Below are positions 1 to 64,000 of a DNA stretch of 64,000 nucleotides, in pieces. Numbering within the stretch: position 1 is the stretch's first letter; every line of letters starts with the position of its first letter. The stretch is from IMG/VR virus record IMGVR_UViG_3300045599_000077. The stretch is one strand, 5' to 3'. The DNA is from an uncultured virus (IMG/VR IMGVR_UViG_3300045599_000077) (taxonomy: Duplodnaviria > Heunggongvirae > Uroviricota > Caudoviricetes). A program made the position numbers and the translations under genes. The notes beneath the pieces are model-generated. The model made no database searches. It was not told the origin of the DNA and saw nothing but the letters and a program-made list of their open reading frames with translations.

Positions 1-1860
1 CTATGCTTCTTCTATAGTTTCTTCAGACACATCATAATACATGGTATCGTGAGGAAGTTTAATATTTGGCACCCAGATTGCTTTTCCACCCCATCCCTTA
101 GTACCAGTCACTTGATACATGGTCAGAACTACTTTGTCATGGAAAGTGCCACCTAGTTTCCAGTCGTTCGGAGACAACAAGGCTCCTGTCCCTTGTGCAA
201 CATCTCTTCCTCTTCTGACAATCAAAATACCCTGTCCAGCTGGTTGTTCTGAAAGAAGTGTATCAATGACAGAAAGGAATGCATCTAACTTGAAATCCGG
301 GCTGGCAATAATGTGAGATAATATTTTCTTAATTAACCTCAAATTTACCTGGTAATAAGGATCATCATTGGAGAAAGGCTCCAATAGTTTTGATATATCA
401 TCTATGGTGTTATTATCTGGATAGAACGGATAATAGTTCGTTCCCCCTGAAAGGATATTAACTCGTTTATTATCAATTACATTCCTTCGAGTTGGATTCA
501 ATCCAACTGGATAATAAATTTTTATGTTTTCAATTCCTTGCTCTACTTGTGCGATAATGGCATTATTAGTAGCGTTAATGTCCGCAAATAATTTATAGAG
601 TTGTTCATCTATAAATATCTTCATCATGCCAGAGTCTCTGTCATAACCAAACATCCTACTATGTTGCCACATAGTATCAGCCTGGGGCTTTTTGCTGGTT
701 CTTGTATAATAAATTGTCTGTAGCCCTGGAAAAGTTACGCCTCGGCCTAGAGTGTTTCCGCCTACGATAAAATTACAGCCTGTTGCATAATCTGGACTCT
801 CAACATCTGTTTTTCCATTCATAACAAGAATTTTTATACCTTTTTTTTCCAACAAGTCCTTGATAGTTTTATAGATAACTTCAAAAGAAAGTTTCTCACT
901 TTTGTTGGGTTCTAAAGAATCATAGTGGGTTTGTAATTCTGTGATGAATTCGGTATTGATATGCTCCATACACCAATCTAGTTCCTTTGCGACATCGTCA
1001 GCAAAACGCTGGTGGACATTTTGTCGTACACTCGGATGTAGAAGGCAATTTGACACTTTTCCTTTTGATGCCAAAATCTGAGCAGATACAGCAAGGTGGC
1101 GCATAACAACACTTCGTGTCGGTCGTTTGATTGTTTCAAGAAAATCAATGCATTCAGGTTTACTGCTTGTTGGAAAGAAAAAGTCTCCACCTAAATAGCC
1201 ATCCCCTGGATGGAAGTAGTATGTAAAATATGGATGCCAACCAGACGCAAGGGTCTGTAATAAGATTGCTTGAGGCGTACCTGTAACCTGTAGGTATAAG
1301 CTACTTGATGCTCCATTTTTTATAGAATCCAGATATCTATTAATTGATGACTGACTATTACGGTTTATTAGAGTATTTAAGGAAGCGGCATCTGCCTCAT
1401 CATCAACGATGAATAGAGGATTGCCCTTCATAAAGCCTGTAGAATTAAATACATTTGCCCACAATCTTAGTACTCTTGCATTTTTCTTTAGAACGACAAT
1501 GGCTGGCTTAACAAGGCTATTTTCAATAAATAAGCCTGAGTCGTTTTCGCCACAAAGACAGAAACCGTCTAAGTCGTCTCTAACTCGATCTAAGGTTTGT
1601 TGTTGCAAGACAACATTGTCTGTTGTGAGTAAGATGAATGCAGGAAATCCTAAATCTGCAGCTTTGCACATAACGCCAAACATTTGACCGGTTTTTCCAG
1701 ATTGCACATTACCAAACAACAAGCCAATCTCATGACTTATAAATGAAAAATTGCGAATATGTTGATTACCAATATCTTCAGCCGTTTTGGAAATGGACTC
1801 AGCTAATTTTTCATTACCTCGATCTTTTATTTTTTGCAGATATGTTTTTAAATATTGCAT
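1..1860 (-). CDS. Z1-domain SF2 helicase/ATPase subunit of NgoAVII/CglI-type restriction system
   Basis: Walker A GNVQSGKT, DDEAD, VTGTP, Z1-type LGRGVTFPGL and QADTMWQHSRMFGY; GAGGTG RBS before ATG at 1860; TAG at 3-1. Confidence 0.8.
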   Translation of the reverse strand: MQYLKTYLQKIKDRGNEKLAESISKTAEDIGNQHIRNFSFISHEIGLLFGNVQSGKTGQMFGVMCKAADLGFPAFILLTTDNVVLQQQTLDRVRDDLDGFCLCGENDSGLFIENSLVKPAIVVLKKNARVLRLWANVFNSTGFMKGNPLFIVDDEADAASLNTLINRNSQSSINRYLDSIKNGASSSLYLQVTGTPQAILLQTLASGWHPYFTYYFHPGDGYLGGDFFFPTSSKPECIDFLETIKRPTRSVVMRHLAVSAQILASKGKVSNCLLHPSVRQNVHQRFADDVAKELDWCMEHINTEFITELQTHYDSLEPNKSEKLSFEVIYKTIKDLLEKKGIKILVMNGKTDVESPDYATGCNFIVGGNTLGRGVTFPGLQTIYYTRTSKKPQADTMWQHSRMFGYDRDSGMMKIFIDEQLYKLFADINATNNAIIAQVEQGIENIKIYYPVGLNPTRRNVIDNKRVNILSGGTNYYPFYPDNNTIDDISKLLEPFSNDDPYYQVNLRLIKKILSHIIASPDFKLDAFLSVIDTLLSEQPAGQGILIVRRGRDVAQGTGALLSPNDWKLGGTFHDKVVLTMYQVTGTKGWGGKAIWVPNIKLPHDTMYYDVSEETIEEA

Positions 1861-1871
1861 TGATACACCTC

Positions 1872-3020
1872 TCATTCGTTAGTAATTGTTTCAAACGATA
1901 AAACCCACACATCAAGCTCGGTGCCATCTTCGTCCAATGCTTTCTGATCTGTTTTTGAAAGTACAAGGCTATCGCAACCGTATGCTTGTAACATTTCTTT
2001 CGTAATCATTCCCTTACGATCAGTATCAGCTTGGGTGTCATTAACTGGTGTTACTAAACCTGCTGCTGCAAGTCTACCTTTAATCCAACGACCAAGAATG
2101 AGTTCATCGCCAACAGCACTGAATTGTTTATTGCCATCGCTTGTGGTATGAGCTTTAAACCAATAGCCATCATCGGTTACAACAAAAAAAGGCTTGTTTT
2201 TTTCAGGGTAACCTTCTGAACGAGTTATCGCTTTGCTAACAGTCAATTGAGTTTCGTACCAATCACGGGATTTCCTTTTACTTCGTGGTGCGGCATAGCT
2301 AACATTTATATTTGACTTTGTGAAATGCTTACCATCATCCATATGCCGCTCATCGTAAGCAGGAACTTTTAATGGCAGTACAAAAGAAACATCTGTTTTA
2401 TGCTGTTCATAAAGCTGTACACCAGTTTGGGGAATCTGTGTTACCATATCAATGCCACTAAGTGATGTGTTAACTTCTCTGATTATTGGCATTCCTGTTA
2501 TGTTAGCAATATTATCAGAGCAGTTCTGAGCCTTTAACTTCTCTAAAAATTCTGCGATTTCTTTACATTCAGTAGCATCATCAGTAATCGATGAGATTTC
2601 ATACTGCCTACGGTTATTAGCATCTAATTTGATTACACCTAAGTTTGCGGAACCAATTATAGCAGAAAAAGGTTGCTCATCTTTATAAAAGCAGTATACT
2701 TTTCCATGATATTTGAATGCTTTTACGATCTTAATTTCACCTATACCAGTCTCTATCCATTTCTTGTTGATTTCTAAAGCAGTATTATATGATCCTTCTG
2801 GCATTCCTTCGATGAAGTACATTCCAATGGTAAGGCATATACTTGATATATTATGCTCTTCGACCAGATTGTCGAGTTCTTCCAAGGCAGCACGAGATAT
2901 ATATCCAACCGCGATTTCAACACGGTCTGATTTTGCAATCTGCTCGTTAAAACAATCTATAATTGTTTGTTGGCCCTCTGATGTTCCAAGGGGTAGGATA
3001 TTTGAATATAACAGTTTCAT
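1872..3020 (-). CDS. NgoFVII-family PLD restriction endonuclease
   Basis: HxK motif YHGKVYCF plus GSANL; C-terminal specificity domain; AAAGGAG RBS before ATG 3020. Confidence 0.8.
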   Translation of the reverse strand: MKLLYSNILPLGTSEGQQTIIDCFNEQIAKSDRVEIAVGYISRAALEELDNLVEEHNISSICLTIGMYFIEGMPEGSYNTALEINKKWIETGIGEIKIVKAFKYHGKVYCFYKDEQPFSAIIGSANLGVIKLDANNRRQYEISSITDDATECKEIAEFLEKLKAQNCSDNIANITGMPIIREVNTSLSGIDMVTQIPQTGVQLYEQHKTDVSFVLPLKVPAYDERHMDDGKHFTKSNINVSYAAPRSKRKSRDWYETQLTVSKAITRSEGYPEKNKPFFVVTDDGYWFKAHTTSDGNKQFSAVGDELILGRWIKGRLAAAGLVTPVNDTQADTDRKGMITKEMLQAYGCDSLVLSKTDQKALDEDGTELDVWVLSFETITNE

Positions 3021-3024
3021 TAGC

Positions 3025-3255
3025 TCACTCCTTTGTTTTTGGTGGGGTTTCTGTAGTTTTTTCAATCTCCATAATATCTGAAATATCGCAGTTAAGCGCC
3101 TTACATACTTTTATTAAAATGTCAGTATTAACATTTTCATTTTTTCCAAGCTTAGCCATTGAAGCTGTACTAATACCAGCTGCTTCTCTTAAGTCCTTTT
3201 TTTTCATGTCTCTATCAATAAGAAGTTTCCACAGTTTTTTATAACTTATGGACAT
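3025..3255 (-). CDS. Cro/C1-type HTH regulator
   Basis: 76 aa, SYKKLWKLLIDRDMKKKDL...CDISDIME typical of the Cro/C1 HTH_26 family. Confidence 0.85.
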   Translation of the reverse strand: MSISYKKLWKLLIDRDMKKKDLREAAGISTASMAKLGKNENVNTDILIKVCKALNCDISDIMEIEKTTETPPKTKE

Positions 3256-3353
3256 AATATCACCTCGCCTTAGTACCTAGCCTAAGTTAATAAATAAAGT
3301 TTATCACAAAGTTAGCGAAGCAACAATTAAAATTCGCAAACGTAAAATAAATG

Positions 3354-3381
3354 TTGAGGCAATCAAAATACATGTTATAAT
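3354..3381 (+). promoter_or_regulatory. sigmaA-type promoter for ImmA-like gene
   Basis: TTGAGG-16 nt-TATAAT with extended -10 TG. Confidence 0.5.
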
Positions 3382-3455
3382 TTACCTATGAACTAATGTT
3401 TGAATAGTAAAAATCCTTAAAGATATTAATTTCATATGGGTGAGGAGGGAGTGCC

Positions 3456-5324
3456 TTGGCGGGTAATCGTTCTTTTAAAGATTACGTGGCTGATAGATTC
3501 TATAATGAGATATTTTCTGCCATACAAACCTATGCAACGGATAGTTGTGAAGATTTAGACTTACGGTTATACAGGGTTCGAAACATTGGCGGCATAGAAT
3601 TGTCAGATGTAGAAGTTAAGTTTGTGTCAGTTAATGACTTACCGGACATGAAAATAGAATTTGATGTTGCTGTTGAAGCTGAATTCGAAGTCCGTGAATC
3701 AAATCATCGTTATGATGAATCAGAAAATTGCCGGCAATGGTTTATGCTAGAATGCTCAGGTGATTTGGGTTGCAATTTGGATGATTTTTCAATCTCTAGT
3801 ATAACTGAGTATACTAGCAAAAATAGGCAGCCAAAACCTATGTCAGACTCCCTTGTCCCTATCATTCATAAGGAACAATTAGAATCTGTTGCCACAGACT
3901 TCCTTAGAAGACATCACCCTGAAGCATTAAAAACCCCAATGGCAGTTGAGCCACAGGTGTTGGCAGAAAAAATGGGCCTTACAGTAGAAATGAGAGAGAT
4001 TACAAAGGATTTCTCTGTTTTTGGGCAGATATACTTTCACGACTGTGATGCAGAATTTTATGATGAAGACATCGATGAAATGGTACAAACCCGTGTGAAT
4101 GCCCGTACAATAATTGTGGACCCAAAAGCTTACTTTCTTCGTAACTTGGGATCAGTCAATAATACTATTGTGCATGAGTGTGTTCATTGGGATCAACATA
4201 GAAAAGCATTTGAATTGGAGCGGCTATATAACAGCAGTGTCACACGAATCAAGTGTCAGGTAGTCGGGGGTATAAAAGACAATACCAGAGATGCAACTGA
4301 CTGGATGGAATGGCAGGCGAATGCTCTCGCTCCAAAGATACAAATGCCACTTGCCATGTTTAAAACCCAAGCATTTAAATTTATTAAGCAATTCCGTTCA
4401 GAAATGGGAACATCTGAACTTATAGATGTAATGGAGCCAGTTATTGACGCCTTAGCAACGTTCTTCAGCGTATCTCGGACAGCAGCTAAAATTCGAATGA
4501 TTGATGCTGGATATGAGGAAGCAATCGGAACCTTTACTTACATAGATGGTCGCTACGTCAAGCCTCACAGATTTAAGAAGGGTGCGCTTGAAAGAAATCA
4601 GACCTTTTCTATAAGCGCAGAGGATGCTGCCATCCAAAGCATTACCAATCCAGAAATGGCCGCTTTAGTTAGGGACGGAAGTTATATATATGTAGATTCC
4701 CACTTTGTCTTAAACCATCCAAAATATATAACACGGGATATATTTGGACAGACTGTACTTACCGACTATGCACGAACCCATATGGAAGAGTGTTGCTTGG
4801 TTTTCGAGTTATCAGTTAAATCTGGATGTAAGGAAAGATACTATACCGAATGTTTCCTCAACCGTGATAAAACATCGAATATTGATTTTGATATAAAATT
4901 TTGTAATGGTTTTGAGTATGCGGCTCCAGAAAAGAAGGCCCAATTACTAGCCGAAACAATAGCGGAAGAAATGCGAATCTATAATGAATTGCCAAATAGT
5001 TATACCAGCTCTCTTAAAATAGTTCGTAAGTGGAGAAATGTAACTTATAACGAATTAGCAGAGGAAATAATGGTCAATGAGCGTACCATAAGAAGAATAG
5101 TTAATGGTGAAGAACCAGGCTCTATTAATTCCATAGTTTTAATTTGCCTTGGACTTCATCTGCCACCTAAAATTAGTAACCATATAATTAGCAATTCTCC
5201 ATTTTCGTTGAACTTCAATAACAATAGTCACATTTGGTATGATTTTGCATTGACTCACCTATATCCAAAATCGATGGATGAGATTAGAGCATTTTTACAA
5301 GAACATGGCGCAGATCCATTATAA
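3456..5324 (+). CDS. ImmA/IrrE-family metallopeptidase fused to C-terminal XRE HTH
   Basis: HECVH (HExxH), EWQANALA, C-terminal TYNELAEEIMVNERTIRRI HTH; TTG start after GAGGAGG. Confidence 0.75.
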   Translation: MAGNRSFKDYVADRFYNEIFSAIQTYATDSCEDLDLRLYRVRNIGGIELSDVEVKFVSVNDLPDMKIEFDVAVEAEFEVRESNHRYDESENCRQWFMLECSGDLGCNLDDFSISSITEYTSKNRQPKPMSDSLVPIIHKEQLESVATDFLRRHHPEALKTPMAVEPQVLAEKMGLTVEMREITKDFSVFGQIYFHDCDAEFYDEDIDEMVQTRVNARTIIVDPKAYFLRNLGSVNNTIVHECVHWDQHRKAFELERLYNSSVTRIKCQVVGGIKDNTRDATDWMEWQANALAPKIQMPLAMFKTQAFKFIKQFRSEMGTSELIDVMEPVIDALATFFSVSRTAAKIRMIDAGYEEAIGTFTYIDGRYVKPHRFKKGALERNQTFSISAEDAAIQSITNPEMAALVRDGSYIYVDSHFVLNHPKYITRDIFGQTVLTDYARTHMEECCLVFELSVKSGCKERYYTECFLNRDKTSNIDFDIKFCNGFEYAAPEKKAQLLAETIAEEMRIYNELPNSYTSSLKIVRKWRNVTYNELAEEIMVNERTIRRIVNGEEPGSINSIVLICLGLHLPPKISNHIISNSPFSLNFNNNSHIWYDFALTHLYPKSMDEIRAFLQEHGADPL

Positions 5325-5385
5325 AATTTAATATATTTTGAAAAAGCGGACACGTAATGTCCGTTTTTTAGTTGCAAAATATGTG

Positions 5386-5429
5386 AGCCATACATGAATC
5401 CTTTTAAGGGTTTATGTATGGCTTTTTTT
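5386..5429 (+). terminator. Intrinsic terminator
   Basis: AGCCATACATGAATCCTT / AAGGGTTTATGTATGGCT stem followed by T-run. Confidence 0.75.
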
Positions 5430-5535
5430 ATTGTTGTTTTTAGGCGTTTTTGTGGGGAAAAGCGTAATTTTGAGCCTGAAATTAACGGGCATGAGGTGTC
5501 CGCCAAGGCTGTCCAATTCTCTCTTACAATAATGA

Positions 5536-5780
5536 TAGACGAAGGAAAGGTCCTTCGTAGTTAGCAAGAATTAGACCATTCCTCGTCTACAAAAAAATAT
5601 CAAATGCCTGATTTGCAATAAGGGCAAAGGATACATATTGCTACGTTTCAGTCCGTTATGGATTGTTATACGTTGCAATAGAAGTACCTTACCTTGTTGC
5701 GCTCATTTTCAGGACAAAGGGTCTGTGTACTTCGAGGCACAGACCTATTTTTGTATCCTTTGCCGCCAATGCAGTCCGGC
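5536..5780 (+). ncRNA. Putative structured leader RNA upstream of sigma-like gene
   Basis: 13-bp perfect stem 5623-5635/5752-5764 enclosing stems 5636-5646/5670-5680 and 5720-5727/5738-5745; alternative hairpins at 5536-5589. Confidence 0.5.
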
Positions 5781-5794
5781 GGAAAGGATGCAAA

Positions 5795-6364
5795 ATGAAA
5801 ATTAGAATTATGTACGACAACAAACCTACCTATTTGGAGGTACCAGACGAGGACTTTACCTTAATGATTGATATGGACTATGAGGACAGGCTATCCTGTG
5901 CCGAAGATAAGGAAACGGTGAGTCGACGGTCGCCACAGGAAATTATGGACGAGCGTTTCAACAAGCCAGAGTACAATAACTGGCATAAACTTGATCGTCA
6001 TTCAGCTACTACTACCCCGCCTAAGAAGCTTAATGGAAAAAGGGGCTACACAAAAGCCACTGACGATAATGAGGGTAAAAACATAAAGGAAAATACGATT
6101 GAGTTATATCCTGATAACACCGATGAAGTGACTCGAGAGAAACAAGAAGAATATGAATACCTCTGTGAAATTATCCGCAAGACCCTCAAGGAAAAACAAG
6201 CAGAGTTACTGATTGCTATATTCCTAGATGGTGTTTCTGTAACAGAGTATGCAGAGCGTGAGGGTGTTAGTAAAAGCGCCATTTCACACCGTATAGATAC
6301 AGCCAAGAAGAATTTCAAAAAAGTTTTTCCTGAATCCTCAACTTTCCCCTCTTGCCACGGCTAA
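5795..6364 (+). CDS. Sigma-70 region-4 family transcription factor
   Basis: C-terminal LKEKQAELLIAIFLDGVSVTEYAEREGVSKSAISHRIDTAKKNF; AAAGGA RBS before ATG 5795. Confidence 0.75.
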   Translation: MKIRIMYDNKPTYLEVPDEDFTLMIDMDYEDRLSCAEDKETVSRRSPQEIMDERFNKPEYNNWHKLDRHSATTTPPKKLNGKRGYTKATDDNEGKNIKENTIELYPDNTDEVTREKQEEYEYLCEIIRKTLKEKQAELLIAIFLDGVSVTEYAEREGVSKSAISHRIDTAKKNFKKVFPESSTFPSCHG

Positions 6365-6375
6365 TAGATAGAGGG
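6333..6375 (+). promoter_or_regulatory. Phage-specific promoter motif copy 1
   Basis: AATCCTCAAC-N16-GGCTAATAGATAGAGGG, also at 10637 and 40999. Confidence 0.7.
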
Positions 6376-6410
6376 CAGTACATAAACGCTCTCGGAAAGA
6401 GGTGAAGAAA

Positions 6411-6629
6411 ATGAAACACAACTTGAAAATCAGTGTTTCAAAAACTCCACAGACTGGCGGGATTGTTTCCTGTCGTAATGTCACCATAAGGGAGCGTTTC
6501 CTTCGTTTCTTACTTGGTGATAAGCAGAAACTGACTATCCTTGTTCCGGGTGACACCGTACAAGAACTCGCCATTAGTGAGATTAAGGAGGGAGGATTAA
6601 ACCATGAGCAAAATCAAACTACTTCTTGA
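6411..6629 (+). CDS. Phage hypothetical protein
   Basis: GAGGTG RBS, first gene of replication operon. Confidence 0.7.
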   Translation: MKHNLKISVSKTPQTGGIVSCRNVTIRERFLRFLLGDKQKLTILVPGDTVQELAISEIKEGGLNHEQNQTTS

Positions 6630-6927
6630 TGTGGTTTCTGATATGCGCTCTTTGGCAGACAGCATACAAGCGGTTGCTGATGCAATGGCGGGCAATGAAT
6701 CTGTCGAAGCAAAAGAACCGACTACACCTGTAAAAGAACCTACGCCAAAGAAAAAGGAGATCACTCTGGAGAAAGTCAGGGCAAAACTCGCTGAAAAGAG
6801 TCAAGTCGGTCTTACTGCCCAAGTGAGGGAAATCATCCAAAAATACGGCGGCTCCAAATTAAGCGAAGTTGACCCGAAACATTATGCAGATATGTTGAAA
6901 GATGCGGAGGTACTAGGTAATGAGTGA
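6604..6927 (+). CDS. Conserved phage protein preceding DUF2800
   Basis: GGAGGA RBS; ITLEKVRAKLAEKS...YGGSKLSEVDP typical of this replication operon. Confidence 0.75.
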   Translation: MSKIKLLLDVVSDMRSLADSIQAVADAMAGNESVEAKEPTTPVKEPTPKKKEITLEKVRAKLAEKSQVGLTAQVREIIQKYGGSKLSEVDPKHYADMLKDAEVLGNE

Positions 6928-8068
6928 TCACGCAGTACTTTCCGCATCGGGGTCCCATAGGTGGCTTAATTGCCTTCCTTCTGCAAGATTGGAACTGGAA
7001 TTTGAAAATAGTGAATCCAATGCAGCCGCTGAAGGTACCGCCGCCCATGCTCTCTGTGAACATAAACTTAAAAAAGCACTTCACATGAGAAGTAAACGGC
7101 CAGTCTCGGTGTATAACTCTGATGAAATGGAAGAACACAGCGATGCCTATGTGGAATTTGTAATGGAGCAGCTGGAACTGGCAAGGCAAAGCTGTACGGA
7201 CCCGTTAATACTTATTGAACAACGTCTTGATTTTTCTTGCTATGTACCCCAGGGGTTCGGAACTGGTGATTGCATCATTATTGGCGATAAAAAGCTTCAT
7301 ATTATCGATTTTAAGTATGGCATGGGTGTGTTAGTAGATGCAGTGGAAAACCCGCAGATGAAATTGTATGCCCTTGGTGCTTTAGAAATCTACGATAGCT
7401 TGTACGATATCGAGGAGGTTTCCATGACCATCTTCCAACCCCGCAGGGAAAATGTCAGCACATGGACAATCCCGGTAAAGGAATTAAAAGACTGGGCAGA
7501 AAATGAACTGAAGCCAAAGGCGAAGAAGGCCTATGAAGGCGAAGGTGACTATCTTCCAGGTGAATGGTGTACTTTCTGTCGAGCGGCTGTCAAATGCCGT
7601 GCAAGAGCAGAAGAAAAGCTGAAATTAGCACAGATGGAATTTAAACTGCCACCCCTGCTTACGGACTCTGAAATTGAGGAAGTTCTTTCTAAATTGTCCG
7701 ACCTTACAAAGTGGGCAAATGAAATCATCGCTTATGCCACGGATGCAGCCGTTAATCACGGCAAAGAGTGGCACGGTTTTAAGGTAGTTGAGGGTAGATC
7801 CGTCCGCAAATATAAGGACGAAGAGGCTGTGGCTGAAGCAGCCAAGGCAAACGGCTATAAGGATATCTATCGTCAGAGTCTCATTACCCTTACGGAAATG
7901 CAGAAGCTGATGGGCAAAAAGAAATTTGAGCAAATTCTCGGTGGTCTCATACATAAACCACTGGGCAAACCAACGCTGGTTCCACTTTCGGATAAGCGGC
8001 CAGCTATGAATATATCAAACGTAAAAAACGAATTTAACGAAATAACGGAGGAATTGGAATATGAATAA
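6920..8068 (+). CDS. DUF2800 Cas4/PD-(D/E)xK-like phage exonuclease
   Basis: HAVLSASGSHRWLNC, FGTGD, IIDFKYG, QMKLYALG, WCTFCRAAVKC. Confidence 0.85.
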   Translation: MSDHAVLSASGSHRWLNCLPSARLELEFENSESNAAAEGTAAHALCEHKLKKALHMRSKRPVSVYNSDEMEEHSDAYVEFVMEQLELARQSCTDPLILIEQRLDFSCYVPQGFGTGDCIIIGDKKLHIIDFKYGMGVLVDAVENPQMKLYALGALEIYDSLYDIEEVSMTIFQPRRENVSTWTIPVKELKDWAENELKPKAKKAYEGEGDYLPGEWCTFCRAAVKCRARAEEKLKLAQMEFKLPPLLTDSEIEEVLSKLSDLTKWANEIIAYATDAAVNHGKEWHGFKVVEGRSVRKYKDEEAVAEAAKANGYKDIYRQSLITLTEMQKLMGKKKFEQILGGLIHKPLGKPTLVPLSDKRPAMNISNVKNEFNEITEELEYE

Positions 8069-8609
8069 TCAAAACAGAACTAAGGTTGTTACAAGCGTCA
8101 ACACACGTCTTAGCTACTTTCACGGCTGGGAGCCCGTATCTATCAATGGCGGAGCGGAAAAGTACAGCGTATCCGTATTGATTCCCAAAACAGATAAGGA
8201 AACCATCAATGCTATCAATGCAGCAGTAGATGCAGCCATTGAGGAGGGCATTGCAAAGTTTGGTGGTAAAAAGCCGAATAAGGCTGCTATCAAACTGCCA
8301 CTTCGAGATGGTGACGTAGAACGTGATGATGAGGCTTACAAAGGGCATTACTTTGTAAATGCCAACAGCAAGACTCCACCTCAAATAGTAGATAAAGCAG
8401 TTAGACCTATCTTGGATCGCAACGAGGTTTACAGCGGTTGTTATGCAAGAGTGTCACTTAATTTTTATGCTTTCAATTCTAACGGGAACAAGGGTGTGGC
8501 CTGCGGACTTGGTAACATCCAGAAGATTAGAGATGGAGAGCCTTTAGGCAGCAGAACCACAGCGGCTGATGATTTCACCACAATTGAAGATGATGATTTC
8601 CTAGCATAA
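8061..8609 (+). CDS. DUF2815 phage ssDNA-binding protein
   Basis: LPLRDGD, YSGCY, GLGNIQK, acidic C-terminal tail DDDFLA. Confidence 0.85.
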   Translation: MNNQNRTKVVTSVNTRLSYFHGWEPVSINGGAEKYSVSVLIPKTDKETINAINAAVDAAIEEGIAKFGGKKPNKAAIKLPLRDGDVERDDEAYKGHYFVNANSKTPPQIVDKAVRPILDRNEVYSGCYARVSLNFYAFNSNGNKGVACGLGNIQKIRDGEPLGSRTTAADDFTTIEDDDFLA

Positions 8610-8627
8610 CAGCTAAAGTATGAATAT

Positions 8628-8666
8628 AAACGGGGTGGTGGAAGTTGTTCTTCTGTCACCTCGTTT
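8628..8666 (+). other. 17-bp RNA stem-loop between SSB and polymerase genes
   Basis: AAACGGGGTGGTGGAAG/CTTCTGTCACCTCGTTT fully paired with G-U; weak U-tract. Confidence 0.55.
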
Positions 8667-8687
8667 GCATTGGAAAGGGTGTAATAC

Positions 8688-10622
8688 ATGAATTCTATTT
8701 CAATTGATATTGAAACATTTAGTAGTGCCAATCTTCAAAAATGTGGAGTCTACCGTTATGCCGAGAGTGATGATTTTGAAATTCTATTGTTTGGTTATTC
8801 GGTTGATGGCGGTGCAGTTCAGGTGGTCGATCTTGCCTGCGGAGAGAAAATCCCTAATGAAATAATCAATGCTCTTATGGATAATTCCGTTACCAAATGG
8901 GCCTTTAATGCTATGTTTGAGCGTGTTTGCCTATCAAAATGGCTTAACCTTACTGATTATCTTGACCCTACATCCTGGAAATGTTCAATGGTATGGTCGG
9001 CTTATATGGGACTTCCGCTTTCTCTTGAAGGTGTCGGTGCAGTCTTAGGATTGGAAAAACAAAAATTGACGGAAGGCAAAGACCTCATTAAATATTTCTG
9101 TACACCTTGCTCCCCTACTAAATCAAACGGAGGAAGAGTTCGTAATCTGCCAAAACACGATATTGATAAATGGGAGCAGTTTAAAGCATATAACCTCCGT
9201 GATGTGGAAGCCGAGATGTCAATACAGCAGAGACTATCAAAATTCCCGCTTCCAGAGAATATATGGTCAGAATATCATCTTGACCAGAAAATCAATGATC
9301 GCGGCATTGCCATTGACATGACTTTCGTAAAACAGGCTGTCGAGATGGATGAACATTCCCGTGAAAAGCTAATGGCTTTAATGCAGGATATAACCAATTT
9401 AGAGAATCCAAACTCTGTGCAACAAATGAAAGATTGGCTTGCTGATAATGGGTTAGAAACAGATTCCCTTGGTAAAAAAGCTGTTGCTGAGATGTTAAAG
9501 ACAGCACCTGAACCACTAGGAACTGTTTTGGAACTTCGTCAGCAACTTGCGAAATCATCGGTGAAAAAATACACGGCAATGGAGAATGCGGTTTGTAGTG
9601 ACGGTCGTGCAAGAGGAATGTTTCAATTTTACGGAGCCAATAGAACTGGCAGATTCTCTGGTAGGCTGATTCAACTGCAAAATCTCCCCCAAAACCATAT
9701 GTCTGATTTGGAACAGGCTCGTGCTTTAGTTCGAAGCGGAAACTTTGATGCTCTTAATTTACTCTATGATTCTATCCCAGAGGTACTATCAGAACTTATC
9801 CGTACTGCTTTTATACCGAGAGAGGGTATGAAGTTTATTGTTGCGGATTTTTCAGCGATTGAGGCTCGCGTCATTGCCTGGCTTGCAGGCGAAAAATGGA
9901 GAATAGAAGTTTTTCAAAATGGCGGTGACATTTACTGCGCCAGTGCCTCTCAGATGTTTAATGTACCTGTTGAAAAGCATGGTGTGAATGGGCATCTTCG
10001 TCAGAAAGGAAAAATTGCTGAACTTGCTCTCGGTTACGGAGGCTCTGTGGGAGCCTTAAAATCAATGGGTGCTTTGGAGATGGGAATTGAAGAAGAGGAA
10101 CTACAACCCCTTGTAACAGCTTGGAGACAGTCCAATCCCAATATCACAAAACTCTGGTGGAATGTTGACCGTGCAGTAAAAACTTGTGTTAAGCAAAAGA
10201 ATCCCACAGAGACACACGGCATTAAATTTATATATCAAAGCGGGATGCTCTTTATTGTTCTTCCTTCTGGCAGACGGCTTGCCTATGTAAAACCTCGTAT
10301 GGGAGAGAATATGTTTGGCGGTGAAGCGGTTACTTATGAAGGTGTCGGTGGAACGAAGAAATGGGAAAGAATCGAAAGCTACGGCCCAAAATTTGTAGAG
10401 AATATTGTTCAGGCAATCAGTCGTGACATTTTGTGTCATGCCATGCAGACATTAAAGCATTGTTCCATTGTGGCTCATGTACACGATGAAATTATCATCG
10501 AGGCGGAAATGGGTATGTCACTTTCTGCTATCTGTGAACAGATGGCAAGGACACCAAGATGGGCAAATGGTCTGTTACTTGATGCTGATGGCTATGAGTG
10601 TCAGTTTTATCAAAAAGATTAA
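8688..10622 (+). CDS. Phage family A DNA polymerase with 3'-5' exonuclease
   Basis: IDIET exo I, ADFSAIEAR motif A, RQKGKIAELALGYG motif B, HVHDE motif C. Confidence 0.92.
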   Translation: MNSISIDIETFSSANLQKCGVYRYAESDDFEILLFGYSVDGGAVQVVDLACGEKIPNEIINALMDNSVTKWAFNAMFERVCLSKWLNLTDYLDPTSWKCSMVWSAYMGLPLSLEGVGAVLGLEKQKLTEGKDLIKYFCTPCSPTKSNGGRVRNLPKHDIDKWEQFKAYNLRDVEAEMSIQQRLSKFPLPENIWSEYHLDQKINDRGIAIDMTFVKQAVEMDEHSREKLMALMQDITNLENPNSVQQMKDWLADNGLETDSLGKKAVAEMLKTAPEPLGTVLELRQQLAKSSVKKYTAMENAVCSDGRARGMFQFYGANRTGRFSGRLIQLQNLPQNHMSDLEQARALVRSGNFDALNLLYDSIPEVLSELIRTAFIPREGMKFIVADFSAIEARVIAWLAGEKWRIEVFQNGGDIYCASASQMFNVPVEKHGVNGHLRQKGKIAELALGYGGSVGALKSMGALEMGIEEEELQPLVTAWRQSNPNITKLWWNVDRAVKTCVKQKNPTETHGIKFIYQSGMLFIVLPSGRRLAYVKPRMGENMFGGEAVTYEGVGGTKKWERIESYGPKFVENIVQAISRDILCHAMQTLKHCSIVAHVHDEIIIEAEMGMSLSAICEQMARTPRWANGLLLDADGYECQFYQKD

Positions 10623-10636
10623 ATAAATTTTTTCAA

Positions 10637-10679
10637 AATCCTCAACAATCATTACCTCCTGTGGCTATTAGGTAGAGGG
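10637..10679 (+). promoter_or_regulatory. Phage-specific promoter motif copy 2
   Basis: AATCCTCAAC-N16-GGCTATTAGGTAGAGGG. Confidence 0.7.
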
Positions 10680-10715
10680 GTTTCCTCTCTGACTATATTA
10701 CAGGAGGTAATTCGT

Positions 10716-11468
10716 ATGGACGAATTAATTAGAATTAACTATGAAAATCAACGACCAACCGTACTCGGTCGTGATTTACATGAAGCCTTGGAAGTAAAGA
10801 CCGCTTATAAAGACTGGTTTCCAAGAATGTGTGAGTACGGATTTGAGGAAGGGTCAGACTTTAGCTCATTTTTGAGCGAAAGCACTGGTGGCAGACCAAG
10901 AATAGACCATCAGTTAACCATTGATATGGCAAAAGAGCTATGCATGATACAGCGTACTCCAAAAGGGAAACAATGCCGCGGGTACTTTCTTGAAATAGAA
11001 AGAAGATGGAATTCCCCAGAGGCAATCATGGCAAGGGCACTTCAGATTGCCAACCAACAGCTAACTCAAGTAAGGAATCAAAATAAAATGCTTGAAGGTA
11101 CGATTGCTGTTCAGAATCAGCAAATTGCAGAAATGAAACCGAAAGTCTCTTATTACGATGTGGTTTTAAATTGTAAAGACCTCATTTCCACATCAGCAAT
11201 TGCGAAAGATTACGGCAAGTCAGCTATTTGGATGAACCGCTATCTTAATAAAAAGGGCATCCAGTTTAAGCAAGGTGGTCTCTGGCTTTTATATCAGAAG
11301 TATGCGGAAAAAGGTTACACCAGTACTAAGACACATAGCTACCTTGGTAGTAACGGTGAACAGCATACAAAGGTCCATACATATTGGACTCAAAAAGGCA
11401 GACTCTTCATTTACGAACTGATGAAGGCAGACGGTATTTTGCCGCAGATAGAAATGGAGGGTGTGTAA
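10716..11468 (+). CDS. Antirepressor (AntA N-term + KilAC/ANT C-term)
   Basis: GRDLHEALEV, DMAKELCM, KPKVSYYD, WTQKGRLFIY. Confidence 0.85.
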   Translation: MDELIRINYENQRPTVLGRDLHEALEVKTAYKDWFPRMCEYGFEEGSDFSSFLSESTGGRPRIDHQLTIDMAKELCMIQRTPKGKQCRGYFLEIERRWNSPEAIMARALQIANQQLTQVRNQNKMLEGTIAVQNQQIAEMKPKVSYYDVVLNCKDLISTSAIAKDYGKSAIWMNRYLNKKGIQFKQGGLWLLYQKYAEKGYTSTKTHSYLGSNGEQHTKVHTYWTQKGRLFIYELMKADGILPQIEMEGV

Positions 11469-11902
11469 TGGGAATCAACAAATTCAATCATGAAGGGTAC
11501 CATGACCCAACTCCCCATGAAGCACTGACCAACATAATGAAAAAGGAAAAGGCAGAGAAAAAATCTGCCTTTAAGCCGCTTGTGTATATCTGTTCTCCCT
11601 ATTCAGGTGATGTAGAAGAAAACGTTAAAAAGGCTCGTAGCTTTTGCAGGTTTGCCTTGGAAAGTAACTGTATTCCAATTGCTCCCCACCTTATGTTTCC
11701 GCAGTTTATGAATGATGAAAACCCAGAGGAACGGGAGCTTGCCATATTCATGGACATTGTGCTCATGGGCAAATGCTCCGAGGTGTGGGTGCTAGGCAAT
11801 ACCATCTCAAGCGGTATGGCAAGGGAGATTGAAGTAGCCAAGAAACGCAGACAAACGGTCAGATATTTTAGTCCGGAGCATGAGGAGGTGGAAAGTTTAT
11901 GA
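11468..11902 (+). CDS. DUF4406-like / nucleoside deoxyribosyltransferase-fold protein
   Basis: VYICSPYSG, APHLMFP, SSGMAREI. Confidence 0.7.
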   Translation: MGINKFNHEGYHDPTPHEALTNIMKKEKAEKKSAFKPLVYICSPYSGDVEENVKKARSFCRFALESNCIPIAPHLMFPQFMNDENPEERELAIFMDIVLMGKCSEVWVLGNTISSGMAREIEVAKKRRQTVRYFSPEHEEVESL

Positions 11903-14265
11903 AAATTGCAGTGGGCAATAGCCGGATGGACAGGAAATGGAAAAACAAAGATATCTCCTGGGAGGATTTTTGTTCCCGTGTAAAGACAACACAACGTACC
12001 ACAGAAACGGTAGAAGAATATCGGAAACTTAAAAAAGGTCAACAAGATAATATCAAAGACGTGGGTGGCTTTGTCGGAGGACATTTGAAAGAAGGAAGGC
12101 GAAAGAAGGGCAATGTTCTATGTCGCTCTTTGCTTACCCTTGATATGGATTACGGTAGACCGGATATTTGGGAGCAAATCAGTATGCTTTTCGACTACAA
12201 ATGCTGTGTTTACTCCACTCATAAACATACACCAGAAAATCCGAGACTCAGACTTATCGTTCCCCTTGCTCGTGAGATCAGTGAAGAAGAATATGCAGCC
12301 GTTGGACGTATGGTGGCAAAAGAAATCGGTATTGACCTTTTCGATGATACGACATATGAAGCTCATCGCCTTATGTATTGGCCATCTACTTCCTCTAATG
12401 GTGAATTTGTCTACGAAGAGCAGGATGGAGCATTACTTGACCCGGATGTTTATCTTTCAAAATATGAAAACTGGCGAGATACATCAACTTGGCCCGTATC
12501 AAGCAGGCAGTCTGAAGTTATTAATCGCAGTCTTAAAGATCAAGCAGATCCGCTTTCAAAGGAAGGTGTGGTAGGAACTTTCTGTCGCTCCTATTCCGTT
12601 CGTGAAGCAATCGATAAATTTTTAGGTGCAGTTTATGAACCATCTGCTATGGAAGGTCGATATGACTATATTCCAGCTGACAGTAGTGCGGGTGTGATTA
12701 TCTATGATGATAAATTTGCATACAGCCACCATGCTACTGACCCAGCAAGCGGCCTGCTTCTTAATGCTTTTGATCTCGTTCGTATTCATAAATTCGGCTC
12801 TTTAGATGATAGAGCTTCCACTACTACGGCTCCTGGCAGGATGCCGTCTTTTGTGGCAATGTGCGAGTTTGCTATAAAAGATGAAGCGGTAAAAGCTGAG
12901 TTCGCAAAGGAGAGACAGGCTCAGGCTGAAGAGGAGTTTAGTGCTGAGGATTGGCAGACAGGTTTGGAACTGGATAAGCAAGGTCGGATAAAAGACACAT
13001 TGGATAACATTGTCTTGATTATTCGGCATGATGAGGAATTACAACATATCGCTTTCAATTGCCACCGTGATGGGATCGATGCCAAAGGTGGTCTGCCTTG
13101 GGAACAGATCAAGGCTGGTTGGAATGATTCGGATAACGCGCTTCTTAAGGTGTACTTAAGCAGTAAATACGGAGTCTACTCCCCTACCAAGACCAAAGAT
13201 GCTGTGTTAGCTGTAGCGTCAGAACGAGCCTACCACCCTGTTAAGGAGTATCTCGACTCACTGCCAAAATGGGATGGTATTAGTCGAGTAGAAAATCTAC
13301 TCATTGATTATTTCGGTGCAACAGATAATTCCTACACAAAGGCAATTATTCGCAAAACGATGGTTGCAGCGGTAGCCCGTATTTATAGACCAGGCACAAA
13401 GTTTGATAGTGTTCTTATCTTAAATGGTCCTCAAGGCATCGGTAAATCAACCTTCTTTGCTAAGCTTGCCGGAGATTGGTTTTCAGACAGTTTGACCATT
13501 ACGGACATGAAAGATAAATCAGGTGCTGAAAAACTTCAAGGATATTGGTTGTTGGAACTCGGTGAGCTTGCAGGAATGCGTAAGACGGATGTGGAGATTG
13601 TGAAGTCCTTTATTTCGAGGGCTGATGATAAGTACCGTGCCAGTTATGGTGTCAACGTGGAAAGCCATCCCCGTCAATGCGTAATTGTAGGTTCTACCAA
13701 TGCAGAAAGCGGATTTCTTCGGGATATTACAGGCAACCGCAGATTCTGGCCAGTCCGTATTAGCGGAAACAGTAAAAAGAAAGCTTGGCAGATGACCAAA
13801 GAGGAAGTACAGCAGATTTGGGCAGAGACACTAGAGCTTTATGAGAAGGGAGAAAAACTCTACCTTGAAGGTGAAGATGCATCCATGGCAACTAGTGAGC
13901 AGGCAGATGCCATGGAAACAGATGAACGAGAAGGATTGGTTCGTACCTATCTCGATACTCTTTTGCCGGATGATTGGGACACTATGTCTTTATACGAGCG
14001 TAGAAATTTCCTCGGCGGTAGCGAATTTGGCGGCGGCACCCGTGTTGGAACAGTAAAAAGAACCCTTGTCTGCAATATGGAGATTTGGTGTGAATGTTTT
14101 GGAAAAGATGCATCCTCAATGAGAACATCTGATTCTTATGCCATCGGTGCCATTATGAGAAAGATCAGTGGGTGGAACAAGTACACCGGGAACAAGAACG
14201 GAACAATCAATTTTCCTATCTATGGAAAGCAACGAGCTTATTCCCGAACCGGGGAACAAAGCTAG
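11899..14265 (+). CDS. Primase-helicase, VirE/VapE family
   Basis: N-terminal AEP-like DMD/HTP motifs; GPQGIGKST, ELGEL, TGNRRFWPV. Confidence 0.88.
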   Translation: MKIAVGNSRMDRKWKNKDISWEDFCSRVKTTQRTTETVEEYRKLKKGQQDNIKDVGGFVGGHLKEGRRKKGNVLCRSLLTLDMDYGRPDIWEQISMLFDYKCCVYSTHKHTPENPRLRLIVPLAREISEEEYAAVGRMVAKEIGIDLFDDTTYEAHRLMYWPSTSSNGEFVYEEQDGALLDPDVYLSKYENWRDTSTWPVSSRQSEVINRSLKDQADPLSKEGVVGTFCRSYSVREAIDKFLGAVYEPSAMEGRYDYIPADSSAGVIIYDDKFAYSHHATDPASGLLLNAFDLVRIHKFGSLDDRASTTTAPGRMPSFVAMCEFAIKDEAVKAEFAKERQAQAEEEFSAEDWQTGLELDKQGRIKDTLDNIVLIIRHDEELQHIAFNCHRDGIDAKGGLPWEQIKAGWNDSDNALLKVYLSSKYGVYSPTKTKDAVLAVASERAYHPVKEYLDSLPKWDGISRVENLLIDYFGATDNSYTKAIIRKTMVAAVARIYRPGTKFDSVLILNGPQGIGKSTFFAKLAGDWFSDSLTITDMKDKSGAEKLQGYWLLELGELAGMRKTDVEIVKSFISRADDKYRASYGVNVESHPRQCVIVGSTNAESGFLRDITGNRRFWPVRISGNSKKKAWQMTKEEVQQIWAETLELYEKGEKLYLEGEDASMATSEQADAMETDEREGLVRTYLDTLLPDDWDTMSLYERRNFLGGSEFGGGTRVGTVKRTLVCNMEIWCECFGKDASSMRTSDSYAIGAIMRKISGWNKYTGNKNGTINFPIYGKQRAYSRTGEQS

Positions 14266-14460
14266 TTGTACCTTACCTTGTTCTCATACTGGTTCTTTCC
14301 CCAAAGCTAGTAATCAAAAGGAAAATCTACGGTTCGGAACAAGTGGAACAAGAAGTATCCTATTTATTTATAAATAGTAAAAAAGAAGAAAGTGTAGCCT
14401 GTGCATACACGCATACGCGCGCGTATAGGAAAAATGGGTCAAAGTTGTTTTCTTGTTCCG
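14174..14460. repeat. GGAACAA iterons and palindromes, putative replication origin
   Basis: GGAACAA at 14174, 14189, 14200, 14253, 14336, 14345; inverted CTTGTTC at 14277 and 14452; ATACGCGCGCGTAT at 14413-14426. Confidence 0.45.
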
Positions 14461-14484
14461 AGCCTTTTTATATGGGAGGTATTT

Positions 14485-14766
14485 ATGCTTGAAAAATATA
14501 TCGAAAAGAAACTGGTGGCTGAGGTAAAAAAGATGGGAGGCATTGCAGCAAAGTTTATTAGCCCAGGTTTGGATGGGATGCCAGACCGCCTAGTGCTTTT
14601 ACCACTTGGAAAGATGGCATTTGTGGAATTAAAGGCTCCCAGAAAGAAACCTCGTCCACTACAGATTAGAAGAATAAAGCAATTACAAAAATTAGGCTTT
14701 ACCTGCTATGTCATTGATGATGTTCAGCAGATTGGAGGGATACTGAGTGAAATACAATCCTCATAA
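14485..14766 (+). CDS. VRR-NUC domain nuclease
   Basis: GMPDRLV...FVELKAP...RPLQ; GGGAGG RBS. Confidence 0.85.
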   Translation: MLEKYIEKKLVAEVKKMGGIAAKFISPGLDGMPDRLVLLPLGKMAFVELKAPRKKPRPLQIRRIKQLQKLGFTCYVIDDVQQIGGILSEIQSS

Positions 14767-16108
14767 ATATCAGACCTATGCTACGAATTTCATACTTGAG
14801 CATCCCATAGCAGCGGTGTTTTTAGAGATGGGTCTTGGCAAAAGCGTAATCACTTTAACTGCTATATTTGATTTATGTCTTGATAGTTTTGAAATTGGAA
14901 AGGTTCTGGTCATTGCCCCTCTAAGGGTAGCAAGGGATACTTGGCCAGCTGAGATAAACAAATGGGAGCATTTAAAAGGACTGGAGTATTCAGTGGCTAT
15001 TGGAACAGAACAGGAGCGGTTAGCAGCTCTTAGGAAACCAGCAAGTGTCTATCTTATAAACAGAGAAAATGTTGACTGGTTAGTAAACAAAAGTGGCATT
15101 CCTTTTGATTATGACATGGTGGTAATTGATGAATTGTCATCTTTTAAGTCCTATGGAGCAAAAAGATTTAAGAGTTTACTAAAAGTCAGACCTAGGGCAA
15201 AACGTATCGTGGGTCTTACAGGTACTCCATCCAGTAACGGGTTAATGGATTTGTGGGCAGAGTTTCGTATTCTCGACATGGGTAAAAGACTCGGCAGATA
15301 CATAACTCACTACCGCAATTCCTTCTTTACTCCAGATAAACGTAATCAGCAGATTGTATTTTCATATAAACCGTTACCTGGGGCAGAGGATGCCATATAT
15401 CGACTAATTTCAGATATTACCATTTCAATGAAATCGGTTGATTTTCTAAAAATGCCAGAATGCGTGATAAATGAAGTGTCGGTGTATCTAAATGATAAAG
15501 AACAATCCGTATATGATCACTTTCGTGAAGAGATGGTTCTTGAGCTTGCCAATGAGGAGATTGATGCCATGAATGCAGCAGTCCTTTCTGGCAAACTCCT
15601 GCAAATGGCAAACGGTGCTGTCTATGATGATGATAAAAATACTCATATTATCCATGACCGCAAGCTGGATACTCTTGAAGATTTAATCGAAGGTGCAAAC
15701 GGCAAACCTGTTCTTATTGCATATTGGTATAATCACGATTTAGAGCGTATTAAAGCAAGATTTAATGTTAGAGAAATTAAAACATCCAAGGATATCAAGG
15801 ACTGGAACAACGGTGATATTTCTGTGGCGGTTATCCATCCTGCATCAGCAGGACACGGTCTCAACTTACAAAGTGGTGGTTCAACACTTATTTGGTTTGG
15901 TCTTACCTGGAGTCTAGAACTCTATCAGCAAACAAATGCAAGACTTTGGAGACAAGGACAAAATGAAACCGTAGTTATCCATCACATTATTACAAAAGGC
16001 ACGATTGATGAAGATGTGATGAGGGCCTTGAAACGAAAGGAAAAGACACAATCCGATCTTATCAATGCGGTCAAAGCAAATCTTGGGAAAGCGAGGGGTG
16101 TTGTATGA
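14747..16108 (+). CDS. Phage SNF2-like helicase
   Basis: MGLGKS, DELS, LTGTP, GHGLNLQ, QTNARLWRQGQ. Confidence 0.88.
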   Translation: MKYNPHKYQTYATNFILEHPIAAVFLEMGLGKSVITLTAIFDLCLDSFEIGKVLVIAPLRVARDTWPAEINKWEHLKGLEYSVAIGTEQERLAALRKPASVYLINRENVDWLVNKSGIPFDYDMVVIDELSSFKSYGAKRFKSLLKVRPRAKRIVGLTGTPSSNGLMDLWAEFRILDMGKRLGRYITHYRNSFFTPDKRNQQIVFSYKPLPGAEDAIYRLISDITISMKSVDFLKMPECVINEVSVYLNDKEQSVYDHFREEMVLELANEEIDAMNAAVLSGKLLQMANGAVYDDDKNTHIIHDRKLDTLEDLIEGANGKPVLIAYWYNHDLERIKARFNVREIKTSKDIKDWNNGDISVAVIHPASAGHGLNLQSGGSTLIWFGLTWSLELYQQTNARLWRQGQNETVVIHHIITKGTIDEDVMRALKRKEKTQSDLINAVKANLGKARGVV

Positions 16109-16326
16109 TGGATGCTTTTGAGAAACTTGCAAATGCCATTATTCTACAGGCAGTCAAGGATTATCGTTTTGCTCTGAAAAGACTAGCAAAACACCCTCGC
16201 AATAATTCTGCTTTATATACGAAACGTGAGGTGGAGTGCTTCTTTCATTCTGAATTGTTCAATGTCCTCATCTCTCTAAACCCTGACATGTTAATCCAAC
16301 AGCTACAAGAGGAGGTGGTGCGATGA
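16105..16326 (+). CDS. Phage hypothetical protein
   Basis: LANAIILQAVKDY; translationally coupled to neighbours. Confidence 0.7.
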   Translation: MMDAFEKLANAIILQAVKDYRFALKRLAKHPRNNSALYTKREVECFFHSELFNVLISLNPDMLIQQLQEEVVR

Positions 16327-16736
16327 TGACAGCTAAGGAATTCTTAAAGCAGGCCTATCGTCTGAATGAATTGATTAATTCCGACCTTGAAGAGTTACAA
16401 AACTTAAGGGAACTATCAAGAAGTGTTTCATCCACCGTTCTTGAGGAAAAAGTCAGTCGAACCAAGTGTACTGACCCACCCTTTGAAAAGTATGTGATTA
16501 GAATAGTAGATTTGGAGCAACAGATACAACAAGAGGTGGAACGATTAATAAAGCTGAAATCAGATATTCGTGAAGCAATTAACCAGATGGAAAATGTGGA
16601 TGAGAAGCTGCTTCTTCGCTACCGATACATTAACTTTCTTAACTGGGAAGAAATCTGTGTCAACCTTAATGTTTCTATGAGAACCGTGCATAGACTCCAT
16701 TCATCTGCTTTGCAACATTTAAAGGTACCTAAATAA
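16323..16736 (+). CDS. RinA/ArpU-like late transcription activator
   Basis: TAKEFLKQ...LRYRYI...WEEICVNLNVSMRTVHRLHSSAL; located just before packaging genes. Confidence 0.75.
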   Translation: MMTAKEFLKQAYRLNELINSDLEELQNLRELSRSVSSTVLEEKVSRTKCTDPPFEKYVIRIVDLEQQIQQEVERLIKLKSDIREAINQMENVDEKLLLRYRYINFLNWEEICVNLNVSMRTVHRLHSSALQHLKVPK

Positions 16737-16740
16737 AAAT

Positions 16741-16804
16741 TGGCACACTGTGGCACAGTTTGGCATACGTTGACACTGTTTGTCCGTAGTGAAAGTTATA
16801 TAAT
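16741..16804 (+). promoter_or_regulatory. Late promoter with four 10-bp direct repeats
   Basis: TGGCACACTG TGGCACAGTT TGGCATACGT TGACACTGTT then TATAAT at 16799. Confidence 0.65.
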
Positions 16805-16831
16805 GGTAGTATGGAATATTAGAAAAAACAG

Positions 16832-16869
16832 AAGCCTTCACGGGAGCATCTCTCCTGCGAGGGCTTTTT
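16832..16869 (+). terminator. Terminator-like hairpin in late leader
   Basis: AAGCCTTCACGGGAG...CTCCTGCGAGGGCTTTTT. Confidence 0.55.
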
Positions 16870-16892
16870 CTATGGGCAAAAGGAGGTGCAGT

Positions 16893-17252
16893 ATGCCAAA
16901 AAAACCTAAGCGACCGTGCTCTTACCCTGGTTGCCCAGAGCTAACCGACAAGCGCTTTTGTGAAGAGCATAGCAAGAAGGAAGCCGCACGGTATGAAAAG
17001 TATGACCGTGACCCAGCAACCCGTAAGCGTTATGGTCGTGCTTGGAAAAGGATACGTGACCGCTACATCGCAGCTCATCCTCTTTGTGAGGAATGCGAAC
17101 GACAAGGGAAGCTGACCCCAGCAAATGAAGTCCATCACATTCTTCCTCTTTCAAGAGGTGGAACCCACGATAGAAGTAATCTGATGGCTCTTTGTACTCC
17201 TTGCCACTCTGCAATCACTGCAAGAGATGGAGACCGTTGGGGAACCCGGTAG
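16893..17252 (+). CDS. Packaging-associated HNH endonuclease
   Basis: PLCEEC, VHHILPLSRGG, NLMALCTPCH; AGGAGGTG RBS. Confidence 0.88.
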   Translation: MPKKPKRPCSYPGCPELTDKRFCEEHSKKEAARYEKYDRDPATRKRYGRAWKRIRDRYIAAHPLCEECERQGKLTPANEVHHILPLSRGGTHDRSNLMALCTPCHSAITARDGDRWGTR

Positions 17253-17363
17253 GGGGAGTCAAATCTCTACAGCTTTTTCTTTGTGTAACGGGCGTGGGGT
17301 AACGCGTGAAAATTCGCGGTTTCAAACAGGGTAATAGGCCCATCGACGAAAAGAGGTGAGTGA

Positions 17364-17915
17364 ATGGCCAAAGATGGAACAAATCGTGGCGGCGCCCGTA
17401 TAGGCTCCGGTCAAAAGAAGAAGCCACTTGCTGACAAAATTGCAGAGGGAAATCCCGGTAAAAGAAAGCTTGAAGTCGTTGAGTTCCAAAATACCGCTGA
17501 CCTGAAGGGGCAGGAAATGCCAAAGCCAATGGCCATGCTCTCCGCAGTGCAAAAGGATGGAAAAACCCTAGTAGCGAGTGAAATATATGAAATTACATGG
17601 AAATGGCTTGAGGAACGTGGCTGTGCCCATTTGGTACTTCCACAGCTTCTAGAGCGATATGCCATGAGTGCGGCCAGATGGATACAGTGTGAGGAGGCGG
17701 TAACTGAGTTTGGCTTTCTAGCCAAGCACCCAACCACCGGCAATGCTATTCAAAGTCCTTATGTAGCAATGAGTCAGAACTTTATGAGTCAGACAAACAG
17801 GCTATGGATGGAGATATATCAAATCGTTAGAGAGAACTGTGCTACAGAGTATTCTGGTTTAAACCCACAGGACGATGTGATGGAGCGACTGCTATCTGCC
17901 CGCAGAGGAAAATAA
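17364..17915 (+). CDS. Terminase small subunit (P27 family)
   Basis: RGGARIGSGQKK, GNPGKR, QSPYV; follows HNH. Confidence 0.8.
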   Translation: MAKDGTNRGGARIGSGQKKKPLADKIAEGNPGKRKLEVVEFQNTADLKGQEMPKPMAMLSAVQKDGKTLVASEIYEITWKWLEERGCAHLVLPQLLERYAMSAARWIQCEEAVTEFGFLAKHPTTGNAIQSPYVAMSQNFMSQTNRLWMEIYQIVRENCATEYSGLNPQDDVMERLLSARRGK

Positions 17916-17935
17916 AGATGAGGAGATATGATGTA

Positions 17936-19111
17936 ATGAGTAAAAGATATTTAACAGCAGAAAGTGTATGTGCTGGACATCCTGACAAACTATGCGACAT
18001 CATAGCAGATAGCATTTTGGAAGCTTGCTTACGTAAACATAGGGCATCAAGGGTGGCTTGCGAGGTTATGGCGACTAAAGGAAAAATTATCGTGGCGGGC
18101 GAGATCTCCTGCAGCGAGAAAGTGAACATTAGAGACATTGTAAAAACTGTACTGAAAGATGTGGGATACAATCCTCTAAAATTTTTGATTTATGTATATG
18201 TACATAATCAAAGTGTAGATATTGCGGCTGGTGTGAATACCGCACTAGAAGCACGAAATGGAATAAATGAACAGTACGGTTCAATAGGTGCCGGAGACCA
18301 GGGAACTATGTATGGTTATGCTACAAAGGAAACAAGAGAAATGCTTCCTCTCCCTCTTGTACTGTCTCACAGAATCGTAAAGAGACTGGATGATTGTCGC
18401 AAAGGAAAGCTGATCAAAGGGATTCTTCCCGATGGTAAAGCACAGGTAACAGTAGAATATGAGGACGACACTCCAGTGAGAATAAAGACGATTGTGATTT
18501 CTGTGCAGCATGATAAGAATAAAACACAGGAAGAACTTAAGGCGGATATTCTTAACAATGTCTTATGGCAATGCTTTGAGGATTTCCCTTTTGGTGATGA
18601 AACAGAACTTCTCGTCAATCCATCTGGTCAGTTCGTTCTTGGTGGCCCCGCTGCCGATACGGGTTTGACCGGAAGAAAAATCATGGTCGACACCTATGGA
18701 GGGCTTGCATCTCATGGAGGTGGTGCTCTTTGTGGTAAAGACCCAACCAAAGTTGACCGAAGCGGTGCTTACATGGCTCGGTATATTGCCAAGCATATTG
18801 TTTGGTGTGGTTATGCAAAGAAGTGTGAAGTGAGTATTTCCTATGCCATTGGTAAGGCAAATCCGGTAGCCTTTACTGTAAATACCCTTGGAACTGGAAC
18901 TGTTTCTGATGAAATATTAACTATTGCAGCTCAGGAGACTTTCAACTTAAGACCTGCAGCCATCATTGAAAAGCTGCGTCTTAGAAATGTGATTTACTCT
19001 GACACCGCGGCTTATGGTCACTTTAATAGTTGTCTGTTCCCGTGGGAGGATGTAAATAAATACAGTGAATTTAGAAAGGCGGTGGAAAAGTATGTTGATA
19101 GAGAAGATTAA
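17936..19111 (+). CDS. metK: S-adenosylmethionine synthetase
   Basis: AESVCAGHPDK, GAGDQG, DGKAQV, GGGALCGKDPTKVDRS. Confidence 0.93.
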   Translation: MSKRYLTAESVCAGHPDKLCDIIADSILEACLRKHRASRVACEVMATKGKIIVAGEISCSEKVNIRDIVKTVLKDVGYNPLKFLIYVYVHNQSVDIAAGVNTALEARNGINEQYGSIGAGDQGTMYGYATKETREMLPLPLVLSHRIVKRLDDCRKGKLIKGILPDGKAQVTVEYEDDTPVRIKTIVISVQHDKNKTQEELKADILNNVLWQCFEDFPFGDETELLVNPSGQFVLGGPAADTGLTGRKIMVDTYGGLASHGGGALCGKDPTKVDRSGAYMARYIAKHIVWCGYAKKCEVSISYAIGKANPVAFTVNTLGTGTVSDEILTIAAQETFNLRPAAIIEKLRLRNVIYSDTAAYGHFNSCLFPWEDVNKYSEFRKAVEKYVDRED

Positions 19112-20333
19112 AACGAAACAACTCATCCCCGCTGAATATAACCCAAGGAAGGATTTAAAACCGAACGATCCAGAGTATGAGAAACTTAAACGTTCCCTTG
19201 AGGAGTTTGGGTATGTAGAACCCGTTATATGGAATAAGACTACAGGCAGAGTCATCGGAGGTCATCAGCGTTTGAAAGTCCTGCTGAGTATGGGCATGGA
19301 TGAAATAGAATGCGTAGTAGTTGAAATGGACGAGCAAAAGGAAAAGGCTCTGAATATTGCACTAAATAAAATAAGTGGCGATTGGGATAAAGATAAACTG
19401 GCACTTCTCATCACAGACCTGGATGCTTCTGATTTTGATGTTTCTCTTACAGGATTTGACCCAGGAGAGTTGGAGGATCTTTTCAAAGATTCTCTTAAGG
19501 ATAATATAAAAGAAGATGATTTCGATGTAGACAGCGAGCTGAAAAAGCCCGCTGTTTCGCATTTAGGGGATGTTTGGCTACTTGGACAGCATCGATTAGT
19601 CTGCGGAGACAGTACAAAGAAAGACACCTTTGATGTCTTGATGGATGGGAAAGCTGCCAATCTGGTAGTTACGGACCCTCCATATAACGTCAACTATGAA
19701 GGCACTGCTGGAAAAATCAAAAATGACAACATGGCGAATGAAGCGTTCTATGATTTTCTGCTTGCGGCATTTCAAAACACCGAAGCAGCGATGGCAAAGG
19801 ACGCTTCTATTTATGTATTCCATGCGGATACCGAAGGATTCAATTTTAGAAGAGCATTCTCCGATGCAGGATTTTATCTTTCTGGTACTTGTATATGGAA
19901 AAAGCAGTCCCTTGTTCTCGGTCGCTCTCCTTATCAGTGGCAACATGAACCTGTACTCTTTGGATGGAAAAGGAAAGGCAAGCATCTCTGGTATTCAGAC
20001 CGTAAGCAGACCACCATCTGGGAGTTTGAGAAACCGAAGAAAAACGGCGACCACCCAACCATGAAACCAGTGGCACTTGTGGCATACCCCATTATGAATT
20101 CGAGCCTTAGTAACTGTATCGTGCTTGATCCCTTCGGCGGTTCAGGAAGTACACTGATTGCCTGTGAGCAGACAAATAGAATCTGCTACACCATTGAACT
20201 GGATGAAAAGTACTGTGATGTCATTGTAAAAAGGTATATTGAGCAAGTGGGAAATTCTGATGGTGTATTTCTATTAAGAGATGGTTCGAAATTCAGATAT
20301 TGTGACCTGCCAGAGGTGAATGAGGATGAGTAA
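19092..20333 (+). CDS. ParB-N domain + N6/N4 DNA methyltransferase (beta class)
   Basis: YNPR/GGHQR ParB-like N-term; DPPY, HPTMKP, DPFGGSGST. Confidence 0.9.
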   Translation: MLIEKIKTKQLIPAEYNPRKDLKPNDPEYEKLKRSLEEFGYVEPVIWNKTTGRVIGGHQRLKVLLSMGMDEIECVVVEMDEQKEKALNIALNKISGDWDKDKLALLITDLDASDFDVSLTGFDPGELEDLFKDSLKDNIKEDDFDVDSELKKPAVSHLGDVWLLGQHRLVCGDSTKKDTFDVLMDGKAANLVVTDPPYNVNYEGTAGKIKNDNMANEAFYDFLLAAFQNTEAAMAKDASIYVFHADTEGFNFRRAFSDAGFYLSGTCIWKKQSLVLGRSPYQWQHEPVLFGWKRKGKHLWYSDRKQTTIWEFEKPKKNGDHPTMKPVALVAYPIMNSSLSNCIVLDPFGGSGSTLIACEQTNRICYTIELDEKYCDVIVKRYIEQVGNSDGVFLLRDGSKFRYCDLPEVNEDE

Positions 20334-22485
20334 ATTAACACTTGGTTCCCTCTTTGATGGTAGTGGTGGCTTTCCTCTGGGTGGTTTGCTTTGTGGCATC
20401 GAACCTTTATGGGCATCTGAAATTGAGCCGTTTCCTATAAGGGTTACGACTAAACGTATCCCTCAGATGAAGCATTATGGAGATATAAACAAATTAAATG
20501 GTGCGGAGCTTCCGCCTGTAGATATCATAACCTTTGGCTCTCCATGCACGGATATGAGTGTGGCGGGTAAAAGAGCCGGTCTGGACGGAGAGCAATCCGT
20601 CCTTTTTTATGAAGCAATCCGAATTATTAAAGAAATGAGGTGTAAGACCAATGGACAATATCCAAGGTACGCAGTCTGGGAAAATGTCCCCGGCGCATTC
20701 TCGTCAAATAAAGGAAAGGACTTCAGGGCAGTCCTCGAAATGGTCATCGGTGTCAAAGAACCGAACACCTCGGTGCCTTTTCCTGAAAAAAGACGATGGC
20801 CTTACGCAGACATCTATATGGGAGACGGATGGAGTGTGGCTTACCGAACTATCGATGCGCAATATTTCGGAGTCCCCCAACGTCGTCGTAGAATCTACCT
20901 TGTCGCAGATTTTGCAGACAGATGTGCCGGAGAAATACTATTTGAGTCCGAAGGCATGCCAAGGAATTTTACGCCGAGCGGCAGCCCGTGGCAAAGAACT
21001 ACCGACAATGCTAAAAACTGCACTGGAAAAACAGGCGATAGCATAACTTGCCTAAATGACCAAGGCGGAAGAGTGATGTCTGTTTCGAAGGATATTACTG
21101 CAAAACTTCGAGCAGAGGAACATGGACACCAGCCTTGCGTAATGCAGTCAAGCGGATTTTGTACTGAACACAGTACCAAGAGCAGAAGTGTAGGATATGA
21201 GGAAGAACTCTCCCCTACACTTAGAGCAGGCGCTGTCCCGGGTACAGTCATGTCCTTTGAACCTGGTGCGGCTTCTCGCATTGGGGGACATACTGACGAA
21301 AACTTAAGTGGATCACTTCGTGCAAACATGGGAGATAATCAAACAGCTGTTGTAATAGAAAACCATCCAACCGATAGCCGTGTGAAACTCTCGGAGGATA
21401 ATAAAATACAGACGCTAACCTCTCGGATGGGAACTGGTGGCGGGAATGTACCCCTTATTATGAACACTCCTAAAACGTTAAAAATCCGCTCTGGCTGTGA
21501 AGGCGGTGGTAAGGGTGCATTGATACAAGATGATAAGTCTGCAACTCTTGGATGCAATAATGATCAAACCGTTTTTGTGCCTACCGCATATGGCATATGT
21601 TCTGATAAAAGCAATTCCATGCAGTCAAGCAATCCACATAGCGGTATATATGAAGCGGATACTTCTAGAACTATTGATGCCAATGGAGGAAATCCGGGGT
21701 GTAATCAAGGTGGTATTGCAGTAGTTGCTCTGCAAGGCTCGATGATTGGTAGAGAGGATAAAAACGGTCCCCAAGGAAGCGGTATAGATGAAGATGTTTC
21801 TTTTACGCTTAATACCGCCGATCGTCATGCTGTTGCCTATGCTATGACTACCGGAGCCTATGCACAGGTTGAAGAAGATAAAGCACCAACGTTATTGTCG
21901 AGAGATTATAAGGATGCTCCTGTAGTGACTCAGCCTTCTTACGGTATTGATCGGGCGGCTTTTAATCAAGGAAAGAACGCTCTGTATAAACCTTCTATAG
22001 ATGAAGAACAGCAACCTACGCTCACAGCAAAAGGTCCTGGAGCAGTGGCGCAACCAGCTTCGTTTTATCCTCAGATGAAAGCTGAAAGTCAATGCTACAG
22101 ACAGGATGGTACATCAAATACGATTATCAATGGCACCAATCCAGGTTATCAAAATGGCTTGGTTGAACCGGACTATATTGTTCGAAGGCTTACACCAACG
22201 GAATGTGCAAGATTGCAAGGTTTTCCCGATGATTGGTGCGATGATCTTGGTACAGAAAATCCTATAGAAGATGAAATCTCATTCTGGACGGAGGTTTGGG
22301 AAACTCACCGCAAAATTATAGGTAAAAGCAAAAGGCCAAAAACAAAAAATCAGATTATAAAATGGCTTAACAATCCTCATTCCGATGCAGCTGAATACAA
22401 AATGTGGGGTAATGGTGTAGCACTTCCATGCGTTTGTTTTGTGCTGACTGGCATTGTGTTATCTACACAAAATACCGCCGATTAA
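20326..22485 (+). CDS. C5-cytosine DNA methyltransferase with very long variable region
   Basis: FDGSGG(I), GSPC(IV), ENV(VI), PQRRRR(VIII), RRLTPTECARLQGFP(IX), YKMWGNGV(X). Confidence 0.9.
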   Translation: MSKLTLGSLFDGSGGFPLGGLLCGIEPLWASEIEPFPIRVTTKRIPQMKHYGDINKLNGAELPPVDIITFGSPCTDMSVAGKRAGLDGEQSVLFYEAIRIIKEMRCKTNGQYPRYAVWENVPGAFSSNKGKDFRAVLEMVIGVKEPNTSVPFPEKRRWPYADIYMGDGWSVAYRTIDAQYFGVPQRRRRIYLVADFADRCAGEILFESEGMPRNFTPSGSPWQRTTDNAKNCTGKTGDSITCLNDQGGRVMSVSKDITAKLRAEEHGHQPCVMQSSGFCTEHSTKSRSVGYEEELSPTLRAGAVPGTVMSFEPGAASRIGGHTDENLSGSLRANMGDNQTAVVIENHPTDSRVKLSEDNKIQTLTSRMGTGGGNVPLIMNTPKTLKIRSGCEGGGKGALIQDDKSATLGCNNDQTVFVPTAYGICSDKSNSMQSSNPHSGIYEADTSRTIDANGGNPGCNQGGIAVVALQGSMIGREDKNGPQGSGIDEDVSFTLNTADRHAVAYAMTTGAYAQVEEDKAPTLLSRDYKDAPVVTQPSYGIDRAAFNQGKNALYKPSIDEEQQPTLTAKGPGAVAQPASFYPQMKAESQCYRQDGTSNTIINGTNPGYQNGLVEPDYIVRRLTPTECARLQGFPDDWCDDLGTENPIEDEISFWTEVWETHRKIIGKSKRPKTKNQIIKWLNNPHSDAAEYKMWGNGVALPCVCFVLTGIVLSTQNTAD
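20651..21046 (+). CDS. Nested alternative-frame ORF inside C5 MTase (M.EcoHK31I beta-like)
   Basis: Own GAGGTG RBS at 20637-20642; 131 aa with STLSQILQTDVPEKYYLSPKACQGILRRAAARGKELP. Confidence 0.65.
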   Translation: MDNIQGTQSGKMSPAHSRQIKERTSGQSSKWSSVSKNRTPRCLFLKKDDGLTQTSIWETDGVWLTELSMRNISESPNVVVESTLSQILQTDVPEKYYLSPKACQGILRRAAARGKELPTMLKTALEKQAIA

Positions 22486-22579
22486 TGGAACAGTATTTTC
22501 TACAGAAAGATGCTCTAAATGACTTGATATTAACAGCTTTTAGAGTGATATATGTACGTACCGAAAGTAGAAAGGCGGT

Positions 22580-23278
22580 ATGAAAATGCAGATTAACTAT
22601 AATGTTACAGGACCAAAAAGAAAAGCACTGGTTAATGCGATCAGCCAAGAACTAAATGCCCCTGTAAAATATCTCGGAGCACCTACATTTGCCTATGAGG
22701 TGGCAGACTACAATGTTAACAAAAACGGGGTACTTAGCGGACCAGATAATAAGGAACTGGTCGATGATCTATTGGGACTTCACGACTTCAAAGCAATTTC
22801 AGAAGAATTTGACACACCATCTCCGAAAGTAGAAACCAATGAAACTGAAGAATCTATCAATCTGATAATTCAAATGCCAAGGGCGGATTTTACCGACACA
22901 GCAATCGAGAACCTAAAAGGATTAGTAGAAAGTAAAGCTACTCTTATAAAGAAAGCACTTGATACGGACTCCATTCCCATCATTGAAGATGAGGAATATG
23001 TCGCCTTCCCTTGGTTTCAAGGTGAGTGCTCCTCAGAAGAGGTTAAGGCATACACCCATTTTGTCACGGCACTTTGCGAAATGGCGAAAAAACAGACCCG
23101 TGTCAACTCCACCGAGAAATCAGTAGAAAATGAAAAGTATGCTTTCCGTTGCTTCCTGCTAAGGCTTGGTTTTATCGGCCCAGAATATAAGATGGAACGA
23201 AAGATTCTCCTCTCCAAGCTGTCAGGTAGCTCCGCTTTCAAAAGCGGAACGGCAAAGCAGGAGGTGAGTGAACAATGA
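22580..23278 (+). CDS. Conserved phage 'virulence-related' hypothetical protein
   Basis: YLGAPTFAY, NEKYAFRCFLLRLGFIG, LSGSSAFK. Confidence 0.75.
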   Translation: MKMQINYNVTGPKRKALVNAISQELNAPVKYLGAPTFAYEVADYNVNKNGVLSGPDNKELVDDLLGLHDFKAISEEFDTPSPKVETNETEESINLIIQMPRADFTDTAIENLKGLVESKATLIKKALDTDSIPIIEDEEYVAFPWFQGECSSEEVKAYTHFVTALCEMAKKQTRVNSTEKSVENEKYAFRCFLLRLGFIGPEYKMERKILLSKLSGSSAFKSGTAKQEVSEQ

Positions 23279-23502
23279 ATATCATTCACCCAGAAATGTT
23301 AAAGCAACTTAGAGGCTATTACACTCCAGGGACACGTGTCATGCTACTTAAAATGAATGACCCTTATACCAAACTTCAGCCTGGATCTAAAGGTACGGTT
23401 ACTAGTGTTGATGACATAGGAACGATTCATGTCAGTTGGGATTCGGGTGGTTCTCTTGGAGTAGCCTTTGGTGAGGATTTATGCAAGAGAATCGAAGAGT
23501 AA
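23275..23502 (+). CDS. DUF4314-like protein
   Basis: GTRVMLLKMNDPY...VDDIGTIHVSWDSG. Confidence 0.75.
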   Translation: MNIIHPEMLKQLRGYYTPGTRVMLLKMNDPYTKLQPGSKGTVTSVDDIGTIHVSWDSGGSLGVAFGEDLCKRIEE

Positions 23503-23525
23503 ACACGGATCGGAGGAGGTCATAA

Positions 23526-23714
23526 ATGAACGAGATAATCAAAGAACAAATCCTTTCCATCCGAGAAAGTGGAGTCACAAATATGTTTGATGTGAACCGA
23601 GTCCAGTATGAAGCAAATGAACGAAGGTTTTATGAATTGGTAGTCTATTTAACAGACCATAAAGCGGAATATGCTCATTTCATACTGACGGGGGAAGTGG
23701 ATGAAAATAAGTAA
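23526..23714 (+). CDS. DUF5049-like protein
   Basis: IRESGVTNMFD...YAHFILTG. Confidence 0.75.
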   Translation: MNEIIKEQILSIRESGVTNMFDVNRVQYEANERRFYELVVYLTDHKAEYAHFILTGEVDENK

Positions 23715-23733
23715 ATAAAAACAGGATAAGGAG

Positions 23734-23770
23734 AAGAGCTTCATCTATAGGATTGAGGCTCTTTTCTTTT
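23734..23770 (+). terminator. Intrinsic terminator
   Basis: AAGAGCTTCA...TGAGGCTCTT + T-run. Confidence 0.65.
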
Positions 23771-23798
23771 GTCCTTTTTCATAAAAGGGGCGGTGTTT

Positions 23799-25403
23799 AT
23801 GCGGAAACTGAAGAAATATAAGCCGACCGCCTTTATAGCTGATGGGTCATATTACGATAAGGATGCTGCTGATTACGCTGTAGCTTTTATCGAAGCACTC
23901 TCCCATACGAAAGGTTTATGGGCAGGTAAGCCTTTTGAACTTATCGATTGGCAGGAGCAAATAATCCGTGATTTATTTGGAATTTTAAAGCCAGATGGAT
24001 ATCGGCAGTTTAATACTGCTTATGTAGAGATACCTAAAAAGATGGGAAAAAGCGAGCTTGCCGCAGCAATTGCACTTCTCCTCACTTGCGGTGATGGTGA
24101 AGAACGGGCGGAGGTGTATGGTTGTGCCGCCGATCGCCAGCAGGCATCAATTGTATTTGAAGTAGCAGCCGATATGGTGAGAATGTGTCCAGCGCTGAAT
24201 AAACGAGTAAAGTTGCTTGCTTCAACTAAGCGATTGGTGTACCTGCCGACCAACAGCTTCTATCAGGTATTGTCGGCTGAAGCCTACTCCAAACACGGCT
24301 TCAATATACATGGTGTTGTTTTTGATGAACTTCATACTCAGCCAAATCGGAAACTATTTGATGTTATGACGAAAGGATCTGGGGATGCAAGGACCCAACC
24401 GCTGTATTTTCTTATCACCACTGCGGGGACGGATACTCAGAGTATCTGCTACGAAACACACCAAAAAGCGGTTGATATTATTGAGGGCAGAAAATACGAT
24501 CCTACCTTTTATCCCGTAATCTATGGTGCCAAAGAAGAGGATGATTGGACAGATCCAAAAGTGTGGAAGAAAGCAAATCCAAGCTTGGGAATTACGGTGG
24601 GGATTGACAAGGTAAGGGCTGCTTGTGAAAGTGCAAAGCAGAACCCAGCTGAGGAAAATAGCTTCCGGCAATTGCGCTTGAATCAGTGGGTTAAACAGTC
24701 TGTCCGATGGATGCCAATGGCAAAGTGGGATGCCTGTGCATTTCCAGTTATACCAGAAAGTCTTGAAGGGCGGGTATGCTATGGAGGTCTTGACCTATCT
24801 TCTACAACAGACATTACAGCCTTTGTGTTGGTGTTCCCACCGGAGGATGAGACAGATAAATACATTGTTCTTCCGTATTTTTGGATGCCAGAGGACAACA
24901 TTGACCTCCGAGTGCGAAGAGACCATGTGCAATACGATCTTTGGGAGAAGCAAGGGTATATTCTAACCACAGAAGGCAATGTAGTGCATTACGGCTACAT
25001 TGAGCGGTTTATTGAGGAACTTGGAGAAAAGTATAACATTCGAGAGATTGCTTTTGACCGATGGGGAGCTGTTCAAATGGTTCAGAACCTTGAAGGATTA
25101 GGCTTTACCGTCGTTCCCTTCGGTCAAGGCTTTAAAGATATGTCACCACCAACCAAAGAACTGATGAAATTGACATTAGAAGAAAGAATAGCGCACGGTG
25201 GGCATCCAGTACTTCGTTGGATGATGGACAACATTTTTATAAAAACTGATCCGGCTGGCAACGTGAAGCCGGACAAGGAAAAAAGCACAGAAAAAATAGA
25301 TGGTGCGGTAGCGACTATCATGGCACTTGACCGTGCCATCCGTTGCGGCTCAGGTAATAGTGGAGATTCGGTGTATGACGAGAGAGGTTTGATTATCTTT
25401 TAA
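23799..25403 (+). CDS. Terminase large subunit
   Basis: PKKMGKS, FDELH, ITTAG, GLDLSSTTD, KIDGAVA. Confidence 0.93.
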   Translation: MRKLKKYKPTAFIADGSYYDKDAADYAVAFIEALSHTKGLWAGKPFELIDWQEQIIRDLFGILKPDGYRQFNTAYVEIPKKMGKSELAAAIALLLTCGDGEERAEVYGCAADRQQASIVFEVAADMVRMCPALNKRVKLLASTKRLVYLPTNSFYQVLSAEAYSKHGFNIHGVVFDELHTQPNRKLFDVMTKGSGDARTQPLYFLITTAGTDTQSICYETHQKAVDIIEGRKYDPTFYPVIYGAKEEDDWTDPKVWKKANPSLGITVGIDKVRAACESAKQNPAEENSFRQLRLNQWVKQSVRWMPMAKWDACAFPVIPESLEGRVCYGGLDLSSTTDITAFVLVFPPEDETDKYIVLPYFWMPEDNIDLRVRRDHVQYDLWEKQGYILTTEGNVVHYGYIERFIEELGEKYNIREIAFDRWGAVQMVQNLEGLGFTVVPFGQGFKDMSPPTKELMKLTLEERIAHGGHPVLRWMMDNIFIKTDPAGNVKPDKEKSTEKIDGAVATIMALDRAIRCGSGNSGDSVYDERGLIIF

Positions 25404-25454
25404 ACTTTAATAGTTAACACAATATTGCTAGTTTTTTATTCGGAGGTGACGCCT

Positions 25455-26699
25455 ATGAATCTAATAAAAGGACTGTTTCGGTCAAGAGACAAACCGCAAA
25501 ACCGTGTGGGCAGTGCATTTTCCTTCCTATTTGGTGGTACGTCATCTGGCAAAACAGTGAATGAGCGTACTGCAATGCAGGCAACAGCGGTGTATGCTTG
25601 CGTAAGGATACTAGCTGAAGCGATTGCCGGACTGCCACTTCATGTATATAGATATCGTTCTGATGGAGGTAAAGAAAGGATTCCTTTCCACCCGCTGTAT
25701 TACCTTCTTCATGATGAACCAAATTCAGAGATGACTTCATTCGTATTTCGAGAAACACTGATGAGTCATCTTTTGCTTTGGGGAAATGCCTATGCACAGG
25801 TGGTCAGAAATGGTCGTGGGCAGGCAGTGGCTCTTTATCCCCTACTCCCCAACAAAATGGAAGTTAGCCGAGCAACTAATGGTGAGCTGGTCTACACCTA
25901 TTACCGTGATACTGATGAAAGTGGCCTAAACCCAAAAGGTGGCTATGTCACACTCCGTAAAGATGAAGTTCTACACATACCTGGCTTAGGTTTTGATGGA
26001 CTCATTGGCTATAGCCCAATTGCTATGGCGAAAAATGCAATCGGTATGTCACTTGCTACTGAAGAGTACGGTGCGGCATTCTTTGCCAATGGTGCTAATC
26101 CCGGAGGTGTGCTGGAACACCCAGGAGTAATCAAAGATATACAGAGGGTCAAGGATAGTTGGAATAGTGCCTACCAAGGCACAGGCAATGCTCACAAAAT
26201 TGCTGTGTTGGAAGAGGGGATGAAGTTTCAAGCCATCGGCATCCCTCCAGAACAGGCTCAATTTCTAGAAACACGGAAGTTTCAAATTAATGAGATTGCG
26301 AGAATTTTCCGTGTGCCGCCCCATATGGTGGGAGATTTAGAGAAATCCAGTTTCTCCAATATTGAACAGCAGTCTTTGGAGTTTGTAAAATACACCCTTG
26401 ATCCGTGGGTGGTGCGATGGGAACAAAGTCTCCAGCAATCGCTTATTTTGCCTTCTGAGAAAACTTCACTGTTTATCAAGTTCAATTTGGACGGTCTGCT
26501 TCGTGGTGATTACCAAAGTCGTATGAATGGCTACGCTACAGGTCGTCAAAATGGCTGGATGTCAGCCAACGATATCCGTGAACTGGAGGACATGAACAGA
26601 ATACCAGCTGAGGAAGGTGGCGATTTATATCTGGTTAACGGAAATATGACAAAACTGGCTGACGCAGGTGCGTTTGCCAAAACCGAAGGAGGTCAGTAA
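25455..26699 (+). CDS. HK97-family portal protein
   Basis: AVYACVRILAE, GNAY, IARIFRVPPHMVG. Confidence 0.93.
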   Translation: MNLIKGLFRSRDKPQNRVGSAFSFLFGGTSSGKTVNERTAMQATAVYACVRILAEAIAGLPLHVYRYRSDGGKERIPFHPLYYLLHDEPNSEMTSFVFRETLMSHLLLWGNAYAQVVRNGRGQAVALYPLLPNKMEVSRATNGELVYTYYRDTDESGLNPKGGYVTLRKDEVLHIPGLGFDGLIGYSPIAMAKNAIGMSLATEEYGAAFFANGANPGGVLEHPGVIKDIQRVKDSWNSAYQGTGNAHKIAVLEEGMKFQAIGIPPEQAQFLETRKFQINEIARIFRVPPHMVGDLEKSSFSNIEQQSLEFVKYTLDPWVVRWEQSLQQSLILPSEKTSLFIKFNLDGLLRGDYQSRMNGYATGRQNGWMSANDIRELEDMNRIPAEEGGDLYLVNGNMTKLADAGAFAKTEGGQ

Positions 26700-27398
26700 A
26701 TGAGGAAGTTTTGGAACTGGGTGCGAGATTCTGATGAAGAACGTACCCTCTATTTAAATGGAGTGATATCCGAAGAAACGTGGTGGGGGGATGAGGTTAC
26801 ACCTAAGATTTTTAAAGATGAATTGCTGGCAGGCACCGGCGATATTACGGTGTGGATTAATTCCCCTGGTGGTGATGTGTTTGCAGCAGCTCAGATTTAT
26901 AACATGCTGATGGAGTATACCGGAAAAGTCACTGTAAAGATTGATGGGCTTGCGGCAAGTGCGGCATCCGTTATTGCAATGGCAGGTGGGGATGTGTATA
27001 TGTCCCCAGTTTCCATGCTTATGATTCATAATCCATCAACCATTGCTATCGGTGACAGTGAGGAAATGATGCGAGCAAAGGCTTTATTGGATGAGGTTAA
27101 GGAAAGCATTATTAATGCCTATGAGTTAAAGACAGGTCTTTCTCGAACAAAACTCTCCCATCTGATGGATGCAGAGTCCTGGATGAATGCCAATAAAGCG
27201 ATTGAACTTGGTTTTGCAGATAAGATCATGTTCATGGAAAGTGAAACACCGGATTTGACAGATAGTCTTATCTTTAGCAGGATGGCGGTTACTAACTCGC
27301 TTATCAGCAAACTGCCAAAACAACCAAAACAACCAAAACAGAAAACAGGTACACCCATTGAGTCGCTGGATAAGCGGCTTTCTTTAATTTCGCACTAA
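26700..27398 (+). CDS. ClpP-like prohead protease
   Basis: INSPGGDVF, AASAAS, MIHNP. Confidence 0.9.
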   Translation: MRKFWNWVRDSDEERTLYLNGVISEETWWGDEVTPKIFKDELLAGTGDITVWINSPGGDVFAAAQIYNMLMEYTGKVTVKIDGLAASAASVIAMAGGDVYMSPVSMLMIHNPSTIAIGDSEEMMRAKALLDEVKESIINAYELKTGLSRTKLSHLMDAESWMNANKAIELGFADKIMFMESETPDLTDSLIFSRMAVTNSLISKLPKQPKQPKQKTGTPIESLDKRLSLISH

Positions 27399-27418
27399 TT
27401 TTAAGGGAGGAAATAACA

Positions 27419-28612
27419 ATGAGTAAAATTCTTGAATTGCGTGAGAAACGCGCTAAAGCTTGGGACGCAGCAAAGGCATTCCTTGATTCAAAACGTGGTG
27501 GTGATGGACTGTTATCCGCCGAGGACACGACAACCTATGAAAAAATGGAAGCCGATGTGGTGGCTCTTGGTAAGGAAATTGAACGTTTGGAACGCCAAGC
27601 ATCTATCGACTTGGAACTGTCGAAAGCAACCAGTAACCCAATTACCAATGAACCTACTAGAACTGGAGAGGAAAAGACCGGTCGTGCAAGTGCTGAATAC
27701 AAAAGAGCTTTCTGGAATGCAATGCGTGACAATGTTAGCTATGAAGTAAGAAACGCTCTAAAAATTGGCACTGATTCTGAAGGCGGATTCCTTGTGCCAG
27801 ATGAGTTTGAACGTACGCTAGTAGAAGCTCTAGAGGAAGAAAATATTTTCCGTAGATTGGCTAATGTAATCACGACATCTTCTGGTGACCGTAAGATTCC
27901 TGTTGTTGCAAGCAAAGGTACAGCAAGCTGGATAGATGAAGAAGGAGCTATCCCAGAAAGTGATGACAGCTTCGGTCAAGTATCCATCGGGGCCTATAAA
28001 CTAGCGACAATGATTAAAGTCTCTGAGGAGCTACTAAACGATTCCGTGTTTAATCTCGAAAGCTACATCACAAGAGAATTTGCCCGTCGCATTGGGAACA
28101 AGGAGGAGGAAGCCTTCTTTGTAGGTGACGGTACAGGTAAGCCAACAGGGATTTTAAATGCCACAGGCGGCGGTCAAGTTGGTGTTACTGCGGCAAGTGC
28201 CACTGCCATCACTTTGGATGAGGTTTTAGATTTATTCTACAGTTTGAAAGCACCTTATCGTAATAAGGCCGTATTCGTAATGAACGATGCCACTATAAAG
28301 GCTATTCGTAAATTGAAAGACGGTAATGGGCAATACCTATGGCAACCTTCCATCCAAGCGGGAACACCTGATACGATTCTTAACCGCCCGCTGTATACCT
28401 CATCATATGTACCTACTGCTGAAGCAGGTGCAAAAACTGTGGTATTCGGTGATTTTAGTTATTACTGGGTGGCAGACCGTCAAGGACGCGTATTCAAACG
28501 ATTAAATGAACTCTTTGCTGTCACAGGTCAAGTAGGGTTTATTGCTACACAGCGTGTTGATGGAAAGCTTATCTTGCCGGAGGCCGTTAAGGTACTCCAA
28601 CAGAAGGCGTAA
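27419..28612 (+). CDS. HK97-fold major capsid protein
   Basis: N-terminal coiled-coil delta domain, GGFLVP, LKDGNGQYLW, FGDFS. Confidence 0.93.
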   Translation: MSKILELREKRAKAWDAAKAFLDSKRGGDGLLSAEDTTTYEKMEADVVALGKEIERLERQASIDLELSKATSNPITNEPTRTGEEKTGRASAEYKRAFWNAMRDNVSYEVRNALKIGTDSEGGFLVPDEFERTLVEALEEENIFRRLANVITTSSGDRKIPVVASKGTASWIDEEGAIPESDDSFGQVSIGAYKLATMIKVSEELLNDSVFNLESYITREFARRIGNKEEEAFFVGDGTGKPTGILNATGGGQVGVTAASATAITLDEVLDLFYSLKAPYRNKAVFVMNDATIKAIRKLKDGNGQYLWQPSIQAGTPDTILNRPLYTSSYVPTAEAGAKTVVFGDFSYYWVADRQGRVFKRLNELFAVTGQVGFIATQRVDGKLILPEAVKVLQQKA

Positions 28613-28624
28613 CGGAGGTGCTTT

Positions 28625-28837
28625 ATGAGTTATAACACGAAGAACTATACCGAACAAGGCGGAGAAAAAACTGTAATTGGCGGTGTTTTAGAAATTAAAG
28701 AGGGAGCCTCGGTTACGGGGCTTCCTGTTGCAGGAAACCAAGCAGACAGCACAGCCACCGATGTTGCTGGTTTAGTTACGGACTTTAATGCTCTGCTTGC
28801 CAAACTAAAAGCAGTGGGGCTTATGGAGACTGACTAA
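28625..28837 (+). CDS. Head decoration/fibre protein
   Basis: DFNALLAKLKAVGLM; follows capsid gene. Confidence 0.7.
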   Translation: MSYNTKNYTEQGGEKTVIGGVLEIKEGASVTGLPVAGNQADSTATDVAGLVTDFNALLAKLKAVGLMETD

Positions 28838-28863
28838 GGTGGAACGTAAAGGAGGTTGGTGGT

Positions 28864-29184
28864 ATGGCAGTGGCAGATAATCTTTTGCCTAAAGTTAAAG
28901 CGAACTTAATTTTAACGCATGATCAGGATGATGCCCTCCTTATCGGATTTATCACTGCTGCAGTCTCATATGCACAGAGCTATCAGCACGTTCCTGAAGA
29001 CTATTATGAAACCCATGCCATGCCTCCAACAACAGAACAAGCAGTGATTATGTTGTCGAGCCATTTCTATGAAAGCAGGGATGGCTCGACAGCAGGTTTC
29101 TTTGCTGACAGTGTACAGGCGGGGCAACAAGTATGGAACACAGTGAACCTGCTTTTACGGCTTGACCGAGAGTGGGGTGTTTAG
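28864..29184 (+). CDS. Head-tail connector (gp6-like)
   Basis: VKANL...DDALL...HFYESR; gene position. Confidence 0.8.
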   Translation: MAVADNLLPKVKANLILTHDQDDALLIGFITAAVSYAQSYQHVPEDYYETHAMPPTTEQAVIMLSSHFYESRDGSTAGFFADSVQAGQQVWNTVNLLLRLDREWGV

Positions 29185-29185
29185 C

Positions 29186-29521
29186 ATGAGTTTTGGAAAG
29201 ATGAACACATTCATAGATATCATCAGTACGGTACCAATAAAGGATGAGGAAGGCTTCGCCAAAAAAGGTGACAATATACTCGTTAGTGTACTTGCTTACA
29301 AGGAAGATCGTCATGGCAGTGAGCGGTGGACGAATATGGCATCATTTTCATCTGCAACTTCTTTGTTTCGGTTTAGGAAAATTTATGGACTTAAGGTGAC
29401 GAATGAAATGGTCATCGTCTGTGATGATGGTAGATATCAGATTTTAAGTGTTGAGGATGTAAGAAACCGAGGGATGTATGTCGAGGTTTTAGCCGAAAAG
29501 CTAGAACCAACTGTGAGGTGA
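29186..29521 (+). CDS. Head closure protein
   Basis: Gene position; GKMNTFI...RYQILSVED. Confidence 0.7.
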   Translation: MSFGKMNTFIDIISTVPIKDEEGFAKKGDNILVSVLAYKEDRHGSERWTNMASFSSATSLFRFRKIYGLKVTNEMVIVCDDGRYQILSVEDVRNRGMYVEVLAEKLEPTVR

Positions 29522-29526
29522 TGGAT

Positions 29527-29958
29527 ATGGCAAAAGCGAATATAAAGATGCCAGAAGAATTCCTTTTAAAGGTATCTCGATTAGCTGACCAGACCGATGT
29601 GATTCTTCCTAAGGTTTTGGAAGTTGGCGGTGAAGTGGTGCTGGATAAAGTTAAGGGAAATTTGAGCAAGGTGGTTGGCAAGGACACGAAATATCCATCC
29701 AAAAGCACTGGTGAGTTGCTATCTTCACTGGGCCTTTCTGGTGCAAAACAGGATAGAAACGGAAACTTCAATGTAAAAGTCGGCTTTGCTGAGCCGCGCT
29801 CTGATGGTGAGAGCAATGCTAAACTTGCCAGCATTATCGAATATGGCAAACATGGTCAGCCTGCAAAACCCTTCCTAAAGCCTGCGAGGAATGCATCTAG
29901 GAAACCTTGCATCAATGCAATGGTCGCCAAGCTGGAGGAGGAAATCGAGAAGATATGA
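29527..29958 (+). CDS. HK97 gp10-like neck protein
   Basis: TGELLSS, EYGKHGQPAKPFLKPA. Confidence 0.8.
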   Translation: MAKANIKMPEEFLLKVSRLADQTDVILPKVLEVGGEVVLDKVKGNLSKVVGKDTKYPSKSTGELLSSLGLSGAKQDRNGNFNVKVGFAEPRSDGESNAKLASIIEYGKHGQPAKPFLKPARNASRKPCINAMVAKLEEEIEKI

Positions 29959-30296
29959 ATATCTTAGAGGAATTGAATACACTTGTGACCGCTATACCGC
30001 TCCCCGTGGAAACCGGGGTTTTTTCAGGTTTGGCACCAGATGAGTATGTCGTGATTCTCCCTCTTTCGGATATTTTTGAAGTTCATGCGGATAACCGTCC
30101 AGGCTTTGATGTGCAGGAAGCGAGGATATCACTGTTCACAAAAAATAACTACCTAGAGCGGAAAAGACAGCTCACAACGGCTTTAATAAATGCAGATTTT
30201 ACTGTGACCGAACGAAGATATATCGGTCACGAGGATGATACTGGATATCATCATTACGCCATCGATGTGGCGAAAAACTATAGATTGGAGGATTAA
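29955..30296 (+). CDS. Tail terminator/completion protein
   Basis: EDDTGYHHYAID; precedes major tail gene. Confidence 0.7.
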   Translation: MNILEELNTLVTAIPLPVETGVFSGLAPDEYVVILPLSDIFEVHADNRPGFDVQEARISLFTKNNYLERKRQLTTALINADFTVTERRYIGHEDDTGYHHYAIDVAKNYRLED

Positions 30297-30299
30297 CAC

Positions 30300-30890
30300 A
30301 TGGCAACGATTGGTCTTGATAGACTGTACTATTCAAAAATAACCGAGGACGCTAACGGTGAGGAAACTTATGCCCAACCTTCTGTGCTGGCAAAAGCCAT
30401 CACTGCTGAACTTTCGGTAGAACTGGTGGAAGCAATTCTGTATGCTGACGATGGTGCGGCTGAGGTTGTGAAAGACTTTAACAGTGGTACTCTCACTCTC
30501 GGTGTTGACGACATTGGTCCGACAGTTGCAGCGGATTTAACTGGTGCTTCTACTGATGACAACGGAGTATTAATCTCAGCCAGTGAAAATGTGGGTACAC
30601 CAGTTGCAGTAGGGTTTCGTGCACAAAGGGCTAATGGAACATACCGCTATTTTTGGCTGTATCGCGTTAAGTTTGGACTACCAGCTACCAACTTACAGAC
30701 AAAGGCTGATTCCATTACCTTTTCTACACCCACCATCGAAGGAACCGTTATGCGTAGGAATAAGCTGGATGGATTGGGCAAGCACCCATGGAAAGCGGAA
30801 GTTACAGAAGGTGATCCTGGTGTTTCATCGACCACCATAACAGGCTGGTTCACTGAAGTCTATGAACCTGTATATACACCTGAACCATAG
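30300..30890 (+). CDS. Major tail protein (phi13 family)
   Basis: IGLDRLYY, LYADDG, YFWLYRVKF. Confidence 0.85.
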   Translation: MATIGLDRLYYSKITEDANGEETYAQPSVLAKAITAELSVELVEAILYADDGAAEVVKDFNSGTLTLGVDDIGPTVAADLTGASTDDNGVLISASENVGTPVAVGFRAQRANGTYRYFWLYRVKFGLPATNLQTKADSITFSTPTIEGTVMRRNKLDGLGKHPWKAEVTEGDPGVSSTTITGWFTEVYEPVYTPEP

Positions 30891-30901
30891 GAGGGGAAAT
30901 C

Positions 30902-31288
30902 ATGGATAATGATAGAAGTGCCTCAATCAACATACGTGACAAAGAGTATGAACTGGTTTTAACTACACGTGCAACAAAGGCCATTGCCGGTCGTTACGGT
31001 GGTCTTGAAAACCTTGGAGAAAAACTGATGAAATCAGAAAACTTCGAGATGGCACTGGACGAGATTGTTTGGCTAATTACATTGCTTGCAAACCAGTCCA
31101 TTTTGATTCGTAATCTTAAGAATAAGAACGCACCAGAAGAATTGCTTACAGAGGAAGAAGTGGAGCTTCTTACCTCACCGCTTGACTTAGCGGCATATAA
31201 AACTGCAATTACCGAGGCGATGTTCAAAGGTACAAAGAGAAATGTAGAAAGTGAGGAGGAAACTCCAAAAAACGTGGAAGTCGGGTAA
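30902..31288 (+). CDS. Tail assembly chaperone (gpG-like)
   Basis: Between major tail and tape measure; ends with slippery A AAA AAC. Confidence 0.8.
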   Translation: MDNDRSASINIRDKEYELVLTTRATKAIAGRYGGLENLGEKLMKSENFEMALDEIVWLITLLANQSILIRNLKNKNAPEELLTEEEVELLTSPLDLAAYKTAITEAMFKGTKRNVESEEETPKNVEVG

Positions 31289-31476
31289 CGGACGCTGAGG
31301 TCTTTACCCGGCTTCTTTATTATGGAACGGTTCAGATGGGCATGGAAGCAGAGGAATTCTGGCTTATGCCAATTGGGCTGTTTTTTGATTTATGGACTTG
31401 CCACAAGCAATGGCATGGTATTGAAAAACCAAAGAAAACTCGGACCATTGACGATATTATCCCACTAGGCATATAG
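31267..31476 (+). CDS. -1 frameshift extension of tail chaperone (gpGT-like)
   Basis: A-AAA-AAC at 31267-31273; -1 frame open RGSRVTDAEVFTRLLYYG...DDIIPLGI to TAG 31476. Confidence 0.8.
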   Translation, partial: KKRGSRVTDAEVFTRLLYYGTVQMGMEAEEFWLMPIGLFFDLWTCHKQWHGIEKPKKTRTIDDIIPLGI

Positions 31477-31490
31477 GAGGAGGTGAAGGG

Positions 31491-33911
31491 ATGGCGGACA
31501 ATTTTGGATTAAAAATAGGTGTCGAGGGTGAGCGAGAATTTAAGAAGGCACTCTCGGAAATTAATCAATCATTTAAGGTACTAGGTAGTGAAATGGCCCT
31601 TGTAACCAGTCAATTTGATAAGAATGATAAATCCATTCAATCGATCACGGCACGAAATGCCGTTTTAAATAAAGAAATTGACGCACAGAAAGAAAAGATT
31701 TCAACCCTTAAGGCTGCCCTTGACAATGCCTCCTCCTCTTTCGGTGAAAATGACCGCCGCACCCAAAACTGGCAGATCCAATTAAATAGGGCTCAGGCAG
31801 AACTGAATCTAATGGAGCGTGAACTAGAAGAGTCCACAATTGAAGCGGATAATCTCGGTGAAGAGTTAGAGGATTCTGGTAAAAGTGCAGAGGATGCTGG
31901 TGGCAGGTTTGAAAAGCTTGGGGGTGTACTTAAGGGAATTAGTGTGGCGATGGGTGCGGTTGCCGTTGCCGCTGGAGCCGCGGCTATTAAGTTAGGTAAA
32001 GAGGTAGTTACTCAGTTCGGAGAATTAGAACAAAACCTAGGTGGATCGGAGGCGGTTTTTGGTGCATACGCTGCATCGATTCAGAAAACGGGTGAGGAAG
32101 CTTATAAAAATCTTGGGGTTTCCCAAAGTGAGTATCTTGCGACCGCCAACAAAATGGGTGCGTTGTTCCAAGGTTCTGGTATACAGCAACAGAGAAGTCT
32201 TGAGCTAACTGAAAAGGCTATGCAACGTGCGGCAGACATGGCATCTGTTATGGGTATTGATATGTCCTCGGCATTGGAGGCAGTCACTGGGGCGGCAAAG
32301 GGTAACTTTGATATGATGGATAACTTAGGTGTTGCGATGAACGCTACAAACATCGAAGCCTATGCTCTCGCAAAGGGTCTGGATTTCACTTGGAATACTG
32401 CAACACAAGCGGAAAAAGCCGAAGTAGCAATGCAAATGTTCTTTGAGAACACAGAGCAGTATGCAGGTAACTTTGCAAAAGAATCAACCGAGACAATCTC
32501 CGGTTCTATTGGGTTACTACAGGCCGCACTTGGTTCATTTACAGCTGGACTCGGTAATGCCAATGCTGATATGACGAATCTGACTGAGAATCTTGTTGAT
32601 GCTTTCGAGGCGGTTGTCACTAATATTGTACCGGTTTTAGAAAATATCGTAGCCGCCTTGCCAACAGCGACAGGCGCAATATTAGCGGCGGTTGCAGAAT
32701 TGCTACCAATGCTTCTTGAATTAGTTACAAATATATTCACGCAAGTACTGGAAACAATGTTAAATCTTTTACCGGAACTTATCCCAGCTGCAGTAAGTGC
32801 TCTAATGACGATTGTCGGTGCATTAATTGATAACCTTCCACTGCTAATAAATGCAGCAATTGAATTAGTAACAGCACTTGTGGAGGGAATCGGCATAGCG
32901 TTACCACAACTCATCCCTGCGGCAGTTTCTGCAGTTATGCAGATTGTCCAAGGATTGATGGATAACCTACCACTCATTTTGGATGCCGCTTTGCAGTTGA
33001 TTTTAGGATTAGCACAGGGATTGGTAGATGCCATACCCCAGCTTACTTCTGCATTGCCTGTCATCATCAAAGCAATAGTGGATTTTATCATTAAATCTAT
33101 TCCGCAGATTATTGAAGCGGGTATTCAATTATTGTCCTCACTGGTTACAGCTTTGCCTACCATTATTACAGCAGTTGTGGAAGCAATTCCGCAAATTATC
33201 GACAGTATCATCAATGCTGTTATTGGCTCGATTCCTTTGATTATTGATGCAGGTATCCGGCTTCTAGTTTCACTCATTCAGGCATTGCCGCAGATTATTA
33301 CTACTGTTGTAGGTGCTATTCCCAAGATTGTTAGCTCGCTGGTCAATGCCGTTATTGGTAACATCGATAAGATTATCTTAGCGGGTGTACAACTGTTTGT
33401 GGCATTGATTGCAAACCTACCAAGGATAAACGTGGAGATTGTTAAAGCAGTACCGCAGATTATCTCTGGACTGATCAAAGCCTTTACTGGCTATATCGGT
33501 CAAATGGCTCAAGTGGGTGGCAATCTGATTAAAGGTCTATGGCAAGGTATTTCAGACGCAGGGGCATGGCTATGGAGTAAAATATCTGGATTTTTCGGAA
33601 ATGTTGTTTCAAGGATTAAAGACTTCTTCGGTATCCGCTCTCCTTCAACCCTATTTGCTGGAATTGGCCGCAACATGGGTGAAGGTATCGGTGTAGGTTT
33701 TGAGGATGCAATGACAGCAGTTTCAAGGGATATGCAAAATGCAGTGCCAACCAGCTTTGACTTTAATTACAGAGGTGTATCTGGGCAAGGCAATGCCACT
33801 GGTGCAAGTATCACTCAAAACATTTCTGTAGTGACACCTAAGGCTCTATCAGAAAAAGAACTAGCACGGGAGTTTAAGAACCTATCCCGTAAACTGGCAC
33901 TTGAATTGTAA
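31491..33911 (+). CDS. Tape measure protein
   Basis: N-terminal coiled coil, periodic LP.II/L hydrophobic repeats, FGIRSPS. Confidence 0.88.
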   Translation: MADNFGLKIGVEGEREFKKALSEINQSFKVLGSEMALVTSQFDKNDKSIQSITARNAVLNKEIDAQKEKISTLKAALDNASSSFGENDRRTQNWQIQLNRAQAELNLMERELEESTIEADNLGEELEDSGKSAEDAGGRFEKLGGVLKGISVAMGAVAVAAGAAAIKLGKEVVTQFGELEQNLGGSEAVFGAYAASIQKTGEEAYKNLGVSQSEYLATANKMGALFQGSGIQQQRSLELTEKAMQRAADMASVMGIDMSSALEAVTGAAKGNFDMMDNLGVAMNATNIEAYALAKGLDFTWNTATQAEKAEVAMQMFFENTEQYAGNFAKESTETISGSIGLLQAALGSFTAGLGNANADMTNLTENLVDAFEAVVTNIVPVLENIVAALPTATGAILAAVAELLPMLLELVTNIFTQVLETMLNLLPELIPAAVSALMTIVGALIDNLPLLINAAIELVTALVEGIGIALPQLIPAAVSAVMQIVQGLMDNLPLILDAALQLILGLAQGLVDAIPQLTSALPVIIKAIVDFIIKSIPQIIEAGIQLLSSLVTALPTIITAVVEAIPQIIDSIINAVIGSIPLIIDAGIRLLVSLIQALPQIITTVVGAIPKIVSSLVNAVIGNIDKIILAGVQLFVALIANLPRINVEIVKAVPQIISGLIKAFTGYIGQMAQVGGNLIKGLWQGISDAGAWLWSKISGFFGNVVSRIKDFFGIRSPSTLFAGIGRNMGEGIGVGFEDAMTAVSRDMQNAVPTSFDFNYRGVSGQGNATGASITQNISVVTPKALSEKELAREFKNLSRKLALEL

Positions 33912-33924
33912 AGGAGGTACGGCA

Positions 33925-34776
33925 ATGGAACTAACATATACCAATAGAGATGGAGAGAGTATTACGCTAAAGCAAAGCCGACCGTACTTTCTTACGAAGA
34001 TAGATGGTACTGGCAACATCCGTCAAACTGTTAACACTTTCAAGGCGCCAGACCAAGATGGCGCTTTTTATATTTCCTCCACACTAGATATGCGAAACAT
34101 AACGATTGAAGGTACGGTTGTTGCTGATACTCCCGATGAAGCTTATAAAAGGAGACAACACTTCCTTCAAATATTCAGCCCAAAGCTACTAGGAACCCTT
34201 CAATACCGTGAGAGACAGATTTCCTGTGTGGTAGAGGAAGCAGGTTTTAGTGTTTCTAATCGGCAACGAATACCAAACTTCTTTGTCAGTCTGCTCTGCC
34301 CATCCCCTTTCTTTGAGACATTAAATGAGGTGCGAGAGGAACTGGCATCATGGATACCGCTATTTGAGTTTGAATTGGAAATTCCAATGACTGGGATGGA
34401 GTTCGGAATGCGTCAACCTAGCCAAATCATTACGGTGGAAAATATAGGGGATGTATCTTGTGGATGCGAGATAGTGTTTAGGGCCTTAGGTACTGTGTCG
34501 AACCCTGAACTATTAAACATAGACACGGGAGAATATATCCGACTTCTCACTACAATGAGCGCTGGGGATGAACTTCGTGTATATACCCATTTCGCTGGTA
34601 AGCGTGTGATCCAAGTTGATGGTTCAACGGTTACAAATGCTTTTTCACTGTTGGATACCAATTCGGTGTTCTTTCAACTGGCGGCAGGCCTTAATACACT
34701 GAGATACGATGCTTCTGTCAATATGGAATTGTTAGAGGTTAGTATTTACTTTCGTCCGCAGTTTCTGGGGGTGTGA
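33925..34776 (+). CDS. Distal tail (Dit) protein
   Basis: Follows tape measure; QDGAFY...LCPSPFF...GLNTLRY. Confidence 0.75.
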   Translation: MELTYTNRDGESITLKQSRPYFLTKIDGTGNIRQTVNTFKAPDQDGAFYISSTLDMRNITIEGTVVADTPDEAYKRRQHFLQIFSPKLLGTLQYRERQISCVVEEAGFSVSNRQRIPNFFVSLLCPSPFFETLNEVREELASWIPLFEFELEIPMTGMEFGMRQPSQIITVENIGDVSCGCEIVFRALGTVSNPELLNIDTGEYIRLLTTMSAGDELRVYTHFAGKRVIQVDGSTVTNAFSLLDTNSVFFQLAAGLNTLRYDASVNMELLEVSIYFRPQFLGV

Positions 34777-34778
34777 AA

Positions 34779-36716
34779 ATGGAACTGTATATCTACAATT
34801 CAAACCGGGAGCTTGCAGGCATTGTTGAATCCTTTGAGTACTTACGCTGGACGAGACGCTATTCCCAGTGTGGCTCATTTGAGTTAAAGGCGATAGCAAC
34901 TCCAGAGAATACAGAACTCTTAAAGGAAGGGAATATCATCTGGAAAAATGATGATGAGGAAGCCGGGATCATTGAGCATCTGGAACTTTCTCAAACCGAG
35001 CATGAAATTATTACTGCAAGTGGTCGTTTTGCAACTTCCTTCCTCTCCCGCCGCATTGTTTGGCAAACGGAGAAACTGTCTGGTGACATATCTGTCTGTG
35101 TGGAGCAGTTGATAAATAATAATCTTATCAATCCTTCTGATACAGCAAGGAAGATTTCAAACATAACCTTTTCTGCTCCAAACTTAAATGTTCCCATCAG
35201 CACACAAATATCGTATAGAAATTTGATGGATGCGGTGACAGGACTATGTGTTGCTTCAGATATTGGCATTAAGACCGTGTTCTCTCCTGCGACAGGGGGA
35301 TTTACCATATCGTTGTATAGAGGAAAGGAATCACAAGCAGTATTTTCTAAGGAATATGAAAATCTTACTGAACAGATTTATACGATAAGTGCAGGAGATT
35401 ATGCCAACACTGCCCTTGTTGCTGGTGAAGGAGAAGGCACAGAGCGAACCTTTATTTCGATTACAGGTGGCTCAGGTGAGACAAGACATGAAATTTTTGT
35501 GGATGCTAAGGATTTGCGGGCGGAAGACTTTGGTTCGGATTACATTGATACACTAATCTTTCGAGGTCAAAGTAAGCTTAGTGAGCAGGCCATACGATAT
35601 TCATTTGATACATCTATCAATCCACACGGCAATTTAACATATAAGATAGACTTCGATCTTGGGCAGACCGTCAAAGTTATTTCCAAAGCATGGGGTGTAT
35701 CCATGACGACACGTATTACCGAAGTCGAGGAAACCTATGACGCAGACGGCCAGAGCATCAGTGTAGTGTTTGGAAAAGCGGAGTTAACGATAGCACAAAA
35801 AATCCGCTCTGACTTAAGCGAGGTTAAAACAGCGATATTTGCTCCAACGGGCATATCCGAAATTGCACAGGCTATAGGGACCGTGGAGGAAACGTTGGGA
35901 ATTGTGGAGGAAACCTTAGGTGACTTGACTGAGGTAGATTCAGAGATTCAAGGAGACAGCGTAGCATCTACTATCAATAATCTGTATGGTAAACTACCAG
36001 CACTCGAAATCAATGTGGGCGGAGGTACTATATCCATTGGACAATATGCGTTGTACCATATGAACTCTGGGGATGCCTTTTATTTCACCTCATGGAGTGG
36101 CAATAAGTTTAGTGACCAGCCAAGTGATGACGGTCATGTCTTTTTGGTAAAGCATAACGGGGATAACACGGGGAATGGCTATCAGCGGGCAATGGGTTTC
36201 TTTATTTCTCGTAATACCATGACATTTTATGTGATTTCTGTTTTCGTATTTAACAACCCTTCTGGTCAAGCAAACTGGCTTAATATCAATAACGAACCTG
36301 TAACTACTGCAAGGATTGCCAATGGAGCAGTCACTGGCTTGAAAATTACAGACCGTACAATTACAGCCACTAAACTGGCTTCTTCCTTTAGCGACTACTC
36401 AACTACAGAACAAAACACAGGGCGGCTATGGATAGATGGCAAGACGATTTATCGTAAAGAGATAAATCTCGGTTCGCTTACGGATACAACACCAAAACAT
36501 GTACCTCATGGTATAGCAAACCTCAGCACTGTTGTCAGTTTAACCGGTTTTGTCACGAATGGGAGTGTTTTCTTGCCACTGCCCCTTGCTCGTTACAACA
36601 ACTTTGCATCTCAAATCGGACTCTTCGTGAATATGACCGACATTGTAGTCGAACCAGGCAATGATAGAACTGCATATACAGGCTATGTAGTTATAGAGTA
36701 CACAAAAACCGTTTAG
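34779..36716 (+). CDS. Baseplate hub/Tal-like tail protein with C-terminal fibre region
   Basis: WTRRYSQCGSFEL, AGEGEG, FVDAKD, DFDLGQ; C-term WIDGKTIYRK. Confidence 0.75.
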   Translation: MELYIYNSNRELAGIVESFEYLRWTRRYSQCGSFELKAIATPENTELLKEGNIIWKNDDEEAGIIEHLELSQTEHEIITASGRFATSFLSRRIVWQTEKLSGDISVCVEQLINNNLINPSDTARKISNITFSAPNLNVPISTQISYRNLMDAVTGLCVASDIGIKTVFSPATGGFTISLYRGKESQAVFSKEYENLTEQIYTISAGDYANTALVAGEGEGTERTFISITGGSGETRHEIFVDAKDLRAEDFGSDYIDTLIFRGQSKLSEQAIRYSFDTSINPHGNLTYKIDFDLGQTVKVISKAWGVSMTTRITEVEETYDADGQSISVVFGKAELTIAQKIRSDLSEVKTAIFAPTGISEIAQAIGTVEETLGIVEETLGDLTEVDSEIQGDSVASTINNLYGKLPALEINVGGGTISIGQYALYHMNSGDAFYFTSWSGNKFSDQPSDDGHVFLVKHNGDNTGNGYQRAMGFFISRNTMTFYVISVFVFNNPSGQANWLNINNEPVTTARIANGAVTGLKITDRTITATKLASSFSDYSTTEQNTGRLWIDGKTIYRKEINLGSLTDTTPKHVPHGIANLSTVVSLTGFVTNGSVFLPLPLARYNNFASQIGLFVNMTDIVVEPGNDRTAYTGYVVIEYTKTV

Positions 36717-36733
36717 TAAGGAGGGAATAGTTT

Positions 36734-37237
36734 ATGGAGAAAAGTGGATTTTTCAACTCATCTGATGGAGATAGAATCTATGACGCAACAGATTTCGCTG
36801 CATATTTTGGAAGCCTTGTCTCGAATGGTGTATTTTATTCTACACCAACAAACCTTCTGGTGTCTCCAGGGATTGGGTTGGTAGTGAGCATAGCAGCGGG
36901 CAGTGCGTGGATTAATGGTTATCGATATGAAAATACGGATGTTTTAAACAAACCACTTTCTACAGCAGACGGAAGCAATCCTCGCATAGACCGGGTTGTG
37001 GTTCGCTTAAGTCAAATTACGAGGAGCATTCAGCTTGCCATTGTCACGGGTACTCCCGCAGCAACACCCATAGCTCCAGAGTTGACAAGAACAAGCGATG
37101 TCTATGAACTTGGCATCGCTGATGTTTTAGTACCTTCGGCTGCCACATCGATTTCAGCAAATAACATTATAGATACCCGATTGAATACTAGCCTTTGTGG
37201 GCTGGTAAACTCGCTAGTTTCGGCTGTTTATGAATAG
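36734..37237 (+). CDS. Upper baseplate-like structural protein
   Basis: SGFFNS.DGDR.Y, AWINGY, RIDRVV. Confidence 0.65.
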   Translation: MEKSGFFNSSDGDRIYDATDFAAYFGSLVSNGVFYSTPTNLLVSPGIGLVVSIAAGSAWINGYRYENTDVLNKPLSTADGSNPRIDRVVVRLSQITRSIQLAIVTGTPAATPIAPELTRTSDVYELGIADVLVPSAATSISANNIIDTRLNTSLCGLVNSLVSAVYE

Positions 37238-37253
37238 GAGGAGGTGAATGTAA

Positions 37254-39608
37254 GTGGTGGATATTAATGGCATCACTCTGCAGGCGGGTTCTAGCCCGAC
37301 CGTCCATTACACAATTACTTATACCAAAAGCCGTCTAAATAATAGTCAGATGAGATACAATTTCACCATATCCGCTGCGTTGGGTTCATCAGGTTCCTTT
37401 ATCCGTAGTGGTTATGCATTGCTTTGCACTATGACTGTAAATGGATCTTCTTCACAGGTACGTATTAAAGCGGCGGATGGAGATAACTGGGAAGGGACCA
37501 CACCAAGGCTCAGATATGTTTCGGTAACCTGCGCTTCTACTACAGGTAATGCAACCCAGCCAGTCACATTCAAAGTGGTATCTGATGGACGATTGCCATT
37601 ATCCTCTGGTGTAATTACCAATTCAAGCTATACGGTACTAAGTGCTCCATTGCTTACTACAGCTTGTGGAGCCCCAACATCTTGTACTGTTTCTCCAACA
37701 CTTGCGGAAGGGAATGTGACTCTTTCTTGGAGCGGTGCTTCTGGAGGCATCAATAATACGATTTCCAGTTATGAGATTCAATATAGTGATTCCGCCGATA
37801 ATGTCACATGGGGAGCATGGACTGCTCTGACAACGGTGACCACCACAGCGACAAGTGGTAGTGTATCCGTTGCACCGCCTCCTACCCGAGGTAATTATCG
37901 TAGATTTCAGGTACGAACCCGTGGTACAGCAGGTGCTAGTTATTACTCTAGCTGGAAAGTATCCACAAACAGCATCCGCAGAAATACGGTGCCAAAGCCA
38001 GCGACGACTGCTGTTGCCTCCCCGACAGCATATAGCGATGAGACTATCACGCTTAATTGGAGCGGAGCATCTAACGGTACCAGTCCAATTAAGGGATATC
38101 AAATTGCCAGTCGCACATCTACGGATAATAGTACTTGGAGTGCGTGGAATGTGTTGACCACGTTGACACTGGCGGCAAGCGGAGGGAGCTATAACCCAAT
38201 AGTTTCAAGGACTCCAGGAACATATACTCAATTTGGTATTTGGACAATTGATACATTGGATGTTTATTCAATAGAAAAAGTCAGCAATAGTATCTATTGT
38301 AATGTCACAGCTTGTGCAGCACCGACCCTTTGCACGGTAAGTGCAACATTATCTGAAGGAAATGTCACTCTTTCTTGGAGCGGAGCATCTGGCGGTGCAG
38401 GTAACCCTATCACTTCCTATGAAATACAGTACAGTGATTCACATGATAACATCAATTGGGGTGCCTGGCTGGCATTGGCTATAGTCAATACTTCTGCAAC
38501 AAGCAGTATTTTAAATGTCAGTCCACCTGCTACACGTGGCCATTATCGTCGGTTTCGAATAAGAACTCGTGGTACGGCTGGTGAGGATTATTACTCAGAC
38601 TGGACTATTTCCAGCAATACTGTTCGTAAAAACATACTGCCCATACCACCGACTATTTTTGCCGCAAACCCTCCTATATATGAAGCTAATACAATAAATC
38701 TTTCATGGAGTGGGACGGTACCTGGAACCAGTGCGATTAAGCAGTATGTCATACAACAGTCTACATCGACAGATGGTGTGAATTGGTCGGCATACGTAGC
38801 ACTGACGACTATTATTTCAAGCAATACCTCAGGTAGCCTTCAGGTAAATGCTTCACAAATAGCTGGTCGGTATACCCGTTATCGAATCAGTGTTACAGAT
38901 GCACTTGATGCAGTTTCTGCCTTTGTAGTTAGCAACATGGTAAAGAAAAACAGCCCACCTGCATCACCAGTAGTGGACTGTCCAATGTCTGGCAATTTTA
39001 CTTATAACTCTACACCACGTTTTATGATTACAACAGGGATTGAACCAGATGGACAAACACAAATAGTGGAGGTAAGGATTGACTCTGGTCCATGGCAAAA
39101 TAGCGTGGACAATCCTGAGCGGTTTTCTGTAAGCGGCTATCTTGGTAATGGTGTCAAGACGATTTACCAAGCAGAACCTCTTTCTGTAGGAAATCATACC
39201 GTTACTTTTCGTTGCCTTGACAGTGATATCGAGTCAGCAAGCACAGAAGTTGTTCGTACCTTCACGATTTTAGCATTACCTTTTGAAATCATCACCGCTA
39301 ATGTGACACATGTAAAGGCAGCGCATATTAAGACGTTTCGAACTGCTATAAACAGGGTACGTAGCTATTACAATATGTCCCCTGCAACTTGGAAAGAGGA
39401 GATCATCGCAAGAAAGACCACTGTTAAGAATTGGCCATTCCATATCGTTGAAATGCGTAAAGCTATTGATGCGATTATTATGATGATTAATAGTTTCGAT
39501 TCTTCCCATGCATTCGATACACCATCTGTCACATGGCTACCTATTGGTACAGGAAGACCTAGGGCAGATGTGATGCAACAAATTCATGACCTAATAAAAA
39601 TAATGTAA
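37254..39608 (+). CDS. Fibronectin type III repeat virion protein (putative adhesion)
   Basis: Four ~110-aa units with L(S/N)WSG...Y.I...W.A pattern; Ser/Thr rich. Confidence 0.7.
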   Translation: MVDINGITLQAGSSPTVHYTITYTKSRLNNSQMRYNFTISAALGSSGSFIRSGYALLCTMTVNGSSSQVRIKAADGDNWEGTTPRLRYVSVTCASTTGNATQPVTFKVVSDGRLPLSSGVITNSSYTVLSAPLLTTACGAPTSCTVSPTLAEGNVTLSWSGASGGINNTISSYEIQYSDSADNVTWGAWTALTTVTTTATSGSVSVAPPPTRGNYRRFQVRTRGTAGASYYSSWKVSTNSIRRNTVPKPATTAVASPTAYSDETITLNWSGASNGTSPIKGYQIASRTSTDNSTWSAWNVLTTLTLAASGGSYNPIVSRTPGTYTQFGIWTIDTLDVYSIEKVSNSIYCNVTACAAPTLCTVSATLSEGNVTLSWSGASGGAGNPITSYEIQYSDSHDNINWGAWLALAIVNTSATSSILNVSPPATRGHYRRFRIRTRGTAGEDYYSDWTISSNTVRKNILPIPPTIFAANPPIYEANTINLSWSGTVPGTSAIKQYVIQQSTSTDGVNWSAYVALTTIISSNTSGSLQVNASQIAGRYTRYRISVTDALDAVSAFVVSNMVKKNSPPASPVVDCPMSGNFTYNSTPRFMITTGIEPDGQTQIVEVRIDSGPWQNSVDNPERFSVSGYLGNGVKTIYQAEPLSVGNHTVTFRCLDSDIESASTEVVRTFTILALPFEIITANVTHVKAAHIKTFRTAINRVRSYYNMSPATWKEEIIARKTTVKNWPFHIVEMRKAIDAIIMMINSFDSSHAFDTPSVTWLPIGTGRPRADVMQQIHDLIKIM

Positions 39609-39619
39609 AAATAAAATTC

Positions 39620-39650
39620 AGCGCTCTTGTCATTTGCAGGGGCGCTTTTC
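39620..39650 (+). terminator. Terminator-like hairpin
   Basis: AGCGCTCTTG...CAGGGGCGCT TTT. Confidence 0.55.
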
Positions 39651-39683
39651 TATATGGAAATACACGAAACGGAGGTGTCTTTA

Positions 39684-40124
39684 ATGAAAGAAATTTGGAA
39701 TTGGATACAGCTGGCTATTGCCGCAGTCGGTGGATTTCTTGGGTGGTTTCTCGGCGGTTATGACGGATTTCTCTATGCACTGGTAGCTTTTGTGATCATT
39801 GACTACCTGACAGGTGTCTTTTGTGCAATTGCAAACAAAAAACTGTGTAGCGAAATCGGTGCTAAGGGGATTTTCAAAAAGGTACTCATCTTTATAATGG
39901 TAGGCATCGCTCATATTATCGATACACAAATTTTGGTTAGTATTGGAGAAAATAGTGGCATTTTACGAACAGCAGTAATCTTTTTCTACCTAAGTAATGA
40001 AGGAGTATCCATTTTAGAGAACGCTGGACATATTGGACTGCCTATTCCAGAAAACCTAAAATCGGTTTTACAGCAACTACATGGACGTGATGGGGAACCG
40101 CCTAAGCCTGGTGGTGGAAGATGA
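39684..40124 (+). CDS. Holin (phage_holin_4 type)
   Basis: DYLTGV, SEIGAKGIFKK, NEGVSILEN, hydrophobic helices. Confidence 0.88.
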   Translation: MKEIWNWIQLAIAAVGGFLGWFLGGYDGFLYALVAFVIIDYLTGVFCAIANKKLCSEIGAKGIFKKVLIFIMVGIAHIIDTQILVSIGENSGILRTAVIFFYLSNEGVSILENAGHIGLPIPENLKSVLQQLHGRDGEPPKPGGGR

Positions 40125-40155
40125 TTGACTTAATATTTGATTAGAGGTGATTTTA

Positions 40156-40857
40156 ATGAAGTTACGCAAACTATTACTTACGAACAATGCCTGCTATAAA
40201 GCGGGTAAAACCATAACGCCAAAAGGTATTATGGTTCACTCGACTGGTGCAAACAACCCATGGTTGAAGCGCTACGTTGGCCCAGACGATGGCTTGCTAG
40301 GAAAGAACCAGTATAACAACCATTGGAATCAAAACAAACCTGGAGGGCGTCAAGTTTGTGTCCATGCCTTCATTGGTAAATTAGCAGATGGTTCCATTGC
40401 TACCTATCAAACCTTGCCTTGGAATCACCGGGGTTGGCATGCTGGAGGAGATGCGAATAACACGCATATAGGATTTGAGATTTGCGAGGACGGTCTAACC
40501 GATACCTCGTATTTTTCTGCTGTTTATAAGGAAGCAGTGGAGCTTTGTGTACATCTTTGCAAACTCTATGGACTTAGTGAGAAGGATATCATCTGTCATA
40601 GTGAAGGCTATAAGCAAGGTATAGCCAGTAACCATGCGGATGTGATGCACTGGTTTCCTAAGCATGGCAAGACCATGGATACCTTTAGAGTGGATGTTAA
40701 GAAACTTCTAAACGAAGAAGATAAATCAGCAGAACCAGCGAAAAAGAAATACTACCGAGTACAAATAGGTGCATACACTGTCAAAGCAAATGCTGAGGCA
40801 CAGCTTGCCAAAGCTAAAAAGGCAGGATTTACGGATGCATTTATTAAGTATGATTAA
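40156..40857 (+). CDS. Endolysin: N-acetylmuramoyl-L-alanine amidase + SPOR domain
   Basis: MVHST, WHAGG, GFEICED; YRVQIGAY C-term. Confidence 0.9.
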   Translation: MKLRKLLLTNNACYKAGKTITPKGIMVHSTGANNPWLKRYVGPDDGLLGKNQYNNHWNQNKPGGRQVCVHAFIGKLADGSIATYQTLPWNHRGWHAGGDANNTHIGFEICEDGLTDTSYFSAVYKEAVELCVHLCKLYGLSEKDIICHSEGYKQGIASNHADVMHWFPKHGKTMDTFRVDVKKLLNEEDKSAEPAKKKYYRVQIGAYTVKANAEAQLAKAKKAGFTDAFIKYD

Positions 40858-40934
40858 CAAAGGGAGCGAGTAAAAAAGCATTTTTGCTTTAGCTTCACAG
40901 AGTTTCCCTAAAAAATTAACTATTAGATGTATAT

Positions 40935-40971
40935 AGCCTGTGGGGGTTATTCCCTTGCAGGCTCTTTTTTT
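40935..40971 (+). terminator. Intrinsic terminator after lysis module
   Basis: AGCCTGTGGGGG...TCCCTTGCAGGCT + T-run. Confidence 0.75.
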
Positions 40972-40998
40972 ATGCTCTGATTTTATTTTATTTTTACA

Positions 40999-41041
40999 AA
41001 TCCTCAACTTCGACCTGTTCCCGCGGCTATTAGGTAGGAGG
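40999..41041 (+). promoter_or_regulatory. Phage-specific promoter motif copy 3
   Basis: AATCCTCAAC-N16-GGCTATTAGGTAGGAGG. Confidence 0.7.
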
Positions 41042-41050
41042 TGATTCTAC

Positions 41051-41287
41051 ATGAATCAGCATGAGGATAAAAAGGTTATGAAGATTTCAGATGGGGTTAT
41101 AGACAAAAGCATCGAACTAAAGAAAATGTCACAGGAGCAGCTACAGCGTGAGTTTGATTATATTCAGGCAGAGAAATTACTTAGAAAGATGCTCCAAAAA
41201 GGTTTAATAACAGAAGTAGAATTCAACAAGATAGACGCACTTAATCGCCAAACTTTCTCCCCTTTCTTAGCAGAGATAATGCCCTAA
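41051..41287 (+). CDS. SHOCT-like small protein preceding recombinases
   Basis: LRKMLQKGLITEVEFNKI. Confidence 0.7.
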   Translation: MNQHEDKKVMKISDGVIDKSIELKKMSQEQLQREFDYIQAEKLLRKMLQKGLITEVEFNKIDALNRQTFSPFLAEIMP

Positions 41288-41348
41288 ATTCGTTGATATA
41301 TAAGGATTTCAGAGGTAATATGTGACCTACCAAGAAGGAGGTGAGACG

Positions 41349-42908
41349 ATGAAAAAGATAACGAAAATAGAAGGAAATAAGGTTGCATCGATTATCAAAC
41401 CCAAACTACGAGTAGCCGCATACTGTCGTGTCTCTACGGGTAGTGATGAACAGTTAGTAAGTCTACAAGCACAAAAATCCCATTATGAGACTTATATAAA
41501 GGCAAACCCAGAATGGGAGTATGTTGGCTTGTATTATGATGAGGGAATTAGTGGCACCAAAAAAGAAAACCGAACGGAACTTCTCAGAATGCTGTCAGAT
41601 TGTGAAAACAAGAAGATTGACTTAATTATTACAAAGTCCATTAGTAGATTTGTAAGAAACACTACGGATTGTTTGGAGATGGTTCGTAAACTGCTGGACC
41701 TTGGGATTTATATCTATTTCGAGAAAGAAAATATCAATACCCAATCAATGGAAAGTGAATTGATGCTTTCTATATTAAGCGGGCTTGCAGAAAGTGAGTC
41801 AATCTCTATTTCAGAAAATAACAAGTGGGCAATTCAAAGGAGATTTCAGAACGGAACTTTTAAGATTTCTTACCCACCATATGGCTATGACAACATTGAT
41901 GGTCAAATGGTGGTAAACCCTGAGCAAGCAGAAATTGTGAAGTATATTTTTGCAGAAGTATTATCAGGCAAGGGTACACAGAAAATAGCAGATGATCTTA
42001 ATCAAAAGGGTATCCCCTCCAAAAGAGGTGGTCGTTGGACTGCTACCACAATTCGAGGAATTCTAAAAAACGAGAAATATACCGGGGATGTTATACTGCA
42101 AAAAACCTATACAGATTCCCGTTTTAATAAGCGCACCAATTATGGTGAGAAAAACAGATATTTAATAGAAAATCACCATGAGGCAATTATCAGCCATGAA
42201 GTGTTTGAAGCAGTAGAGGCTGCCTTAAATCAAAGGGCAAAAGAAAAGGGAATAGAAAAGCGTAATGATAAGTACCAAAACCGGTATTCTTTCTCCGGAA
42301 AAATTATTTGCTCGGAATGTGGTAGCACCTTTAAAAGACGAATTCATTCATCCGGCACAAGAAAATATGTAGCCTGGTGTTGTAGTAAACACTTAAAGCA
42401 GATAACAGAATGTTCCATGCAGTTTATTCGAGATGAGGATATAAAGACGGCCTTTGTTACTATGATTAACAAGCTGATTTTCGGAAGAAAACTTATTCTA
42501 CAACCACTATTAGATGCTTTGCGTGGAATAAGCAACTCAGATAACCTTTCAAGAATTCAGGAATTAGAGAAGCAAATTGAAAAAAATGCAGAACAGAGAG
42601 AACTGCTTGTAAAGCTTATGGCAAAGGGGTATCTAGAACCTGCCCTTTTTAACAGAGAAAACAATGAACTGCAAATGGAAGCAGATAATTATATGGGGCA
42701 AAAAGAAGCTTTAATTCATGCTTTAAATGGAGAATTATCAAAGGTGCAGGAAGTCAGTAACTTAATAAAGTTTACAAATAAGGCTGAAATGATAAATACC
42801 TTTAGCGAGCAAATTTTCAATGATTATGTTGAAAAAATTATAGTTTACTCAAGGGTAGAGATAGGTTTCGTTCTGAAATGTGGAATCACACTAAGGGAAA
42901 GGATGTGA
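41349..42908 (+). CDS. Large serine recombinase 1
   Basis: YCRVST, DEGISGT, KSISRF, Zn ribbon CSECG. Confidence 0.92.
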   Translation: MKKITKIEGNKVASIIKPKLRVAAYCRVSTGSDEQLVSLQAQKSHYETYIKANPEWEYVGLYYDEGISGTKKENRTELLRMLSDCENKKIDLIITKSISRFVRNTTDCLEMVRKLLDLGIYIYFEKENINTQSMESELMLSILSGLAESESISISENNKWAIQRRFQNGTFKISYPPYGYDNIDGQMVVNPEQAEIVKYIFAEVLSGKGTQKIADDLNQKGIPSKRGGRWTATTIRGILKNEKYTGDVILQKTYTDSRFNKRTNYGEKNRYLIENHHEAIISHEVFEAVEAALNQRAKEKGIEKRNDKYQNRYSFSGKIICSECGSTFKRRIHSSGTRKYVAWCCSKHLKQITECSMQFIRDEDIKTAFVTMINKLIFGRKLILQPLLDALRGISNSDNLSRIQELEKQIEKNAEQRELLVKLMAKGYLEPALFNRENNELQMEADNYMGQKEALIHALNGELSKVQEVSNLIKFTNKAEMINTFSEQIFNDYVEKIIVYSRVEIGFVLKCGITLRERM

Positions 42909-42913
42909 GAAAA

Positions 42914-43342
42914 ATGGCGCACACGCCATACGGCTATAGGATAGAGAATGGAATAGCAGTTATCGATGAAGAAAAAGCTGAAAAGATTAGGAATTTGTAT
43001 AAGGGCTACTTATCAGGGCTTTCCTTATCGGTCGCAGCAAAGACTGCTGGAATAGATGCTTATCATGGAACTGCTGGAAGGATGCTAAGAAATGAGCGTT
43101 ATCTTGGTGATGATTATTACCCTGCCATCATTGATAAAGAAACCTACGAAAAAGCAGAAGCAGAGAGGGTAAAGAGAGCAAAAAAGCTAGGTAGAATCTT
43201 TGAACCAAAGAAAGAAGATAAACCTACTATTTCTAAGAATTTTACCATAGGACAAGTAATTCAGAAGTATGCAAATCCTTTTACACAAGCGGAATATGTA
43301 TACAGCTTAATAGAAAGTGAGGTGCAGCAAGATGGCAGTTAG
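42914..43342 (+). CDS. Short recombinase-domain protein (no catalytic domain)
   Basis: PYGY...LRNERYLG...YPAIID. Confidence 0.8.
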
Positions 43343-44897
43343 TAAAAATGTAATGATTATACCTGCAATAAAACGTGTAGGCAACAATCGAAAAGAAGAT
43401 GAAACACCAAAACTTCGGGTCGCTGCTTATTGCAGAGTTTCTACAGATAGTGATGAGCAGGCTAGTAGTTACGAAGTGCAGATTGAACACTATACAGAGT
43501 TTATCAAGAAGAATTCAGAGTGGGAATTTGCAGGGATCTTTGCTGATGATGGTATCAGCGGCACAAATACAAAAAATCGCGACGAATTTAATCGAATGAT
43601 TGATGAGTGCATGGCTGGGAAAATTGATATGGTTATTACCAAATCAATAAGCCGATTTGCTAGAAATACCTTGGACTGTCTACAATACATCAGAAAACTT
43701 AAAGATAAAAATGTTGCGGTATATTTTGAGAAAGAAAATATCAATACACTGGATGCCAAAGGTGAAATTATGCTTACCATTATGGCATCCTTAGCGCAAC
43801 AAGAGAGCCAGTCATTAAGCCAGAATGTAAAGCTTGGTTACCAATACCGATACCAACAGGGAGAGGTAATGGTCAATTGTTCTAGGTTTTTAGGATATAC
43901 CAAAGATGAAAATAAGCGATTAGTAATTGTGCCGGAGGAAGCTGAAATAGTCAAAAGGATTTACCGAGAGTATCTTGAAGGCTCAAGTATGGATAAAATC
44001 AAAAAAGGACTTGAAGCTGATGGCATACTTACGGGAGCGGGGAAAAAAAGGTGGCATACCAGTACTATAAGGAAAATATTAAGCAATGAAAAATACATTG
44101 GTGATGCATTGCTCCAAAAAACTTATACGGTAGATTTTCTTACAAAAAAGAGGGTTGTGAATAACGGAATCGTACCTCAGTATTATGTAGAGAATAACCA
44201 TGAAGCCATTATCCCGCGTGAAATTTTCATGCAGGTACAAGAAGAGTTAGTTCGTAGAAGTAGAGGACATATAAGTACTAGTGGAAAGAAAAGAAACTTT
44301 AGTTCAAATCATGTATTTTCGCAAATTATCTTCTGTGGAGAGTGTGGCGAAATATACCGTAGAGTTCATTGGAATAACCGAGGTAAAAAATCGATTGTTT
44401 GGAGATGCGTCAGTAGACTTGAGAATACAGGGTTAACTTGTCATTCTCGAACCGTGCTGGAGGATATGATAGGCCTTGCTACGGTGGATGTAATTAATAA
44501 ACTAATAGGGCAAAAGGATGGCTTTTTAACTATCTTAAAGGAAAATATAGAAACAGTGATAAGTGAAACGGGCAATAATGTTGTTTCCGAGATAGATAAA
44601 AAGCTAGAGGAATTACAAAAAGACCTTTTGAGACTGGCCAATTCCAAAGAGGATTATAATGACATTGCCGATGAGATTTATAGGCTCAGAGAAGAAAGGC
44701 ATAAGGCTTTAGCAGAAGAAGCAGGCAAAAAAGGTTCCAAGCAAAGACTAGAAGATATGGAAAAGTTCCTAAATGAACAATCCACCCTCCTTGAGGAGTA
44801 TGATGAGCAACTAGTAAGGAGACTTATAGAGAAAATAACGGTTTATGATGACAAACTAACTATTGAATTTAAATCTGGTGTAGAAGTAGATGTATAA
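43332..44897 (+). CDS. Large serine recombinase 2
   Basis: [26 protein letters not shown]. Confidence 0.92.
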
Positions 44898-44915
44898 ACA
44901 TAACCTTCATGAATG

Positions 44916-44960
44916 ACCGCCATTCAGGAGATATATTCTCTTGATTGGTGGTTTTCTTTT
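44916..44960 (+). terminator. Intrinsic terminator
   Basis: ACCGCCATTCAGGAG...CTCTTGATTGGTGGT + T-run. Confidence 0.7.
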
Positions 44961-44964
44961 TATA

Positions 44965-44993
44965 TTGACTAGAATTGGCAAGAGGCTTATAAT
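44965..44993 (+). promoter_or_regulatory. sigmaA promoter for cargo operon
   Basis: TTGACT-17 nt-TATAAT. Confidence 0.7.
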
Positions 44994-45040
44994 CTTATTA
45001 ACAATGTTGTTGATATTGTTATTGATAAGGAGATGACAAC

Positions 45041-45283
45041 ATGAGTGATGCTAATGAGTTACTGGAAGAAGCTATTAAGGAAACTGAAAACTTGAATGAA
45101 GGTGAAGTCTTTCTTGTTAAAGATCTGTTCAAGGGTTATGTATGGAACAGAATACCCAGAAAGGATCGGCTTCTGCTTGGGACTTTATTTTTAAACTATG
45201 TAAATAAAATGGAGGGTAATATAAAGGCTATTGAAAAGACTTCATCTAATCAGCAGAGGTATAAAAAGACAATTGGCAAGTAG
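45041..45283 (+). CDS. DUF1413-like small protein
   Basis: FLVKDLFKGYVWN...LLGTLF...QQRY. Confidence 0.65.
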   Translation: MSDANELLEEAIKETENLNEGEVFLVKDLFKGYVWNRIPRKDRLLLGTLFLNYVNKMEGNIKAIEKTSSNQQRYKKTIGK

Positions 45284-45301
45284 AAAGAAGGGATAAAATT
45301 T

Positions 45302-46000
45302 ATGGGTACCAGTATTTTAGTTGTTGATGATGAACAAGCTATAGCAGATCTAATTGAAGTTTATCTAAAAAATGAAGGTTTTACAGTATACAAATTTTAT
45401 AACGGTCAAGATGCGTTTCGATGTGTTGAGTCGAAACAGTTGGAGCTTGCGATACTTGATGTTATGCTGCCAGATATTGATGGTTTTACTATCTGTCGGA
45501 AGATTAGGGAAAAACATAATTTTCCGATTATTATGCTGACAGCTAAAGAAGAAGAAATCGATAAGATTACCGGGCTGACATTAGGTGCCGATGACTATAT
45601 CACTAAACCATTCCGTCCTTTGGAATTAGTTGCTCGTGTAAAGGCGCAGCTCCGAAGATTTACCAAATATAATTCTCCAGAGCAAAAACAGGAAGAACGC
45701 TTGATTACCTTTTCCGGCTTGGTGTTAGACATGGATGCTCGTGAATGTACGCTGAATGAGAAAAAGTTATCGCTTACACCTACGGAGTTTTCAATTCTTT
45801 GGGTTCTTTGTTCCAATCGAGGACGAGTGGTAAGCTCTGAAGAATTGTTTCGCGAGGTATGGGGAGACAAGTACTTTAGTAACAGCAATAATACGGTAAT
45901 GGTTCATATTCGACATTTAAGAGAAAAAATGGGCGATAGCGCGGAACATCCTAAATATATCAAAACGGTATGGGGGGTTGGTTATAAAATTGAAAAGTGA
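45302..46000 (+). CDS. VanR-like OmpR-family response regulator
   Basis: VVDDE, LDVMLPD, KPFRPLELVARVKAQLRR, KTVWGVGY. Confidence 0.85.
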   Translation: MGTSILVVDDEQAIADLIEVYLKNEGFTVYKFYNGQDAFRCVESKQLELAILDVMLPDIDGFTICRKIREKHNFPIIMLTAKEEEIDKITGLTLGADDYITKPFRPLELVARVKAQLRRFTKYNSPEQKQEERLITFSGLVLDMDARECTLNEKKLSLTPTEFSILWVLCSNRGRVVSSEELFREVWGDKYFSNSNNTVMVHIRHLREKMGDSAEHPKYIKTVWGVGYKIEK

Positions 46001-47126
46001 CAGAGATAAGAGAAACAATGATTATACAAAATTAAAAAGAAAAGTATTTTTTAGAGTGCTCCTTATTGTTTTTGCCACGATCGCAACTGTTATTTTTTTG
46101 CGTGATGTAATTCAAGACAATTTCAATATTGGAGAGAGTATTGTAGAATTTTTAAAGAATAAGTTTTATTTGAGTGAAAGCGATGCTGTAATAATTTATC
46201 GGTATATTTTTCTTTATAATAAAGAGCTTATTACACTTATTGTGATCATCATCTTATTAATTATTTTGCTTAGATTTTCAATTTCGTGGTTTACTAAATA
46301 TTTTGATGAAATAGGTAGTGGAATGGATAAACTTGTTGAGGAATCCAATGATGAAATTACATTATCACCGGAATTGGATTTTATGGAAAATAAGCTTAAT
46401 CAAATAAAAAACAACTTGGAAAAGCAAAAAAAAGCTGCACTTGATGCCGAACAGCGCAAAAATGATTTGGTCGTTTATTTGGCACATGATATAAAGACAC
46501 CCCTTACATCCGTTATAGGGTACTTAAGTCTTCTGGATGAAGCTCCAGATATGCCTCCTGAACAGAAATCAAAATATGTCGGTATTACTTTGGAAAAAGC
46601 TTATCGATTAGAAGAGCTTATCAATGAGTTTTTCGAGATCACAAGATTCAATCTTCAAACTATTGTTTTGAATAAAGAAAAAATCAATTTACTGTTCATG
46701 CTCCAGCAAATGGCAGATGAATTCTATCCAATGCTGGCTCCACAGGGAAAGCAGATATCTGTCAATGTGCCTGACGGACTCACTCTGTGGGGAGATGCAG
46801 ACAAACTAGCCCGTGTATTCAATAATATTCTGAAAAATGCCATAGTCTATAGCGATGAAAATAGTGTCATTGATATTTCTGCATGGCAGCAGGACGAAAA
46901 TATTGTTATAACTTTTATGAATCAGGGAAATCCAATTCCACAGACAAAGATTGATACTATTTTTGAAAAATTTTACCGATTAGATGCTGCACGCTCCTCA
47001 AAGACCGGTGGAGCAGGGCTAGGTTTGGCAATCGCACAAGAAATTGTCACTGCTCACGATGGAACGATTTCTGTAGAAAGCAACTCGGAAAATACAATAT
47101 TTACAGTAAAACTTCCATTGCTTTAA
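45990..47126 (+). CDS. VanS-like sensor histidine kinase (start codon uncertain)
   Basis: LAHDIKTPLTSVIGYL, NILKNA, GAGLGL; two TM helices. Confidence 0.85.
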   Translation: MKSDRDKRNNDYTKLKRKVFFRVLLIVFATIATVIFLRDVIQDNFNIGESIVEFLKNKFYLSESDAVIIYRYIFLYNKELITLIVIIILLIILLRFSISWFTKYFDEIGSGMDKLVEESNDEITLSPELDFMENKLNQIKNNLEKQKKAALDAEQRKNDLVVYLAHDIKTPLTSVIGYLSLLDEAPDMPPEQKSKYVGITLEKAYRLEELINEFFEITRFNLQTIVLNKEKINLLFMLQQMADEFYPMLAPQGKQISVNVPDGLTLWGDADKLARVFNNILKNAIVYSDENSVIDISAWQQDENIVITFMNQGNPIPQTKIDTIFEKFYRLDAARSSKTGGAGLGLAIAQEIVTAHDGTISVESNSENTIFTVKLPLL

Positions 47127-47150
47127 GAAAATCTTAAGAAATTCATAAGA
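47121..47150 (+). promoter_or_regulatory. Putative response-regulator binding repeats
   Basis: TAAGA at 47124, 47135, 47146 (11-bp period) upstream of carboxypeptidase gene. Confidence 0.6.
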
Positions 47151-47222
47151 TGAAACTCCAACATAGCTCCTTGTCCTGTGTTTAAATAATAATATCATCG
47201 CAGAATAAGGAGTTGATTTATT

Positions 47223-48191
47223 GTGGTACGAAAAGTGAAAAAGAAAAAGTCTGGAATACGCGTATTTGTTATATTTTCATTGATAGTTGTTGTTTTTGTT
47301 TTCAAATTCATCATTACTCCAGGAAACCAACATAGGTTTGAAACAGAATATGACGATAATACAACGCTTGTTCCCTCTGCAGAGATAGAACCCGATTCCT
47401 CTGTTTCTATATCTCTCGATAAACTAAACAGTACTAATGCGATCCTAATCCGTTTAGAAGATCAAACTATTCTGATGCAAAAAAGTAGCGAAGAAAAGAT
47501 CTATCCTGCTTCGTTAACTAAAATGATGACAGCTATTGTTGCGATAGAAAATTTGACAAATTTGCAGAAAGAAATACAACTAACCCATTATACCTTTAAT
47601 GGTCTTTATAGCGCCAATGCTTCTATGGCCGGTTTCCAGCCAGGTGAGAAGGTAAGGGCTATTGACCTTTTATACGGGGTGATGCTTCCAAGTGGTGCAG
47701 AAGCTTGTATTGGTCTTGCGGATCAGATTGCTGGTTCGGAGCAAGACTTTGTAACGATGATGAATCAAAAGGCGGCAGATCTAGGGATGTACAACACCCA
47801 TTTTGAAAATACCACAGGACTTCACAATGAAAACCATTACACAACAGTCAAAGATTTGGCTATTCTTCTAAACTATGCTTTGCAAAATGAAACTTTCAGG
47901 GAGATTTTTACTGCGTCTCGTCATTCCACACAACCCACGAATAAGCACCCTGAAGGGATAACCTTTTACCATACCATGTTTGAAAAACTCAACAATCAAA
48001 ACATTATTGGCGGAGAAATTTTAGGAGGGAAAACTGGATATACCGATGAAGCTGGTCTGTGTCTTGCGAGTCTTGCAAAAGTGGGTCACCAAGAATATAT
48101 ATTGATTACAGCTGGTGCAAAAGGAGATATCTATTCTGAACAATATAATATTACTGATGCATTAGCTGTATACAATAGAATTGGGAAATAA
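47223..48191 (+). CDS. Serine D-Ala-D-Ala carboxypeptidase (S11; VanYD-like context)
   Basis: ASLTK (SxxK), SGA, GKTG; N-terminal membrane anchor. Confidence 0.85.
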   Translation: MVRKVKKKKSGIRVFVIFSLIVVVFVFKFIITPGNQHRFETEYDDNTTLVPSAEIEPDSSVSISLDKLNSTNAILIRLEDQTILMQKSSEEKIYPASLTKMMTAIVAIENLTNLQKEIQLTHYTFNGLYSANASMAGFQPGEKVRAIDLLYGVMLPSGAEACIGLADQIAGSEQDFVTMMNQKAADLGMYNTHFENTTGLHNENHYTTVKDLAILLNYALQNETFREIFTASRHSTQPTNKHPEGITFYHTMFEKLNNQNIIGGEILGGKTGYTDEAGLCLASLAKVGHQEYILITAGAKGDIYSEQYNITDALAVYNRIGK

Positions 48192-48211
48192 TAAGTTTTT
48201 CATAAGATTTT

Positions 48212-48259
48212 GATATGTTTCCACCTACCGATAGTGCCAAAAATGCCATGGATATGTTT
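48212..48259 (+). repeat. Partial duplicate of att arm (DMFP repeats)
   Basis: 28 of first 31 nt identical to 50550-50580; same 39-bp spacing of GA(T/C)ATGTT. Confidence 0.75.
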
Positions 48260-48279
48260 GTGAGAACGGACATACTCAA

Positions 48280-48691
48280 AGAGATGAACTAGATATATGG
48301 AAAGAGATGCCGTTTGACGTTGTGAAATCTGCCAAAGAATATAATAGGTTTATGACGGAATACTTTAATGATGTTTACGGAAGTAAAGAAGTTTTATTTT
48401 TTCAGAAGTGTTTACTTGTTTGTGATAAAAATGATACTCCTATAGGGACGTGCTTTGTATGGAAGGCATATGAAAAAATTTCTACAATCCATTGGTTTAA
48501 AGTCCGGAAAAACTATGAAAGATCAGGCACTGGTAGAGTTTTGCTTTCCATTGTTATGAGAAATATTAAATATTAAAGAGAGTGACTATCCGGTATTTCT
48601 TCATACACAACCATCGAGCTTTCAAGCAATAAAATTGTATTCTGATTTTGGATTTGCTTTTTTAACAGACCCAATAATCGGATATAGATAA
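48280..48691 (+). pseudogene. GNAT acetyltransferase pseudogene
   Basis: IHWFKV..YERSGTGR motif; TATTAAA duplication 48564-48577 shifts frame; continuation ESDYPVFLHTQPSS...LYSDFGF. Confidence 0.7.
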
Positions 48692-48864
48692 AAGTAACTC
48701 CTGAAAAATGCTGGTTTTAAGACTGTTGAAGTATTGTATCAAAATGAAGGAACAGCAATTATTAAAGCGGAAAAATAGAAGCAAACATTAAAAATGCCGA
48801 ATGATTTCTAAATGAAAAAATTTAGTTTAGTTCATATTATAAAGGGAAAGGAGCGCATTAACAG

Positions 48865-49443
48865 ATGTCAGATAAGAACTTTGTTCAGAAAAGTGATGAA
48901 GAACTTCAGAAATTTGTAGTAGGTGATTTAAAGCCTCATGATTCGCAAATTACGCTTGTCGAATACGATTCGGATTGGCCAAATTTGTTTGAAAGGGAAG
49001 CACGTAGGATTTGCTCAGCACTTGGGAACAAAGCGCTACGGATTGAGCATGTGGGTTCTACTTCGGTTCCTGGGCTTTGTGCAAAGCCAATCATCGATAT
49101 GCTGCTGGTTGTTAAGGATTCTGCTGATGAGTCATCCTACGTTCCGATGTTAGAAGCAGCTGGATATGTGCTACAGATTCGAGAACCTGACTGGTTGGAG
49201 CATCGTTTGTTTAAAGGACCGGATACCGATATTAATCTGCATGTGTTCAGTTTGGGCACACCAGAGATTGATAGAATGCTACGCTTTAGGGATTGGTTAC
49301 GGTCTAATGAAAGTGACCGGGAAAAATACGCACAAGTAAAACGAAATCTCGCTAAGAATAAGTGGAGGCATGTTCAACATTATGCAGATGCAAAAACATC
49401 CATTGTTCAGGAGATTATGGAACGTGCGAATAGTGTTGAGTAA
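48865..49443 (+). CDS. GrpB-family nucleotidyltransferase-fold protein
   Basis: IEHVGSTSVPGLCAKPIID, LHVF, FRDWLR, YADAK. Confidence 0.88.
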   Translation: MSDKNFVQKSDEELQKFVVGDLKPHDSQITLVEYDSDWPNLFEREARRICSALGNKALRIEHVGSTSVPGLCAKPIIDMLLVVKDSADESSYVPMLEAAGYVLQIREPDWLEHRLFKGPDTDINLHVFSLGTPEIDRMLRFRDWLRSNESDREKYAQVKRNLAKNKWRHVQHYADAKTSIVQEIMERANSVE

Positions 49444-49691
49444 TATTATGATTCAGGTGTCAAAAACACTTTATCGCCTATATTTAAAATTTCCTTCTTA
49501 AATATATGGTCTTTAAAAAATGTATTAAATATGCTGTTATGTTTCCACTTTAATGATAAGATAATATCGTCATTTATTTGGAATTAGGTTTTCATATTTT
49601 GTTTAATACATAAAAAAACGCCCTTTTGACACTCCAATCATACTATCTTGGCAGAATTTTTATTATATTTATTGAAGTGGTGAAAAGGAAT

Positions 49692-50477
49692 ATGAAATAT
49701 ATGAATAACCAAGAAATTCCCATAGAAGCTATTAAAGCATTGAAAATTATCAATGAACTACTTGGTGATATGCTAGTTGGTATATATTTATATGGTTCAG
49801 CAGTAATGGGAGGTTTACGCAAGGAAAGCGATGTAGATATTTTGGTGGTAACCAATCGTGATTTATCCGAAAGGACTCGAATAGATCTTACAGATAGGTT
49901 AATGTTTATATCTGGTAAAATAGGAAACATAAATGCTAATAGACCCCTTGAAGTTACAGTCATAAATCAAAAAGATGTTATTCCTTGGCATTTTCCTCCC
50001 AAATATGAATTTATGTACGGTGAGTGGCTAAGAGAGCAGTTTGAAAAGGGAGAAATTCCTGAGCCGACTTATGAGCCGGATTTAGCAATACTTTTAGCAC
50101 AACTAAGAAAAAATAGTATTAACCTTTTGGGACCAAAGGCAACAGAAGTAATAGAGCCTGTGCCGATGACAGATATTCGAAAAGCAATTAAAGAATCGTT
50201 GCCCGGGTTGATAGCCAGCATTAAAGGTGACGAACGCAATGTGATTTTAACGTTAGCCAGAATGTGGCTAACAGCATCTACTGGTGAAATCAGATCAAAG
50301 GATCAGGCAGCTGAATGGGCAATTCCTCAATTACCCTATGAGCATTCCATTTTACTTGACAAAGCAAGAAAGGCTTATCTAGGAGAGTATATTGATAAGT
50401 GGAATGGAATGGAGTCTGAGGTGACTGAACTTGTTAATTATATGAAGAAGTCTATAGAATCTTCTCTTGATCTCTAA
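49692..50477 (+). CDS. ant(9): Spectinomycin adenylyltransferase ANT(9), Spw-like
   Basis: YGSAVMGGLR.ESDVD, RPLEVT, YGEWLR, DERNVILTLARMW; closely resembles Spw/Spc by recall. Confidence 0.88.
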   Translation: MKYMNNQEIPIEAIKALKIINELLGDMLVGIYLYGSAVMGGLRKESDVDILVVTNRDLSERTRIDLTDRLMFISGKIGNINANRPLEVTVINQKDVIPWHFPPKYEFMYGEWLREQFEKGEIPEPTYEPDLAILLAQLRKNSINLLGPKATEVIEPVPMTDIRKAIKESLPGLIASIKGDERNVILTLARMWLTASTGEIRSKDQAAEWAIPQLPYEHSILLDKARKAYLGEYIDKWNGMESEVTELVNYMKKSIESSLDL

Positions 50478-50549
50478 AAGGCTGGTTGTTGAGAACTCCA
50501 TTGATAGATTCTCTCATACTGAAATTTTTTAAAATGGTCAAAACCGCTG

Positions 50550-50687
50550 GATATGTTCCCGCCTACCGATAGTGCAAAAAGCGGCGATGACATGTTTCCG
50601 ACTACCAACAATGTGAAAGACATCAATCCATCCCGCTCGTTGCATGTGGAGTGTGTGGTAGGAATATATTTGAGGGATGGGGAATAG
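50550..50687 (+). other. Putative attR: rlmD/rumA 3'-end-like remnant
   Basis: One frame reads DMFPPT...DMFPTT...HVECVVGIYLRDGE*; DMFPxTxHVE is the RlmD C-terminal motif. Confidence 0.7.
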
Positions 50688-50691
50688 TCTA

Positions 50692-50904
50692 ATGGGCAAA
50701 AACAAAGCTAATATTCAGCGTTGGTTGGATATGCCATCTGAACGACAGCAAATGTTTTTAGCAAATGTATGGTGTGTACATTGTAGGGATGTAGTAACGA
50801 TTATTGATTATAAAGTTGAGCCTCATGATATAGGTGTCGTTTTACGAGGGAAATGTAACACTTGTGGTCACGCAGTAGCAAGAGTCATTGAGATGGACAA
50901 TTAA
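50692..50904 (+). CDS. Small CxxC-CxxC zinc-finger-like hypothetical protein
   Basis: WCVHC...KCNTC; followed by terminator. Confidence 0.65.
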   Translation: MGKNKANIQRWLDMPSERQQMFLANVWCVHCRDVVTIIDYKVEPHDIGVVLRGKCNTCGHAVARVIEMDN

Positions 50905-50921
50905 ATTTAGATAGAACAAAG

Positions 50922-50950
50922 AGCATCTGCTGTGAAGGTAGGTGCTTTTT
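50922..50950 (+). terminator. Intrinsic terminator
   Basis: AGCATCTGCT...GGTAGGTGCT + T-run. Confidence 0.7.
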
Positions 50951-51166
50951 GTTTTGTTTGAATAGATGAAAATTGATAATTGATCATGTAAACGCCAATT
51001 GCCTGCGGGAATGTGGGGGATTTTCTTTTCGTTAGTCTCAAATATTTCTAAGATCATACAACTTCCATATATGTAAATATTTCTAATTTTGTTATTAAAA
51101 ATATGGCTTGTAAGAGGTATCATTATATATATCAAATTAAGTAGAATGAACTTTGGAGGCATACAT

Positions 51167-54037
51167 ATGAGTACCGCATATCATAGCCAGTATTTTGCAT
51201 ATGAACTTACTAAACAAAATTCTTCTTCTTCTATTGATCGGTTAAGTCAATCTTTAATCAATGCTACTGTTGATTTAAACCCTCATCAGGTAGAAGCAGC
51301 TCTTTTTGCATTTAGGGCTCCTTTGACAAGAGGGGCATTACTTGCAGACGAGGTTGGATTAGGAAAAACGATAGAAGCTGGTCTTATTATAAGTCAATTG
51401 TGGGCGGAGCGGAAAAGGAGAATACTTGTCATATGTCCTCCACCACTTCGAAAGCAATGGAATCGGGAGCTTATTGAAAAATTTTATATTCCTTCACTTA
51501 TACTAGAAAGTCTGAATTTTAATCAACTAAGCAAGCAAGGAATTAAAAATCCTTTTAAACAAGAAGATCAGATCGTGATTTGTTCCTATCAGTTCGCTAG
51601 AAATAAGGCAAATGAAATTAGTCGTATCGATTGGGATTTAATTATTATTGATGAGGCTCATCGCTTGCGAAATGTTTATAAGAAATCAAATAGAATTGGA
51701 CGAGCGTTAAGGCAGGCAACCAAAGGATTTCCAAAAATTTTGTTAACGGCTACACCTTTGCAAAATTCACTTATGGAATTGTATGGTTTAGTAAGTTTTA
51801 TCGACCCGTATATTTTTGGTGATGAAAAATCTTTTCGAAAACAATTTTCACGTACATCAAAGGAAATGTTAGATTCTGATTTTTTAGATTTAAAGCAAAG
51901 GATTAGACCAATCTGTCATCGGACGTTAAGAAGCCAGGTAACAGAATATGTGAATTATACACATCGAATCTCTGTAACCCAAGAATTTACTCCTACGTTG
52001 GCTGAGGAAGACTTATATAATAAAGTATCCACCTATTTACAGCGGGAACAACTTTACGCTTTGCCAAAAAGTCAAAGAAAATTGATGACGCTCGTTGTTC
52101 GAAAATTATTGGCATCCTCTTCGTTTGCTATTTCTGATACACTTTTGTCCTTAACTCAACGATTAGACAAGGCACTTCAGGAAATAAACATGGAACAGGA
52201 TGAACCAAGTTTTCTAGCAGACATAGATGAGATCGAAGAAACGAAGGAAGAATGGGAAGAAGAGGAAACATCTCTTGACGATGATGATTTAACATCAGAG
52301 CAGAAAAGAAAGAAGATCGAGGAAGAAAAGCAAGAATTATCTGCCTATCATCAACTCGCACAATCAATAACCGAGAATGCAAAGGGAGAAGCACTTCTTT
52401 TAGCTTTGAGAAATGGATTTGAGAAATTAAGGGATTTAGGTGCAAATGAAAAAGCCATTATTTTTACCGAATCCAGAAGGACGCAAATCTATTTAAAAGA
52501 AATGCTTGAATTAAACGGCTACAAGGGTAAAATTGTCATGTTTAATGGAACAAACAATGATGACGAGACAAAAGCTATCTATAAATCATGGCTTGAAAAA
52601 CATCAAAATGATGATCAAGTTACTGGTTCAAAAACTGCTGATACTAGAGCTGCTCTTGTGGAACATTTTCGCAATCATGCATCTGTCATGATTGCTACAG
52701 AATCAGCAGCTGAAGGAATAAACTTACAATTTTGCAGCTTGGTTGTTAATTATGATTTGCCCTGGAATCCGCAGCGAATTGAACAACGAATTGGTCGTTG
52801 CCACCGCTATGGACAGAAACATGATGTAGTCGTGATCAACTTCCTTAATCGTAAGAATGAGGCGGATAAACGTGTGTTTGACATTTTATCTGAAAAGTTT
52901 CGGCTTTTTGACGGAGTTTTCGGTTCGTCTGATGAAGTTCTAGGTTCTTTAGAATCAGGAGTCGATTTTGAAAAAAGAATTCAAGAAATATATCAAAATT
53001 GCCGAACATCTGAAGAGATCTCCGAAGCCTTTAATCAGTTGCAAAATGAATTAGATGAACAAATACAAGCAAAAATGAAAGAAACAAGAACGCATCTACT
53101 TGAAAATTTTGATGATGAAGTCCGTGAAAAATTAAGAGATCATTATGAGAAAACCCATTTGCAAATGAACAAAATGGAACGGTATCTATGGGAACTGTCC
53201 AAATTCGAGGGAGCAAGAAAAGCAAGTTTTGATGATCATACACTTAGCTTTCAATTGCATGGAAATGAAGTTCACTATCAAATGCTTTCACGAGCAAAAA
53301 AAGTAGAAATAGATAATAAGCAAGTTAATCATTATCGACTAGGTCATCCTCTTGCTATTGAATGGATTAATCAAGCGAAAGAACGTATATTACCTCCAAG
53401 GGAAATCACTTTTCGGTATTCAGATTATGAAGGAAAGGTAAGTGTATTAACCTCTCTAATTGGAAAAGAGGGCTGGTTATCACTTGATTTATTGCAGGTG
53501 GATTCTCTTGAAAAGGAAGAGTATCTAGTCTTTTCTTGCATTGATCAAGATGGGAATCAAATTGAACAAGAGGTATGTGAAAGGATGTTCTACCTTCCTG
53601 CATACGAAGGTGAAGAAATTGAGGTTTCTGAATCCATTTTACATACTCTTACGAGAATGAAAGAAGTCCAGGAAACTTCAACGCTGAATATCATTATGGA
53701 TCGAGCTGGTGAATACTTGGATGCGGAAATTGAAAAGTTGGAGAAGTGGTCAAAAGATCTTAAAATAAAGTTAGAAGATGTAATTGACGAAATAACGATT
53801 GAGATCAATCAATTAAAGAAAGAAGCAAAGTTAGAACGTCAAGTTATTAAGAAACTAGAAATAAATAAGCAGATTAAAGAACTTGAAAATAAACGGAGTG
53901 AAATGCGGAGAAATTTATATGATCAACAACAACAAATTGATGATCAAAAAGAAAGATTATTCGCTGAAGTAGAAGAAAAAATTCAACAAAAGGTAACGAA
54001 GGAGCATTTGTTTCTCATTAAATGGCGAATGATTTAA
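51167..54037 (+). CDS. SNF2/RapA-like helicase associated with R-M genes
   Basis: LADEVGLGKT, DEAH, LTATP, EQRIGRCHRYGQ, C-terminal coiled coil; GGAGG RBS before ATG 51167. Confidence 0.88.
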   Translation: MSTAYHSQYFAYELTKQNSSSSIDRLSQSLINATVDLNPHQVEAALFAFRAPLTRGALLADEVGLGKTIEAGLIISQLWAERKRRILVICPPPLRKQWNRELIEKFYIPSLILESLNFNQLSKQGIKNPFKQEDQIVICSYQFARNKANEISRIDWDLIIIDEAHRLRNVYKKSNRIGRALRQATKGFPKILLTATPLQNSLMELYGLVSFIDPYIFGDEKSFRKQFSRTSKEMLDSDFLDLKQRIRPICHRTLRSQVTEYVNYTHRISVTQEFTPTLAEEDLYNKVSTYLQREQLYALPKSQRKLMTLVVRKLLASSSFAISDTLLSLTQRLDKALQEINMEQDEPSFLADIDEIEETKEEWEEEETSLDDDDLTSEQKRKKIEEEKQELSAYHQLAQSITENAKGEALLLALRNGFEKLRDLGANEKAIIFTESRRTQIYLKEMLELNGYKGKIVMFNGTNNDDETKAIYKSWLEKHQNDDQVTGSKTADTRAALVEHFRNHASVMIATESAAEGINLQFCSLVVNYDLPWNPQRIEQRIGRCHRYGQKHDVVVINFLNRKNEADKRVFDILSEKFRLFDGVFGSSDEVLGSLESGVDFEKRIQEIYQNCRTSEEISEAFNQLQNELDEQIQAKMKETRTHLLENFDDEVREKLRDHYEKTHLQMNKMERYLWELSKFEGARKASFDDHTLSFQLHGNEVHYQMLSRAKKVEIDNKQVNHYRLGHPLAIEWINQAKERILPPREITFRYSDYEGKVSVLTSLIGKEGWLSLDLLQVDSLEKEEYLVFSCIDQDGNQIEQEVCERMFYLPAYEGEEIEVSESILHTLTRMKEVQETSTLNIIMDRAGEYLDAEIEKLEKWSKDLKIKLEDVIDEITIEINQLKKEAKLERQVIKKLEINKQIKELENKRSEMRRNLYDQQQQIDDQKERLFAEVEEKIQQKVTKEHLFLIKWRMI

Positions 54038-54060
54038 TAGATTGGACATGAGGTGTAAAA

Positions 54061-55815
54061 ATGAGTAAGAAAACGAGATTGGAATTAACGTGGATAGGTA
54101 AGGATGAGCGTCCTAATTTAGAACCACGAATATTAATTGAAGATCCAGAGCTATCTTATCATGCGAAACATAGGGTAACGGATAATGATATTTTTGATAA
54201 TAGGTTAATCTTTGGGGATAATTTACTTGCATTGAAGGCATTGGAGCAAGAGTTTACAGGGAAAATAAAGTGTATCTATATAGATCCTCCCTATAATACT
54301 GGGAATGCATTTGAGCATTATGATGATGGACTTGAACACTCGATATGGTTAAGTTTAATGAAGCAACGACTTGAGATACTGCACAAGTTGCTAAGAACCG
54401 ATGGTGTTCTATTTGTTCAATTAGATGATTCAGAGCAAGCATATCTAAAAGTGATTTTAGATGAAATATTTGGGAGAAAAAATTTTGTAGCCCAAATTAC
54501 CTATGAAAGATCCTCGGTAGGTGGCTTAGGTCAAGGTGGAGTTGTTGTTAATACAGGTGAATACATCCTAGTGTATAAAAAGGAAGAATATGGATTTAAT
54601 GAAGTTCAGTCGTATGAGCCAATTGATCTAAAAACGATGAAAAGATATAACAAAATAATGGTTGATTATGGGGAGAGAATTCTTATCGATGAATTTGAAT
54701 CAAAATCAAATGGAGAGAAAGTAAGACTTTTTAAGCATACTGATTATAAAATTGAAACATTTTCATTTAAAAATTATAAAAGTGAAAAAGATAAAATTGA
54801 CTTAGAATATGCACAAAAATTCGATAGTTTATTCAGAACTTTTCTAATTCAAAAGGAAAATAGTTTCCAACAAGATTTAATTTCCAGAATGGATAAGACC
54901 TGCCTATACTCTATTGAATATATTCCTTCACGAGGGAAAAACAAGGACAAATTAACTAACCTCTATTATCTAAACAATGAGTTAGTCGGTTGGCTAAAAG
55001 ATAGTGCAAGCTTAGAGGGAAATTTGGTTATGAAGTCATCCAAATTAACAAATGTTTGGACTCACTCGGAAATACCTAAAGCTGATTTACCAAATGAAGG
55101 TGGAGTGTCATTTCCGAGAGGGAAAAAGCCAGAACAATTGTTAAAAAGAATTATTGAGTGGTCAACAAACGAAGGGGATATTGTTTTAGATTCTTTTGCA
55201 GGATCTGGAACAACAGGTGCAGTAGCACATAAATTGGGGAGAAAATGGATAATGATTGAACTAGGAGAGCATTGTCATACTCATATTATTCCACGTCTAA
55301 AGCGTGTAATAGATGGATCAGACCAAGGTGGAATCAGTAAAACGGTTAACTGGCAAGGTGGCGGAGGATTCCGCTACTATCGTCTTGCACCAAGTCTACT
55401 TGAAAAGGATAAATACGATAACTGGATTATAAGCAAGCAGTATAATGCTGAAATGCTTGCTGAGGCCATGTGTAAACATGAAGGATTTATTTATCAGCCA
55501 GATGATACAATTTATTGGAAACAAGGGAAATCAACAGAAAACGATTATATTTACACGACTACTCAACTCATTAACCGAAATGTTCTTGATCAAATCTCAG
55601 ATCAGTTAGGCGAGAATGAGACATTACTGATATGCTGTAAAGCCTTTAATGTGAACCCGGATGATTTTCCAAATATAACACTAAAGAAAATTCCAACATC
55701 GATTCTAAGTAAATGTGAATTTGGAAAAGACGATTACAGTTTAAGAATTAGTGAACTCCAATATAAAGATATAAATCAGCAATTGGAGATGTTTGAAGGG
55801 GAGGAGAACGAATGA
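54061..55815 (+). CDS. Type III-like R-M Mod subunit (N6-adenine MTase)
   Basis: GDNLLAL, IDPPYNTG, KPEQLL, DSFAGSGTT, GGGFRYY. Confidence 0.88.
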   Translation: MSKKTRLELTWIGKDERPNLEPRILIEDPELSYHAKHRVTDNDIFDNRLIFGDNLLALKALEQEFTGKIKCIYIDPPYNTGNAFEHYDDGLEHSIWLSLMKQRLEILHKLLRTDGVLFVQLDDSEQAYLKVILDEIFGRKNFVAQITYERSSVGGLGQGGVVVNTGEYILVYKKEEYGFNEVQSYEPIDLKTMKRYNKIMVDYGERILIDEFESKSNGEKVRLFKHTDYKIETFSFKNYKSEKDKIDLEYAQKFDSLFRTFLIQKENSFQQDLISRMDKTCLYSIEYIPSRGKNKDKLTNLYYLNNELVGWLKDSASLEGNLVMKSSKLTNVWTHSEIPKADLPNEGGVSFPRGKKPEQLLKRIIEWSTNEGDIVLDSFAGSGTTGAVAHKLGRKWIMIELGEHCHTHIIPRLKRVIDGSDQGGISKTVNWQGGGGFRYYRLAPSLLEKDKYDNWIISKQYNAEMLAEAMCKHEGFIYQPDDTIYWKQGKSTENDYIYTTTQLINRNVLDQISDQLGENETLLICCKAFNVNPDDFPNITLKKIPTSILSKCEFGKDDYSLRISELQYKDINQQLEMFEGEENE

Positions 55816-58502
55816 ACCGATTCGTGAATACGATATCCGCTCGTCTAAGCTTAAGAATACCACAGCGGGAATCTTTAGAGATTCTCGCTCAAGTTACGGA
55901 TGAAATTGAACTATCTAAAAGTGATCAGCATAGTTTAACACAAAAACTCGAAAAAATAAAAACTTTATTTCCATCGGTTGAGGATTTTGAGAGAGAATTT
56001 CCTTCTTTGTGTTTTGCTCTAGCAACAGGTGTAGGTAAAACTCGATTAATGGGAGCATTTATTTCCTATTTACACCAAGCAAAAGGCGTCAATCATTTCT
56101 TTGTGTTAGCACCCAACCTTACCATCTATAATAAACTCATACAGGATTTTACGCCTAATACACCAAAATATGTATTTCAAGGAATCTCTACTTTTGCAAA
56201 TAAGCCCCCTTTCATTATCACAGGTGAAAACTACGAACAGAGTGGTATGTTTTTGCTAGACCCTGAATTAGTTAAAATTAATATTTTTAATATTTCGAAG
56301 ATTAATTCTGAGGTTAGAGGCGGTAATGCTCCTAGAATTAAGCGGTTAAGTGAGTACATAGGAGAAAGTTATTTTAATTATTTATCGGGATTACCTGATT
56401 TAGTGTTGCTTATGGATGAGTCTCATCGGTATAGAGCATCGGCAGGAGTTAAGGCACTAAATGAATTAAAGCCCGTACTTGGTATTGAATTAACAGCAAC
56501 CCCACAAGTGGAGTCAGGTTCCAAAACCATTCCATTTAAAAACGTAATATATAGTTTTCCTCTACACAAAGCAATGGAGATGGGGTATGTGAAAGAACCG
56601 GCTGTTGCTACAAGGGAGAATTTTGATGCTAGTAACTATTCGGAAGATCAACTTGAACGATTGAAACTGGAAGACGGAATTCGTGTGCATGAAGAAACAA
56701 AAATTGAATTAGAGGTATATGCAAGGCAAAATCATAAGCCGATTGTAAAACCATTTGTTTTAATCGTTGCACAAGATACAAACCATGCAAGTGATTTGAT
56801 GTCGATTATTCAATCGGAGGATTTCTTTGAGGGGAGATATAAAGGGAAGGTCATCACGGTTCATTCCAATCAGCGTGGAGAAGAAAAAGATGAGACCATC
56901 CAACAGCTTATATCGTTGGAAGACCCTACTTCTGATACTGAAATTGTTATTCATGTTAATATGCTCAAAGAAGGTTGGGATGTAACCAATCTATATACGA
57001 TTATACCGCTTCGTGCTGCCAATTCTAAAACGCTTGTGGAGCAGTCGATTGGGCGAGGGCTTCGTTTGCCGTATGGAATGCGAACGGGCGAAATGTCAGT
57101 TGACCGATTAACTATTATTGCCCATGATCGTTTCCAAGAAATTATTGATGAGGCAAATAACCCTAATTCGATCATTCGAGCTGGTGTTATCATTGGACGT
57201 GACGTGGCTCAAGAGCAAAAAATATCCATTACGATTGAACCTACCATAGATGTTCAAGTAATACAAAAAGTCGTAAGTAATATAGACAAGGAATTGGGGA
57301 ATAATCCCGATTCTTCTGGTGATCAGATTACTCAGAAGAAAATTGAAGTAAAACAAGAAATAGCCAAAAAAACAATGGAAACCATTCGAAAGTATGAATA
57401 TAAAGCGAATACCCGTGATTTGTCAACCAATGATTTTAAAGTTCAAGTTGTCCAAGAAATACAGGAGGCTTACCAACACCAGCAGTTAGAGATGTTTGAA
57501 GAACCAAAGGAAAAAATTATCGAAGAGACTGTTAAGCAAGTTCTTCAATTGTGTGAAGAATTAACAATTAACATTCCTAGAATTATTGTTCAACCAACAG
57601 GTGACCTGACTTGGGGGTATAAAGATTTTGATTTAGATGTAAGTAAAATTCATTTGCAGCCTGTTGATGAAAATATTCTTATACAGCATTTGAGAACCCA
57701 TCAACGTGAATTGTTAACCAACAGGAAACGGTCTTATACGATGGAGAGATTAGAAGACTATCTTGTTGCAGCTCTAATGGATTATGATGATATATCCTAT
57801 GATGATCACGCCGAATTACTATATAAATTAGCGGGGCAACTTGTAACACACTTACAAAGCTACCTGTTAAAGGAAGAAGAAGTCTTAAATGTTCTTCAGT
57901 ATAATCAGCGATTGCTAGCAGATCTCATCCATTCTCAAATGAAGGAATATTATTTTGAGAAGGCGACATCTTATGAAGTTATTGTAAGTAAGAAGTTTGA
58001 AACATTAAAGTCTGTAAACTGTTCCATCAATAAAGTGGATGGTTCCCGAAATTTCCGTGAGCCAGTAGAAGATAAGCTATCTATTAAAAGTATGGTTTTT
58101 AATGGATTTGTTAAGTGCTTATATCAACAACAGAAGTTTGATTCTGACAGCGAACGAAGATTTGCAGTAATATGTGAGAATGATGTGAATGTACTCAAAT
58201 GGTTTAAACCATCTAGAAATGACTTGAAAATATATTATAATCATACCCATGTTTATGAGCCGGATTTCATTGTAGAGACCAATGACAAGAAATATATCGT
58301 TGAGGTTAAAAAGGCAAATGAACTTGATGACAAGATCGTACAGGCTAAAGCCTCGGCTGTTGTAGAATGGTGCAACCATGCCACTAAGTTTGAGTTAGAA
58401 AATGGTGGAAAAGAATGGGCTTACCTTCTTATTCCGCATACAGATGTTAAGGAAAATATGACAATCACTGGGTTAGAATCAAAATATCGTTTATCTAAAT
58501 AA
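55812..58502 (+). CDS. Type III-like R-M Res subunit
   Basis: ATGVGKT, DESH, TATP, QSIGRGLR; C-term YEPDFIVE...VEVK nuclease. Confidence 0.88.
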   Translation: MNRFVNTISARLSLRIPQRESLEILAQVTDEIELSKSDQHSLTQKLEKIKTLFPSVEDFEREFPSLCFALATGVGKTRLMGAFISYLHQAKGVNHFFVLAPNLTIYNKLIQDFTPNTPKYVFQGISTFANKPPFIITGENYEQSGMFLLDPELVKINIFNISKINSEVRGGNAPRIKRLSEYIGESYFNYLSGLPDLVLLMDESHRYRASAGVKALNELKPVLGIELTATPQVESGSKTIPFKNVIYSFPLHKAMEMGYVKEPAVATRENFDASNYSEDQLERLKLEDGIRVHEETKIELEVYARQNHKPIVKPFVLIVAQDTNHASDLMSIIQSEDFFEGRYKGKVITVHSNQRGEEKDETIQQLISLEDPTSDTEIVIHVNMLKEGWDVTNLYTIIPLRAANSKTLVEQSIGRGLRLPYGMRTGEMSVDRLTIIAHDRFQEIIDEANNPNSIIRAGVIIGRDVAQEQKISITIEPTIDVQVIQKVVSNIDKELGNNPDSSGDQITQKKIEVKQEIAKKTMETIRKYEYKANTRDLSTNDFKVQVVQEIQEAYQHQQLEMFEEPKEKIIEETVKQVLQLCEELTINIPRIIVQPTGDLTWGYKDFDLDVSKIHLQPVDENILIQHLRTHQRELLTNRKRSYTMERLEDYLVAALMDYDDISYDDHAELLYKLAGQLVTHLQSYLLKEEEVLNVLQYNQRLLADLIHSQMKEYYFEKATSYEVIVSKKFETLKSVNCSINKVDGSRNFREPVEDKLSIKSMVFNGFVKCLYQQQKFDSDSERRFAVICENDVNVLKWFKPSRNDLKIYYNHTHVYEPDFIVETNDKKYIVEVKKANELDDKIVQAKASAVVEWCNHATKFELENGGKEWAYLLIPHTDVKENMTITGLESKYRLSK

Positions 58503-58535
58503 TTAACAATCAGGACAATCTCTACTGGAGGTATT

Positions 58536-58754
58536 ATGGCAGACATCAAATACGAAATCATCCAAACCATTGGCATCCTATCCGAAGGATCAAAAGGCTG
58601 GCGAAAAGAACTCAACCTAATTAGCTGGAACGGTCGAGATCCAAAATACGATATTCGAGATTGGTCAGAAGATCATTCCAAAATGGGCAAAGGTGTTACA
58701 TTGGATAAGGAAGAGTTGACGAGTTTGAAACAGATTTTGAAAAACCTAGACTAA
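58536..58754 (+). CDS. YdbC/PC4-family ssDNA-binding protein
   Basis: GWRKELNLISWN..PKYDIRDW...KMGKGVTL. Confidence 0.85.
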   Translation: MADIKYEIIQTIGILSEGSKGWRKELNLISWNGRDPKYDIRDWSEDHSKMGKGVTLDKEELTSLKQILKNLD

Positions 58755-58785
58755 TGTTACCGTTGACATCATTTTTTAGAAAACT

Positions 58786-58802
58786 ACAAATTGACAATTT
58801 GT
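58786..58802. promoter_or_regulatory. Palindromic operator overlapping TTGACA
   Basis: ACAAATTG-A-CAATTTGT perfect 8-bp inverted repeat. Confidence 0.45.
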
Positions 58803-58892
58803 TCATGTAAAATGTAACTGGAGGTTCATCCCTCTGGTTTATTTTTTTAGAAGTTGTTTTTACAGGAAATCTGAAATTTAGAGGTAATGTGG

Positions 58893-59009
58893 ATGGAAAA
58901 ATATTCATTAACTATGAAAATTATCATGGCGTTTGTAGCAGTCATGTTCATTGGTATATTGTGGGTGATTCTTAAAATATTAATGTTGGTGGTTGGGATT
59001 TTTAGTTAA
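58893..59009 (+). CDS. 38-aa hydrophobic membrane peptide (not in ORF track)
   Basis: GAGGT RBS; MEKYSLTMKIIMAFVAVMFIGILWVILKILMLVVGIFS. Confidence 0.55.
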   Translation: MEKYSLTMKIIMAFVAVMFIGILWVILKILMLVVGIFS

Positions 59010-59061
59010 CATTGCCATACCTTGTTTTCCTTTATTTCCACTCCTATGGAGGTCAAAATAG

Positions 59062-62000
59062 ATGAAACAAAGACTCATTAAAATGTATCGATTTGGACGA
59101 GAATGTATTTCTGATGGGGTTATTAATGCAGAAAAAATGGAAGATCAAATCATATCTCTGTCGGATAGTTTTCTACTATTTGCTTGGGAATGTTATCGAA
59201 ACGAAAAGTTAGTCGATGGACAACTTATCACAGAACTCATTAAAGTCATGTTGCCTGCTTCAGAAGAAGCTGCCAAGATCGAGTGGGAAAATGGACTAAC
59301 GTTCAATGGTCAAAAATATTACGCATGGTTCGCAACCACTGGCGGCATGAAAAAAGAGGATTCCGGCAAATGTGAAACGATATTTATACGAGAAGATTGC
59401 CGGACGTTTGCAGAAGAATTTGAGGATTTAATTTCTCTCGGCAAGTTTAAGGAAATCGAAGAAAGCAAGAAGAAAATTTGCATCAATAAAGATATTCTAA
59501 GCCGGATCTCACTTGGAGTCAGTAGTTCTTTTATTGCTGGTGATATGCCCGATTTGATTGTATTGCCCCAGCCAAGATTTAAAATAGTGAAGGACTATAA
59601 GACAGTTGAAAAATACACAAAAGAAGTCGATGGGAAGACATTAGTCGATTATGAATTGGTAGATTATCACTTCGATGATGAGATTGATGTGTTTGATGGG
59701 GGTGCGATTGCTACTCCAAATGTATTCTCTCAAATTCAGGAATCGTTAAAATTAAATTATCCGGTTGAATTCGCTATCATCAGAGGTTACGGAATCGGCA
59801 TCAAAGGCATGATTACCAAGTTTGATATCATTGGATACTTGGATGAGATCTATAAGGAAGATACAGAATATTGCCGAAAAGTAAATGGTGAATATCAGTT
59901 GTTAGATATGTGGAAGCAATGGCAAACTGTAACGGACAACACGATCCTCTTGAATGAGAGCATGGTTAAGTTGGCTAAGTACTATGATTCCACCAAAGGC
60001 GAGAATATGAGTACCTATAAGGAAAGACTGGCAACGGTTGACCCCAAGTATAAGGATATAATCGGAAAACTGTATGTCACGAAAGTCAATAAACGAGAAA
60101 GTGACATTGAGGATTACAGAAGAACCAATTATCAATTAATCAATGCGTTGGCATTAAGTAAGGCTGACTACTTTGAATTGATCAAGGATGAAGTTCGATC
60201 TTATAAGAAAATTTTAAAGCCATTCAATAAAGCTAGTGACAAGGATGAATGGCTCATTAATATAGATGCAATACGACTGTTTTTCAGAAATATCATTAAA
60301 GGGGAATATGAAGATACAGAGAGCGAAGAATTCCAAGAGGAAGTTAAACGCATCAGTCAGAATGTCGTTACAAAATGTGAAGAATTACTCCATATTTCCG
60401 AGGATTTTGTAAAGTTGAAATTTGTGAAGAACAATCTTGCTAGAATGATAGAGAAGAAGTGCAGAGAGATTGCGAGTGGCAAATTCACCGTCAAAGCCAA
60501 ATATCAGTACATAGCCGTCTGTCCGATCTCCTATATGAACTTTGCCATGTTTCGTGACCAGTGTGAAAATGGGCTACAAGCTGGACAATTTTATAGTGCC
60601 GATTGTAACGATCGAGACATACGGACAATAAGCCGAAATCCATTGTGCGCTTATTCGGAAGTACATAACGTTTCATTTGTTAGAAATGATGAATTTGATA
60701 AATGGTTTAGTCCTTGTCGAGAATTGATTTATTTCAATCAAAAATCGGATATATTAGCCCTGATGTCATCGGCTGATACGGATGGCGATGCTTGTACAGT
60801 GATTGATAATGAGATCATCAGGAATGCAGTCGTTGTACCGAAAGATGGCAAGTATTTCTTCAATAAAGATGATGGTCATAAAGAAGAGATGGAATTTAAC
60901 TCTGAAAACCGTTTTTTGGCCACGTATAGAGCAAGCGGAAATTTAATCGGAAAAATCAGCCTGAAGGCAGCTAATATCAATTCGGATAGCCAAAAAACAC
61001 TCGATTATTATGATGTAGCCAATAACCAATTCATCCTTTTTAATTCGCTTGATATAGAAGACAAAGAAGAACGGCAAGCATATATTGACGTAAAATTGGA
61101 AAGTGGCGATTGGTTAACCACATATAAAGCAAGTGAACAACACCGGGAGTATATTAGACGACGGTTCTATGAGAATGAAAAGGACATTTATATTGTTCTT
61201 TATAATGCGATGGTCAGCATTGATGCACCGAAGACACTGTATTTTCCAAGTGCTGATGATATGAAGGTAATCGATAAAAAGTATCCCAGGAAAGCATGGT
61301 TTCTGCAATACAGGGAGAATAAAGAGGATGTAGTATTAAATCAGTACACCTATCAGTCTGGGCTTCTGGATATTTTTACAAAAGAAATCAGGACACAATT
61401 ATTAGATGTGATAGGTAAAATTCAACGGAAATTTGACAACCGGGCGGACATCATACAGCAAAAGTTAATCAATGGTGATTATAACACAGAGGACTATCCT
61501 TCTTGTATTGAAGCAGTTGAGAGTTTGTATAGTAGTTATACAAGTGATAGAGAGTTAGCCAATAAACAATATTTAAGCGAGAAGAAAAAGCTTGATAAGA
61601 AAAAACGGGAAGATATGAATCGGTATGGCTGGGACGAATTTAGAGAACAAGAATATCAAGCCGATGTAAAAAAGATAAAAGATGAGAGGTATACCAAATA
61701 TAAAGAGATTGATGTAGAGTATATTGTCTCAGCCGATAAGATCATTGATAAATATGATTTGGCTACAATTGCAAATGCCATTGGAAATATGAAAAATTGC
61801 ACCGAAGCATTTATCATTAACCTTTTTTATCCTGTGTTTGAATATCTCAATCAAAAACTTCAGAGTAACAGATGGGTATATAAAAAGGATGAAGATGGGG
61901 ATATTCGCTTCTTAGGTGAACGTTATGACAAAATTCCCATTGGGTTTGTAGATAATCGAGACATTGTAAAGAAGCATCATATCGATGAAAAGAAAAGGCT

Positions 62001-62295
62001 GAAAGTGATTAGCGTTAAGGCTGATATTAGAGCTAGGGTGCTGGATAAAGAAGCAATCAGTACGATCCAATCTGAATTGAAGAATCAAAACTATATCGTT
62101 TTTGATATTAAGGTAAATGATAACAAGGTAGTATTGTCGAGAGAGGATAAGGGATTGTTGGAAGTATTTAATGAATTTCTACAGATTAATCAATACAATT
62201 TGCTCAACTGTAGTAGTGTTAAATTTGAACTATTGGCTGATATCGCTAAAAGTAAGAAAAGTGTAAAATTGATTGCTACTGAGATTACGGTATAG
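59062..62295 (+). CDS. Single-subunit two-barrel RNA polymerase, eukaryotic RdRP/YonO-like
   Basis: Ordered motifs SRISLGVSS, FDG, IRGYGIGIKG, ESMVK, NYQ, GLQAGQF, SRNP (60634), SSADTDGD (60775-60789), IG.I, IDAPKT; GGAGG RBS. Confidence 0.85.
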   Translation: MKQRLIKMYRFGRECISDGVINAEKMEDQIISLSDSFLLFAWECYRNEKLVDGQLITELIKVMLPASEEAAKIEWENGLTFNGQKYYAWFATTGGMKKEDSGKCETIFIREDCRTFAEEFEDLISLGKFKEIEESKKKICINKDILSRISLGVSSSFIAGDMPDLIVLPQPRFKIVKDYKTVEKYTKEVDGKTLVDYELVDYHFDDEIDVFDGGAIATPNVFSQIQESLKLNYPVEFAIIRGYGIGIKGMITKFDIIGYLDEIYKEDTEYCRKVNGEYQLLDMWKQWQTVTDNTILLNESMVKLAKYYDSTKGENMSTYKERLATVDPKYKDIIGKLYVTKVNKRESDIEDYRRTNYQLINALALSKADYFELIKDEVRSYKKILKPFNKASDKDEWLINIDAIRLFFRNIIKGEYEDTESEEFQEEVKRISQNVVTKCEELLHISEDFVKLKFVKNNLARMIEKKCREIASGKFTVKAKYQYIAVCPISYMNFAMFRDQCENGLQAGQFYSADCNDRDIRTISRNPLCAYSEVHNVSFVRNDEFDKWFSPCRELIYFNQKSDILALMSSADTDGDACTVIDNEIIRNAVVVPKDGKYFFNKDDGHKEEMEFNSENRFLATYRASGNLIGKISLKAANINSDSQKTLDYYDVANNQFILFNSLDIEDKEERQAYIDVKLESGDWLTTYKASEQHREYIRRRFYENEKDIYIVLYNAMVSIDAPKTLYFPSADDMKVIDKKYPRKAWFLQYRENKEDVVLNQYTYQSGLLDIFTKEIRTQLLDVIGKIQRKFDNRADIIQQKLINGDYNTEDYPSCIEAVESLYSSYTSDRELANKQYLSEKKKLDKKKREDMNRYGWDEFREQEYQADVKKIKDERYTKYKEIDVEYIVSADKIIDKYDLATIANAIGNMKNCTEAFIINLFYPVFEYLNQKLQSNRWVYKKDEDGDIRFLGERYDKIPIGFVDNRDIVKKHHIDEKKRLKVISVKADIRARVLDKEAISTIQSELKNQNYIVFDIKVNDNKVVLSREDKGLLEVFNEFLQINQYNLLNCSSVKFELLADIAKSKKSVKLIATEITV

Positions 62296-62378
62296 AGTGG
62301 GCAAGCTTGCACTGGTTCACTTACGTTCACCGAGTGCAAGTCGTCCCGACCCACTTTTGTGGAATAGTGTAAACTATT
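62294..62378 (-). other. Branched hairpin element between polymerase and small gene
   Basis: Bottom strand ACTTGCACT-C-GGT-GA-AC-GTAA-GT-GA-ACC-AGTGCAAGC, closed by AGAGTGGG/CCCACTTT; further AATAGT-GTAA-ACTATT hairpin. Confidence 0.6.
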
Positions 62379-62401
62379 ACCTACAATTTGGAGGTCACTA
62401 T

Positions 62402-62584
62402 ATGAATGATACCATTGTCATTACACAAGAACGAATGGCTGGATGGCTCATGTTTAATCGATTTCATAAATTGGATGAAAAACTGGATTTAAAGAATCCG
62501 AATCGAAGGGTTTATATTTTTAAGGATTCTCCGCAATTAAGACAAGTCATGACCAAATATAACGAGTTTAAACAGCAGTTGTAG
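62402..62584 (+). CDS. Small DUF5659-like putative DNA-binding protein
   Basis: GGAGG RBS; MAGWLMFNRF...RVYIFKDSPQL...Y pattern. Confidence 0.65.
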   Translation: MNDTIVITQERMAGWLMFNRFHKLDEKLDLKNPNRRVYIFKDSPQLRQVMTKYNEFKQQL

Positions 62585-62601
62585 TCATGAGGGGGTTCAA
62601 T

Positions 62602-64000
62602 ATGGATGGGGAGCAAAACAAAAAAGTTATTATTGAGAATTTTGAATATAAGCGCCAGTATAAAGAAATCGTTACTTCTAACGGTGAAAAGTACATAGAT
62701 GCAAATAATTATACATATTGGACAACCAATATTACCGTTGAAGTATTAAAGCCGGAACAAATTGTTTTCCTAAACAATGATATAGAAAGATTTGCAAAGG
62801 AAGTCCAAGATAAATTTACAGGGCTATTTGATGCTAGAAAAAACAAAATCACCGAAGGACAAATAAAATTTAGCTATGATGCTACCCTAAGTATAATGGG
62901 AGAAGTGAGAAATCCTGACAAAATTACAATCATACCAGCAAAAGCTGGTTTTGGAAAGTCAAGCTACATATATTCCTTTTTAAGTAACCTATGTAGTCAT
63001 ATTAAGAATAATGATTCAAGTTCTTTTAGTGGACAAGGTGTTATAATCGTTACCGATAAAATAGAGTCACTTAGACAACTCGAGAAAGACATTTTTAAAG
63101 ATATGGACTATTATCATGTCGGAGATTATAAGACGAGATACACCTATATTCTTGAAGCTTGGAATAAGAATTCTTTTCGAGATGGTATATGTAAAAATGA
63201 AGCCATTGAAGAATATGAATATGGGATGTGTAGCGGCAATGAATGTCCATTTTATAACAACTGTAAAATGAGCTACCAAAAAAAGCAGCAGGTTTATAGT
63301 CCGATACTTCTTATTACCAATGCAAGATTTAGACAGTTTCAAGAGAGGATTGAAGAGTATAAAACCTGGATTGATAAGAACGGTAACTATCAAGAAAGAA
63401 ACATCGTAATTATTGATGAAAAGCCCACAATCATTGATGACTACAGGGTTGATACAGATTTGTTTTCTACGTTGAAGAAAACTGTGGAGGAAGTAAAAGT
63501 AGATGTTTCTGAAAATAAAAACAAAGAGTTTCTGCTGAAAGAATTATTAATGGTAGAAGATGAAGTATTAAACTTGAGAAGTGAAATGGGGCAGTATAGA
63601 AATTGCATTTATTGCGGAACTAAAGAAAAGCTATTTAGTGATGAATTTAATGAAAAATGGGGTGCGTTGATTGGTTATAAGCACATTAATTCATTAAATG
63701 CCTTAGAGAGAATGTTTACTCAGGGAGCGCTATGGTGTAATGCAAATGCCCCGTATTTTAAAACTCTTGGTATTAAACAATTTAATTATAGCGGCTTCAA
63801 AACATATATTTTTGATGCTACTGCTGAACTCGATCCTGATTATGATGATGAAAGGTTCCAATTTTTAAGTATAGACGACTATAAAAATTATGAGAACATT
63901 ACATTTCACATTTTCAGGGATAAAAAAATGAACATGAGTCGAAGTGCCTTGGATTTAAAGAAGCACTATTGGAAAAACAAAGCAGTTGCTGAATGGATCA
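62602..64000 (+). CDS. SF2-type helicase/ATPase with four-Cys cluster, partial (runs off window; absent from ORF track)
   Basis: Frame open from ATG 62602 to window end; PAKAGFGKS (62935), C-x12-C-x4-C-x5-C (63190-63264), IIDEKP (DE at 63415), FDAT (63814). Confidence 0.75.
   Translation, partial: MDGEQNKKVIIENFEYKRQYKEIVTSNGEKYIDANNYTYWTTNITVEVLKPEQIVFLNNDIERFAKEVQDKFTGLFDARKNKITEGQIKFSYDATLSIMGEVRNPDKITIIPAKAGFGKSSYIYSFLSNLCSHIKNNDSSSFSGQGVIIVTDKIESLRQLEKDIFKDMDYYHVGDYKTRYTYILEAWNKNSFRDGICKNEAIEEYEYGMCSGNECPFYNNCKMSYQKKQQVYSPILLITNARFRQFQERIEEYKTWIDKNGNYQERNIVIIDEKPTIIDDYRVDTDLFSTLKKTVEEVKVDVSENKNKEFLLKELLMVEDEVLNLRSEMGQYRNCIYCGTKEKLFSDEFNEKWGALIGYKHINSLNALERMFTQGALWCNANAPYFKTLGIKQFNYSGFKTYIFDATAELDPDYDDERFQFLSIDDYKNYENITFHIFRDKKMNMSRSALDLKKHYWKNKAVAEWI

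Follow-up and report, generated by a model that had tools for sequence, protein, structure and literature searches.

The window, i.e. the whole analysed stretch of 64,000 nucleotides from an uncultured virus, ends in a set of genes that are all located on the plus strand. These genes encode a YdbC/PC4-type ssDNA-binding protein of 72 amino acids (58536–58754), a two-barrel RNA polymerase (RNAP) of 1077 amino acids (59062–62295), a DUF5659-like protein of 60 amino acids (62402–62584) and an XPD/DinG-like SF2 helicase with a four-cysteine insertion (from 62602; the gene runs off the window at 64000). A hydrophobic ORF (58893–59009) precedes the RNAP gene, and a structured element (62297–62385) follows it. 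The original prediction described the genes as co-oriented and tightly spaced, and our check of the ORFs in the window agrees with this. The putative ribosome-binding context that it had ascribed to both the RNAP gene and the small gene, GGAGGTCA, is indeed present 5' of the two (59048–59055 and 62390–62397).

Upstream, on the same strand, the window contains a remnant of an rlmCD-type methyltransferase gene, namely of its 3' end (50586–50660; identified by translation and by tblastn with the rlmCD protein of locus L001), a gene for a DrmD-like SNF2 helicase (51167–54037; Pfam SNF2-rel_dom 5.5e-38, PADLOC DrmD 2.3e-221) and genes for a Type III R-M methyltransferase (54061–55815; Pfam N6_N4_Mtase 3.6e-45, PADLOC MTase_III 3e-188) and a Type III restriction enzyme (55812–58502; Pfam ResIII 1.5e-21, PADLOC REase_III 3e-220). 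Note that a complete tailed prophage is located directly upstream in the window; by itself, this is no sign of helper dependence.

RNA polymerase and the structured element downstream of it

The original prediction of a two-barrel RNAP is borne out: predicted fold, hhalign and invariant columns place the protein of 1077 amino acids among the single-chain enzymes of the YonO/QDE-1 (RdRP-like) clade. The AlphaFold model (pLDDT 90.5) has two DPBB in one chain, like the clade of YonO and the eukaryotic RdRP-like enzymes. The best Foldseek match in the PDB was QDE-1 (2j7n, E 2e-14, prob 1.00), followed by plant RDR2, P74 gp62 and P32 gp64 (prob 1.00); crAss phi14:2 was found as well. In BFVD, viral models named 'RNA dependent RNA polymerase' were matched (E 4.4e-29, prob 1.00). 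The relationship to YonO of SPbeta is distant: tblastn at E≤1e-5 revealed no similarity, and hhalign gave a probability of 91.2% (E 1e-6, 22% identity over 460 columns), with FDNDGD of YonO aligned to ADTDGD of the window protein. Eight residues are named as invariant for two-barrel RNAPs in the available text of PMC2919709, and all eight are present here, including the DxDGD metal-binding loop. Across 77 sequences, the catalytic residues D212, R241, K248, R525, P527 and D572-x-D574-G-D576 either do not vary or are conserved to at least 90%. Their spacing resembles that of QDE-1 (positions from the same source), i.e. D212-29-R241 corresponds to D709-29-R738 and R525-x-P527 to R962-x-P964, and the distance from the proline to DxDGD is 45 residues versus 43 in QDE-1. 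With all these residues in place, the enzyme looks catalytically competent. Pfam, including PF05183 (RdRP), yielded no match for the window RNAP at E≤0.1; a precomputed PF05183 hit exists for 11 of the 120 homologues listed for it, and the missing match is a question of sensitivity rather than a mark against the fold.

The structured element begins 2 nt past the RNAP stop codon and consists of an outer stem GTGGG/CCCAC, an inserted covarying helix, a box CCACTTTTGTGGAA and a second small hairpin. Its folding energy is -38.1 kcal/mol versus -25.8 ± 3.3 kcal/mol for shuffled sequences (z -3.78), and none of 200 shuffles folded equally well. An element of this kind occupies the same position in 13 of the 18 RNAP 3' ends examined. 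In the comparison of relatives, 91.5% of cells are paired (39–47% in slid controls), and nine pairs have changes on both sides. The element, predicted from the window sequence, is thus conserved, with covariation, and there is one per locus, between the RNAP and the DUF5659-helicase genes. Rfam contains no match for it.

These data bear on the main rival of the replication reading proposed below, a rival that we regard as only slightly less probable, namely that the RNAP is solely a private polymerase for a middle/late operon of packaging and head genes, the structured element a boundary terminator, attenuator or leader, and the helicase, DUF5659-like and YdbC/PC4 genes ordinary replication genes that neighbour it by chance in a compact early region. 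In L007 and L045, where the next gene is a different one, the RNAP stop codon is still followed by a GC-rich hairpin. As a terminator, the element possesses the stem, followed in the window clade only by the tract UUUUGUGG. It was not listed in the terminator consensus scan, and the hairpins of the divergent clades L042, L045 and L079 lack a U-tract and are therefore not canonical terminators.

Helicase and the small proteins

The true start of the helicase is at 62602, and its N-terminal 466 amino acids are encoded inside the window; the full protein (P0126) has 734 amino acids. The assignment is based on motifs, model and fold. The P0126 model (pLDDT 86.7) is closest to DinG/XPD in Foldseek (8s35_M at 9.7e-13; matches with E 9.7e-13 to 1e-8) as well as by VIA (DinG/XPD best with Z 13.3–13.6; fold matches with Z 12.7–13.6 over 409–520 residues). 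Walker A GFGKS (116–120) and DEK (272–274) are conserved, and the two RecA-like motors of XPD/DinG are present. The cysteine cluster noticed in the original prediction lies between these motifs (C197, C210, C215 and C221, each at least 90% conserved). The 4Fe-4S domain of XPD/DinG is likewise located between Walker A and Walker B. In the model the cysteine region is a coil (pLDDT 58–73), and the cluster is missing from the L020/L024 members of the family. Pfam assigned neither the full-length L001 orthologue nor the window fragment to any family, DEAD_2 and Helicase_C_2 included.

The helicase family comprises 1030 representatives at E≤1e-3. Sixteen longer or other homologues were scanned: RepB_primase is present in five of them (E 4e-6 to 3e-10; two more matches are weak) and a CHC2 DnaG-type zinc ribbon in eight, always N-terminal to the helicase part. 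Judged by these sequences, the helicase is a member of a replicative family. The fusion to primases elsewhere points to replication, and the idea of priming/replication, one of several offered initially, is strengthened by the AEP primase and zinc ribbon in these relatives. Furthermore, in L055 a ParM partition gene is found two genes away from the helicase gene.

The DUF5659-like protein matches its Pfam family at E 8.7e-5 with 22.7 bits, slightly under the cut-off of 23.6, and phrog_31546 at 6e-19, in line with the earlier assignment. It is 63–73% identical in eight genome loci, and its gene is always immediately 5' of the helicase gene, with either of the two helicase types described below.

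The proposed "SSB" is, by homology, a YdbC/PC4 protein (Pfam PC4 E 3.7e-12, 46 bits versus a cut-off of 25; phrog_26484 1.6e-27; in the PDB, 3pm7 at E 2e-26 and YdbC 2ltd/2ltt at E 3e-24). A PC4 gene is found 5' of the RNAP gene in 7 of 24 genome loci and in six viral loci from four distinct contigs. In the window, a terminator-like hairpin with a T-run (58816–58849, plus strand; consensus scan) stands between the PC4 gene and the hydrophobic ORF, and the folding of the PC4–RNAP intergenic region overall is not unusual (z -0.85). The hydrophobic ORF (38 aa in the ORF list; 40 aa if started at 58887), initially counted as a membrane peptide of the system, has no homologue among the ORFs of the 24 loci. 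At this position, all seven PC4-bearing related loci have other ORFs or none. We therefore abandoned it as a component: it is probably not part of the module and may have arisen by chance or been added locally.

The helicase and YdbC/PC4 could also be accessories of the RNAP in a self-contained transcription machine, acting in promoter opening, R-loop removal or transcript release, with the DUF5659-like protein as a specificity factor and the hairpin as a cognate promoter or regulatory RNA. We regard this as improbable. The four genes are tightly linked, Pfam names PC4 a transcriptional coactivator family, and the virion RNAP of phage N4 uses hairpin promoters together with an SSB. In the same direction points that YonO, as described in the accessible part of PMC5467207, lacks most of the conserved msRNAP domains, to which the lid and other RNA/DNA-separating domains belong, and that QDE-1 needs RPA against DNA/RNA hybrids (PMC2950127, in the text available). 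However, the primase fusions of the helicase family argue for replication, PC4 is present in only a minority of the genome loci, as given above, and the RNAP also occurs without the helicase (see below).

Gene linkage and the mobile element

Starting from the RNAP, an SF2 helicase gene was found at most ~2.3 kb downstream in 11 of the 15 genome loci with enough flank, and downstream in 16 of 22 viral contigs. Starting from the helicase, 16 of 22 assessable viral contigs have a two-barrel RNAP gene next to it, and these RNAPs represent at least three divergent clades. In L036/L037, for example, a helicase 73% identical to that of the window accompanies a very divergent RNAP (E 5e-31), and the RNAP of L054, with the motif DCDGD, was detected by hhalign only (94.3%). 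The same slot is filled by two unrelated helicase types, XPD-like and DEAD/ResIII type. Lack of conserved neighbours at homologous loci had been set beforehand as the result that would speak against the prediction; the linkage holds from both anchors. Nevertheless, all the loci may share descent from one element lineage with a conserved gene order, which makes the counts weaker evidence for joint function.

No helicase was detected in 6 of 22 RNAP-anchored viral loci and in 3 of 15 genome loci (four with the uncertain L012 included); the RNAP can thus occur by itself. It heads the late region, with no helicase adjacent, in SPbeta, in the Enterocloster phage PMBT24 and in a C. perfringens plasmid. 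In SPbeta, yonO is followed by a stem-loop, by yonN, which encodes a small DNA-binding protein, and then by the terminase and portal genes; in PMBT24, the gene for an HU-like protein lies between the RNAP gene and those for terminase and portal. This shared layout, as well as the co-directionality of all genes from the RNAP to the capsid in the relatives, fits an enzyme devoted to late transcription. Indeed, according to the available sections of PMC5467207, YonO transcribes the late genes of SPbeta in a processive manner, as a single operon beginning downstream of yonO. What such a role leaves unexplained is the linkage of the helicase to the RNAP across three divergent RNAP clades, seen from the helicase side as well, and the frequent primase fusion of those helicase relatives that have no RNAP neighbour.

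The relatives in three genomes are tail-less, capsid-encoding islands terminating in a large serine recombinase. One bounded relative island of ~32 kb is located at the 3' end of an rlmCD-type gene, and in L001, L006 and L016 the element is likewise found after an rlmCD-like gene. The remnant in the window (50586–50660) reads ..DMFPTT..HVECVV, is one of four att-like 'GATATGTT(T/C)CC' copies and probably marks where the RNAP-bearing element ends on the left. Run X2 has a 21-kb contig that matches 50643–64000 with one difference and diverges upstream. We applied the criteria for cfPICI (PMC10085698) to the relatives, as the window ends before the head-gene region. The L001/L028 element encodes TerS (phrog_309 2.4e-60), TerL, an SPP1 portal (8e-94), scaffold, capsid and head-tail connector, with only ~1.1 kb between the connector and the serine recombinase, and L030 and L031 have the packaging/head genes in the same order. 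For the L001/L028 element, Pfam and PHROGs revealed neither tail nor holin families; several of its ORFs have no assignment. A counterpart of the cfPICI primase-replicase was not found there: no primase/replicase family was matched, a primase HMM hit none of 45 viral loci, and in the relative that was examined in full we recognised no further gene for replication.

Next to the set, the window has R-M genes of Type III, whereas the relatives have Type I, other systems or none. The RNAP set stays constant while these upstream genes vary, i.e. the former is core and the latter, including the DrmD-like SNF2 gene of the window, are variable defence cargo. In our reading, the region forms the conserved early core of a mobile element of Bacillota that is temperate and derives from a phage; the whole set belongs to this element, as the notion of a selfish element implied. 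An anti-phage module was also considered initially. Such a module, or one for counter-defence, acting together with the Type III R-M genes would be in keeping with the position directly downstream of these and the DrmD-like SNF2 genes, with the defence cargo often borne by satellites (PMC10085698) and with CasDinG and DdmD among the structural neighbours of the helicase in Foldseek. It appears very improbable to us, since PADLOC-DB 2.0 contains no family matching PC4, RNAP, DUF5659 or P0126 at E≤1e-3, the R-M genes change between loci while the RNAP set remains, and the set occupies the early/replication-gene position of phage-like elements.

A possible replication-initiation unit and its known counterparts

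We tentatively propose, with a probability of about 0.4, that RNAP, DUF5659-like protein and helicase, often with YdbC/PC4, form a unit that starts replication of the element itself, and that the RNAP probably also transcribes the genes downstream. The data behind this proposal are the folds, catalytic residues, gene linkage, mobile context and primase fusions in relatives; from them we infer every activity, the priming role and the roles of the DUF5659-like protein and the structured element. The RNAP would make RNA on the element DNA, at a specific site or on ssDNA, resulting in a primer or an R-loop. The XPD-like helicase would load on the displaced strand and unwind the DNA, YdbC/PC4 would coat the exposed single strand, and the RNA would be extended by a host DNA polymerase. 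The RNAP would thereby replace the AEP primase that is fused to the same helicase family in other elements. It would probably also transcribe the co-directional downstream genes for ParB-methylase, terminase, portal and capsid, as YonO does with the SPbeta late genes. QDE-1 can be regarded as a precedent for the feasibility of priming, as it initiates RNA synthesis internally on ssDNA and acts with RPA and a helicase (PMC2950127, available part). On the other hand, YonO, the only characterised relative, is a transcriptase and not a primase in the accessible text of PMC5467207; moreover, the helicase could recruit the host primase, and an initiator could be hidden among the small ORFs of the element that have no assigned function.

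A more specific version of replication initiation, in which the RNAP has displaced an AEP primase as the partner of the XPD-like helicase, the primer or R-loop is formed at or near the conserved hairpin element, YdbC/PC4 acts as RPA and the DUF5659-like protein is a site or loading factor, is less probable than the general one. If true, the set would be the counterpart of the QDE-1/RPA/QDE-3 trio in a bacterial element and the first replicon known with a YonO-like primase, in a new lineage of tail-less capsid-forming satellites of Bacillota. As for novelty, published descriptions of YonO-like/RdRP-like polymerases in Firmicute phages and prophages date back to 2003–2017 (PMC2919709 and PMC5467207, in the parts available), and the polymerase type cannot be called undescribed, as had been suggested for the whole system. 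By contrast, our literature search found in print neither the coupling of such an RNAP to DUF5659 and an XPD-like helicase nor the tail-less island context.

YonO of SPbeta shares with the window RNAP the single-chain two-barrel architecture, the DxDGD loop and the genomic setting. Each is encoded by a phage-type, temperate element of Bacillota, upstream of terminase, portal and head genes that are read in the same direction, and a stem-loop and the gene for a small DNA-binding protein come directly after it. However, YonO has 839 amino acids (1077 in the window) and only distant homology, no helicase, DUF5659 or PC4 gene is adjacent to it, and SPbeta is a complete phage of 134 kb. The QDE-1/RPA/QDE-3 system of Neurospora has the same parts list of two-barrel polymerase, ssDNA-binding protein and SF2 helicase (available text of PMC2950127 and PMC9508822). 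In contrast to the window set, for which no dsRNA or silencing function is implied, it belongs to a eukaryotic RNAi pathway; RPA is no homologue of YdbC/PC4, nor is its RecQ-type helicase one of the XPD-like enzyme.

The cfPICI (PMC10085698) and the relatives have in common an integrase, TerS, TerL, portal, scaffold, capsid and head-tail connector, the lack of tail and holin genes, and defence cargo. The cfPICI integrase is a tyrosine integrase, whereas the relatives have a large serine recombinase; the bounded relative island is larger (~32 kb), and no primase-replicase gene was found in the relatives, which have RNAP, DUF5659 and helicase instead. XPD/DinG (Rad3-like) Fe-S helicases are the best fold by two methods, and the four conserved cysteines of the window helicase lie between Walker A and B, where those enzymes have their 4Fe-4S domain, but the window helicase differs in its N-terminal beta-hairpin, its C-terminal extension and the missing DEAD_2/Helicase_C_2 match. 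Finally, the primase-helicases of mobile elements (RepB-type AEP primase with CHC2) possess a homologous helicase domain (E down to ~1e-67) in a mobile context; the window helicase has no primase or zinc-ribbon domain, and a separate two-barrel RNAP gene is located upstream of it instead.

Gene set and polymerase

All reading frames named in the original prediction between positions 58536 and 64000 exist and are encoded on the plus strand. The first of them (58536-58754) encodes a protein with a Pfam PC4 match (E 3.7e-12) and clear homology to YdbC proteins of solved structure (2ltd, E 3e-24; 3pm7, E 2e-26), which agrees with its designation as a putative YdbC/PC4 single-stranded DNA-binding protein. 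A terminator-like hairpin with a T-run (58816-58849) lies 3' of this gene, and the gene for the 1077-aa RNA polymerase (RNAP) occupies 59062-62295 (+). The small protein downstream of it (ATG at 62402, +) matches phrog_31546 (6e-19) and Pfam DUF5659, the latter with 22.7 bits, just below the curated cut-off of 23.6 bits; a PDB sequence search with it gave no useful match. The helicase gene (+) runs past the window end and actually starts at 62602 (MDGEQ...), as is seen from P0126, a full-length version of this protein with 734 aa. A ribosome-binding-site context common to the polymerase and small genes had been noted, and indeed GGAGGTCA is found upstream of both. The predicted 38-aa membrane peptide, however, is not counted in the set: this hydrophobic ORF (38-40 aa) has no counterpart in any of the seven related PC4-bearing loci. 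In locus L009 the gap between the PC4 and polymerase genes is 24 nt, and L004 and L011 carry an unrelated soluble 60-aa protein at the corresponding position.

The 1077-aa polymerase has no match of its own in Pfam, NCBIfam and PDB sequence searches. Its structure was modelled from an alignment of 77 homologues (34-84% identical) with good confidence (pLDDT 90.5, pTM 0.81). The top Foldseek match of this predicted fold in the PDB is the Neurospora RNAi polymerase QDE-1 (E 2e-14), followed by plant RDR2, the Thermus phage P74 and P32 RNAPs and the virion RNAP of crAss-like phi14:2; a comparison with predicted viral structures gave metagenomic phage proteins labelled "RNA dependent RNA polymerase" as best matches (E 4.4e-29). 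In a profile comparison with YonO of SPbeta (91.2% probability, 460 columns), ADTDGD of the window protein was aligned to FDNDGD of YonO. Furthermore, all eight residues given by Ruprich-Robert and Thuriaux as invariant across two-barrel RNAPs (PMC2919709) are present (D212, R241, K248, R525, P527, D572, D574, D576). They are invariant or at least 90% conserved among the 77 homologues, and their spacing is close to that in QDE-1, with K248 as the sole offset (two residues). The fold matches, the YonO alignment and the catalytic residues thus confirm the two-barrel RNAP proposed originally. A precomputed PF05183 match is present in 11 of 120 among the homologues listed, several of which are named "RNA dependent RNA polymerase" in their source records; a 151-kb contig carries the identical protein. 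More distant relatives were found by tblastn in Enterocloster and Thomasclavelia phages, Bacillus phage 0305phi8-36 (ORF099) and Clostridium plasmids. Neither the nearest genome (G001) nor the nearest virus record (G002) contains an RNAP match. The polymerase belongs to the YonO-like/RdRP-like group, which is already described in phages and prophages of Firmicutes (PMC2919709, PMC7824862, bioRxiv 10.1101/842583, PMC7281927).

Helicase partner and possible function of the gene set

The helicase alignment contains Walker A (GFGKS), DEK, an FDATAE box and a QEVFRT..R box, and four cysteines conserved to at least 90% (197, 210, 215, 221) are located between Walker A and B. For the predicted structure (pLDDT 86.7), Foldseek returned CasDinG (8s35_M, 9.7e-13), XPD and DinG as closest matches. 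An independent all-against-representatives structural alignment gave seven XPD/DinG-type chains at Z 12.7-13.6, with reverse gyrase in the next row (Z 12.0) and other SF2 helicases at 11.4 or below. A profile search of 1.84 billion representatives revealed 1030 relatives at E<=1e-3 (346 at E<=1e-30), many of them ~960-1030 aa long with a C-terminal helicase part. Sixteen relatives were scanned for domains: a RepB-type (AEP) primase was recognised in five (E 4e-6 to 3e-10) and more weakly in two others, and in eight a CHC2 DnaG-type zinc ribbon is present within the N-terminal extension. In other elements, this family therefore provides the helicase portion of primase-helicase proteins.

An alignment-based scan of genome contigs yielded 24 polymerase-anchored loci, seven of which have a PC4 gene upstream of the polymerase. 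A strong DUF5659 match lies directly 3' of the polymerase gene in 8 of the 17 loci with a polymerase 3' end and flank; one further DUF5659 is located 2 kb downstream, and two matches are weak. An SF2 helicase is found within ~2.3 kb of the polymerase in 11 of the 15 genome loci having enough flank, either XPD-like (L001, L002, L011, L017, L020, L024) or of an unrelated DEAD/ResIII type (L005, L010, L014, L015, L022). No SF2 helicase was detected within that distance in L006, L007 and L018, and L012 is uncertain, since its 639-aa protein reaches only 26% in hhalign against the XPD-like family. Among 22 polymerase-anchored IMG/VR loci, ten have the XPD-like helicase, six the other type, and in six none was detected. 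In L007 (14680-16887), a 282-aa protein and a 735-aa GHKL-ATPase/Toprim protein take the place of DUF5659 and helicase, and the hairpin behind the polymerase gene is kept.

The converse search with the helicase as anchor gave 23 IMG/VR loci, 22 with upstream sequence, and in 16 of these 22 a two-barrel RNAP adjoins the helicase. The six others are L055 and five loci with identical scores (L051, L052, L053, L056, L057); the 422-aa protein of L051 had no useful match in a PDB sequence search. The polymerases beside the helicase span at least three divergent clades. For example, the helicase of L036/L037 is 73% identical to that of the window, yet their RNAP scores only E 5e-31, and the RNAP of L054 was detected by hhalign alone (94.3%, motif DCDGD). 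DUF5659 is located within ~50 nt (mostly within 25 nt) upstream of the helicase gene whichever helicase type is present, and with 63-73% its conservation exceeds that of the polymerase; L045 has the order DUF5659-helicase-RNAP. Neighbours are therefore conserved across homologous loci, with linkage kept from both the polymerase and the helicase anchors, and the refuting condition set in the original prediction (a lack of such conservation) is contradicted by the data. As a separate observation, L055, a 39-kb viral contig, encodes a ParM-type actin-like segregation protein (8464-9393) two genes upstream of the helicase homologue, with Clostridium ParM structures as match (7x54, E 6.5e-102); this contig is probably a plasmid-prophage.

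We propose that the RNAP set may initiate replication, with late transcription as a probable second job, and assign this reading a probability of roughly 0.4. It is supported by the fusion of the partner helicase family to primases elsewhere, by the pairing of polymerase and helicase that outlasts exchange of either partner, and by the fully examined island, in which no other replication gene was recognised. A further point in its favour is that QDE-1, the nearest solved relative, is described as making RNA on single-stranded DNA with RPA and a helicase (PMC2950127). A purely transcriptional role, with the RNAP as transcriptase only, is a somewhat more tentative reading, and the two are close to each other. 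In favour of this role, YonO is reported to transcribe the SPbeta late genes, with a start downstream of yonO itself (PMC5467207), the gene order of SPbeta and PMBT24 parallels that of the locus without any helicase, and some polymerase relatives have no helicase nearby; the recurrent polymerase-helicase pairing speaks for replication instead. That the helicase would assist a transcription machine appears unlikely.

Structured element downstream of the polymerase gene

A structured element had been noted between the polymerase and small genes, and fold energy and covariation both bear it out. The 106-nt spacer folds with -38.1 kcal/mol, compared to -25.8 +/- 3.3 kcal/mol for shuffled sequences, none of 200 shuffles being as good. 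In 13 of the 18 polymerase 3' ends examined, a GC-rich hairpin starts within ~25 nt (mostly within 4 nt) of the stop codon; a T-run comes next and after it G(T/C)G(G/A)A, the window version being CCACTTTTGTGGAA. Short forms consist of a 7-bp stem with covarying inner positions (GTGGCTC/GAGCCAC, GTGGGGC/GCCCCAC, GTGGGGG/CCCCCAC, GTAGGGC/GCCCTAC) and a constant TTCCA loop, and the long form of the window has an additional covarying helix within the 5' arm. In a 12-sequence alignment, 91.5% of the cells are paired versus 39-47% with slid partners, nine pairs are altered on both sides, and the observed scores were reached by no shuffle. The element is present once per locus, and an Rfam scan of 57500-64000 gave no match. 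Divergent clades possess a hairpin directly after the stop codon as well, but without a U-tract; in L045, the hairpins after the RNAP gene and before the DUF5659 gene have the same CTACCG loop.

Taken by itself, the 12-mer CCACTTTTGTGG does not reach significance in the window (at least one match with at most one mismatch in 27 of 100 shuffles); what gives it weight is that it recurs at the same position and that the surrounding structure shows covariation. A loose search for the box pattern gave mostly chance matches, with a hairpin only at the copies after RNAP genes. The structured element is thus real and constrained, and it may be a terminator, a polymerase-specific start site or leader, or an origin.

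Insertion site and island context

The polymerase set belongs to a second element, separate from the complete tailed prophage at 3025-48245. The prophage encodes a Cro-like HTH repressor, a DUF2800 nuclease, an Enc34-type SSB, PolA, an antirepressor, a VapE primase-helicase, SNF2, sigma-like DUF1492, HNH, TerS, a SAM synthetase, a ParB-methylase, a C5 methylase, TerL, portal, ClpP, capsid, tail proteins, holin and amidase. Its end is marked by three serine-recombinase ORFs in tandem (528, 154 and 526 aa), beyond which DUF1413, a two-component system and VanY-like cargo extend up to an att-like repeat. At the left edge of the window, beside the Cro-like gene, a Z1-domain protein and an NgoFVII-like PLD restriction endonuclease are encoded on the minus strand (2-3065). 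The prophage is 92% identical to contig C18 of G001 over 28000-44878, the only stretch shared with that genome. Base composition is of no help in delimiting the element, as the G+C content after 44.9 kb (0.35-0.36) equals that of the G001 flank (0.35).

A GATATGTT(T/C)CC core is present four times in the window, at ~48214, 48250, 50548 and 50586. These copies encode the DMFP motif of an rlmCD-type rRNA methyltransferase, and the 50586 copy runs on into ...HVECVV. Such att-like repeats are present at 48212-48280 and 50548-50660 as well as at L001:2694 and L028:12066. A 21-kb contig from the unrelated sequencing run X2 matches 50643-64000 with one difference and skips 48243-50643. This 2.4-kb stretch, flanked by att-like repeats and encoding GrpB and an aminoglycoside-nucleotidyltransferase-like protein (AadA_C), is a small insertion/deletion cassette; contigs of the runs X2 and X4 lack it and have 62 other letters instead. 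The repeats suggest that prophage, cassette and RNAP island are tandem site-specific insertions at one site, and we read the polymerase element as starting at ~50.6 kb. Within it, 51167-58502 contains an SNF2 helicase with DISARM DrmD as best match (PADLOC, 2.3e-221), immediately followed by a methylase and a restriction enzyme of Type III; comparable SNF2-methylase-nuclease trios precede the RNAP in L004, L007 and L015, and partially in L002. Low-depth metatranscriptome contigs of X4 extend over the R-M genes, PC4 and portions of the RNAP. They permit no inference on expression because DNA carry-over is possible, and stretches without coverage are uninformative. Two of these contigs break and overlap at the post-PC4 hairpin (58816-58859; 57797-58859 with depth 9.0, 58841-59236 with depth 5.4), a mere hint, since contigs show neither transcript ends nor levels.

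The relative in Fredinandcohnia humi has, in this order, an intact rlmCD-type gene, Type I R-M, PC4, RNAP, DUF5659, helicase and ParB-methylase. These are followed by TerS (phrog_309, 2.4e-60), a XerC-like recombinase, TerL, an SPP1-type portal, scaffold, capsid and connector, then by a large serine recombinase and an att-like repeat ~32.6 kb away. The connector-to-recombinase gap is only ~1.1 kb, and no tail or holin family was found in this element. The same right half is present in two further genomes; more distant relatives are located between the integrase/Cro region and the terminase of prophage-like loci. Two protein clusters recur in the island relatives. One (C1, 12 loci; L001:21769-22629) is a ~285-aa XerC-like tyrosine recombinase in an unusual position between the small and large terminase genes, present in addition to the terminal serine recombinase. 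The other (C7, 6 loci; L001:18340-19089) is a conserved 250-aa protein after the ParB-methylase with a PHROG "amidoligase enzyme" match (2.4e-56); ESM Atlas returned only "virulence-related protein" clusters for it, and a PDB sequence search no useful match.

The RNAP set forms the core of a mobile element rather than a defence system. An anti-phage module had been considered originally in view of the adjacent Type III R-M genes. However, none of the four core proteins has a PADLOC match and the upstream R-M genes change from locus to locus, and a defence role was therefore rejected as very improbable.

Among the known relatives of cellular RNA polymerases and eukaryotic RNAi polymerases, the YonO-like enzymes are the simplest. 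A single member of the group has been studied, and neither its promoter nor its partners are known (PMC5467207). The original designation as an undescribed system holds in part: the polymerase family and its occurrence in prophages are already known, whereas the literature searched contains no report of RNAP coupling to DUF5659 and an XPD-like helicase (subscription journals and supplements may hold more), of primase fusions in this helicase family, or of a conserved structured element or a tail-less capsid-encoding island context for this polymerase; the name DUF5659 is absent from it. Harmless, cultivable strains, for example of F. humi and Paenibacillus durus, carry close homologues. The locus thus offers a gene set that is well conserved, amenable to experiments and indicative of candidate partners (a single-stranded DNA binder, a 60-aa protein and a predicted Fe-S-type helicase), a candidate cis element and, because the partner helicase is fused to primases elsewhere, a testable alternative job for such a polymerase, namely the possible priming of replication. 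A further lead is a lineage of tail-less islands from spore-forming and anaerobic Bacillota that encode a capsid, carry varied restriction and defence cargo and, as we read it, have an insertion site in common with a tailed prophage. In contrast to PICI-type satellites, this lineage has no primase-replicase, the defining gene of PICIs. The F. humi island resembles the capsid-forming PICIs described in PMC10085698 in gene pattern, but differs from them in the missing primase-replicase, in its larger size and in the use of a serine recombinase as integrase.
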